Assembly (NCBI GenBank): GCA_012295275.1
Contig: CM022670.1
Location: 11,780,001-11,844,000, forward strand
Source: Chrysomallon squamiferum
Taxonomy: Eukaryota > Animalia > Mollusca
DNA: 64,000 nucleotides
Reading direction: 5' to 3'
The translations under genes and the position numbers were made by a program. A model generated the notes under the pieces. It was not told where the DNA came from and made no database searches. It saw only the letters and a program-made list of their open reading frames with translations. Within the stretch, counting starts at the first letter, position 1, and every line of letters starts with the position of its first letter. Below, piece after piece: positions 1-64,000 of the stretch.

Positions 1-420
1 TGTTGTTGTTGCTGTTGTTATTATTACTGTCATTGTTATTGTTGTTGTTGTTATTATTATTATTAATATTATTATAGTATAATTATTCAAATTATTATTA
101 TGATTATATAAAGAAAATAATATAAAAGTTGATTTCTAGCAGCAACAACCAAAATAAAGTAAAAAAATTTAAAGTTGGTTTTGTGATAATATTTTCTCAC
201 AATTATAATTATAGTGACATATGAATCAAAATGTCGATCTTTAAAAAAAAGATTTTTATGCAGGAACATTTTTCATATCCATTGTCTCAAAACTGGGTTC
301 TAGTCACACTGAAATTTCCCCAAACTGAACAATTGCCATTGTCCTGTGATTTTTCAAGTATCTGAAAATATATGAAGCTGAACAGCACTCCAAGCAAACT
401 TATTAATCTTGTCTCAACAA

Positions 421-457
<37 letters not shown>

Positions 458-1900
458 ACTATTATTATTATTATCATTGTATTTATTATTATTATTATTA
501 TTACTATTATTATTACTAACTGTTATTAGCTTTAAACATTTTGAGATGAACTGTACAGTGACACTGATTTAAAAAAGTTTCGTTGTAACGAAGTTCTGTG
601 AAGTTACCGTTACTTCTCTCTCAGTGTGTATTCTACTAACGGTAGTTTTGAACAGATTATGTTCAGTCTGTTTAGGTTATCTGCTTTAGACCAGTTTATT
701 TAGGTTATCTCTTTGTTCATGAGAACTTCCCGTGTTTTAACGTCCGTGACACACCCTTCAGTCACCCATCAGCACTACCACATACCTAACAATACCTGTA
801 TTTACCTGTTGCAGGTAACAGATACATTTATTTCAGGTAAGGTCTGTCAACAACAGGTGACTCTGCGGGTATTGTTCCTTCTTTCATCTGTGAGTTTACA
901 CTCTGATAATGAATTAGTATTTACAATATATTGAATTCTCATGTACACACTGTTATCCTGGCTGGTCGTTCAGTCTGAGATAAAGTGTGTAGGGCTACAA
1001 GTTTAGACCCGATAAACATCTTTGTAATTTAATATATTTATTGTTATTTTGAAGAAGAAAAACCCCCATCTCTTTATCACTTGTTACAAATGACAAAAAC
1101 AGTATTTTTTTTTTTTTTTTTACCCATATTAAATTTGACAGGTGAAAGAAATATTTTCCTCATCACATCAGCATGATGTAAGTAAATAGCGTATAATTTC
1201 CTTATTGATAGGAATATCCACACAAGAGCTATTTAATTTTTTTTTTTTGAATTGTATTTTTATTTTTTTTTTTTTTTTATCATTGACTGATGGTAAGATT
1301 GATTCTGTGATTGTAGTGTCCTGTTCATGTTTGGACATGTTCCAAGTCTGGACACCTGGGTTTATCAGTCTTGTTACGTGTTTTATCACATCTGGTACAA
1401 AATAAATAATTCACAGTGAAATATTCAACAAACTTTCTGTGTGATGTGTACACAGTATTTTCTACTATTACAGTAGTAAAAATAAGTACCAACAGAAAAA
1501 AAGAAACATACACAGTGTGTCTCAGAATGAGGTTTGTAGATGTAAGGGCTGTTACCCCAGGATTTCAGGGTGTGAATACAACAGACATGACAAAAAAAAT
1601 TTCAGCTGTTTCTTCACATTAGTATTTATTATATTGACATTGCAGAGCAGTAATCTATCTCTCAGATAGTTTTTTTTTTTTTTTTTTTTTTTTTTTTCTG
1701 TTGAAAATTAATAATAAAGATTCTGAAGATTTTCAACTTTTTCATTTAATGTTTCCTTTAAAAGATGATTTGATTGTTTTAAAATTTAAAAATATAAAAA
1801 TTCATTTGAAATATAAAATAACTACAATGTGGGAAGAACACTGTTAGTTTATATTAATAAATGGTCTTCCTTAAAAAATCTGTTACAGTTATCTTTCAGT

Positions 1901-1982
1901 ATTTTAATTAAGGAGAATAAATTTTAATTAGTTAATTAGTTGACCACAAAACCAGTCTGTCTGTCTGTCTGTCTCTGTGTGT
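1901..1982. repeat. ~75-bp dispersed repeat, inverted relative to the copy at ~5711-5780
   Basis: Reverse complement of 1901-1980 (acagagacagac...actggttttgtggtcaactaattaactaattaaaatttattctccttaatt) matches 5711-5778 (cacagagacagacatactggttttatggttaactaattaactaattaaaatttattctccttaatt) with few mismatches. Confidence 0.8.
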
Positions 1983-2594
1983 GTGTGTGTCTTTTTGTAA
2001 ATCCAAAATACTAATTAATTTAATATGTAATGATTATGAATTATAAGAAAAAAAAAAAAAAAATTGAAAAAAAAAAAAAAAAAAAAAAATTAACACAGAT
2101 AACAGCATCAAAATACACTTTCAAAATATATATACTGCATTTAATATTAATGGGATTTTGATTTAAAAAAATCAGTCATTTAAATGGCTTCTGTCTTGAA
2201 AAGTAATTTAAAAAAAAAAAAATCTGGCAGTTGTTATCATAATGCCCCATATTGGTTTTCTTACAGTTTTGAAACATTAGGTTATTATTTGTCTATGTCT
2301 GTAATTACTATTAAAACAATGCCTTTCACACTAAAATAATTTATAATAATAAAATGTTCACCTAACACTTTCTGAGGACAGTTATAGATGCAGCCTTTAC
2401 TTTATTTGTAATATATAGTCATAAGGATAGAACTACCAAAAAAAAAAAAAAAATAAAAAAAAAAAATATATATATATATATATAAAATAAATAAAATAAA
2501 ATGAATAACAATAAGTAAAAGGATAACACAAAGATTTTAAAATCTTTTTTCTATTTCTATTCCATCAGCACAACATAAAAGAAATAATAATAAC

Positions 2595-2638
<44 letters not shown>

Positions 2639-3924
2639 CAAATCTAATTGAAAACTAGTTTTTGTTTTTTTAATTTAATTTGAAAAAGAAAGGTTATTCA
2701 GACTTAATGACAAATTAAAAATTAAAAACTCTGTTAAACATAATTAGCATATATAAGAAATTTTGACTGTTGTTAATTTATGGAATGAACACTTTATTGT
2801 CTGACATCCAATTTCGAATTTTAGAAAAATAGATCAAAGGTAGATAACTCCACTTTTCACCAGTAGAAAAGGCGTGTAGTCTTTGTAGCATTTATTGATA
2901 AATAGTAAAATACTTAAAAGATTATATATATTTTTTATTCGTAAAATATATTTTGTTTTTAAAGCAAATATTCAAATTTATATATTCTTTTGAAATATTT
3001 TTTAATCTAGAATTTTAATAACATATTTCCATCAAAGGGATTTTTTTTTATAACAGTAGAATTCAGTATCCATATTTATTAAATATCGTTTGATCTCAGG
3101 CCAGTACTATCTCATTTCTGCTATTATAATTTTACTAAATATTTCAAAAAAGAAAAACACAACAATATTTAAATATTTTTATTTCATTTAAAATGCCTTT
3201 AATAATAATGTTGAAAAAATTATAGTTCTCAAAAAATAAAAAAATAAAAAAAAAAAGAAAGAAAAAAGCTGACAAAGACTTAGCTATTATTGTACTGTTT
3301 TACAAACTCTGTACGACATAAAACAACAACAACAAAAAATTTAAATGAGAATATAATTTGATGTCAGGAAGTCAACACACTTGGAAAACATGAACTTTAA
3401 AAAACATAACAGCTGGGCATATTAACCATATCACATCCAAGTAACATTAACGTAATGCTTAAAACCACGGCTATAACAACAGTCTACTCTTCTCAACATA
3501 CAATATAACAATTACATCACTGATCACAACCATTCAGCTATTTGAAACTTCTGAAATGCTAAGCTCACTGCCGATTCACATCCAAAATGACGGGCTAATA
3601 TTTCTTAAATAAATAAATTAAATAAAAAACAAGCTACGAGGTTTTCTACTTTGTGCTTTGCATTGAAAACAGAACGAACAAAACAAATATAATAAACAGA
3701 CATATGCAGTACTCACTTTACCATAAAAACCCTCGCTTGCATTGAAAGTGCAGCAGTACTCATAATTTTTATGATATACCCATTTATGAAATTTAAAATC
3801 TTGGATTATTTTTAAATTTCAATGGAATGCAGATGTCTGCAAAAATGGTTTGAAATAAATATACACAATTCTCAAAACAATCTAGAAAAAGCTATCAATG
3901 TTTATGAAAAAAAAAAATAATAAT

Positions 3925-3961
<37 letters not shown>

Positions 3962-5314
3962 CAACAAACAGGGGTTAACACAATTCAGATCTCTTTCAGT
4001 TAGATGCTTTTTCTTTTCAGATCATTATTAATGGATTCCAGAATATTCTTAAATTCCTGACTAAATAGAATTATAGGGAGCTGTCGTCTCATATTCATAA
4101 TCAGAAAAAAAAGAACGCATATATATGTAAGAAAAACATTTTCAATTTTGTTGTGCAATTATAAATAGGAATTTTTTTTTTGTATGTTAAAAAAATACTG
4201 AAATGTAAAAAATATATATATATAAAAAAAATGTCTTCAAATTCTACAGCTAAACACTGTAAGAAAGCAAAAACTTAGTAAGTAGATGGACATCTTAATG
4301 AAATATCTCATACTGTACACCAAGGTTTTAATAAACATATAAATAAATAAATAAATAAATATCTTACTGTCATATCATACACTCTACTCAATTTTACAAA
4401 AAGCTTTACAGCAAGTACATTTTTAAAAATAATACTAATAATGTAAACAGCAAATCAAAAAGAATTATAATAAACTTGTAGATTCTCAAAAAGTCAGACA
4501 GTCTGTATGATAAGAATTACCAAGTGAAATTTTCACCCATTATAACTTCTGATCTTCAAGGATTATTAAATTACAGTTATTGCTTTTAAAAGGAAAATTA
4601 AAATAAATATTTAATAAATACTTACTGAAAATATTTGTGGAATGTAGTGTAAAAAAATATTAATCTGTATTGTTTAGGAGAAGAAGCAATAAGTAGATGT
4701 AGGATCAGTCTATTTCTACAATCTATTTCCCATTCAAGTCAGAGCTCTGCAGTTGTTTTAACAAAGGATATAATATATGCCATCTTTTTTTTAATGAGAA
4801 TAAAGGATCCTGTGATGATAGATAGAAAAAGAATAACTGATGCAATATAGAGTGAATGTTTTAACAAATTATAATCATTAAAAATTAGATTTAAAATTTG
4901 AACTATGATGAATTCTGGATTAAGTTTAGAATCTAATAATCCATGAAAATTCTCCCAGTAACATTTGATTTTGAGTTTGTGAGTGATAATTCAGATGGTA
5001 ATTCTTTTAGCTACAATGTAAAATTGAATGATTCCCAGAACTGTATATATATATCTGCATTCATTTTTATATTTCAGTAAAAATAGTAATAGAATAAAAT
5101 TTGCATTACTGATAAAAACCAAGAATGATATTTTAAATAAAATTGTTTATAATGCAATGAACAGGTTCACTTAATAAATCCATTATCTTAAACAGTTCCC
5201 TTCTATCACAATTCACATTGATAAGCACTAGCGAAATTTACTGTATGTAAAAAAAAAAATATATATATCTGGAGGAAATAAAATGAATAGTTCCATTTTA
5301 CTGGACAACAGTAA

Positions 5315-8300
5315 TCACATTGAAAACAGTTTCATGAAGTTCTCAGGAGAAAGTTCTTTTGAGACAGTTTCTCCATCTTTTACACACGGGTGACCAAGAG
5401 ACTGAAAAAAAGTGAAAACAAATTTGTATTTTATTTTTTTTTTCTGATCTAAAATATGATAAAAGTTCACTAAAAACTGTGACATATTAAAATTTATCTG
5501 TGATGATGTAATGAAAAAGATGTGAACATCAAAAATTTGGCATTAAAATCTAAAGCATTAAAATTTACATTAAAAGACTGTTAAAAATTTGATATTAATA
5601 TTAACACACCTTACATGATGATGTAAGACACACACATGGACAAACACACACATACAAACAGACACAGACACACATACATACACACATAGAGACAGACACA
5701 TACATTCACACACAGAGACAGACATACTGGTTTTATGGTTAACTAATTAACTAATTAAAATTTATTCTCCTTAATTATAATATTAAAAATGTGTAAATAC
5801 TGTGATGATGGACAAACCTGCCAGAAAATGCTGCTGCAGTAGGAACAAAGCGCTAACGTGTCTGCAAATGTATCTTTTCTCCCGAAACGTCTGAATTAAA
5901 TAAACCAAATTAACAGCCACAGTGATACTGCTTAAATCTTTTTATCACACTGAACATTCCTTCATATACAATTTCAGTCATAACATAACCCACATTTATT
6001 AACTCTCAAAAAAAAAAAAAATATTAATAAAAAGCTTAATTTACATTTATTACAATTGTCAAGAAAAAAATATTTGAAGAGATAAACATGTGTCATTTTT
6101 TTTTTTTAAACTTGCAATTATAAATGATTTTTGGTGAGAGGTTTTTTAATTTTTTGTTGTTTAAATAATGAATGTGGAGACTTACTTGTAGCACCGCTTG
6201 TATATGTACTTCCAGTCCACCTCTCGGACATCTCTGGACTCAGGAAGGAAGGTGACGAGCTGTTTGTCGGTGAAATGAAAGAAGCACAGCTGTCGCCATA
6301 ACAACATTTCCTGAGACAGGTCGTAGATGGTGCTGTTTGTTTGAGCGGTGCAGATCACATCTTTGTGGTCGACGAGACATCGGAGGATGCAGCGGATGCA
6401 GTCGTCTGGCAGGTCACTGAAGGTCACTCCGCCATCATCTTCACGCTGAGGTTCAGAAAATTGTATTTCGTTACCAAGGAGACTATTGTTTTGCCAGATT
6501 AAGTTAGTAGTTGTTTCCATTTTCAAGACAAGTGACAAAATGTGTGTTTTTTTCAGACATTGAACCTTGCTAGAATATTTTTAAAAGTGAAATTAAGTAG
6601 TAGTAGTTAAAATTAAAAAGAAGTAGCTCTTGAGTACTGTTTATGAGTATCAAGGCCTCCCTATGGCAAAATATTATTAACACAGATGATTATTATTTAA
6701 TTATATTTTGTACTCTCTATACCTTTTTAATACTAGTATTCATATTAATTTTTCATTTTAAATTTTAAATTTGAATTTGATTTATGAAAATTTTTGTAAT
6801 ATTTCTATTATTCGTGCACTGGATTTGTAACAAAGAAAAGACAACCCATGCAAGTTAAGTGGCAGTTCATCTTCATTATTAACATAATAATTTACTCTGT
6901 TTTTACATCACCATTTAAACGAATTTTGTTTTAAATTCCAGATCCTGTTTACACTTCACCTGTTTAATCTGGAACTGGTTCAGTTTGTTAACCAACTTCT
7001 TCACAGTGTCTTCGTGCTGGGACCAGAGACAGGAGCTGCCGATGTGGTTGATGTGTCCCTCCCTCAGAGCGTTCTCTGTCGCAAGCAGCAGGTCTCGCAG
7101 TGTCCCAATGTTAAACTCAGTCTTCATTGCTTTGAAAAATTTAAATTAAATAAACTATATAATGTTTTTTCAAATCATGTAGGTCGAATGTAATATTTAA
7201 TCAATATTAAAATCAAAACTTAAAAAAAATTAAAAAAACTTTTTTTTTTTTTTTAAAGTTTTAGTAGTTTTACCTTTATAATAAAACATGAAAACAGTCA
7301 AAAATTTCTAACCAATGTTTTTAATTTTTATGTTTCAATAAAATAATCTAAATTTAAAAAGTAGTTTTTGAATAGTGATTTAAAAACAGTTATTAACCAT
7401 GATTTAGCAGAGCTTCAAGAATTGTGAAGACGTTTTTCTGAGCTGTGCCACTGAGATCTGCCAGTTTGGATTTCATAATGATCTGTAACAACTGAAAATG
7501 AAAAAATAACAGTAACTGCATGTAAAATACAGATAACCTGCAGTTATTTTATGAAGTATATTTGTTGATGGGTATGTTGGAAATTTCAAAACATACAGAA
7601 TAATGATGTTATTAAACAAACTACATAAATATATTTTAAATATTAGAAATTATTTAAATTTTTGTATCATCATTCAATTTATAAGTATTTACATTCCATC
7701 ACCACCAAAATTTCAGTATTTGTATTGTTGTTTTTTTTAGGGGGTTTTCAGGGGACAGGATCTTTTTGGTGTGGTTTCATTGAATATTATCAAATGTACA
7801 AAGTTTAGGATGTAATAAATTTTTAATTTTAGGAATCTAAAAGCAAATATGGACAGAAAAAAAAAAAAAAAATAATAATAATAAAAATAATAATTCAAAA
7901 AATCTTTACTGCTGCAAAATACCTTGCAAACAAAGTTGAATCTGCGAATATCTTTGACTGCTCCAGCCATGTCAAGTCTGACTAGTGCCTCACTCAAACT
8001 GATAAGTTCTTTTCTCTGTAAAACCATCAGACAACTTTGAATGTTTATTTTATATTATAACCAAAAATTAGTCAGTACAAGAGTTTCTTCAGTTTAAACA
8101 TTATAATCCCGTAATCCTGATAATGGGATGCACTAGTTTAGAATGAAGGTTTGTTAATTAAGTTAGTGTAAGATCTGAAAGTTTCTGTTGAATCTTATTT
8201 TTATTTAGTAAATTAAATATCTGAAGACCAGTAAGTGTCTGTTGTCAACATGTGACATCTGTAAAAGTTTTTCTCATTAATAATTGTAGTACATCTCTAT

Positions 8301-8317
8301 GAATTGAAATTTTTCTG

Positions 8318-8358
<41 letters not shown>

Positions 8359-8520
8359 AAAAATAAATAAATAAATAAATAAATATAAAAAAAATTAAAA
8401 AATAGAAAAAATAGAAAATATTCCAATAAAATAAAAACAAATTAAAATAAAATAAAATAAATAAAATGAAATAATTAAAATTTAAAAAAAATAATAAAAT
8501 AAAAATTTATAAAACAGTAA

Positions 8521-8551
<31 letters not shown>

Positions 8552-9422
8552 GTAGATAAGTAGATAAATAACTAAAATAGAAAAAAGTAAAAAAGTAAAA
8601 AAATAAACAAATAAATAAAAAATAAAAATGTGTATCTTCTTTAACCTCCTTTGACACTCCTTTGTTGTACTGTATGTATGGACGCCGTCTTTCTAGCAGG
8701 TAGGTCTTATCAGCATCTGGGAGTGCAAGACGAATAATTCTGAAAGAAAACAGACAAAGCAGTAAAAACAATGAAAGTGATTCCTGTTAAACACTGTACT
8801 TAAAAAAGCAGCTGAGGCTACTGAGAGTTCTGCATTTTTATAACTGCTATTTTATATATATATATATTACTGTCAAGAATCTTACTAAAATTTAAAAATT
8901 GTTATATATGAATTAAAATATGAATTATTTCAAATGATCAGTTTACCATAACATGAAAAGAACTGAAATAGGGAGTACAGTCACCCTCTCCCTTTCTGAA
9001 AAACAGATAATGCCCCTCCCCACCCCCTGAATAACAATCCACCAGAAAAAAAAAAAAAAAAAAACTTTCCTAATATGAAAAGAAGGAATTACCTTATCCT
9101 GATTGATGGTGGCAGTTCTGTCTGGGATGAGAATAAATGTTTTTATTTATTTAAAAGTAGCAGAAAAGCCTTTCAAAAACTAATGGCAGTGGATTTTCGT
9201 ATCCCCTATTCTCAAACTAAGAAACCATTGTTCTAATTAAATGAGAACAGTAGAGGAAAATGGAAATAAATATAAACTGAACTGAAACAACATTGATGTA
9301 AATAAATAAAAACAGCAAAGGAAAATTAAAACGCAAATGAAAAGGGGCAAAAAAAAATAAAAAATGTTTTATATATATATATAACTGATAAAACAACAAA
9401 ATGAGAGGAAAAAAAAACAAAG

Positions 9423-9453
<31 letters not shown>

Positions 9454-10326
9454 GTTTTCTTTTATAAAAAGGGCATTGTCCAGCAGGTTATTATCTGTAG
9501 GATGAAATGTCAATGACTTGGACAAAAATTCACAAAAGAAAATAATACTTGGACGTACATATACCATATACATATAAATAACTTATACATAATATTTTGC
9601 GTTGTTTAAGTTGTTTTTGGGGGGAAATAAACGTAATACAAAATGTTTATGTTGTATGATCCACTTTCATGAATATAATTTCCTTTCCCCCCACCTTTTT
9701 CTTTTTCTTATATTTTCTTTTCTTTTCTTTATTATTATTATTTAATTAGTTATTATGGGTTTTCTTCTTCTTCTTCTTTTTTTATTTCTTTTATGTAGAG
9801 AAACGTTTACACATCCACTCCAGCATCTAATACTTTTGTTTGTTGTTATGTTTGTGTTTTCTTCTTTGCTCACTCAAACCAGCAGTTATTGCGTATCATG
9901 TAACGTACAGAAAGGCAGTCTATTGGATATGAGGTCAGAAACAAAAAAAGTTCACTTGGTCTGCTACTGATATGAAGAACTCAAGCAGATTACTAACTGT
10001 TCGGTGCGATTAGGCAGTTACTATTTTTAGTAATGACATAATAATTGTTCATTCACTGCACTAGTGTTTCGATGTTGAAAATACTGTATAGAACTGCAAG
10101 TTGTCTATTGCTATCAACTTTACACACAAATCAAGTGATGAATTTAAAACAAAAAGCAGAACGAAAAAAGAGAATGTCTATGTATTATTAATTCTCACCT
10201 GGCTATCACATTTTCATTGAGATTCTCGAATACTTTTAACCTCCACAGCCTCAGTTTTTCCCATCCTTCTGTCGTCCGGACCCATTCATCTCCGGGAGAG
10301 CGCCAGTCGCGCCCAAGGAACGGCAT
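5315..10326 (-). CDS. FBXO32: F-box only protein 25/32 (atrogin-1/MAFbx-like), 8 coding exons
   Basis: N-terminus [24 protein letters not shown] matches the FBXO32/25 signature MPFLGQDWRSPG. Exons with GT-AG boundaries at about 10326-10199, 8739-8646, 8015-7923, 7491-7398, 7129-6960, 6448-6186, 5891-5818, 5401-5315. Contains [20 protein letters not shown]-box [24 protein letters not shown], and C-terminal [16 protein letters not shown]...[12 protein letters not shown]. Likely co-ortholog of FBXO25 and FBXO32. Confidence 0.93.
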
Positions 10327-10389
10327 AGTAATATTATTTTAAAATAATGTCTAATCCTTTGTAACAATTAATTGTACTACGCACTGTTT

Positions 10390-10750
10390 TAGTGTTTACG
10401 AACATATGTAAACATCCAGATCCACGGACTGAACATTTTCGCTGATTTGATTGGTTAATTCAACTGGCTAGCAGAAGATCATTAGACGATATTCTGCCAG
10501 CTTCAGTCACGTGGCAATGTTTATGTTTACTTGATCAGCTGTTCGCTGTCTGCGATACTCATTTCATGTTTGACCGAAATACAGAAAGACGAGCCGTTTT
10601 CAGTTAATCTATGTTAATGGCACTGAACTGAAAGAAAGGGGGCACCTTATTTTATTTTGTAAAATATCTGTTTTATGGCCAAGTGCAAAATTAGAGTTTT
10701 AAAATTATTATATCTATAGTAATTAAATGTTAATGTATATTGTTTACTGG
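10390..10750. promoter_or_regulatory. Upstream region of FBXO32 (divergent to SELENOP) with a forkhead/FOXO site cluster, E-box and CCAAT box
   Basis: TGTTTAC at 10393, 10524 and 10741 (the last as full TTGTTTAC); GTAAACA at 10408; TGTTTAT at 10518; GTCACGTG at 10506; ATTGG at ~10450. Function is inferred from motif consensus only. Confidence 0.55.
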
Positions 10751-11009
10751 TATAATTCGTTTAATTAACTGCTCCTTTTTTTTTCTTTTTTTTTCTCCTA
10801 TTTTTATTTTATTTTTATTTTTAATGTGAAACGTTTTATATTTCTTCTTACATTTCTCACATCTAAAGCTGTAAATATCTGCCTAGTTATAGCTATAATA
10901 GTCACTAAACCTATTTCAACTGAACATTCTAGTTACATTTTTGTCATTACGTTTTCCTCATTGGTAATTATTTAATATATTTGTCTTTTTTTTAGTTTAT
11001 TAAATATAT

Positions 11010-11046
<37 letters not shown>

Positions 11047-11434
11047 GATTCTCTTTTTTTTCCCCCAGATACTACTCGTGTTCCAAGTAAGGCTTTTGTC
11101 AGTAGCCCATATAAAATAAAACAAATATCTGCGGCGGTCAACTTTTTAAAAGTTTTATTTATTTAGTTTTTATAACTGTATTTATGATAACTGAGATCGG
11201 AATACCCACCGTTTGCAAACAACAACAGCTACCATTAACTGAATAATTTGTTGTTACATATGTAATATTTGACACAACTTACAATAGTTATTCTTTATTT
11301 CTTCTCTTTTTAAAAAGTATTATTATTACAGTTGTTAACTATTGTTGTTTCAGTTGTTACTATATTTTCATTACAGTATTTAATGATTATCATCATCATC
11401 ATCATCATCATCAATTTAAACTTTAGACTGTTAT

Positions 11435-11506
<72 letters not shown>

Positions 11507-11958
11507 ACAGATTCAGGTTATCAGATAGTGTTACATTGTTCGTTAGAATGATACTCTGTCCTAATTTGGGTGGTATGACAACAGGTCAAGGATTTCTGCA
11601 GTATATATTTAAGCTGTGCATTCATTCGTTAGTGTCGTTGTAACTTTCTGCCTATTTTTGTGAGAGACGAGCTCCGGTAAGGTCGAACCTAAACGTACCA
11701 GCCAAAGAGAAGTAAGTTTTTTTTATTTTATTTTCTTTACGTCTAATGTATATAATCTCTTTAACTTGTCGTTTCCCCAATTTCATATTGCAAGTTTATT
11801 TACTTATTTTTTATTTGTTTGCTTTTGTTTGTTTATTACTTTTGTTGTAATTTTCTGTCTTTTGCAACTGCCATTTTGAAAACCAAAATGGGTGATGTAA
11901 CATTTGTCAGGATATTATTTTCATGGTTTTTATTTCAACTTTCAGACGCTTTTCAGAA

Positions 11959-12328
11959 ATGCAGGGCCTACGGGCGCTGCTGGGTTTGGTAGCCATCGCC
12001 GCCTGTCTCCCGGGCTCCCTGGGTGACCAGTGCCAGAGACTTCCATCTTGGTCTCTGGGCGGGGTCAGCCCTATGGAAGAGGCTCGAGGCAGGGTGACAG
12101 TGGTGGCTCTACTCAAATCTAGCTGATCCTTTTGTAGAAATCAGGCCGTAGGGTAGGTTGTTTTTTTGTTTTTTTCTTGATTAGAAGTTGATAATTAGGT
12201 ATTTTTATCTTTTTTCTTAATATATTTTGTTATTTTGGATGCTGACTAAGCACCTATTTATTTAAAATTTGATTTTTTAATTTTTAAATCAAAGTCATTA
12301 TTCTGCAGATAATCATATCTTCACAAAA

Positions 12329-12359
<31 letters not shown>

Positions 12360-12369
12360 AGAAAGAAAG

Positions 12370-12403
<34 letters not shown>

Positions 12404-13636
12404 AAAAATAAATAAATAGATAAATAAAAAATTATTTCATCTCAGTTGGTTTTTAACAATTTGAGAATTAGTTGAAACGTTTATAGTTGAAACGTTATTT
12501 TGCATTGCTTTCTAGCTTGAACAACCTTCGGGAACAGCTTGCCAGACAGTATGGTTGGAACGACATCAACATCTTTATAATAAATCACCACGACCACCGG
12601 TCTATAGCAACAATTAACATGCTCACAGAGCTAGTTCCCTTTCCTGTTTACCAGGATTCTAGGCAGCTCCATCTTTGGCGAGACATCTTTCAAGGAATTA
12701 AAGACGATTTCTTTGTGTTTGACAGGTTCATATTATTTTATGCATTTATTATTTTATAATAATGTCTTCGTTCGGACAATCATAAAAGTGAATTTACATA
12801 GTCATAAAAAGAAAAAAAGAAAAACGATGTCAAGGAGAAAGAAATTAGAAATTTGTTTTATCATTTTAACAAATAGCGCGGTGTGTTTCATTATTTGATA
12901 TTATTATTATTATTATTATTATTTTTTTTGTAATTCAGCATTTCGAAAAATCAGTAATACTTACATAATTTTACATTTATTTAACTATTATCGTTTATTT
13001 ATTTGTTAATTTCCAGGTGTGGCAAAACTGACGTACCGTCTCACATATCCACAGAGCTATCTCGGCTATAGCTACACACGCTTGGCTATAACGAACACAT
13101 ACCAAAACAACATATGTAACTGCCCCGAGCACAATCAGGCCATCCATGACAGAATGGTAGGCGACGCACCAGAAGAACGGCAACACGCTGTCAGTCAAAA
13201 CGGGCCGCCACGATGTGCCGATGGAGACGCTCTTTGCAGAGTATTTCGTAACATAAGAAGGCGACACAGGCACTTAAACGCCACGCACGAGTGTTCATGT
13301 CCCAGACTCCTCACGGAGCGACACTGCTACTGCTCTCTCATGTTGAGCGAACTGGAAGATGGCGCTGCTTGGAAATGTCTGTGTCGTAATCCTTCAGAAA
13401 TGGTACGCCGGAGATGTAGCTGCCAGGCCTGTCCAGCGCTTCGTCAACACACTGGAATCCATCTGTTGAAAGGAAGCGGACGAGTATCGAGTAATGCTGC
13501 ACAAAACGTTCCGGGAAATAGCTGACCCTGACCTCAGCAGAGTTCCTGACGGTGACCTCACCAGAGTCCCTGACAGGGAACTAATCCCTGAGGGTGTCCT
13601 TCCAGTACCAGCATTTGATCCTGACCCGTAGCGTAA
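11959..13636 (+). CDS. SELENOP: Selenoprotein P with 9 in-frame UGA (Sec) codons
   Basis: Signal peptide MQGLRALLGLVAIAACLPGSLG, then GRVTVVALLKSS-U-SFC (UGA 12124-12126, UxxC motif) and WRDIFQGIKDDFFVFDRCGK.LTYRLTYPQSYL (the SELENOP KDDFLIYDRCG motif). Exons 11959-12152, 12516-12725, 13017-13636. After the ORF-track 'stop' the frame continues with UGA at 13523, 13529, 13547, 13553, 13571, 13589, 13616, 13622 to TAA at 13634-13636. One extra A at 13024-13027 breaks the frame. Probable non-coding first exon ~11620-11711. Confidence 0.93.
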
Positions 13637-14027
13637 ACTGCAGAACTTTTAACATTTAACTACTAAACGTAACAGTATGATGTCTAAAAAATTATTAATT
13701 CGTCTGTATTCTAATTATTAACGGTATGATACATAGTATTTTAATTTTAAAATATGCAGAAAAAAGAAGGTATAAAACTGAAAGAATTTTATTTTTGTTT
13801 CGTTTTAAAGAAAATAATTTCTACAAAAAACATTAACTTTTGATCTAACTAAAATGTTAATTAATTCTTCTATATTCTCCTTCTAAAATAAAGAATGTTT
13901 ACAAACTATTGAGAAGATAGAAAAAGAAGGAAAAAATAAAATAAATAAATAATCCTACGAAGTACTCCTGAAGGGTCATAACCACCAACAGTAAAAAAAT
14001 GTCGTACTACTGGTAATAGATTTCACC

Positions 14028-14124
14028 GTTTGGCAGACATCAGCTGAACTATGAAAGTAACTCAATAAAACCAAACGGTCTTGAGTTATTTGATTTAAAT
14101 TTCAGCTGCTCTGTCTGACAAAAC
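14028..14124 (+). promoter_or_regulatory. SECIS element (type 2) in the SELENOP 3' UTR
   Basis: Helix I CAGCTGAA (14041-48) pairs with TTCAGCTG (14101-08). Core ATGAA (14051-55) faces TGAT (14091-94). Helix II AGTAACTCAA (14056-65) pairs with TTGAGTTATT (14081-90). Apical AAA (14067-69) with mini-stem ACC/GGT. Outer stem TTTGGCAGACA/TGTCTGACAAA. Confidence 0.92.
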
Positions 14125-14194
14125 AGTAAACTTATTTTCAGTAGATTTTAACGTTGTATTGTAAATATATTTGTACATACTAACATTTTATTTT

Positions 14195-14229
<35 letters not shown>

Positions 14230-14723
14230 AAAATAAAATACCTCTATATCTTTATTAATACCCACTTGCCATTAATTGTTATTATTTTATTAATTACTAT
14301 AGTTAATTACAATTTTTAGAAATGAATTGTTGGCAAAGTAACGATTTAATATCATTATGATTAGGTGGATTTTTAAAAAATAAAATTAAATAAATAAAAA
14401 CTATCAGCTAAACAAAATGCTGAATATTTCTGGTTTTGTCTGCGGATGATGGATCGTTATCAAATCTGTCGAAGGTGATGTTCCAGACCATTAGACATTA
14501 CTAGCTAATATTTAGCAGTCAAAAACAAAGAAATCGAAAAAAACAAAACAACAACAAACAAACGGAAAAAAAAAAAAAAGAAAAAAAAAAACTGAAATAA
14601 ATAATTTTTAATACTGATTGTCTTTTTCATTATTTGATAAATAATAATTTGTAGAAAGTGATTAACATTATGAACCGTTTTCTGTGCTGCTAAAATTCAT
14701 TTATTTGCAGAATTTCCAAGTAC

Positions 14724-14760
<37 letters not shown>

Positions 14761-15099
14761 GTTAAATCTTGATACTAATTCATTAAAAGAACTATCGAAA
14801 ATGACACTGCATGCATGTAACATCTTATCTGAGCTAACACACTCAAGTGTCGTAAAACTAATTCCATAATGTTTCATATAATTATTTACTTCACAGAACG
14901 AATTTATTAAAGTAGAAAAGTTTTCACATTTCTGGTGTATATGTTACCAGTTCCACGGAACGTTGCATCAAATATATTTATGCAACTCTATGAAGTCAAA
15001 ACAAGAGTTATCACGTGTGTTGTTTTGTTTTTTACCAATATATTCTCGCAAACTCTCGCTAGTTGTACGAGACTTACAATATGTTGTGTATGTTGTGTT

Positions 15100-15270
15100 G
15101 CCAGCCAATCAACATGCTTTCGATATTGTGATTGGCCAATGGAACGGAGGTAAACACAAAAGTGTACATCTGAACGACTAGCTGTGACATGTTATTTTCT
15201 ATAACAAGCAAATTTTAAATGCAGAATAACTGAGAAAGTATCGATATTCTAGTGGATTATAATTATAATA
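15100..15270 (+). promoter_or_regulatory. CDC20 proximal promoter / non-coding exon 1 with NF-Y CCAAT boxes and a CHR-like element
   Basis: CCAAT at 15105 and 15136, ATTGG at 15131, TTTAAA at ~15214, splice donor GTAAGT at 15271 and acceptor at 15975 just before the ATG. Confidence 0.5.
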
Positions 15271-15637
15271 GTAAGTTTTTATTTTTTAAGAATAGTTTGT
15301 ATTATTGCATATAACTCTATATTATAATTACTGAATTATTTCTTATCGTTATTTTAAGTTCATAGTTACTGAATATTCTATTACGATCTTTTTGAATAAA
15401 ACAGTCTTGGTTCATTGATAATTATTATAATGAAATGAAATACGAAATCTGTGATAAAGTACACAAATCTAGTATTGATAGCTTAAACAATACAAAACTC
15501 GATAGCATTAGAATAAACTGTAAAGATGTCCATCTTCCTTTAAAATAACATTTTATCGGTCAAAGGTAAATATTTAAATCTAACTTTGTTTAAACTAGTT
15601 GAAAATAATGTTTCAGTGCAAAACGTCACCTGATTTA

Positions 15638-15693
<56 letters not shown>

Positions 15694-15981
15694 GAAAAGC
15701 TAAACTTTCTATCATTTACAGTATCTTTTGCAACAATTGTATTCTACTGTCAATTTATTCTTTGTAACAATATTAATACTTGTTTGAGTTCATTTACTGA
15801 TTTAGCTTACATTTGACACACAGTCACAGACACACACACACACACACACACTGTTGTGTGCTGTTGAAACAAAATGTAATGTTCAGAAATTCTAACATAC
15901 AACAAGAAACTAAGCTGGATTTTGTTATTTTAAGATGCTGTTACGAAATCTGATTATTTAACATGTATTTTCAGGTAGACA

Positions 15982-18900
15982 ATGTCTCAGTTTTTGCTGG
16001 AAAATGAAGTGAATAGTGCCTTGAAATGGGATGCTCCTCTGACAAGGGGCCCACTCATGAGATGGCAGAGGAAACTGGTAGAGGCTGAAAGCATCCACAG
16101 TGTAAATAGTTCACTGAAAAAAACACCAGTGAAACCTGCTAATTATTCTCAGAATGCCACGCCACCATCACTATCACGATCAGCAAGAAAAACACCCAAA
16201 TCCGCAGGTAAAGTCATGTGTGTGTACATTTTAACTTGTCAGTTATGTGCAAGTACCTTTGTGCCAACTATATCTACCATTGCTAGTTATAAAGGTCAAC
16301 TCAAACTGATTTCACTCAATGATGATGATGATAAACATGATGAGTAAATATTTAATGATGAATTGTTTTGTATTTTTAAGATTTCTGTTTATGATAGGTC
16401 CAGAGTAAATTAGGCAACATTTGTCTTTAAAATGACAATGTTTTGTGAACTTAATTTATGAAATAATTGAAGATAATAACATGAATACAAAGGTGAACGA
16501 AAAAAGCCGGTATATTGTGTTGTATAAGGAATGTAAGAAAAAAAACAAGTACAGGTTTTAAAGTTGAGCTGTAAAATTATTAGTGCTCTCAAGTAATTTA
16601 TATTTCATTTTAGTAACAAAAACTATTTTTGTATTGTTATTTTTAATGTATCTCAGGAAAGTTAAGAACGCCAGGTTGTAAGACTCCCAAAACACCAACT
16701 GCAGGTGACAGATTTATTCCCAATCGATGCAGCACACAGTTTGAAATGGGCCACTACAAACTGGGTGTTGATGTTGATGCTGAAGATGAACTAATGAGTC
16801 CATCACAGCAGGAATTTCAGCGTATCATGAATGGCAATCTCAATGGTGATCTGCTAGATTCCAAGATCATTGCTTACAAAACAAAGGCTCCATCAGCTCC
16901 TGAAGGTTTGCTTTTATTAAAAATAAATATATTGTTTTTTTTTTTATATATCCTGTGATTTATTATTATTGTTATTTTAATGTTAGAACTAGATTATCTA
17001 ATCTGTTTTTAGAACTTCTAGAAATAATCAGTAAAGTGGTTATTGGTTATTTTCATATTTACTATTTATAGAACTGCAACATCTTTTTTTTTCACAGTTC
17101 TACTTTATCAAAAAAACTAAAATAATTATTATTTTTTTTTTAAATTTCTATCTTAAATGTTAGAATATTTTAATATTTTTCCAGTCATATATAATTTATG
17201 ATTTCAGTGGGTCTAGGAGTGGCAATATTCATCAACATGACATCCATGTTGGCAACCATCATATTGCTATAAATTCATTGAAAGTTCTGTTTTTTTTTTT
17301 TTTTTTTTTTTTTTATTATTTTTTTTAATGTTATACAAATGCAATAAATATATATTTATTTAAATAATAATTAAAAAAAAAAAAAAAATGTTAATTATGT
17401 ATTTTACAGGATTAAACAATAACCTTCGAGTCTTGTACAGTACATCTAAATGTAGCAGCACAGCAAAGACTATGAGGCAGATACCTCAAGTACCAGAAAG
17501 AATCTTAGATGCACCGGAAATCCTGGATGATTACTGTGAGTTGTTTCCCCAGATTTTTCATAAATAAAAATGCACAAGACAATGCATCAAATATAAAAAT
17601 CTATTTTATGTTAATATTATATATATTGTTTTTCTATAATAAATTAATTTATATTTACGATTCACCTTTGTTTTCAGATTTAAATCTGCTTGACTGGTCC
17701 GCAAACAATCTTTTGGCAGTGTGTCTTGGTAACAGTGTGTATCTGTGGAATGCCAATAATGGTGAAATTGAACAGTTGATGCAGATGGAAGAGCCTGGTG
17801 AATACATAGGAGCAGTGTCTTGGATTAAGGAAGGCAATTATCTAGCAGTTGGTACTAGCAGTGGTGATGTCGAGGTTTGTACATCAGGTTGTTTTCACTC
17901 TTCAGTAGCTCGACTCCTGTGACATTTCAGACAGTTTTGTGTAATAAAGCTGTGTTTAGAACATTCCATAGATGTAACTTTGTTTTTTATTTTTATAGTT
18001 GTGGGATGTTTCTCAGAAAAAGAAACTTCGGACTATGGCTGGACATTCTGCTCGTGTTGGCTGTCTCTCTTGGAATATGTATATACTAAGCAGGTATGTG
18101 AATTCAGCAAACAAAACCCAGGCAAAATATAAAGTTAAAGTTGTAGCAGATAAATAATCCATATTTGTTCACATTCATTGGTATCCTAATGATAATGTCT
18201 AAATGATAAAAGTTAAATGGTGTAGTTTTTACAATTTTTTTTCAGTAGTGTTCAAATGGTGAACAAAATTCTCTGTTTATATTTAAATCATTTTAAACAT
18301 CTCTTAAGCTTGTGCATTAATAACAGTGTTGTCCTTTCCTGTAGAATTGCTGAATCTTTTAATATTTTACCAGCCAAATGTAATTTTGAGTATGATTTCA
18401 GTGGGTCTAGGAGTGGCAATATTCATCAACACGACGTGCGTGTTGGCAACCATCACGTTGCTACACTGGAGGGTCACACACAGGAGGTGTGTGGTCTGAA
18501 ATGGTCACCCGATGGAAAGTATTTAGCCAGTGGAGGCAACGACAACCTGCTTAACATCTGGTCATCCAATGTGTCCGAAGTTCAGCCTCTCCACACATTC
18601 TCACAACACCTGGCTGCTGTCAAGGTATTCAAAAAGGGAAATAATTTCTCATTTCCTTATCAGTGAAATCAGTAGTAAAGAATGGGGTAAAAAGATAAAA
18701 CCTGATGTCTTATATTAAGATTAATTTTTTTTATTTGAATATTACTGAAAAGTTTCTAATATGTTGGTGTTTGACATTTGTTTTTATTAATATTAGATAT
18801 ATGACACAAAAAATTAATACTTAGCTTAATCATCTTTATATGTTTATTAATTGGACTGTTTTATAAAATCCACATGAATGTTTCCTGATGTAATACAAAT

Positions 18901-20050
18901 TAATTTGCTCAAGTCATTCAAACATTTCAATGTCTGTTTATAGAAGCAAAACTAATAACACTGTAATTGTTGTTCCAGGCTTTAGCATGGTGTCCCTGGC
19001 AACCAAGTGTTTTGGCCAGTGGAGGTGGTACAGCAGACAGAAATATCAGGTTGTGGAACTGTAATACTGGAACTTGCCTCAATAATATTGACACCAAGTC
19101 ACAGGTTTGTTCATTGTCTTTCTTTTTTTTATTCTGCCATATATGATAGATCTGTTTGAAGAAACATTATATTATATAGAAACATGTTCTGGCAGTTGTT
19201 GTCAGTATAGTCATCAAAATAAAAAAATAAAAAAGAATTTCTGTTGTTTATAAATTCAGTACAGCTATTACGTTGATCTTGTGATAAAAATTATTTTCAC
19301 AAACCATCTATTATATTGGTATTGTTGTTGTTAATTTGTTATGTATGAACATTGTTTTTTCTTTTAGGTGTGTGCAATTCTTTGGAGTAAAGAACACAGA
19401 GAATTAATTTCCAGTCATGGTTATGCACAGAATCAACTGGTGATTTGGAAGTATCCACAAATGACCAAACTTGCAGAATTAACAGGTTAGCTAAAACTAT
19501 TTTCTAAGATTTCATCCCAATATTAACTTGCGTTTTGAAAAGAATTACAGTTTAAAAGTTATTTCTTTATTCTGGCTGTAACATTTTGACTTGTATGACA
19601 TCTTTAGAAAGTCATGCATATGAAATATTTGCATTAAATTTGTCTCTTCTGAAATTGAGACTGCTGAGGTTTAATTTACATGGTTTTTTTTATTTTTAAA
19701 TGATGCACAAATACATCAAACCATAAATCTACTCGTAAAATTCTGTACATTCATCAACTAAATTGTAAATTTTTTTTTTGCATTCATCGATTAAATTGTA
19801 GAAATATTTTTACATTTATCAATTAAATTGCAAAACTATATTTACATGCATCAACTGAATTGCAGGTCACACAGCCCGGGTATTACACATGGCATTATCG
19901 CCTGATGGAACAACTGTGGTGTCAGCTGGTGCTGATGAAACAATAAGACTGTGGAAGTGCTTTGCTCAAGATGAACAGAAGAGAAAATTAATGAAATCAG
20001 CGTCTAAAAACACACCATCGTCCACCCTGACACGGACGTTGATTAGATAG
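15982..20050 (+). CDS. CDC20: Cell division cycle protein 20 (fizzy), APC/C co-activator, 9 coding exons
   Basis: C-box DRFIPNR (~16707-16727), [30 protein letters not shown]40 repeats ([24 protein letters not shown]; [21 protein letters not shown]), C-terminal IR tail then TAG. Exons 15982-16207, 16657-16905, 17410-17535, 17678-17874, 17999-18093, 18402-18624, 18979-19104, 19368-19485, 19866-20050, all GT-AG and in phase. Confidence 0.97.
17163..17269 (+). pseudogene. Intronic duplicate of a CDC20 acceptor plus exon 5' fragment (source ~18352-18463)
   Basis: tatgatttcagtgggtctaggagtggcaatattcatcaaca is identical in both places, and similarity extends through ggcaaccatca..ttgcta and into the upstream intron sequence. 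Confidence 0.9.
19745..19866. repeat. ~32-bp minisatellite x4 ending at the last CDC20 splice acceptor
   Basis: Units cattcatcaactaaattgtaa / cattcatcgattaaattgtag / catttatcaattaaattgcaa / catgcatcaactgaattgcAG|G. Confidence 0.75.
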
Positions 20051-22162
20051 TGTGATGTGTTTTCTTGTTTTTGTGCAATATTTCGTTAATGACGTTTCTA
20101 ATATAACAGGTTTAATTCCTCCACACAACCAACAGTTTACAACTAGAAAAGTTCATACAAGCTAACTGCCTTTGTTATTGCATGATTATAAGGTTTGATT
20201 AGGAATTTTGCATGGGCTGTTTTAATCAAATCTGTTGTTTTGGTTTTATGGAATTATTAGTAAAAAAAACCTTGGGATAAAGTAGCTTTTATCCTTCTGA
20301 ATTGCCAAAATCTGTAATTCGTTATTGGGAGACTGACTACTACTAGAAAGTGCTGTCAGTAACAATAAATGTATGGTTTAATAACACATTAAATCATTGT
20401 TTAGTTTTAGACTAAAGAGTCTATATGTTATGATATACACTGTCTACACGATGAACTTTGTTTCTGATTCCAAATTATTTAAATACTATACATATTTACA
20501 CACACATACACACAAACAATACCTATTACTGCAAGGTCTGTTATCAGTTTGCAAAATTGTCATTAGATGTATTGCACCTTTGGATATCAAAACATTAATA
20601 TTTATAAAACATTTTATTTTTAGAACATTCCCATTAAGATTTCATTTTATTACCTAAATATTTTCTTATGTTTTGTTTTGTTACTTAATAATTTTACATA
20701 GATTTCTTACTTTTAAAACTAGTGCTGTTTTGAAAGTGTTATTGATAGGTTTAATCCTGAATATCAAAAGACTGTTGTTAAGATATTTAAATACAGAAGT
20801 ACAGGAAATACATTACGCTGTCACAAAAATAATATTTCTGATTCGATCTGTGATTGTGCCTCTTCTAATATAACAATCACGAATGTGTTATCTTATGAAC
20901 CAGTAATAGCCAATTTCTTAATTCATGAAATTGAGACGTAGTTAAATTTGTATAAAACATTTTAACCAAACAACAAAGTACTAAAGGTAAATGTATCCAC
21001 TATTAAGTAGAATGACACTTTTATATGTGTATTAAACAAAAATACTCCCAAGTCATGACTTGTGTCACTTGTTCTTCATGAATGCACAGCTTTACATGTT
21101 CTCCAAATATTATGTGTGCCAACGACGAGCAACACTGTTAACTTTTGATATAATGAATTGATATATTTACATAATAAATGTAATGACGTATGAAAATAAA
21201 TTTAAACATTTTTGCTTGGTGTTTGTTATTTGTAACAAGAAATTTTGTCATTAATGTTTTAACGTTTTCCCTAGTTGCCTCACAAATTTAAAAAATACCT
21301 TTTGATTTTTTTGCCTTTATTTTGAGAATGAAAAAAAATATATATAAATAATTACAATTTATAATATTACAATTTATAATAATTGAATATTTAAATGTAT
21401 GATAAAAGAAACTCTGCCATCTGATTTAAACGTATTATGAATAAAACTAAACGATGTTGTACAAGACTGCAGAGAAATTATTCTTAACTAATGATGTAAA
21501 TGTAATTTTATATTGAAACATTCTTGAGCATTTACAGATAAGAAATGAAAAACAGTAAACTATGTTTTTAATTTAAATAGGAGTTTAGATGGTAGTTAAA
21601 ATTATGAAGAGAATGAAAATAAAGACAAAATATAAAATGAATTGGAACTTTTGACTTAAACTGGTATTTCATGTTGTTTACACTTAATTACTCCAGTAGT
21701 CAGTCTCAGTCAGTCTCTCTGTCTCTCCCTCTCTCTCTATATACACACACACACAAACAACAAATGAAAAATCTGTATTTAGATTTCATTATCATTTCAT
21801 TATATTAAATGGATTGATAATATCTTACATTTTCTATTGATGTTGAGTTTAAAAAACAAAAAAAAAAGCCAATAATGATTATCCATTCTTAGTCAGATAA
21901 ATTGTATTAAAATGATTTTTAAATGGAAATTTGTTATATTTTATAACAAAACACACAAATTATTTTCCAGAAAACAACAACAACCAAAAAAAAAACCCCA
22001 GTCTTCTAAATTATTAAATATAGACACATCACCATTAGAATGTTCCAAAATGTCTTGTTTTCCAAATCTTAATCCGTGATGAACATAAGTTGTTTTGGTC
22101 TTCCAGAACAAACACTCTTTCACTTTTACATGATACGGATTAGTAATCAGATCAATAAAACA

Positions 22163-24382
22163 CTATTTATTATCTATAAGTTTGTCCCTTGCAATTACTG
22201 ATTCATCAAATCTGATTTGAAAGGCTGTACCCTTGTGCCAATGAACAGTTACTTTTGCTGGCTGTGAAAAAAAAATAAAAAATAAAAATAAAATAAGGAT
22301 GTTATTTTTTAATCCATAATACTGAAAAATAAATAAATAATAAAATTATAATAAAAAGTTTGATCAAAATAACAAAATCCTAAATAAAAATATTAATAAA
22401 ATAACTGTTTACATTGAAAATGTAAGGATTTGCAACCACATATCAACAAAATTGTTAGATGATTTACAACTGTTGTCATTAAAACATTGGATAAACTTGT
22501 TTTGTAGATATTAATGATGTCATTAAAGCAACTGTTGATATATACTTTTCTCATAGTTGTTATAATTAATATTAGGTCATATACTGCATTACTTACAAAA
22601 TTTGCTCCATTTAATACTGCCTCAAGAATACCAGCTGTAAAGGCTGCTGGATTAAGACTTCCTGAAAAAGTAATTTACTGTTAATTATTCAGTTTGCTTT
22701 TAATTTTCATCTGGTTAATGCTAGCATAAAAAAAGGACTTAATTATCTAATTTATAATTTATACTTCTCGGTGGGAAAATACTGCACAACCTGAATCAGA
22801 CATCAGTTTGGAAAATCCAGATTTATGACAAGAAATAAGAATAATAATAAAAACAAATCTTACCTTTATCTTTTGGTACTGAAATGTATCTGTTGACTAG
22901 AGATTCTTTTTCAATTATGTAATCTGTATATTGTTAAGGAACATAAACAACAAAATAAAACTGACAATTGCTTAAACCATCATCATCATCATCTTAATAT
23001 TATTATTATCTTTATTACAGCATATTGTACCAATCATAATCATAACAATCATGTCCTGTCAAGTTCTCACTTGTGGCTGAATGAACTACAGTCACTGCAT
23101 GGCTGCATTGCATGTCTGGGGCCTTGAACCAATGACCTTTCTGTTACATCCAATACTCTATCATCTGAAACATCACCATCATTCTCATAATAAAAGAATA
23201 TGCATTCAGTATGTATCAGAGATACAGGCATTATCTATATTTAATAGTGTATGTCCTATAAATATAAGAATAGTAGCATCATTAATCAAGTATCAGTATA
23301 AATAAATGTTTTAATATTAATATTCAAAATATAATGGATACAAACTCTTTCATCATCATTGGCATGTTCCAAATTGTCTGCTTCTTTTCCAAATAAAGTC
23401 TGAAAATCAGAAAAGTGCACATTTTTAAGTGGACAAACAAATACTTTATATGCAGCATCCAAATCTGAGAGGTAGGGTAAGTTATATCACAATCTGACAC
23501 AAATGGTTATAACTTTTTTAGTAAAATGAGATATCTCTTACTGTTAGACTTTATAGAACTTGTCAAATAGTGGATGCTTTTTGTTTTTATTAATAATGAC
23601 TATTTTTTATCCCTTATCCACATTAATTTTTACCTCAAAGGTTTATAATTAACCTTATAACTTCTACAATTTTATATCAGTTTTATCAAAAATGATAAAA
23701 TACATTTCTGAACTCGTTTTACCTAGTTCTAAATTTTTTTTTTTTTTTTTTTAATATTAACATGCAAGACTATGAACAAACCTTCCACATGTTAGATCGA
23801 ATGAACAGCAGCATTGTCAACAGTTTGATTTCTCTCTTATAGCCTTTCTCCCTGAGAAACAACACATCCAGCAGATGAGATCCGACATGCTGGCCAATTT
23901 CTGAAAGCCTAAGAATTGTACATTACAACTAGTAATTTGAAGCACAAATATATGAACATGTGAATTTTTTAAATTTAGTATAGCCTCTACACATTTCCTT
24001 TCGTCTAAATCATATGATTTAAATACATTTTGGTTCCAAACTTTTAAAATTTCTCACTGTTTTTCTCATGGATTTTATCATTCTGAAAGTCTCATCCAAA
24101 ACTATCCAATATTTTTAGCAGTTACTGATACAGAGAAATTTCAAGATTAATAAAATTTCATTTCTCATAGTTGTAGCTAAGAAAGTTGGTTGATATCTGG
24201 CATCTGTAATGCAGTGATAAACATACATGTACTTACTTGGTTTGAAGTTCAGGCACTGTGTAAACTCGGTTTTGACAGTACTGAACAATCTCAGAAAATA
24301 GCAGAGCAAACGTTGCAATATTTATCTGTAAATGTTAATGATTTTATAAGTAAGTTTAATTTCACTTCAGTGCTGATCAGAA

Positions 24383-24474
<92 letters not shown>

Positions 24475-25099
24475 ATAATTTCCATTAAAAATATTTTTGC
24501 TTAAGCTGTTTTTGTACTGAAATAAATGTAATTGAACTCTGACACTCTATCTGACTTGTTTTTAACAAATAAAATGGCTACACTTGAATAATTATCATTA
24601 TATGATAGAAATTATTTATTGATATAACAAACTTATATCCATCCATACATGGTTACTAAGAAGAAGAGACTAAATGGTGGCATATTAAAAGTATATGTAT
24701 TATGGAGATTATTATTATATTTGTAAATCAATATTATAATATAATAATTTATAATAATAATTTAGAATTGTTGTCATTGGTTATTTAATTATCATTAAAC
24801 TTCTTTACAACATGCTCTTTGTAAATTGAACATATTAGCGAAATGCAAGTTGCATGCAGTAATGCACAGAAATCATTTAAAGTTATATTTTAATGGCCCG
24901 GACAATGGTAACAATACAATTTATCAATTATAAATATAAGGAAAAAATATATATCAATAACAAAAATTAAATTAAAAACGATTAAAATAAAATAGTACAT
25001 ATATAAATGAAAATATGTAACACTTGATAATACCTCTGGTTTACCCTTTCCTAACATTTTGTCCAGATTTGATGACTTCTGCCGTGGTAATGACGACAT
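22163..25099 (-). CDS. TRAPPC5: Trafficking protein particle complex subunit 5, 7 coding exons
   Basis: Spliced translation MSSLPRQKSSNLDKMLGKGKPE|INIATFALLFSEIVQYCQNRVYTVPELQTK|LSEIGQHVGSHLLDVLFLREKGYKREIKLLTMLLFIRSNMWK|TLFGKEADNLEHANDDERV|YYIIEKESLVNRYISVPKDK|GSLNPAAFTAGILEAVLNGANF|PAKVTVHWHKGTAFQIRFDESVIARDKLIDNK*. Exons about 25099-25034, 24325-24237, 23908-23782, 23399-23342, 22923-22864, 22661-22597, 22261-22163. Confidence 0.96.
23095..23165 (-). mobile_element. Possible degraded tRNA-derived SINE fragment in a TRAPPC5 intron
   Basis: Minus strand reads tagagtattggatgtaacagaaaggtcattGGTTCAAGGCCccagac, resembling a tRNA arm arrangement with a B box. No second copy in the window. Confidence 0.3.
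24383..24471. repeat. (AG)n microsatellite
   Basis: Long perfect AG run; it generates the spurious ERERER/SLSLSL ORFs. Confidence 0.95.
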
Positions 25100-25968
25100 G
25101 TTGATAGTTGGATGTATTTATCTGCACACACCTTTCCTAATTTCGCTTTTTATTTTCCTCCCAGAGCTCCAGATAAAACGAATTTACCTAGAGTTAACGG
25201 AAACGCATAACATGTAGGCCTAGATGTCACACTACACACTACAACTGGTACTATACAACATCAAAAACAGTCTATTGTTTGTGTGTATATATATATATTA
25301 TCTGTACTGCAAATGGCAAATAGTGAAATGATCAAATATTAAATAATGTTTACGTGTCCGACAGTCATACATACTCGAAACTGGAAATGAGTGCATGTTA
25401 TTATTCAGATGAAATAAAAGCTGGACCTTGCTTATGTTTGTTTTTATTTCGGTTATTATTATTATTATTATTATTTTTATTTTTATTTTTTTAAATTCGT
25501 TTGGTTTAATGTCTGTTAAATATGAAGAACAAAGTGTTTGCGGTCATAATAATAATACGTTTGGGGAAACTGTAGTTAACAAAACATAGAACTATGGGAC
25601 TAATAAGTGAAAGCATATACTCTACTAAGATATTAAACAAACAAAAATGAAACAACAACAACGTTTTATAATGAAACATCTCGGTGGATCAGTCACAATA
25701 AACTTAAGAATTTGAATATAGTTATGTAATATGATATATTTAAATTTCTGGCTTACTTTTTTACCATATCGAAAGTACAATTTGTTGTTGTTATTATTAT
25801 TATTATTATTATTATTACATTTTATTTTATTTATTTATTCCCCTTCCCCGCTTTCAAAATATTTCAAACTGTCTGCAATAATCGGGCAGCCTACATTTTA
25901 GAATTTTAATATTTTGGTACCATTATCCCCGGTAAAATCATACTTGATTTATTAAAGCAAACATTACC

Positions 25969-26024
<56 letters not shown>

Positions 26025-26067
26025 CAACCCAGAAACACATACAAATTATTTCTCGATATTGTTAGGT

Positions 26068-26319
26068 CAGTGGCGTGCAGAGGTCTGGTAATGCCCAGGG
26101 TCAACACCTCGAATGTATGCCCCAAAGACTCAAGTATAAGGCCTAGTACTGAGAAGTACTATGAGAAAGGAAGATATTTTGAATATGTAAACACAGATGA
26201 AACATAAAATAAAATACTTTATTCGATTTAAATATCAATCAGCCAAATTTATTAAGTTCTTTTATATGATTGGATGCCCCAGGCCACCGCCCCTTCGGTC
26301 CTACTTCTGCTCGCCACTG
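26068..26319. mobile_element. hAT-like MITE (~250 bp)
   Basis: Terminal inverted repeats CAGTGGCGTGCAGA / TCTGCTCGCCACTG (13/14 match); flanking 8-mers TGTTAGGT and TGTCAGTT (6/8, decayed 8-bp TSD); internal subterminal ATGCCC motifs. Confidence 0.75.
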
Positions 26320-27249
26320 TGTCAGTTCCTGATAGGTTAATGCAAACGTTGTTGTGCAGCTACTTTCATAATAACAATATCCTGCCAGAAAGCAACCAAA
26401 TAGTTCATTTTTACCACTGAATGAAAATAAAAAGGTTAACTGTTATAGATAATGTCGTAAGTCGGTATAACCCATCATAAAATCTCTGTTTTCTCAAGAT
26501 GGCCTCGATATCGGTTACTGGGTTTTAACACAGATCTTCATGTACGTGCAGTGTCCGTCAGCGCTATGTTCTATGGCAAATGGAACTCGCTGTCATTAGA
26601 ATAATTCTTTGCCCATTAGAAGAACTCTGAACTGACCATGGCAGTGGTGAATATTTATTAATCCGTGTCGAATTGCTTTTAACACACAACCAATTATTTC
26701 AGAAAATATAAACATAAAAGTTATTCCGGGCATATGAATTTACAGTGAAGTAATTTAAAATAAGTTCATGTAAAGGCAACCAACTGCAGATTATGTTTAT
26801 TTTTAAATTTTTAAATTTCTTTTAATTTTAAGTGATAATAAATAAATAAAAACGTGTATTTGGTCTCTGAAAAAATAACACACAAATGTTTAAAATGAAT
26901 GTGAATGAGAATTATCCTCTGCATTATTATCTTTGAATAACAGTATATGTTTTACTGGCAGTAAGTTCACATTCGTTGAAGAACACTTATTACTAACTAC
27001 GATAAAGTTTCGGTGAAAAAGGAACTTGTATATAATTTCACCTGTAAATCAAACCATGCGTTTGCAGGTCACTTCACGCCAACTGGCTGGCAGATAATTA
27101 CCTTCAAAACACACATGTAGTCCATACATCTGCGCCGAGGATATCAGTAACATTCCAGACTGGCACTTCAGTGATATCTCAGAACAAAACCAAACGTTTG
27201 TCATTTTGATGAACTTGGAATTTCCACCTGCTTACTTTTTAAAAATATT

Positions 27250-27332
27250 AACTTATTTATTTATTCTACTTCTTCTTCTTCTTTTATTATTATTATTATT
27301 ATTATGATTATGATGATTATTATTATTATTAA

Positions 27333-27372
<40 letters not shown>

Positions 27373-27450
27373 TGTAGTAGTAAAAGTAGTAATAGTAGCA
27401 GTAGTGGTAGTCGTAGTAGTAGCAACGGTAGGAGTAGATTTAGTATTATT
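27250..27450. repeat. Compound trinucleotide microsatellite (TTC/ATT/AGT)
   Basis: Visible low-complexity runs. Confidence 0.9.
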
Positions 27451-28432
27451 GTTATTTGCGATTACTGTTGCCAAAGCTATTTATTATTACAACATTCATA
27501 CAATAATAAACACGAATAATAATTTTGTGCATAGTTTTTAGGCGTCTTCTACAGACACCTTAACCAAGAATATAGAACGTATCCGATCTGACGTATTTAT
27601 TTAGCTTTTATAAAACAACAAATTTTAATTAATTAAACGTATATATTTTTATTGCAGTTTTTATTTTTTTTATTTTTTATGTGATCTGCTGAAATGTTTC
27701 TGAGCGGTACATACGGTTAATATCTTACAATCCAATCCCTCCGTCTGTGTTCAGTCTGTTTCTTCTCACATTGTATTTAAAACAAAACAAAACGGACCAA
27801 GCGCCTCTGTCATGTGTCTGCGGTATGCAGTTTCTTTTAGAACAAAGATTTCTAACAACACTGACTGGCGTTCGTCGAAGGTTTCGTATAGTCATCGAAA
27901 AAACGCGTCTGGATTAAAACCAGGGCGTAAAGAACATATCAGTTTTATTGAAAACAAAAGCGGCACCATTTATTCACTGGAATGTAGATGATATTCGACA
28001 CTTTTCAAAATTTCCTTTCAGCTTTTGTATTCTTAGCTTTATACTCATGTTTCCGGCTTTTGCATTGTTGAAACGCTGACTGAGTCTGCAACTTCAAAAG
28101 TATTCCGCCGTTCAGCCGACTCAGCGACATTTCAAGACGCGGCTTTTGGTAGCACTCTCCGCTTTATTTTTATTTAATTCTTTTCCTACGGTGGGAACGT
28201 TTTGCTGATAATGTTTCAGCTTCATGTAAAACATGAAAAGACCAGATGACTTGTTCTAATGGAGAGGATACCACCGAGTAATAATATTCAAGACGGACTG
28301 AAAATCAAATATTTCTTTATTTCAGGGATAGCGAAAACAAACAGGATTTTCTAATGAAAAAAACGAAGAAAAAATTTCGACCCAGATAACAATAATTTAA
28401 TTTGCGCAAGGAAACGAAAACGTTTTGATACT

Positions 28433-29730
28433 ATGATGCTGTTTGTGTTTGTAATAGCTATCAGTGTATGTATCCAGGGAAACGCTTACGGCCGGAGCCT
28501 CATTTATAAACACAGTCACGTTGTTAGCGACAACAACCAGTATTTAATAGATAAAACAGGTAAGAGTTCAGTTATTATTATTTATTGCCTGTATGGGAGT
28601 TAAAAAAAGAAGATATGTGTTCACACACAAACAAGAAAAAAAAAAAAAAAAAAAAAAAAAATAAATAAAAAAAAATAAAATAAATAAATAAAGAAAAGAG
28701 GAAAACAAAAAAAACAAGACAGCAAATAAAAGGTGAACTGTATTCCGAAACTCTGTGAATACAATTAATTTAAAATTTGATAACCCATCAATAATCAACG
28801 GCCTTATTTAAAATTCACATCAATGTCTGTTTTAAATGCGATGTTGTCATATAATGACACACTACACACCTTCTGATCTTCTTTTTCTTCTTTACTTTTT
28901 ATCTTTGTATATATTATCCCCTTAAAGGGACATCATTTCTTGTGACAAATTAGAACAGGTACATTGTTTATGTGTTATGTTTTGCATTAGTTTCTTGTTT
29001 CCTTTGAAGCATTAAATAATGGTTAAGAGAATAATAATAATAAAAAAAAAAAAAATTCATATAACATATATTTATAATTATGTTTTGTACAGCCACATAT
29101 CTCCAGTCAAACGTTAAAGCATTTACAGAAACAGAGTTATACATATATGTAGTTCATAATCAATCGTTCTTTTATTTTTTTACCTTTATAATTAAATAAA
29201 ATATTTGTTTTATATATGTTTGTTTGTTAGCTTTTGGGAGGAATTTTTAATTCTTCTTCTTCTTCTTCTTCTTCTTATTGTTTTCTTTATGAAATGAAAT
29301 ATAAATTAAACAAAACCAAATAGTGAAAACAATTCCGGTTTTGTAAACGTAAATAAAAACTGACTTGCGCCTTTCGACTCCTGTTTTATTTAAGACAAAT
29401 CATACTTAAGAATGAATATTAAACCTGCAGGTATCAAGCTTAAGACCAGAGGTGACCTGGATAAATGATTTGGTATCTATATTTATGTAAATCACGATTT
29501 AAATCACATTGCATTTTTAAAAACTTAAATACATATAAAAACATTTCTTTATGAGTATGCTTTCGAAAATGTTGAAAAGACAAACTTTGGTAATTTTCAG
29601 TTATAACGGATTATTGATATATTTTGAAATCATGCTGGTGTACATTGTAATTCGGTTTAGACAGACTCCGAATTGGACAGGGTCATCTGAACTAGAGCGC
29701 AGATTGCCGCCCATTTGAATTTATGTTTGT

Positions 29731-29779
<49 letters not shown>

Positions 29780-32700
29780 ACAAACAAAAACAGTTATTAT
29801 AAAGTAATAACAATAAAAGTAATAATAATAATAACATCTTTATAATAAGAAGTAATTGGTAACAAGCAACGGTGTTAGATGAGTGTATTTTTCACTATCG
29901 GTTCTCTGTAACACAAGAACACACATCTAAACAGCAAGTGCCCGTGCTCTACACAGTCTCACTTTCCAGAATGTTCTGCGTATCAGTTACAGGAACCTAA
30001 TTATTTTATACGTGTTTCTTTATACGGTTCACGAAATCTATATTCTTAAGAAAACACATTAAAATTATTTTTACTCATTTAAGGAATATAAATAAACAGT
30101 ATAATGGTGGTTTTTTTTTAGAAGTATATTACTTAGATGTCATATGTTAACAAGTTAATATAAAGAAATGGCATATAACGAGGCACACAAGTACGGTGCA
30201 TTACACTTTCAATTTGAATTCCCCCCCATTGTCCCAGATTTATCCATAATAATAGGCCTATTTAGAATTTTATCCATGTTTTCATTTCCTGTATAGAAAT
30301 TAAACCCACGATCGTTTTAATAAATAAATAAATAAATAAATAAATAAATATCTAAACCAGATTTACTTGCGTCAGAAGAAGAATGCCAGTTTATACAGTG
30401 GTGCCGGTTTACACAGATTTTAATCAGAGTTACTGTTCTTAGAATATACATACAGAGCATAAACAGTTTTAATAACAGCGTTTGAGTGAAGTCATAATGA
30501 GAATTAAATATAGCGATGATTTGGAAAAATGTAATGCATTATGCTAATTTAATTTACTTTGACCAACTAGATATATATGAAAATATAAACGATACTTCAT
30601 TATTTTCGATAAATTAATAATTATTACTTATATCTGGTACTTCTCTGATATGAAGCAATGAGTAGTAATAATAGTAGCAGTAATAATAATTGTGGTAGTA
30701 GTAGTAGTAATGATAATAATAAGTTTAATACACATTTATATAGTTTTATTAAGACTGATTTAGTTAATCATTTATTTATTTTATTTATTTTTCAGAATCA
30801 CTTCTTAGTGAGTTGAACAGCTATGAACTAGTTATTCCCGAGTTAGTTAATGAAAAAGGAGAGTTCATCAGTTACCATGTTCAGCATAATTCCATACGTC
30901 ACGAACATCATTCTGCTCGCACGCGACGACACGTCATCACACCAAGTAACAAACTAAGATACCAGAAATCAGTCTTCCCGCCTGGATTTATAAAACAAAG
31001 TCCAGGCCATGTATTTTACAAGTTGAGAGCTTATGGAAAAGTGTTTCAGTTCAATTTGACTCTCAACACAAATCTTTTCACTCAGAACTTTCAGTCTGAA
31101 TGGTGGAACGCTGATGGTTTGGAGAAGAAATCTAGCGACGTGCAGCAGTGTCATTATACTGGTTTTAGCAAAGAACCCGACAAATCAAACAGAGCCGCAA
31201 TCAGCAACTGCATAGGATTGGTAATATCAACGTATTATAATATAACACTAGTACTTGAATATGTTTTAAAAAAAAAATTAACTATGAATACATTTTTTTT
31301 TTTTTTTTTTTTTAAAACGATACTTTAGCCAAAAATAACTTTGCTTAGTTGTCGCAGCGGCAAATTAAGAATTGGATAATATATTACTGTCACTTTAAAT
31401 TAAAATAGTGTATATGACTGTGCAAAAATAGATTATCAAGGTAAAATATATTTGATATGTTTAAAACTCAGATTTGCGTGCGCACACACTATTTTGCCCA
31501 AAACTGACTATAAAATTTATATAAATATGCTTATTTTAGTATGGCGTTTTCTCCACTGATGAAGACGACTTCTTTGTTGAACCTCTCTGGAACCACACAA
31601 ACAACATTGGAAAAGAAGGATATCCTCATATAGTGTATCGTCGATCTTCTCTCAAATCACGCAGCGAGAACCTGCACTGTGGTGTTAGTGGTAAGTTTTA
31701 ACACAGTTGGCTTTAGTGGTACATTTTACAACTGTGGTGTTAATGGTAAATTATAAAGCTGTGGTGTTAATGGTAAATTATAAAGCTGTGGTGTTAATGG
31801 TAAGTTTTAAATCTGGCTTTAGTGGTAAATTTTACAAATGAAGGTGTTGATGGTAAATTTTAAAACGTGTTAGTGATAAGTTGTAACACTGGTTTCAGTG
31901 GTAAAGTTTACAACTGTGGTGTTAATGGTCAATTTTAAAATGTGCTGTTAATTGAAAAAATTTAACACAGTGGTATTAATGGTATGTTTTAGAACTTGTG
32001 TTAGTAGTAAGTTTTAACATTATGGTGTTAGTGATGAGTTTAAAACTTGTATTATTTTTTAACTGTAATATTAGTAGTAAAATTTAACACTGTAGTATTA
32101 GTGGATACATTTGAACATTGGCTGACACACATGGAATGTTAAAAGAACAGAAAACAACAAACACAACAATGAAATATTAATTTATATACAAATAGATGAC
32201 GTTTGTTTTATATATTAAAAACTATAAACCACTCGCACCTGCAAACACACACACATGTTAGTAATCTCAATATTTTCTTAGACATTCAGGAAAAGAAGGC
32301 AAAATGGTTGTTAACCAAGACACCAAGAATTTTCAACGAAATTCTGAAGCCAAAGACGAGACCAAGATACTGGCATGAAGTTAAAAAAGAGAAGTACAGA
32401 AAAGGGGGACGATTCCGGCGATCTGTCAGCAAGGAAAGAGATGTTGAAATGTTGGTCGTCGTTGACAAAAAGATGGTGAACTTTCATGGACCACATGAAA
32501 TAGAACCATACGTCCTGACAATCATGAATATTGTAAGTAACACATAACTGTGATCTGTCCAAACTAAAATTAATCTTATACATTATTTTCTGTATATCTA
32601 TATCTATATCTCTTTGTCTCTTTGTCTCTCTGTATGCATAAATACTACACTAAACCATTACATAGTTATTATTGTTAGTGTGTAATTTTGTATCTGACTG

Positions 32701-33141
32701 AATATTTATGACTATAATTATTTTCTAAAAAGTTTCTTTGTTGATGACAAAGCCTGTGTTGTTGACCTTTCTTTAATTTAAACATATACTTCTTTGAGGT
32801 CAGGTTGCCAAGCTGTTTCATGATCCAAGTATTGGTAATGCTGTCAACATAGTCATCACTCGACTTGTACTCCTAACTGAAGACCAGGTAGTGTTGTTTT
32901 GATATCACAACACACACACACACACACACACACTCTCAAACTCTCATCCATTGTCCATTCATCCACACATATAAACAATCATACACAGAAACACATATGC
33001 ACATTCAGAGAAAGACACACACATATATATACATGTCAAAACACATCTTATTCCTTCTTTCTAATTCTTTTCAATTGATATCTTCTTTTTCCTTATACAT
33101 ACATACATATAAGTAAATATATATATATATATACATATAAA

Positions 33142-33191
<50 letters not shown>

Positions 33192-36100
33192 ACTATTTAG
33201 AAAGATCTGGAAATAAGTCACCATGCTGACAGATCACTGGACAGTTTTTGTAAGTGGCAGCGTGACATCAACGTGAATCACACTTACAAACCTGGAGATG
33301 GCATTGCTCACCACGACAACGCTGTCCTAATCACAAGGTATAAATATTTATAATTATTTTTATCATGAGGTATAAATATATATAATTATTTTCATTATGA
33401 GCTATAAATATTTATGATTATTCTCATAACAATCACAAATATGTTAAAAAAGTAAAAATATTAATGATTATTTTATCTGATCATTCAAATGCTAATGGCT
33501 GAATAATTAAAATAATAATAATAATAATAAAAATAATAATAAAAATTAATAATTTTAATTTAATCATAGTTTATAATTTGTAACTTTTTCATTATAATCA
33601 AAGTTTATTCATTGTAATTTTTATGTTTTATCAAAGTAATTTTACAAATAATTTAAATAAATAATAATTAGTTCTACTTTTTCATTTAAATATTTCCATT
33701 TCTAAAGCATGATTCAGCAAACCTCACAACTAACATATTTAAAGCCCATTTTTATTTTTTTTTTTTTTTTAAACATTCCATGGGAAGGAACGCATAAAAT
33801 ACAGTTTTCTGCTAACATGTGGAGATGCAGCTGTTAATTTTATCTCTCATAAAGAAATAGACATCTATTAACATTTTGTGGTTATTAAACAAATGTATGT
33901 TTATTTTTTCATTCCAGAAAATCTAAATTAAATAGTTTGAAACTTTATTATAATTGCTATGCCTGAGCAGGAGATGTATATTAAAACCCCACCAAAAAAA
34001 CAACAACAACAACAACAACAGTAACAAAAGAACAAAAAATCCACCTATATTCAAATTATTAATATTTCCTCAGTCAAGGTTTTGTTTTCCTTATTAGTAT
34101 TTAAAATTAAGAATACATTATAATGAAATCTTTGCTTTCAGATATGATATATGTACATACAAGAATGAACCATGTGGAACATTAGGTAAATATAACATCA
34201 ATTTAACTGTTTATTTATTTTAATGAATACAGTAATTGGTACCAGTTTATTAGTTCATTTTAAAACACAGAAGATACATCCAGGTAAAAGAAAAATTTTT
34301 AAGGTTTTATTAAAGTACCAATATACATTTTATTTTTTTTTTTTTGTAATTTTGCAGGAAAATGTTTCAGAAATGCAGATGCACCAACATACATACACAC
34401 CCCAAACATAGAAGGATATGTGTACAATACATATATATAATATATAGATACATATACACAAACACACATGCATACTGTTTGTCTATATGTGAAACTGATT
34501 TTTAAGATACATGTATTTTGATGTGTTTTGATAATGTTATTATGCTGAATTTAATTCTTAAATATTTTTATAAATTTATTATCTAAGGTTTGGCACCTGT
34601 TGCTGGTATGTGTGATGAGGACCGCAGCTGCAGCATCAACGAGGACATTGGACTTGCGTCTGCTTTTACAATAGCTCACGAAATAGGTCACAAGTAAATA
34701 GTCTGTTCTTTCATGTTTAACTTAATAATATGAATTAATACATTTTTAAAACTTTTAATTATAATGTTATTATTTTAGAAAGATGATTTGAAAAAAAAAA
34801 AAAAAATAATAATAATAATAATAATTTAACTTAATAATAATGATTATTTATTCACTTTTAATGATTTATTATCATATTTTTGTTATTTAAGACAGCAATA
34901 ATCTGAAACAAAAATAAAGAGAAAGAGAGAGAATTTGGACTAATAGTTAACACAACTACATTTAAGAGAGAGAGAGAGAGACCCACACCCATACACACAC
35001 ACCCACACCCATACACACACACCCACACCCACATATACTTTTATATGTTAAGAAATAAAGGTACATTCCATTTGAGATTCCTAGATTCCTAAATTATTAT
35101 TTTCCTTCTTCAGTTTTGGCATGCATCATGACGGTGCTGGTAATCCATGTGGAACTCCTGGGCATGAACCTGCTCGCATCATGGCTGCCCAGTTAACTAA
35201 GGACACTGTCCCTTTCTTGTGGTCAAGCTGCAGCCAGGAATACATTACCAGCTTTCTGGAGTAGGACATCAGTATTGCTTACAGTAAATATATTGTACTG
35301 AGATGACACAAAGTCAGCCTTCATTTTGAATAAATTGTATCTTAACCATTGTAGTTAAAGTTAATGCTGAGTAATTTAAAAGAAAAAATAAGAAAAAATA
35401 AGAAAATGAAAGATAAAAAAATAAAAAATAAATAAAGAAGAAGTGAAAAGGAAAATAAAGAAAAAGAAAGAAAAGGAAGATCATAAATCAGACTATTCAG
35501 TATTACATGAATGTACAAAGATTTATAAAGATAAATTATAAAATTGCTCTTTTTTCTTCTCAGTTATTTTTTTTTTATAAATATTTAAAATTAAAACAAA
35601 ATCAGAATTAATTTCAGATAAACTATAATTCTCATTAATAATAACTTTAATATTATATTTTTCTAATCCAGCTCAGAGAATGCTAAATGTCTAGAAAACC
35701 ATCCACCAAAACGAGAGTTTCCGTTTCTCAAAGAACTTCCTGGAGAGAGAATTGATGCACATCGTCAGTGCAGTCTGCAGTTTGGACCTCACTCTAGAGC
35801 TTGCAAACTGAGAGTATGTGTTAAACTTACATAACTAACATGTTTGTAAATTATTATATTGCCAGAATATTGAGGATATAATTATAAACAATTGAAAATT
35901 TGTGACATTTTATAGACTGTGAAATAGGTTATAATATAGCTTGGATGAGTCTGTTTTGTGCCACTGCTTGTGAAGTCAAATGTAGTTGTTAAAGGTAGAT
36001 TTCAAGTGTATTTCAACCTAAGCCTCATTACAACCATAGCTAATAAAATGAATAGTTGATTTAAGAGAGGGATAAAAATATGTGATTAATTCAGATTAAT

Positions 36101-39100
36101 TATAAGCAAAAAAAAAAACGACCAAAAAATATGCAGCAATTTGTTGTATTTTATTATGGGGTATCTCTATCAAGGGTCATTCATGATACTCTCTGCACGG
36201 TTTTAATGCTGTTTTGTCAAATGGTCAGTGTTTACTTTATTTTTAAATTACTCTTCAGCAAGTGTGTCGTGAACTGTGGTGTACGGACAACAGAAACCAC
36301 TGTATTACTAACAGCATTCCTGCAGCAGAGGGGACCAAGTGCTACCTGCCACACAAAAGAAAAGGGGTAAGCTCTGTTTACTGGTGTTCATTGATTAGAA
36401 CTACTTATTAACATTTAAAGGGGTAAGCTCTGTTTACTGGTGTATATTGATTAGAACTACTTATTAACATTTAAAGGGGTAAGCTCTGTTTACTGATGTA
36501 TATTGATTAGAACTACTCATTAACATTTAAAGGGGTAAGCTCTGTTTATTTGTGTATCTTGATTAGAACCACTCATTAACAGTTAAAGGTGCAAGCTTTG
36601 TAATTTGAACTGAAAGCAAATCAGGTGAGGCAAACATTTGTATTGAAGACAACATTTTATATTAATGAAAAAAATAGGTAAATAAAAAGTGAAGAAAAAA
36701 TTGATGTATGCTTACATATATCAATTTTGTCTTGGATACATATAAACATATATATATATACAGTTCACATGTTCTTCATTCAACTGACATCAGACGTTGT
36801 TTTCAGTGGTGTTACAGAGGTCAGTGCAGGAAGCACAGTTTCAAGTCAAAACCCATTGATGGAGCATGGAGCAGCTGGTCAAAGTGGGGAGACTGTTCAC
36901 GAACTTGTGGTGGTGGAATTATGTCATGTCATCGCAAATGTGACAATCCTGTGTGAGTTATATCGTTTTTATTTTATTATTAACTGTTTTTTAATATATC
37001 TTTTACTGGATTATTCCACACAAATAAGGAAAAGTAATTTTTGTATCTGTTACATTTCAGCCCAGAACATGAAGGAAAGTACTGTCTTGGAGAACGCAAG
37101 CGATACAGATCCTGTAACATAAAGGTAAATTTATAAATGTTAAGAGTTATTGATTTGATATCAGATATACTATAGTTATCTAAAAATTATGAAGGCACTG
37201 GTGTTAAAAATTGTGTGTGTGTGTGTGTGTCCTGCTCAGGTTAAATGACCTAATTCATCTTAGTATAACCTCACTGAATTGGGCAATTCTTACCTTCACA
37301 GGATAAAGCTGATATCTTATTAAAGAGCTGGTTATTGGTTTTGTATGTAAGTATTTAGTGTTATTTTCAGGATTTATTTCAGTGTTTATTATTTGTTTTT
37401 ATTTTTAAAACTTATTCAGGCATGTCCTCAGAATTCTGCAGAGTTCCGTGAAGTTCAGTGTACTAGTTTCAACAATGTCCAGTTTCGTGGTCGTTTTTAC
37501 ACCTGGAAACCGTACACAGGAGGTTGGTGCATTTCACTACTGGATTAAAATTAAACTAGAAAATGTTTTTTTTTTTAAAATAAACTACATATAACATTCG
37601 AAGTTCAAAAATAAATTATAGAAAAGTATTTTAAAAAGTCTATAATAGTAGATTAAAAATAAAAATAAAATTAAAACCTACTAAATAGTAGTTTAAAATT
37701 AAAGAATAAAGTAGTAGCTTATAGTATAAACTGACCAGAAATTCATTTTTAAAAACAGGAACACATGTAATTTAAACAGATACGTCTAAGTCAAAATGAT
37801 TTTGCTGTTAATAGCTTGTTTGTTATGATAATTAATTACCCATTGTGAACTGTGTCAATAAATATTATATCTAATTCTGACTGTGGCTGCTAACACAATA
37901 AATATTTACTTAAAGAGTATGATTACATTTGAATGAACATTGTCCCTTGTTTTTTTTTGTAGTTCTAATTTTGATTATTAATATAATGAATGGATGGGGT
38001 AATACCTATTTGTTACAATTGAAAAAAAATTCTAATACTGACTATAGTCATTAACACAATAAAATAATTAATGAATGATTTAAAAAACATTTATTGACGC
38101 CATAGTTTACCAAGGGACGTAATTCTGTTTTGTCAGTGCTATAACAGATGAGTATTTCTGGTTTAAAATTTATGTTTTTTCAGCACAGGTGAAGCCATGT
38201 GCATTAATCTGCATGGCAGAAGGCTACAACTTTTATACAGAGAGAGGCTCCAAGGCTATAGACGGAACAAGATGCTACCCAGACCAGCTTGATGTCTGCA
38301 TCAATGGAGAATGTCATGTAATATTAATATTAAAACTCTTAATAACTATTAATAAAGTATTAATCACGTAAATTATTATTAATTGGGTAAATCATTAATA
38401 GCTGTTAATATAAAAATTACTTGTGTAAATTATTACTAATTGTTAATATGATATTACTTGTTTAAATTTGTTAATAATTTATAAATATAGTATTAATTGT
38501 TTGAACTATTAATAATTATTAATATAAAGTTACTTGTGTAAATTATTTATAATTATTAATATAGTATTAATTATGTAAATTATTAATAATTGTTAATATT
38601 GTAACAACAATAATAATATTTTCACTTCATTATATAAACTTCAATATTTGTAACAATATTTATCACTTAATTATGCAGCAGGATGTAATCAGTATTTTGA
38701 CGTTTTTAAAACTTTCCTGTCGGAACTGTTTCTAATCTATCAATCTTTCAGCTTATTAAGATTGTTTTGTCAGGTTGTGGGCTGTGATGGAATCCTAGGG
38801 TCTCCTATGAAGGAGGACAAGTGTAGAGTTTGTGGAGGAGACAATAGTACATGCAGAACAATGTCAGGAGTCCACACTCGACCTTTACCTAAAGGAGGTT
38901 TGTTGTAAAATTCCTTCTGTTAAACAGCACATGTTGTAGTATCAGTAAATAATCTAAAAAAAAATTGTTTTTATGTCCAAGTTGCTAGTTTATTGTTTTG
39001 TTGACTTATCATTGCTTAAAGCAAAGTAATAATTTTATTTTTTATAATTGTATTATAAAACATTTCAGTGCCTCCTTTAACCCCTTTACAGCTGAGGTCA

Positions 39101-40723
39101 TAATGTTATTGATTAGATCAGTGTTTACCAACAAAGGGACAGTTATAACTACATGGGGCAATTTTAATTTACAGTGGAGCAATTTGATATATGATGTATT
39201 AAGAAAAAAACAATTTCTGAACCCATTAAGGTTGAGTCCAAGAAATTCGGCCATGATCATACAGCTAATTTAGGTATGCAGATTATAAATATGAATAATA
39301 TGTGTTTTTCAGTTTATCAGGAAATAGTAAAAATTCCTAAAGGAGCAGTACATGTTAATGTGATAGAAGCACGGCAGTCAAAAAATTATCTTGGTAAGTG
39401 TTTGTGAAATATTTCTCAGTTTTTAGCGAAACTTAACAAAACCAGACCTTCACTGAACTGAAATTCAATCAAGTGTTCTGAGATACAAACTTAACACTCT
39501 TCCAAACTGAAATTTTTACAACAGTGTTTGGCTTTGCAAAGTTTTCACTGTAATTAATTCTTGTAATTATTATTATTACACAGTTATTGTTGTTTTCATT
39601 CTTATTCTTATTCTTATTCTTACTGGCTAGCAATGAGAAATGCTGAAGGCAAGTACCACATTAATGGAGACTGGACAATAGACTGGCCACGGAAGTTCCA
39701 TGTGGCTGGGACAGTTGTCCATTATGAGAGACCAGAGAGGTCTGAGAAAGGCTTGGAGTCAATGAAGGCTATAGGACCAACTAGTGAAGACTTGATCATC
39801 ATGGTAACCTTTCATTTTCATCACGTTTCTATTTCATGTTTATCATTATGTTAATATATTACTGGTATTGTGTCGTTTTTTTTTTTTTTTTAACTAAAAT
39901 GTCAGTAAAATTTAATGAAGATTAAAAACATTTTACATAACATCATAAAGATTTGAGATACATGTAAGTCATTTTGAATTTAATTACTAAATTTATTATA
40001 TAAATAATTGAAAGTGACTTTGAGAAAGTTGATAGAGGTTATAGTGTTAAGAAATAATGGATCTTGTCAATGCCAGTCATCGTATAATCCAAGCAAATTT
40101 CTCTCAAATTAAACCATTTTGTTTCTCAGCCTTTCATTTGAAACTGGAAAAAAGTGAAAATTTATTAAGGTACATGATCAAAATAACAACAACAACAATA
40201 ACAACAAAAAAAAAAATTCAAAAATCATACTGAAGAAAAAGCACCACCAATAGGGACATAATCTACAAATCTTTGTAAATCTGCTGAATATTTTGATGTT
40301 GATGCATACAAAGAAATATTTTTTTTTCAAATAACATTGTCTAAAGTGATATATTTGAGTTATTTATTTTACAAACATTTCACACTTCTAAAATTATAAA
40401 TGCTAAGGAATTTCATTTCATTCTGATTTATGATTTTCAATTTTACTTGTATAAACTAAAAGCTTATGTATGAAAATCAAGGTGACATATTTTCTGTTTC
40501 ATGTTAAAATCAGAATGTGTTTTTGATCCTGTATTTCAGATGTTACTACAAGAAGAAAACTTAGGTATCAACTTTTCTTATAATTTACCTGTGAACACCT
40601 CAAACAAACATGATCTTTCTTTGTACACCTGGAAACATTCCCCCTGGTCAGACTGTTCCGAAACTTGTGCTAGAGGTTTGTCTTAAAAAGAGCAGTTACA
40701 TTTTAGATAGCTTCTCTGTTTCA

Positions 40724-40756
<33 letters not shown>

Positions 40757-43700
40757 TTTTGTCCTATGCTTCATCTAAATCACCATAAGGTAAACAAATA
40801 TTTTTATTTTTATTTTTTTTAAATTTATGTAATAACGAAATAAATTTAAGTTCAGAAAGATCCTCTATAAATTGATTAACAATCTGGCAAAATGTTACAA
40901 TATTTTATTATTTTTAGATTGTATTTATAGAGATAATTACTACCTGTACATATAATAATAATAATAAAAATTATAAAAAATAACTAAATAAACAAATAAT
41001 TATTATTGGATAAAAAAATTTGTATGTATATTTAATTATATATATATATATATACCCCCCACACACACACAGATACTTATAAAAGATTTATATTTGATAA
41101 ACTTTATAATAAATCTGTACAGGTGTGAGTCGCTCTGTGTCTCAGTGTGTGAGAAAGTCTGACACAATGGTTCTCGATGATTCATACTGTCATCCTCAGC
41201 CCAAACCAAGCGACCTCAAGAAATACTGCAACGAGGAACCCTGTCCTCCCCAGTGAGTGTCCTGCACGTGTAAAACTGTTGTCAGTGATTCTAATAGTGA
41301 TTCAACCACAACTTTAACCAAATTAAAGAAAATAATCCTAGCCAGTCTGATGCCTAAACCAAATCAAAGAGATTAATTCCTCTTATTTTGGTGCCATTGC
41401 TCAGCTAACCAAATCAAATAGATTGATTTAATGTCATTGCAAAAAACTAATTTTAACTGTCAGAACTTTTTAATTTTCATCCTCATGAGGCATCAAATAA
41501 ATCCAAGCCCATTTCAGTGACTGACATATAACATAATACAAATGAAAGTCCTTTCTGTTTGATCCACAAATATATAATGTATGATACCAAGCAGTTGTTA
41601 GCTTTAACTGAATATAAAGAACGACATATGCTGATATGGCAAGATGAATGGGTTTCATGATACTGAGAACAAAAAAAAACAACAACAACAAATCAACAAA
41701 CATTCTGTAATATTGTCAGTATAAAACCGCAGACATTGACCGCCATGTTGAATGTTATTAAATGCAGTTTTGTTTAATCAGGTGGTCAGTAGGTCTGTGG
41801 ACACAGTGTAGTAATACGTGTGGAGAAGGCAAACAGAGCCGCTCGGTGAGCTGTGTCCAGGCCATGATGGACACGGAGGTCATTCTAGACGACTCTGAAT
41901 GCCCCAAGGACAAGCCTCTGATGGAGAAGTTTTGTCTGTTAGGGAAATGTCCGTCCGACTGGTTCACTGACGAGTGGTCTGAGGTGTGTTGTGTTTCTCA
42001 ATACAAGAGTGTAAATAATTATATTACTCTTTTCAGTAGACTAACGATAGTCTTATTATTGTCTTCACTAGACTGAGAACAGTTTTATAACTTTTTTCAG
42101 TAGACTAACAACAGTTATTTTACTGTCTCCAGTAGATTAAGAATAGGTATAACTTTTCAGTAGACTAATAACAGTTACTATCTTCAACAGACTAAGAAGT
42201 TATATAACTATCTTCACTAGACTAACAAGAACCATTTTACGAACTGTCTTCAGTAGACTAACAAGTTATATTACTATTTTGCTATCTTCACTAGAATAAA
42301 AATACTTATTTTTACCATAGACTAACATATTTTTATTACTACCTCCTTAGAAGACTATTATTATCTTCAATAAACTAAATAATAATTTAAAAAGTATAAA
42401 TATATATATATATATATATAAATATAAAATATTCTTATATAATCATTATTTGAATGATCATTAATCACTGACTTATCATTAAAATGAAATACGATGTTAT
42501 TCAGTGTGATGTGCCGTGTGGACCAGGCAAAATGCATCGGCGCATTTTCTGCATGACCAATGATGGCAAATCCTATCTGGAGGACAGCAAGTGTGACCAG
42601 GACAAACGTCCAGCGACCTGGAAAACCTGCATGAACCAAAAATGTCCTCCTCCAAGATGGGTGGTGGGAGAGTGGGGAGAGGTGAGCATGATATCAGTGA
42701 ACAGAATTGTGTGGCTTTAAAATCTTTTTTTTTTTTTTCCTGTTATCTGGTTATGATGAAATGTTAAGTTCTTTGCAAAATTTACATAATACCTAGACTT
42801 TCTCTTTGTAATTAGTTAGATATGCAAAAAAAAAAAAAAAAATAAAATAAAAATAAAATTTATATTCAGTGGACTGTGTCAAAACTGGATTTACTCGGCA
42901 TCTACGAGATGTGCAGTTTTAGATACAGTGCCGGTTTATAAAGATTAAAATGACATGAAATTGAATTATTTTTTTTTTCTTTCTTTTTTTTTTTTTTTTT
43001 TACAAATGTTACAATTAAAACTCTATCGAGAAACAGTCTGTCACTGATTAGTCTTTTTTTTTTTTTGGGGGTATTTTTAGAAAAAAAATCAAATTAATTT
43101 TTTTTTTCAGTTCAAAACATATATCTCACCAAAGCAGTCGCCAGTCATTGTATGGCATCCATGTTTAAAATCGTTGTCAGAAGTCTGTCTTTCGGTATTA
43201 GCAGCAAAATATTTAATTTGTTTTATAAGTTCAAAAACATAAGTGTACGAAAGTTCGGTCATCCGGTCATTGTATGTATCATCTGTCCGTTCAGATTTTT
43301 TTAATTTTCCGATTGATACTTTCTGTCCAAATATTGCGGGTAATGGTCACTACATTTTAAAATGTCAATTACTGTCTGTGTTCATATTTTAAACTGCTTA
43401 GCCATTTTGCGATCGGCCAGCGTTATTCCCGTCAAATTACAGTGGAACCTCGGATTACGATCTTAATTCTTTCCAGAACTCGTAAACCGAATTGTACGTA
43501 AACCGAAGCGAAGTCAGACACACGAACGCCACTCTCATGTTTTGCAATTATTTCTTTCTTAACCTCTAGTGTGATACGTTTATACTTTCCATCAGCATTA
43601 TCGCGTTCATTTTTTGTTTTCTTGGGCGCCATATTGGATAGGGTATAATAAAAAAATATATACATAAAAGCACCAACCAAAAATGCGAGCGCACTATTTT

Positions 43701-45744
43701 AATGCAAAAGCTATTGAGCTGTAACTGCGTATCGAAGACTGAAGGCCCTAATTCATGATATATATTTGCTATTGGGCATGCCTATAATCCTTACTTTGAC
43801 CTCGGTTTTGAGTTACCATCTAGTCTTATCTTTACTAGATGTTGACGTCAAAACCGACGTCAAAAGAAACCTTGTCGTCACGCGCTGCTGTAGTTCGTAA
43901 CTCGGGACATTATCCGTAAACCGAGACAAAAATTGCCGAATATCACAGTTCGTAATCCGACTTGTTCGTGTTTCGAGGCGTTCGTTTTCCGAGGTTCCAC
44001 TGTATATTTATTAATAAATCATGTGACCAACTGCATGAATAGTTGCAAAAATGCAGTATTTTTATGCTCTGATTAGAGGTTGACACTAAACATTGGTCTT
44101 TTAAACTTGTATTCAAACCAAATTAAATTGAGATGGATTATGATAACTGACTTAACAGAATTACATGTACAGTAAAGATTATAATTAACAAACCCACCTA
44201 AGTAAAGATCCGAGAATCGAGAAAGCAGGCTGACAAAAATTGTAAATAAATATAAGAATAATAATTTAAAAAAAAAGCCATTGTTAAATAATTTTATCAC
44301 ACACGACATATTTTGTTAAATCCCTGTGTTATTAGAAAAAGCACATCGATGTATACGTGTAGATGTTTAATTTTAGGTTTGTGACAATGGCTTGGTTACG
44401 TCGTATTGTCTTATTTCAGCTTTACAAAACCAACGTTTCGTCCTAATGTGTCTAGAGGGAGAAGTGACTTCTCGTAAACCCGACACAGCAAAATTATTCT
44501 GTTTACAAAGTGGATTTGATGAAAATGAGTCTATTGATATTGCTTTAGAAAGTTCGATACACTGTTGTTTTTTTTAATTTTTTTTAGGTCTCTCTGCCAT
44601 AACGTCTAATTCAGTAAGACAGTGCAAAATGTGCGCCATACATATTTATGCATTCTTCTGCTTTGACACTAAATCTAAATGAGTGAATTTAGGTGAATAT
44701 AGTAATCACAAGAAGTATTAAACCTTAATTATTAAACCTTCAAAGATGCGCGAACATTTCGACTCTCGCGCTAGCCAAATAACGTGCATGTTGCCACTAA
44801 TTTTTGGAGAAATGATCGCGTTGCAAAACTGTGAGCCAAAACTAATTACTATACAGCTTTTTTTTTTTTTTTTTTTTTGTTGTTGTTGTTTTTGTTGTTG
44901 TTGTTCTGGAATTTACACGCAAAATCCGATGTTGACAATGACAATGACTATAGTCTCATAAATTATAGGATTACACAAGACAGAAGACTGCGTTACGGAT
45001 GCATAATAACAGAATTAAAATGCACGTCCGGATTAGAGAGGGTTTTGTTCATAATCGATTAATTAATTTTAAGACTGAAATTATATCTAAAATAATTTTT
45101 TATTATTAATTTTTTTAAAAATATTATGAGTACTGTGGATAAGGATATTTTATGTGTTTGTTTTTTTAATCATTTAAATATGTTGCTGTTTATTTTCTTA
45201 AATATATTAATTTTATAACTGTATTATATTCTATTATTATTATTATTATTATTATTATTTTAGTGCTCTGTGGACTGTGGACGAGGTCAACAAAGACGAA
45301 ATGTTCAGTGTCGATCGTTTTCTCACAAAGCAAGCAGCAAATGTCTGACTGCGAACAAGCCTGTAACAGTGAGACCTTGTGAAAATAGTTGCGACGGAGA
45401 AGATGAGGATGGTAATTCAGTTAAATTTTTGTAAAGTTATAAATGAAACAGATGTTATTCATAGCGATATTAAAACGTCATAGGCCTTAGATAGCTGGAA
45501 GTGTGTGTGTATGTGATGTTTACATATATATATATATATATAAAAGAAATATATATAACTGTGATAAGTTAAGAAGTGTTTCTGTTTTGCAGTGTGTGAA
45601 GACAAATATAAAGTCGCCTACTGCCCTCTGGTGTTGAGATTTGGTTTCTGCGACCGGGAGTACTTTCAAAAGATGTGTTGTAAAACGTGTGCCAACAACC
45701 AGAAGACAACACGACAACACACCAACAAACACAGACCGAAATAA
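28433..45744 (+). CDS. ADAMTS6/10-like secreted metalloprotease, ~24 exons
   Basis: Signal peptide exon 28433-28559 ([20 protein letters not shown]); prodomain 30796-31220; furin site [10 protein letters not shown]; Zn motif HEIGHNFGMHHD split over 34677-34693/35114; TSR1 [21 protein letters not shown]; Cys-rich and spacer regions ([15 protein letters not shown]); four C-terminal TSRs; PLAC domain [32 protein letters not shown]; stop TAA 45742-45744. The Zn motif and PLAC sequence fit the ADAMTS6/ADAMTS10 clade. Confidence 0.92.
31678..32105. repeat. ~26-bp minisatellite starting at an ADAMTS exon end/splice donor
   Basis: First unit tgtggtgttagtg|gtaagttttaacac includes the last codons (C-G-V-S) and the donor; more than ten decaying copies follow in the intron. 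Confidence 0.85.
33330..33425. repeat. 32-bp tandem repeat x3 starting at an ADAMTS splice donor
   Basis: atcacaag|gtataaatatttataattattttt / atcatgaggtataaatatatataattattttc / attatgagctataaatatttatgattattctc. Confidence 0.8.
36361..36596. repeat. 56-bp minisatellite x4 starting at an ADAMTS splice donor
   Basis: AAAGGG|GTAAGCTCTGTTTA recurs at 36361, 36417, 36473, 36529, with a partial copy at ~36585. Confidence 0.92.
42025..42330. repeat. ~30-bp degenerate intronic minisatellite
   Basis: Repeated cttcagtagactaac core. Confidence 0.8.
43440..44002 (-). mobile_element. Internally deleted Tigger/pogo DNA transposon in an ADAMTS intron
   Basis: 21-bp TIRs CAGTGGAACCTCGGATTACGA / TCGTTTTCCGAGGTTCCACTG (19/21), TA target duplication on both sides. 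Minus-strand MAPKK...[28 protein letters not shown] resembles the N-terminal CENP-B/psq-type HTH of Tigger transposases. No DDD domain. Confidence 0.9.
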
Positions 45745-46577
45745 AACTCTCTTATTTATTTAAAGTAAATCTTAATAATTTTTTTTTTTTTTTTTTTAAT
45801 TTTAACATCTTTTTTTATTCTACAATGAAACATTTTCTTTTCTTTTCTTTTTCTTTTTCGTTTTTCGTTTTTCTTATCACTTTACACACACTCGCACACG
45901 TATACATACATACACACATTCATAAAGTAAAATTTAGAAAACCGATATAATTTGCTTGATAAAACCGTCCGTCACTGTTGTTTAAAACTTCTAAAACATT
46001 TCTTAATTAATCGTTGTTTAAAGTGCATCCTTATTGGTAAGAACAAATATGTCTAAATGTAATATTGCTGTTGGTATTGTTATTATTATTATTTTGTCGC
46101 ATAATTAACAGGAAGTATAACAACAAAAGGGTGCAATTTAAAAAAAAAAAAATAAAAATCTGTTCATTACACAATACGTCGTGGCCTTCGGTTAGAGTGA
46201 GAGCGGATTAACTCACCTAGCAAGAGTCACCTCCAGTTACCTCGTGATGACTCCGTAAGAAATTGATAGGATGGCAGGTGTTCAAATCTTTGTTTAATAT
46301 AATACTATCATACTTTGTAAATCACATGGCAGATCGCCCAACCAATCAAATAAAACCAGGAACTTTAAAGACTGTTATTTGATCATTTGTTTACATCGCT
46401 ACAAGATGATTCCAAGAAAGATAATACAATGACTTGACTACACAGATAGTTACAATTCAATACAAACATTGGAAGCTATTTATCACAAGAGGTAACAAAA
46501 AAAAACCGCAACCTGTTTAAAAAAGTCAAAAAAACAACATTTTGGACCCCCGCAACCTGTTTAAGCTTTTTGGAAGT

Positions 46578-46650
46578 CAAGGGTCGGCAACCTTTTGGAG
46601 AGAGGGGGCCAGATAGCTATGCAAGATATCAGATGTGTTACGTATGCGCG

Positions 46651-46683
<33 letters not shown>

Positions 46684-46836
46684 CGATATCTATACCAAAA
46701 AGGGATACTAGGACGTAAGGCTGCGTTGGTCTGAAGATTTAATGTCACTGAAAAAACAATGTAATAAATGGTGTCCAAGTGTTCATCTGGCGGGCCGGAC
46801 TGAAGTCCCTCACTGGCCAAGGGATCCCAATCCCTG
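46578..46836. mobile_element. Degraded hAT-Charlie-like non-autonomous element
   Basis: Left end CAAGGGTCGGCAACCTTTT...GGGGGCCAGA, internal GGCGGGCCGGA, right end ...CCCAATCCCTG. No clear TSD. Confidence 0.5.
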
Positions 46837-48321
46837 AGCTAAATACACCTCATTAAACGTAAACTATTTACATTCAGCAATTAAAGCAATAATTTTAATA
46901 TGTAAAAATATATGAATATACATAGAATATGTTTTATCTACATCACATCACGCAAGTCGTTTAGAATTTGGTTAAAAAATATGTTGCCCCTAATAAAAAT
47001 CTATAATAAATTGTTTTTGTGTTTTGTTTCATTATTAATAAATTCTGTATTCATACGCACATACATATCTACATACACACACTGTAACATACATGCCTCG
47101 CATACCTACATTTGTATTCACTTTAGACATTATTATTAGACTACAGAATTACAGCGAATACAACCCACAGACAGAAAGGACTGCAGAACACATCATCTTT
47201 AATACAACAAAAAAGCAAGCGATTATATTGAAACCACTCTAAAATAGATAAACTGATATTTAAATATAACCCTAACCATATAATTCTGTGAATATCATAT
47301 ATACCTAATACTCAAGCACACGTTTGTACTAATCAGGATTAATTTAACACCTATATTTTCTGTTTACCTTGGTGTATATGTATGGATATGTATCTATGTA
47401 TGTATGTATGTATGTATGTATGTTCCTATCTATATATCTACATAGATAGACAAGATAGACAGATTAGATAGATATGAAGAAATTTTAAATAATTGTCATT
47501 TCTAGTTTATTTTTCCATCTTCAGTCTATTACCGTTTCTGTATTACTGCATGAAAAATGAACTGAATTACTTTATTTTCAGGAAGACACTTTGATCTTTG
47601 TCACATTAAACTGTCGATATATAATCTGATGCTGCTTTGTAAAAGTTACGACATATAACACCTTCAACTTTTGTTTGTTAGTGCTTTCTTCCGCAGTTGA
47701 TGACACTTGATGTAAACTCGCTACATCTGTTTGTTATAAAATAACATTAACAGTGTATACTGCTCAAACAAAAGAAGTTCAAAATCGAACTAGAAAAACT
47801 AGGGTTCAGAGAGAGAGAGAGAAAGTATCTATTACTTTATTATAACCCACATTAGCCGATTGTCTTTCATTTGAGAAAAAAGGTAACCTAGTCTACTCTT
47901 GCTCTTAATAATAAAATAAAATAAAATAAAATATTTAAGAATGTGTTCGTGGGGAACGATCACTCCCTTGACTCGCCCTTCCTCTAGCTACTTCACGACT
48001 GACGTGAAATAAAGACAGAAAGAGACTTGGATTGCTGAGTTAAGAGAGTTTTAGAACGGAATGAAAGAAGGATGACTAAAGAAGAAGAAGACGGCAGATG
48101 AACGACAGAACGAGAGTAAAGGAAAAGAGAGCAAATAAAAGTAAGGAAGGAAGAAGAAAATTAAGATAAATATTACACAAATGTTCAGTAACTTTTTTAT
48201 TTACATCTTTTTAAAGAAAGTATTCTTCTAAGACAAAGACAACAGGAAAGGAAGTATTTTATTACTGGTATTATGTTATTAACTATTGGAAAATAGGATC
48301 ATTTGAAGTAATGACACAGAG

Positions 48322-48899
48322 ATGAATCGGTCTAAGTTTACTGGTGCGTCGTTGCTTTTGACACTTTGGTGTATTTTCACCAACTGGAACGTTTGTCTTG
48401 GAACGTGTAACAGCAAAACGGGGCCTTCGGGTTCTGTGGACTGTTTTCTTGGCACGCCATATTACTCTAAATATCAATGGGGAACCTGTCTCACCAACAG
48501 CTACATTCAACAGAAGTCTGGCGGAAAATACCACTGCAGGAACAGGAACGCTAAATATTGTTATTTCCAGTGCATGGTGGAGACTCATGATCTTGACGAA
48601 GGACCAGTTTATTCAGACTGTGAATGCACTCCTGGAGCAACCCGCGCACCCACAGAATCACCCACTGGTACTCCCCTAACTACTCTACCGCCGTGGTGTT
48701 CAAGTCCCGACGGGTCGGACTGTTCGTGGTACAGGCAATGCTTAGAAAAGAAGTACCCGTGTGAAGACTCGCAGAATGGTTACGCCATCAGTTACGCTGA
48801 AAAGTTTTGTTTCTTGTACACGAAATCTTCGACGAGTTTCTCTAGTATTGGGCAGGTATGTCAGATCGGATTATGTTATCGATCCATCTTTAATTCGTC

Positions 48900-48940
<41 letters not shown>

Positions 48941-48958
48941 TATTATTATTATTATTAT

Positions 48959-49011
<53 letters not shown>

Positions 49012-50327
49012 ATAGTAGTAGTAGTAGTAGTATAATTACTACTAGTAATACTCCTACTACTACCATTATTATTATATTTATTACAGAAATGGATAAATGC
49101 TGTGAGGAAATGTCTTCAGGTATCCTTGGTGCCTCTATTACGTCCCTGGGAATCCCCTTCATGTCGAGATATCAGGGACCGCGCCTTTGCCTCGTTCTCA
49201 GACTGCTATCTGCATCCTTATCGAGGAGATCTTCAATCTGTGATTTGCCTGTAGGAGACTGGTGGAAAGTATTCTGGACAATCAAAGGCACATTTCCAAA
49301 TGCATCAGTTGCCTCTTTGAAAGGGACGTTAGATTCAATGCTGAGGTGTGGCAAACAGTACATGGGCGATGTCTACCCGTTCGTTCGGATAATTAAGCTG
49401 GATGTCGCAAACAACGTGGAACATTACCCAGCAGACGAAAACATTCAGGAGATTAGAAATTCAACGTATGAAAACATTCACGAGAAAAGAAATTCAACAT
49501 ATGAAAATATTCATGAGAAGAGAAATTCAACAGATGAAAACATTTATAGAAACAAAAATCTGACTAGTGACGAAAGGCTAGCTGAGTACATCGGTAAAAT
49601 AGTTGACGCTGTTGCTGCCAGAATGGACTGGAAATCGAAAGGCGTTGGGTGGTTTGCTTTTGTGTCAAACGAGACTGTTCTTGCACAAGTGTTAAACATT
49701 TCAATTATCATCGCTGACAGGTTTAATTTGGACGTTGATGTTCAAGTCAGAAGACAAACATCTCTAAACCTAAACGAGATAATGCAGTCGTTTTCAGACG
49801 CTGTCAAAAACGGCTCTCTTCAAATTGACGTCGATGAATCCAAGCCAATTAAAATCAATAAACTCGTCATCTGCCAAGATGTTGAATGTAATCAAATGGA
49901 AACGCCCTTTGTGTTAACATCGTTAACACAGACTGGTCCAGTATCTACATCAACAGCTTCAGTGCCGATCACGTTCAATCCAAGAACATCTACATTACCT
50001 TCTTCGACGTCTACACAGACTGGTCCAACATCTACATCAACAACTTCTTCGCCAGTAGCAAAAACACAAGTACCAACGTCTTCTGGATCAACTACAGCTA
50101 TGTATCTGCGAACATCAGCCTACATGCTAGACGTGTCGTTGTCAGCTAAATCAGGCTTCACAATGAAGACATCCCCACTATCAACAGCATTGATGACAAC
50201 GTCGGTGTCGACTCGGTCCGTGGTGAAACAATTCAGAATGGTTACTGGACTTTCTCCAAATTTAGGAATCTCTGCTGTCGTAGTTGGTGTCGTATCGGTT
50301 CATGTGCTGCACGCTATTTCAAGCTGA
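48322..50327 (+). CDS. Secreted Cys-rich, putatively GPI-anchored protein, array copy 1 (type A); 1-nt frameshift at ~49229
   Basis: Exon 1 48322-48855 (signal peptide, Cys-rich domain, T/P linker, PPWCSSPDGSDCSWYRQCLEKKYPC), exon 2 49087-50327. Versus paralogs (CGA GGA GCG TCT TCA) this copy reads CGA GGA GA TCT TCA, giving TAG at 49252. The downstream frame is open through a Ser/Thr stalk to a hydrophobic C-terminus. Confidence 0.75.
49435..49550 (+). repeat. 33-bp coding tandem repeat (ENIHEKRNSTY) x~3.5
   Basis: gaaaatattcatgagaagagaaattcaacatat units; also present at ~58860-58975 and ~62083-62200. Confidence 0.9.
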
Positions 50328-51654
50328 AACAAGAACTTTGTAAAATCACTATTATTTTTATTAAGCTTTATTATACTTTATGCTTATTATTACATGTTTA
50401 GTTAAGACACCTTATCGAAATATTATTGTCTGATTTGTCTGTAATTTAAGTATTGTTTTTAACATCTTTCCTTTTTATATACTTTTTTAAAATATAATTT
50501 GTACATAAATAGATTTTAGTTTAATTATATTCAGTATTTTATATTTCTATTTATTTATTTATTTATTTAGTTAGTTAGTTAGTTAGTTTCTTACTTAATT
50601 ATCTGGTTATTATTTTAAAGTTTATCTGTGGATATATAAAGGACAAGTGTAAATATATTCTGAATTCTCTAAAAATGGAAATGTCATGACGTCACGATTT
50701 TACTTGTAAAGAGGTAACATGACAGCATTTTATTTTATTGTAATACTTTTCTGATTAAATGAACGTATATTTATAAAACATAATTAAATTAAATGAAAGT
50801 ATTATATTTAACAAATGTGTTAATTATATTAACATATTATAATTAATTATTATGTTTAAAATATGTATTAAAGTAATAAAGCGTATTGTATGAAATGAAT
50901 GTATTAAATTATAAAAAATAAAACAAACAACCACATTAAACTACGGACCTAATTTCTTAATACACAGAATGTGGCTGTAAAAGAATATTTTATTGACAAA
51001 AAAGAGATAATTTAATAAAAAAAAAATTAAAAACAAATTGAAAAAAGGGAAACAAATAAATTGTATAAGATATTAAATTACATGAACGTCATAAATATTA
51101 ATAAATATTAAAGTATATTGATGACATACATAAAATATAACGACTGATAATTTAAAGCGAAAATATATAATGAAAGATTTTAATGAGAAAATATGGACGT
51201 TGGAAATTAAGATTTATAAATAATTCATTTTGACTAAAATTCTGTCGAACTGAACATATTATTTCATTAAATATTAAATAATACACAGCCGACACACATA
51301 ACACACTGAAACGACACGATTACGAAACACCAATTAATAAACAAAACAGCTCACGCATAATTAGCATTCTTTCTGCTGTGTTTTGCAATGACAAGAAACC
51401 ACATCGACATATGTATTTTTTCTAAAAACGCTCTGTATTTCGCAAGATGCACAAAAAATTATGTATTCCTAATTGGGTCAGCAAGATAACGACAAAAAAA
51501 AAAGGTCAATTGTTTTCAATATCACAACCAGGAAGATGTTATCGGATTACTCATGTGACACAGCCAGGTACATAAAGATTTTACATTTTTGGGTCTTGTT
51601 TGTTGCATACATCTAAGCTTTTGTGAAGAAATCCTTTGATGTTAACAGTAAACA

Positions 51655-53469
51655 ATGTATTGGTCAAGATTTACTGGTGCGTCGTTGCTTTTCACAATTT
51701 GGTGTATTTTCACTAACTGGAACGTTTGTCTTGGAAGGTGTAATCCTGACACTGGGCCTTCGGGTTCTGTGGACTGTTTTCTAGGCGCGCCATATAACTC
51801 TAAATATCAATGGGGAACCTGTCTCACTGACAGCTACATTCAACAGAAGTCTGGAGGAAAATACAAATGTCGAGATTCAACGGTTACTTACTGTTATTAT
51901 CAATGTATGATTGAAGTTCATGATCTGGACCATGGCCCTGTATATTCTGACTGTCTATGTTCAGGCGGGACAAACTCACCAGCTACAGGTACTACAAATA
52001 CTGGTGCTCCCCTAACTACTCTACCGCCGTGGTGTTCAAGTCCCGACGGGTCGGACTGTTCGTGGTACAGGCAATGCTTAGAAAAGAAGTATCCGTGTGA
52101 AGACTCGAAGTATGGTTACGCCATCAGTTACGCTGAAAAGTTTTGTAATTTATATACCAAGTCTTCGACCAGCTTCTCTAGCATTGGACAGGTAGGTTTG
52201 AATCGGTCTCTTTGATTTTCTGTTGAACTTTCTTTTTGTTTTTTCTTTCTTATATTTCACGTTCTTATTTTCGGTGATAACTGAGATTTTTATTCTTTCG
52301 TTTCATTGTTTTCTGATTTCTCACACACTTATCTCCGATCCTTTTCTATTTCCGCTATTATATAATGTCTCATTACAGTTTCGGAATGTAATGATAATAA
52401 TTAAAACTGGAATAAATCATAGTTAAGATTCTTCGTCTTCTTTTTCTACTTCTACTTCTTATCATCATCTTCATTATCTTCATCAGTATCATCGTCATTA
52501 TCATCATCATCATCATTATCACCATCATCATTACGATTATCATCATCAATAGTATTGTTATCATTATTACAGAAATGGATAAATGCTACGAGGAAATGTC
52601 TTCAGGTATCCCTGGTGCCTCTGTTGCGTCCCTGGGAATCTCCTTCCTGTCGAGATATCAAGGTCCGCGCCTTTGCGTCGCATACAAATTGCTACCTGCA
52701 TCCTCACCGAGGCGCTCCTTCTATATGTGACTTACCCGTAGGAGACTGGTGGAAGGTATTCTGGACAATCAAAAGCGCCTATGTTCAAGCGACGCTGCCA
52801 GTTTTCAAAGGAACGTTGGAAACTGTAATCGGGTGCGGCAACCAGTACATGGAGGAAGCGTACGAATTCATCAGAATAATACGACTACAAGTGACAAACG
52901 TGATTAACCGATTCAAAACGTCTGCTGATGAAAACCCGTTGGACGCTCTGGCCGGGGATGTGGCTGATTCTATTGCAGAGCAGCTTGGCTGGAAGTCGAG
53001 TGGAGTTGGGTGGTTTGCTTATGCAGAGAACGACACTCTTGAACCAACTGAAAAACAGCCAATCGTGAACATTTCCATCATTATAGCTGACCAGTCCCAG
53101 CTGGATGTCAATGTTAACAGTTCCACGATTTTGAATTTAAATGAAACGGTGGATACTTTGGCGGATGCTATCCAAAGTGGATGTCTGAAAATTAAAATAA
53201 AAGGAAAGTCGGACGAAGTTTCGATCAAGACGATGATGATATGTGTTGACGTTGCATGTAATAACACATACATGATGGTTTTCGGAGCAGCAACTTCTTC
53301 TGGATCAAGTACATCTCCTTATCTACCAACATCAAGCTTGACAGTGAAGACATCCCCAGCATCAACAGCATCGACTCGGTCCGTGGTGAAATTTTATCCA
53401 AATTTAGGAATCTCTGCTGTCGTTGTTGGTGTCGTATCGGTTCATGTGCTGCACGCTATTTCAAGCTGA
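51655..53469 (+). CDS. Secreted Cys-rich, putatively GPI-anchored protein, array copy 2 (type B core with type A tail), ~477 aa
   Basis: Exons 51655-52191 and 52573-53469, phase-0 GT-AG intron, intact frame; ends NLGISAVVVGVVSVHVLHAISS*. Confidence 0.88.
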
Positions 53470-55506
53470 ACCAAGAACTTTGTTAAATTATTATTATTTT
53501 TATTATGCTTTAATATACTTTATGCTTATTATTACATGTTTAGTGAAGACACCTTATCGAAATATTATTGGCTGATTTGACTGTAATTTAAGTATTGCTT
53601 CTAACATCTTCCCTATTTAAACACTTATATATAATTTGTAAATATATAAACTTCAGTTTAACTATATTTTGAAAATTGCTGTTTTCAGTATTTCTATTTG
53701 TTTATTTATTTATTTTATTATTTTTTATTCTTATTTATTTATTTAGTTAGTTATTTAGTTAGTTATCTGGTTATTATTTTAAATTATCTCTCTGGAAATA
53801 TAAAGAACTAGTATAAATATATTCTGAATTCTATAAAAATGAAAATGTCAGTCAGTAATGTACGCTGTGACGTCACGATTCTTGTTGTAAAGTTATACAA
53901 TCATAGTATTTACATGATTTGTAACAGTCTTATTATAATACTCGGTTCATAATTATCAAATAATATCTTCATAGTTTTCTGATTATATGAATCTATGTTT
54001 ATAAAACATAAATAAATTTAAAATATGGGCGTTGGAAATTAAGATTTTGACTTAGACTCTGTCGAAACCAACTCATTATTTCATTAAATATTAAATTACA
54101 TACATCGACACAGATACAACAGTGAAACAACACGAATACGAAAGAGCCGGATACGAAAAACCAGTCAGGTATATAATAAAGTAATAGACATTGCTGGAAT
54201 GAAGTTTATTTTTACACATTGCTTCGTTTTTTATTTTACGTTTAAATTAAAATAATTTCTTCTTTTTTTTAAATCTTCCCTTTTTGAACACTTTTTTAAA
54301 ATATAATTTGTATATAAATAAACTTCAGTTTAATTATATTTAATTTTATATATTTCTAATTATTTATTTATTGATATATTTATTTTATTTTATTTAATTA
54401 TTTATTTATTTTTTTATTTGGTTAGTTAGTTAGTTAGTTATCTGGTTATTATTTTAAATTATCCCTCTGGAAATATGAAGAACCAGTACAAATATATTCT
54501 GAATTCTCTAAAAATGCAAATGTCATCCAGCCATGTACGTGATGACGTCACGATTTTGGTTGTAAAGAGGTAAAATGACAGCATTTTATTTTATTGTAAT
54601 TTCTGATTGTGTGAATATATGATTTTAAAAATAATTTAAATAAATAAAAGTATTTTATTAAAAAATGTGTTTATTATATTAATTTATTATAATCATTTAT
54701 TTGTTTAAAAAGTGTTTTAAAGTAATAAAACGTGTTGTATGAAATGAATGTATTAAATTACAATAATAAAAATTAAAAAAACCTGTTTAGTAAACCACCA
54801 AAAATAACCATATTAAACTATGCACCTAATTTCTTAATACACATTATGTACCTGTAAAAAAAGTATTTACTCAAATGAATATTTTATTGATGAAAAAGAG
54901 ATGATTTAAAAAAAAAATTAAATTTAAAACAAAATGTGTAATATATTAAATTACATGAACGTGATAAATATTAAAGTACATATATATTTCTGACGTACAT
55001 AAAATATAACGTCTGAAAATTTAAAGCGAAAATGTATAATGAAAGACATTTAATGAGAATCTTATGTCAGAAAATATGGACGTTGGAAATTAAGATTTAT
55101 AAATCAGTCATTTTGACTTAGATTCTGTCCGATTCACCACCTTATTTCATAAAATATCTGACACAGATACGACACTGTAACGAAACGAATACAAAACAGC
55201 ACACCTATCTTTTTTTATCTCTGTTTTGCAATGACAAGAAACCACATCGACACACATCACAAATTTTGTAAAGAAAAAAAAAACAAATGTATTGCGAAAG
55301 TGGATCAGCAAGAAAAGAAAAGAAAATGTTTGGGGAAAAAAGGGGAATTTATTTTACATGATAACCAGGAAGACGTTCTCGCATGACTCATGTTAAATAA
55401 CAAGTATAAATATTCAGGTGCACAAACATTTTACATTTCTGTCTTCGTTGTTGTATATGCTGCATCTAAGCTTTTTGAATAAATACTTTGAAGTGGACAG
55501 TAAACA

Positions 55507-56477
55507 ATGTATCAGTCGAGATTTACTGGTGGGTCGTTGCTTTTGACACTTGGGTGTATTTTCAACAACTGGGACGTTTGTCTTGGAACGTGTGATATCT
55601 ACACTGGGCCTTCGGGTTCTGTGGACTGTTTTCTTGGCACGCCATATTACTTTAAATATCAATGGGGAACCTGTCTCACCAATAGCTACATTCAACAGAA
55701 GTCTGGCGGAAAAGACAGTTGTCGAGATCCAATTGCAATTTACTGTTATTATCAATGTATGCTTGAAGATCATGGTCTGGACCATGGCCCTGTATATTCT
55801 GATTGTCTATGTTCAGGCGGGTCATCCTCACCACCCACAGATACTACACCCACCGATGCTCCCACAACTACTCTACCGCCGTGGTGTTCAAGTCCCGACG
55901 GGTCGGACTGTTCGTGGTACAGGCAATGCTTAGAAAAGAAGTACCCGTGTGAAGACTCGCAGAATGGTTACGCCATCAGTTACGCTGAAAAGTTTTGTAA
56001 TTTACATACCAAGTCTTCGACCAGCTTCTCTAGCATTGGACAGGTATTCGTCTTAATGATCCGCAAAAACTTGTTTGAAATTATAAAAAACCATCAACAA
56101 GATTTATTTATTTATTTATCTATTTATCTATCTGTCTATTTCTTTATTATTTCAAATAGTTTAATTTTGCGGCAAACTGTTATTCTATTGTATTTTTATT
56201 TTTATTTATTTATTTATTTATTCATTTTATTATTCATATTATTCATATTATTATATTTATAATTTTTATTTTTTATATTTTGTTGTTTCTCTCTTATATT
56301 CCTCGTTTTTATTGACGATCATACCTGAGATTTTTATCCTTTCGTTTCATTGTTTTCTTATTCTCATCCACTTATCTCGTCCTTTTCTTCTGTTATATAA
56401 TGTCACATTACAGTTTGGATGGTGATGATAAAAATGAAAACTAGTATAAATCATAGTAGGATTCTTGTTCTTTTTCG

Positions 56478-56513
<36 letters not shown>

Positions 56514-57355
56514 CATCATCATCACTATTATCATCATCATCATTATAATAATAATTGTTATTATTACAGAAATGGATAAATGCTGTGAGGAAATGTCTTC
56601 AGGTATCCCTGGTGCCTCTGTTACGTCCCTGGGAATCTCCTTCATGTCGAGATATCAAGGTCCTCGCCTTTGCGTCGCACACAAATTGTTACCTGCATCC
56701 TTATGAAAACGCTCCTTCTATTTGTGACTTGCCCGTAGAAGACTGGTGGAAGGTATTCTGGACAATCAAAAGCGCCTATGTTGAAGCGACACTGCCAACT
56801 TTGAAAGGAGCATTGGAAACTGTAATCGGGTGCGGTAATCGGTACATGGACGAAGCGTACGAGTTCATCAGAATAATACGACTAAAAGTGACAAACGTGA
56901 TTAACCGATTCAAAAGGTCTGCTGATGACAACCCGTTGGACGCTCTGGCCGGGGATGTGGCTGATTCTATTGCAGATGAGCTTGGCTGGAAGTCGAGTGG
57001 AGTTGGGTGGTTTGCTTATGCAGAGAACGACACTCTGGAACCAACTGAAAAACAGTCTACCGTGAACATTTCCATGATTATAGCTGACCAGTCCCGGCTG
57101 GATGTCAATGATATCAGTTCCACGATTTTAGATCTAAATAAAATAGTGGATGCTTTGGCGGATGCTGTCCAAAGTGGACGTCTGAAAATTAAAACAAGAG
57201 GAAAGTCGGAAGACGTTTCGATTAAAACGATGTGGGCGTGTGTTGACGTCGCGTGTAATAACACATACATGATGGTTTTCGGGGAAGCAAGCAGTGTGCA
57301 TCCATCTGTAATCCTACTAATCATGGCGTTGATTAATTTGATGTACGTGTTTTAG
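55507..57355 (+). CDS. Secreted Cys-rich, putatively GPI-anchored protein, array copy 3 (type B), ~440 aa
   Basis: Exons 55507-56043 and 56570-57355, intact; RFKR furin-type site; ends EASSVHPSVILLIMALINLMYVF*. Confidence 0.88.
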
Positions 57356-57852
57356 TTTAAAACAACAGAAAAAACAATCAGTAGACATCAACAGAAATAA
57401 CAGTTAATACGTGAAGAAGAACAGTAGATAATGATTTATTTTTACCAAAAACAGAAATAATTTTCTATTAATACTTTGAGTTTGCTTCACTGTTAATTGT
57501 TAACTGTATTGTGATTGTGAATTGTATTTTGTATTACCTTGGTTTCGTGAGGGACATTTTTTTGTTTGATTTCTTTTAATGCAGTTCTGGATACTAAACT
57601 GATGAAACAGTGTAGAGATATATTCACTAATTAAAATATGTATAATTTTTGTTGCCGTTGTTATTTTCCTTTTTGTTATTTCTTTTTATAATAATAATAA
57701 TAATAATAATAATAATCATATTATGACTAACAGTAGTTAGTTATGTCAGCTATGCTTTTATATAAATTATATCGGAACTACTACTACTACTTAATAATCA
57801 ATAGTATGAATACTCCCCAAAAACATCAGAAAACACAACAACAAAACAAATG

Positions 57853-57891
<39 letters not shown>

Positions 57892-58219
57892 TTAATTTAT
57901 CTCATTATGAATACCTCTTTTCTTAAACTGATTTAAATGACAGGTATACACAAGCCATCATAGTTACTTTTAATCTTAAACAGGTGGTGCATTGTGCGAA
58001 CTTGTGTCCTGGCATGTTGCCCACGACTTATTCACATTTTAGTACCTTTATCAGAGGCGGTGTTGTACGCTGAATACCTATAGGTTTGACAGTTCATCTT
58101 CAAGTTACAGTTCAAGTACGCCTTGACCGAAACTTTTAAACTTGTTAGACTATATTATTTTATATTTAAAATCAAAACAACGAAAAGGGTGCCTGAAAGA
58201 AAGATGAACAAAGGATGAG

Positions 58220-59691
58220 AAGACTCGCAGAATGCTTACGCCATCAGTTACGCTGAATGGTTTTGTCTCTTATGAACTAAATCGTCTACGAACTTCTCTA
58301 TCTGTACTCGAGTATGTCCTAAACTATCTTACAGATTTTGTTTGTTTGTTCCTCTTTTTTTTCAGTTTTTTTTTTTTTCCTCGGAAATTAAGATAAAAGG
58401 TCTTCTGGCTAACTATTAAACAAATAAAATAACAAACTAAATAATAAAAACTACAAATTCAAATTCAAATTATGTCACCGATCTATTATAATAATAATAA
58501 TAATAATACAAATGATGATGATGATAACTAATACTACTTGAGGAAATGTCTTCAGGTATCCTTGGTGCCTCTGTTACGTCTCATGTCGAGATATCAGGGA
58601 CTGCGCCTTTGCCTCGTTCTCAGACTGTTATCTGCATCTTTACCGAGGAGCGTCTTCAGTTTGTGATTTGCCTGTAGGAGACTGGTGGAAAGTATTCTGG
58701 ACAATCAAAGGCACATTTCCAAATGCATCAGTTGCCTCTTTGAAAGGGACGTTAGATTCAATGCTGGGGTGTGGCAAACAGTACATGGGCGATGTGTACC
58801 CGTTCGTTCGGATAATTAAGCTGGATGTCGCAAACAACGTGGAACATTACTCAGCAGACGAAAACATTCACGAGAAGAGAAATTCATCATATGGAAATAT
58901 TCATGAGAAGAGAAATTCAACATATGAAAATATTCATGAGAAGAGAAATTCAACAGATAAAAACATTTATAGAAATAAAAATCTGACTAGTGACGACAGG
59001 CTAGCTGAGTACGTTGGTAAAATAGCTGACTCTCTTGCTGCCAGAATGGACTGGAAATCGAAAGGAGTTGGATGGTTTGCTTTTGTGTCAAACAAGACTG
59101 TTCTTGCACAAGTGTTAAACATTTCAATTATCATCGCTGACAGGTTTAAGTTGGACGTTGACGTTTAAATAAAAAAAAAAAGACATCTCTAAACCTAAAC
59201 GAGATAATAGTCGCTTTCAGATGCTGTCAAAAATGGCTCTCTTCAAATTGAGATCCAAGCCAATTAAAATCAATAAACTCGTCATCTGCCAAGATGTTGA
59301 ATGTAATCAAATGGAAACGCCCTTCTTGTTAACATCGTCACCGCCGACCACGTTCAATCCAAGAACATCTACATTACCTTCTTCGACTTCTACACAGACT
59401 GGTCCAACATCTACATCAACAACTTCTTCGCCAGTAGCAAAACACAAGTACCAACGTCTTCTGGATCAACTACATCTACGTATCTGCCAACATCAGCCTA
59501 CAAACCAGACGTGTCGTTGTCAACTAAATCAGGCTTGACAATGAAGACATCCCCAGTATCAACAGCATCGATGACAACGGTCCGTGGTGAAACAATTCAG
59601 AATGGTTACTGGACTTTCTCCAAATTTAGGAATCTCTGCTGTCGTTGTTGGTGTCGTATCGGTTCATGTGCTGCACGCTATTTCAATCTGA
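58220..59691 (+). pseudogene. 5'-truncated, decayed type A copy
   Basis: Only the end of exon 1 remains (gaagactcgcagaatgcttacgccatcagttacgctgaa); exon 2 acceptor lost; internal deletion at ~58580; TAA at 59166; further frameshifts. Confidence 0.88.
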
Positions 59692-59920
59692 ACCAAGAAC
59701 TTTGTAAAATCACTATTATTTTTTATTAAGCTTTATTATACCTTATGCATATTATTACATGTTTAGTGAAGACAGCTTTCCGAAATATTATTGTCAGATT
59801 TGTCTGTAATTTAAGTATTGTTTTTAACATCTTTCCTTTTTATACACTTATTTAAAATATTATTTATAAATAAATAAATTTCAGTTTAATTGTATTCAGT
59901 GTTTTATGTTTTTAAAAAAT

Positions 59921-60566
59921 CGCTCCTTCTATATGTGACTTGTCTGTAGGAGACTGGTGGAAGGTATTCTGGACAATCAAAAGCGCCTATGTTCAAGCGA
60001 CACTGCCAGTTTTCAAAGGAACGTTGGAAACAGCAATCGGGTGCGGCAGCCAGTACTTGAATCAACAGTACGAGTTCATCAGAATAATACGACTACAAGT
60101 GACAAACGTGATTAACCGATTCAAAACGTCTGCTGATGAAAACCGGTTGGACGCTCTGGCCGGGGATGTGGCTGATTCTACTGCAGAGCAGCTTGGCTGG
60201 AAGTCGAGTGGAGTTGGATGGTTTGCTTATGCAGAGAACGACATTCTTGAACCAACTGAAAAACAAACTTTCGTGGACATTTCCATGATTATAGCTGACA
60301 AGTTCCAGCTGGATGTCAATGTCAACAGTTCAACGATTTTGGATCTAAATAAAATAGTGGACGTTTTGGCGGATGCTGTCCAAATGGGAAGTCTGAAAAT
60401 TAAAACAAGAGGAATATCGGAAGACGTTTCGATCAAGACGATGTGGGCGTGTGTTGACGTCGCGTGTAATAACACATACATGATGGTTTTCGGGGAAGCA
60501 AGCAGTGTGCATCCATCTGTAATACTACTAATCATGGCGTTGATTAATTTGATGTACGTGTTCTAG
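59921..60566 (+). pseudogene. 5'-truncated type B fragment with open frame
   Basis: Begins abruptly at APSICDL within exon 2, with no acceptor or ATG; open to TAG 60566. Confidence 0.82.
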
Positions 60567-61062
60567 TTTAAAGAAACAGAAAAAACAATCAGTAGACATC
60601 AACGGAAATAACAGTTAATACGTGAAGAAGAACAGTAGATAATGATTTATTTTTACCAAAAACAGAAATAATTTTCTATTAATACTTTGAGTTTGCTTCA
60701 CTGTTAATTGTTAACTGTATTGTGATTGTGAATTGTATTTTGTATTACCTTGGCTTCGTGAGGGACATTTTTTTGTTTGATTTCTTTTAATGCAGTTCTG
60801 GATACTAAACTGATGAAACAGTGTAGAGATATATTCACTAATTAAAATATGTATAATTTTTGTTGCCGTTGTTATTTTCCTTTTTGTTATTTCTTTTTAT
60901 AATAATAATAATAATAATAATAATAATCATATTATGACTAACAGTAGTTAGTTATGTCAGCTATGCTTTTATATAAATTATATCGGAACTACTACTACTA
61001 CTTAATAATCAATAGTATGAATACTCCCAAAAACATCAGAAAACACAACAACAAAACAAATG

Positions 61063-61116
<54 letters not shown>

Positions 61117-61442
61117 AATTTATCTCATTATGAATACCTCTTTTCTTAAACTGATTTAAATGACAGGTATACACAAGCCATCATAGTTACTTTTAATCTT
61201 AAACAGGTGGTGCATTGTGCGAACTTGTGTCCTGGCATGTTGCCCACGACTTATTCACATTTTAGTACCTTTATCAGAGGCGGTGTTGTACGCTGAATAC
61301 CTATAGGTTTGACAGTTCATCTTCAAGTTACAGTTCAAGTACGCCTTGACCGAAACTTTTAAACTTGTTAGACTATATTATTTTATATTTAAAATCAAAA
61401 CAACGAAAAGGGTGCCTGAAAGAAAGATGAACAAAGGATGAG

Positions 61443-62913
61443 AAGACTCGCAGAATGCTTACGCCATCAGTTACGCTGAAAGGTTTTGTTTCTTATGAAC
61501 TAAATCTTCTACGAACTTCTCTATCTGTACTCGAGTATGTCCTAAACTATCTTACAGATTTTGTTTGTTTGTTCCTCTTTTTTTTTCAGTTTTTTTTTTT
61601 TTCCTCGGAAATTAAGGTAAAAGGTCTTCTGGCTAACTATTAAACAAATAAAATAACAAACTAAATAATAAAACTACAAATTCAAATTCAAATTATGTCA
61701 CCGATCTATTATAATAATAATAATAATAATACAAATGATGATGATGATAACTAATACTACTTGAGGAAATGTCTTCAGGTATCCTTGGTGCCTCTGTTAC
61801 GTCTCATGTCGAGATATCAGGGACTGCGCCTTTGCCTCGTTCTCAGACTGTTATCTGCATCTTTACCGAGGAGCGTCTTCAGTTTGTGATTTGCCTGTAG
61901 GAGACTGGTGGAAAGTATTCTGGACAATCAAAGGCACATTTCCAAATGCATCAGTTGCCTCTTTGAAAGGGACGTTAGATTCAATGCTGGGGTGTGGCAA
62001 ACAGTACATGGGCGATGTGTACCCGTTCGTTCGGATAATTAAGCTGGATGTCGCAAACAACGTGGAACATTACTCAGCAGACGAAAACATTCACGAGAAG
62101 AGAAATTCATCATATGGAAATATTCATGAGAAGAGAAATTCAACATATGAAAATATTCATGAGAAGAGAAATTCAACAGATAAAAACATTTATAGAAATA
62201 AAATCTGACTAGTGACGACAGGCTAGCTGAGTACGTTGGTAAAATAGCTGACTCTCTTGCTGCCAGAATGGACTGGAAATCGAAAGGAGTTGGATGGTTT
62301 GCTTTTGTGTCAAACAAGACTGTTCTTGCACAAGTGTTAAACATTTCAATTATCATCGCTGACAGGTTTAAGTTGGACGTTGACGTTTAAATAAAAAAAA
62401 AAGACATCTCTAAACCTAAACGAGATAATAGTCGCTTTCAGATGCTGTCAAAAATGGCTCTCTTCAAATTGAGATCCAAGCCAATTAAAATCAATAAACT
62501 CGTCATCTGCCAAGATGTTGAATGTAATCAAATGGAAACGCCCTTCTTGTTAACATCGTCACCGCCGACCACGTTCAATCCAAGAACATCTACATTACCT
62601 TCTTCGACTTCTACACAGACTGGTCCAACATCTACATCAACAACTTCTTCGCCAGTAGCAAAAACACAAGTACCAACGTCTTCTGGATCAACTACATCTA
62701 CGTATCTGCCAACATCAGCCTACAAGCCAGACGTGTCGTTGTCAACTAAATCAGGCTTGACAATGAAGACATCCCCAGTATCAACAGCATCGATGACAAC
62801 GGTCCGTGGTGAAACAATTCAGAATGGTTACTGGACTTTCTCCAAATTTAGGAATCTCTGCTGTCGTTGTTGGTGTCGTATCGGTTCATGTGCTGCACGC
62901 TATTTCAATCTGA
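61443..62913 (+). pseudogene. 5'-truncated, decayed type A copy (duplicate of 58220-59691)
   Basis: Shares the same deletions and TAA; differs in single-A indels at ~62200 and ~62660. Confidence 0.88.
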
Positions 62914-63141
62914 ACCAAGAACTTTGTAAAATCACTATTATTTTTATTAAGCTTTATTATACCTTATGCATATTATTACATGTTTAGTGAAGACAGCTTT
63001 CCGAAATATTATTGTCAGATTTGTCTGTAATTTAAGTATTGTTTTTAACATCTTTCCTTTTTATACACTTATTTAAAATATTATTTATAAATAAATAAAT
63101 TTCAGTTTAATTGTATTCAGTGTTTTATGTTTTTAAAAAAT

Positions 63142-63787
63142 CGCTCCTTCTATATGTGACTTGTCTGTAGGAGACTGGTGGAAGGTATTCTGGACAATCA
63201 AAAGCGCCTATGTTCAAGCGACACTGCCAGTTTTCAAAGGAACGTTGGAAACAGCAATCGGGTGCGGCAGCCAGTACTTGAATCAACAGTACGAGTTCAT
63301 CAGAATAATACGACTACAAGTGACAAACGTGATTAACCGATTCAAAACGTCTGCTGATGAAAACCGGTTGGACGCTCTGGCCGGGGATGTGGCTGATTCT
63401 ACTGCAGAGCAGCTTGGCTGGAAGTCGAGTGGAGTTGGATGGTTTGCTTATGCAGAGAACGACATTCTTGAACCAACTGAAAAACAAACTTTCGTGGACA
63501 TTTCCATGATTATAGCTGACCAGTCCCGGCTGGATGTCAATGATATCAGTTCCACGATTTTAGATCTAAATAAAATAGTGGATGCTTTGGCGGATGCTGT
63601 CCAAAGTGGACGTCTGAAAATTAAAACAAGAGGAAAGTCGGAAGACGTTTCGATTAAAACGATGTGGGCGTGTGTTGACGTCGCGTGTAATAACACATAC
63701 ATGATGGTTTTCGGGGAAGCAAGCAGTGTGCATCCATCTGTAATCCTACTAATCATGGCGTTGATTAATTTGATGTACGTGTTTTAG
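63142..63787 (+). pseudogene. 5'-truncated type B fragment, chimera of the 59.9-kb fragment and copy 3
   Basis: Protein identical to the 59940 ORF up to KQTFVDISMIIAD, then identical to copy 3 (QSRLDVNDISS...QSGRLKIKTRGKSED). Confidence 0.82.
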
Positions 63788-64000
63788 TTTAAAACAACAG
63801 AAAAAACAATCAGTAGACATCAACAGAAATAACAGTTAATACGTGAAGAAGAACAGTAGATAATGATTTATTTTTACCAAAAACAGAAATAATTTTCTAT
63901 TAATACTTTGAGTTTTGCTTCACTGTTAATTGTTAACTGTATTGTGATTGTGAATTGTATTTTGTATTACCTTGGTTTCGTGAGGGACATTTTTTGTTTG

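What the first reader, a model, noticed from the sequence alone, without database searches (positions are those of the whole stretch)
13523..13636. Hidden multi-selenocysteine tail: invertebrate SELENOP with 9 UGA codons
Seen: the ORF track stops at 13525, but the frame continues as S-U-P-U-P-Q-Q-S-S-U-R-U-P-H-Q-S-P-U-Q-G-T-N-P-U-G-C-P-S-S-T-S-I-U-S-U-P-V-A-TAA. That is 8 UGA in 37 codons with no UAA/UAG, in GC-rich coding-like sequence that turns AT-rich right after the TAA. Six of the eight UGAs are followed by C, a weak termination context. A ninth UGA sits in the UxxC motif (12124). Known: SELENOP carries multiple C-terminal Sec for selenium transport, and the Sec count varies widely among invertebrates. 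Inference: this is a recoded 9-Sec protein with a Pro/Ser/Gln-spaced tail that standard annotation would truncate or split.
Basis: partly seen in the sequence, partly recalled or inferred. Interest (0 to 1): 0.85.

Follow-up and report, generated by a model that had tools for sequence, protein, structure and literature searches.

The report
Snail selenoprotein P with nine selenocysteines
A spliced, transcribed gene, likely from a snail related to Gigantopelta, carries nine in-frame UGA "stop" codons followed by two selenocysteine-insertion-type hairpins (one strong, one weaker), so it likely encodes a nine-selenium selenoprotein P, an ordinary new member of a known selenium-carrier family.

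Summary
The gene is SELENOP: Pfam SelP_N on all three coding exons, an intron 26 nt after UGA1 as in human, a SECIS at 14043-14106 and a weaker second one at 14438-14496. Both RNA contigs laid are one base shorter there, in frame, and run unchanged through the tail and SECIS 1. A 43%-identical relative (P0005) has W, likely UGA read by a gene caller, at 7 of our 8 tail U and 2 of our Cys. Named database models of Gigantopelta and Haliotis stop before the tail; Littorina and Pomacea homologs are CxxC forms without one. Sec incorporation is inferred, not shown. Multi-Sec invertebrate SELENOP (1 to about 132 Sec) is published, so nine is unremarkable. New member of a known kind; interest 0.3.

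The parts
11668..11711 (+). Non-coding first exon, as far as seen in RNA contig X9 (true start not shown); no ATG in the 57 nt of observed 5' UTR
   Evidence: Joint 11711 to 11946, GT..AG, in X9
11946..12152 (+). Coding exon 1: ATG 11959, hydrophobic N-terminus (likely signal peptide, about residues 1-22), start of the SelP_N thioredoxin-like domain
   Evidence: Pfam SelP_N 40.4 bits, E 2.9e-10; hydropathy peak 2.85; splice joint in X6 and X9
12124..12126 (+). UGA 1, in the UxxC motif, 26 nt before the exon junction
   Evidence: same position as U in the SelP alignment of PMC2397514 Fig. S2; 26-nt spacing as in human (PMC5133445)
12516..12725 (+). Coding exon 2 (SelP_N)
   Evidence: Pfam SelP_N 31 bits, E 2.1e-7; covered by RNA contigs X6 and X9
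13017..13636 (+). Coding part of exon 3: end of SelP_N, short Arg/His-rich stretch, Cys module, linker, Sec-rich tail; protein of 340 aa in the RNA-supported frame
13023..13027 (+). One surplus base in the assembly relative to both RNA contigs; likely a consensus artefact between two alleles
   Evidence: table 5c and arithmetic: X6 and X9 are each 1 letter shorter, by different letters; G. aegis models read through in the same frame
13292..13432 (+). Nine-Cys module (CxC-8-CxC-14-CxC-10-CxC-2-C), all Cys here; two of these Cys align with W (likely Sec) in P0005
   Evidence: same spacing except one linker in P0036
13523..13636 (+). Sec-rich tail: 8 UGA and 1 Cys in 37 codons, order 2-2-1-2-2, then TAA
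   Evidence: no difference listed for X6, X9 or X10, which cover it
14043..14106 (+). SECIS 1 (AUGA core, AAA loop with mini-stem, UGAU)
   Evidence: Rfam SECIS_1 33.4 bits (gathering 35), E 1e-4 to 5e-4; fold z -4.4 to -5.75, 0 of 200 shuffles; inside both RNA contigs
14227..14232 (+). AATAAA between the two SECIS elements (use not shown)
14438..14496 (+). Candidate SECIS 2 (AUGA core, AAA loop, AGAC on the 3' side)
   Evidence: Own descriptor: one of only 2 hits with dG below -21 in 64 kb on both strands; 0 of 1000 shuffles at dG <= -18; Rfam only 14.3 bits, E 2.7; fold z -1.7 and -2.1; presence in the mRNA not shown
14596..14601 (+). AATAAA about 100 nt after SECIS 2, candidate distal poly(A) signal

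Best explanation
The stretch is the last 37 codons of a spliced, transcribed selenoprotein P (SELENOP) gene, likely of a gastropod near Gigantopelta, whose nine in-frame UGA codons are likely decoded as selenocysteine under the SECIS hairpin(s) in its 3' UTR, giving a predicted secreted 340-residue selenium carrier. Shown: exon structure, in-frame spliced RNA, nine UGA, SECIS 1 on the same transcript, SelP_N domain. Inferred from vertebrate and oyster SELENOP: a slow first recoding at UxxC followed by processive Sec insertion in the tail; secretion into hemolymph; a redox role for the N-terminal domain; selenium delivery or storage by the tail; some termination at internal UGAs giving shorter forms, more so at low selenium. 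Inferred from relatives: this lineage has lost several upstream Sec (about 15 in the relative P0005 against 9 here) and keeps the terminal block.
For: SelP_N on 3 of 3 coding exons. UxxC and 26-nt intron spacing as in human. 8 TGA without TAA/TAG, 0 of 100,000 shuffles. 2 of 2 RNA runs laid give spliced, in-frame contigs through tail and SECIS 1. SECIS 1 by Rfam and folding; candidate SECIS 2; paired SECIS elements are described as specific to SelP (PMC2397514). P0005 has 0 W in residues 1-107 and 15 W in 108-229; 7 of 8 tail U and 2 Cys align to W; tail score reached by 4 of 20,000 shuffles with W scored as C, but by 3647 of 20,000 with W left as W. P0054, a vertebrate-type SELENOP from the same kind of collection, has W at the UxxC position, showing that UGA is read as W in some records.
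Against: No ribosome profiling, mass spectrometry or 75Se data. The assembly itself is frameshifted, and no DNA contig laid bridged that site informatively. Both RNA runs come from one study. The codons behind P0005's W could not be read. SECIS 1 is just under Rfam's gathering score; SECIS 2 is weak by Rfam and not shown in a transcript. The tail has no Pfam match at E <= 10. No stem-loop signal after UGA1 or at the start codon (z -1.1 to +0.7). Sec tRNA, eEFSec and SBP2 could not be checked because no genome is held. Zero differences in the 114-nt tail against 7 in the 495 nt before it (X9) is not a significant excess of conservation.
Confidence: 0.93

Rival explanations
1. Single-Sec SELENOP (SelPb-like): only UGA 12124 is recoded, translation ends at 13523 (about 303 aa), and the tail is a decayed coding remnant in the 3' UTR.
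For: RefSeq names the nearest relatives 'selenoprotein Pb-like'; amphioxus Bf.SelP_a has two SECIS but no C-terminal Sec (PMC3473315 section 9); no Pfam match for the tail.
Against: Eight UGA with no UAA/UAG and a sharp GC drop exactly at the TAA; UGA spacing and protein end kept in a 43%-identical relative; the RefSeq models begin after UxxC and are plainly cut.
Confidence: 0.04
2. The gene is broken in the sequenced animal: the extra base at 13023-13027 is a real frameshift allele and the product ends at residue 153 with one Sec.
For: The window reads that way; the DNA-type run X7 showed no missing letter there, but its listed pieces do not bridge the site.
Against: Both RNA contigs, from two samples, are in frame, and their two versions together account for the surplus letter. 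Even if real it would be one allele, not the species' gene.
Confidence: 0.02
3. UGA is read here as Trp or Cys (changed code or plain readthrough), not Sec.
For: P0005 is filed with W at these positions.
Against: W also stands at the known Sec site of a vertebrate-type SELENOP in these collections (P0054), so it is a gene-caller artefact; SECIS present; UGA aligns with Cys; UGA is confined to the family's Sec sites. Some Cys misinsertion at low selenium remains possible (PMC4599804, title in search listing only).
Confidence: 0.01

Closest known systems
Invertebrate multi-Sec SELENOP (Baclaocos et al. 2019, PMC6885538; not held, seen only through citing passages in PMC13134290, PMC8744743, PMC7435645, PMC8557442, PMC8230778)
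   Same: SelP_N with UxxC, C-terminal UGA-only tail, SECIS in the 3' UTR; the count lies inside the reported range of 1 to about 132 Sec.
   Different: Few Sec for a mollusc (oyster 46, Elliptio 132-133). The upstream module is all Cys and all 8 tail Sec sit in the last 37 residues. Whether that paper covered this lineage could not be read.
Gigantopelta aegis 'selenoprotein Pb-like' XP_041359650.1 and XP_041358221.1 (P0002, P0003)
   Same: 82% identity over 74% of exon 2 and 60% over the shared part of exon 3; nearest rows in the tree (clade support 91/88, not starred).
   Different: The models are 148 aa, start after UxxC and stop at a His just before the first W pair of P0005, a segment that our gene lacks. 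Their stop codon could not be read.
Human and fish SELENOP/SELENOP1
   Same: UxxC; intron 26 nt after UGA1; two SECIS; terminal spacing U-x-U/C-x6-U-x-U-x3-stop and, against several fish, the order 2-2-1-2-2 (PMC2397514 Fig. S2); 9 against 10 Sec in human.
   Different: Three coding exons instead of four; no long His tract; no Pfam match for the tail; residue-level similarity to the one vertebrate-type tail testable (P0054) is not significant (1347 of 5000 shuffles); invertebrate homologs fall outside the vertebrate paralogs (PMC13134290 section 15).
Caenogastropod Cys homologs (Littorina saxatilis XP_070195018.1, Pomacea canaliculata PVD23772.1; unnamed P0006, P0008, P0009)
   Same: SelP_N and the same HxxMxGD and C-x6-C landmarks.
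   Different: CxxC instead of UxxC; open reading to an end without the Cys module or a tail, as filed.

Membership tests
SELENOP (metazoan) | N-terminal thioredoxin-like SelP_N domain | tested here: met
   PF04592: 40.4 and 31 bits for exons 1 and 2 (cut-off 23.2); 20.3 bits for exon 3 alone
SELENOP (metazoan) | UxxC motif with in-frame UGA | tested here: met
   TGA 12124, U-S-F-C; same column as U in PMC2397514 Fig. S2
SELENOP (metazoan) | Exon junction 26 nt 3' of UGA1 | tested here: met
   UGA ends 12126, exon ends 12152, joint seen in RNA; PMC5133445
SELENOP (metazoan) | Signal peptide | tested here: inconclusive
   Hydropathy only (peak 2.85); SelP_N starts at residue 22; no dedicated predictor available
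Multi-Sec SELENOP | Several in-frame UGA, no UAA/UAG, in the C-terminal region of the transcript | tested here: met
Multi-Sec SELENOP | UGA aligned with Sec or Cys in homologs | tested here: met
   7 U:W and 2 C:W columns against P0005; one homolog only, and W = UGA is inferred
Multi-Sec SELENOP | A SECIS in the 3' UTR of the mRNA | tested here: met
   14043-14106, inside both RNA contigs
Multi-Sec SELENOP | A second SECIS | tested here: inconclusive
   14438-14496 passes the descriptor and shuffle test but scores 14.3 bits in Rfam; RNA contigs end before it
Multi-Sec SELENOP | His-rich region between the domains | tested here: inconclusive
   10 His in 202 residues of exon 3, only a short Arg/His stretch
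Multi-Sec SELENOP | Stem-loops at the start codon and after UGA1 (names ISL and SRE recalled) | tested here: not met
   z between -1.13 and +0.74 in five windows of the spliced RNA; single-sequence folding only, and these are accessory rather than defining
Multi-Sec SELENOP | Selenocysteine actually incorporated; selenium carried and delivered | not testable with these tools
   Needs ribosome profiling, MS or 75Se
Vertebrate SELENOP1 (Pfam C-terminal model; name SelP_C recalled) | Sequence match of the tail to the vertebrate Se-transport domain | tested here: not met
   0 Pfam families for the tail pieces at E <= 10; not significant against P0054. Only the spacing agrees. Not filed as SELENOP1

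The most novel reading that the evidence does not exclude
The snail's last nine Sec/Cys are the same ancestral block as the distal half of the vertebrate selenium-transport tail, kept while upstream Sec are shed. Gastropods would then show a graded series within one class: about 15 Sec (P0005), 9 (this gene), 0 (caenogastropod CxxC forms without a tail). In addition a poly(A) site between the two SECIS elements would give a one-SECIS isoform as in human.
Probability: 0.3. Interest if true: 0.5.

Novelty: new member of a known kind. Interest (0 to 1): 0.3.

Why it matters
It corrects a gene that the assembly breaks and that databases cut short in relatives, and it adds a data point to the use of SELENOP Sec count as a marker of selenium use. 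The comparison with close relatives suggests Sec loss by three routes within one snail group (Sec to Cys, deletion, replacement), with the terminal block spared. That points to the terminal block as the part under selection and makes it a compact target for uptake or receptor tests in a mollusc. It changes nothing about how multi-UGA recoding is understood.

Tried and rejected
No whole genome is held, so the Sec machinery and paralogs were not checked. Rfam at the gathering threshold found nothing in the window; SECIS 1 appeared only with the E-value threshold, and my first reading of a single SECIS fell when a relaxed scan found the second candidate. Three further candidates of that scan were dropped: two folded no better than shuffles (z +0.7 and +0.4), one was not folded, and none of the three passed the stricter descriptor. 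The first homolog search with exon 3 (longer proteins) found 0 of 141 candidates. The metagenome scan gave 1 locus from 601 stretches, a bacterial-looking SelP_N-like gene, uninformative. PDB sequence search: nothing significant (best E 0.67). AlphaFold on exon 3 with 4 sequences: mean pLDDT 38, uninformative, so no fold search was run. The ESM Atlas did not answer in four tries. P0010 (repeat protein) is a false hit of the profile. The tree has only 4 starred branches of 17 and does not fix the window's place within its group. Earlier findings of this scan: none on this gene. Baclaocos 2019 was not held; the supplement of PMC3473315 with the Lottia SelP was not read, and it may bear on gastropod Sec counts.

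Full report
Observation. None of 100,000 base shuffles of these 111 nt gave 8 TGA without TAA/TAG. In all six frames of the window the only other 37-codon stretch with 8 TGA is a low-complexity CAT/ATC repeat near 23090. GC falls from about 50% to about 20% at the TAA. Six of eight UGA are followed by C, but the tail is Pro-rich, and against its own codons the excess is not significant (P=0.087; 0.013 against exon 3).

Gene structure. Spliced RNA contigs give a non-coding exon ending at 11711 and coding exons 11946-12152 (ATG 11959), 12516-12725 and 13017 onward. All three coding exons match Pfam SelP_N. TGA 12124 lies in U-S-F-C, 26 nt before the exon junction, the distance described as highly conserved for UGA1 of SELENOP (PMC5133445, passages). 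The N-terminus is hydrophobic.

The assembled exons sum to 1024 nt, and read as given the protein stops at residue 153. Both RNA contigs laid (X6 and X9: two samples, one study) are one letter shorter at 13023-13027, each by a different letter, and so in frame (table 5c). The simplest reading is a consensus that merged two alleles. G. aegis models run through the junction in the same frame. The corrected protein has 340 residues and 9 U. Both contigs continue through the tail and SECIS 1 to 14176 with no difference listed in the tail, and X10, from another study, also covers the tail without one. X9 differs at 10 other coding sites, 5 silent and 5 not; the absence of differences in the tail is not significant by itself.

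SECIS elements. Rfam SECIS_1 matches 14043-14106 at 33.4 bits, just under the gathering score of 35; the hairpin folds better than 200 of 200 shuffles. A relaxed scan found a second candidate at 14438-14496. It has the AUGA core, a stem, an AAA loop and a lower helix in its minimum-energy fold, with z of -1.7 and -2.1, but only 14.3 bits in Rfam. A descriptor of my own gave 4 hits in 64 kb on both strands; only these two fold below -21 kcal/mol, the others at -9. In 1000 shuffles of 14411-15950, 14 gave any hit and 0 a hit at -18 or lower. The descriptor was written after seeing both elements, so this is supportive, not independent. The RNA contigs end at a T run before SECIS 2, so its presence in the mRNA is open. 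AATAAA occurs at 14227, between the elements, and at 14596, after the second; a human isoform lacking SECIS 2 is described (PMC5133445). Paired SECIS elements were reported as specific to SelP (PMC2397514, passages). No stem-loop signal was found after UGA1 or around the start codon.

Relatives. The nearest named proteins are two G. aegis 'selenoprotein Pb-like' models of 148 aa, so the organism is likely a related gastropod; the tree groups the window with them, P0001 and P0005 at 91/88 support. P0005, unnamed, is 43% identical over 165 columns of exon 3. It has no W in residues 1-107 and 15 W in 108-229. In the pairwise alignment 7 of our 8 tail U and 2 of our Cys face W, and 1 W faces a true Trp. 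With W scored as C the tails align better than all but 4 of 20,000 shuffles; with W left as W, 3647 of 20,000 reach the score. I infer that a gene caller read TGA as W. P0054, a vertebrate-type SELENOP among the 51 profile hits, has W at the UxxC position and supports this. The codons themselves could not be fetched.

Sec content across snails. On that reading P0005 has about 14 Sec in exon 3, about 15 with UxxC, against 9 here. Two are Cys here, two lie in a segment that our gene lacks, three face other residues, and our tail has one more. The two G. aegis models and a Haliotis asinina model end at a His just before P0005's first W pair, which suggests a UGA there and loss in our lineage; their stop codons are unread. 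Littorina and Pomacea homologs and three unnamed ones have CxxC and end without the Cys module or tail as filed. The nine-Cys module at 13292-13432 has the same spacing, but for one linker, in the distant P0036 (E 2e-4 pairwise); its CxC-x8-CxC core occurs in 2 of 58 stored proteins.

Relation to the vertebrate tail. In PMC2397514 Fig. S2 (supplement parts 1, 3 and 4 of 4 read) mammals end in U-x-U-x6-U-x-U-x3, and several fish show the order 2-2-1-2-2 over their last nine Sec. Our tail has spacings 1,5,1,5,5,1,6,1,3: the same terminal block and order. P0005 shares the terminal block but not the full order. In 1,000,000 shuffles of the tail positions, 3757 gave the terminal block and 1 the full order, but the pattern was chosen after seeing the data. 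Against homology: no Pfam match for the tail, and no significant residue similarity to P0054 (1347, 350 and 486 of 5000 shuffles in three comparisons). Homology is possible, not shown.

Mechanism. Shown: the transcript, the frame, nine UGA and SECIS 1 on one RNA. Inferred from the family: SECIS-directed Sec insertion at all nine, secretion, an N-terminal redox domain and a tail that carries selenium (PMC13134290 section 15; PMC2397514). Slow recoding at UGA1 with efficient distal recoding in oyster is recalled from Baclaocos 2019, which I could not read. Rivals are termination at 13523 (0.04), a real frameshift allele (0.02) and non-Sec decoding (0.01).

Novelty. SELENOP is reported across animals with 1 to about 132 Sec, especially rich in molluscs (passages of PMC7435645, PMC8744743, PMC8557442 and PMC8230778), and up to 162 UGA in lampreys. 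A Lottia SelP is listed in PMC3473315 (passages and section 9); PMC10635097 (passages) cites selenoproteins in many gastropod lineages. Seven searches (listings only) showed no paper on SELENOP of this snail group, 0 of the 20 listed papers of 45 contain 'selenoprotein'. The library lacks the key 2019 paper. Verdict: observation confirmed, interpretation supported, new member of a known kind, interest 0.3.

Noticed in passing
window 6182-6580 (-), 15979-18666 (+), 30768-32547 (+): Neighbouring exons: an F-box protein, CDC20/Fizzy and a reprolysin-propeptide (ADAMTS-like) gene.
   Followed up: partly
window 48307-63787 (+): Tandem array of a Cys-rich gene family with hydrophobic ends; 3 of 3 pieces tested had no Pfam match. 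ORFs at 58542-60566 and 61765-63787 begin with identical translations, a recent duplication or an assembly repeat.
   Followed up: partly
window 14064-14069: The AAA loop of SECIS 1 is part of an AATAAA hexamer; both RNA contigs run through it.
   Followed up: partly
P0054, P0005: Protein collections hold animal SELENOPs with UGA read as W; such records preserve Sec tails that RefSeq models cut off.
   Followed up: yes
P0055, P0057, P0006, P0008, P0009: Caenogastropod-type SELENOP homologs with CxxC and no tail form a starred clade (97/95).
   Followed up: partly
L001 3-275: GC-rich, bacterial-looking contig with a short SelP_N-like ORF (37% identity) followed by a cytochrome c-like ORF by eye.
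   Followed up: no
window about 22975-23100: CAT/ATC low-complexity repeat giving 8 TGA in one minus-strand frame; not a gene feature.
   Followed up: yes
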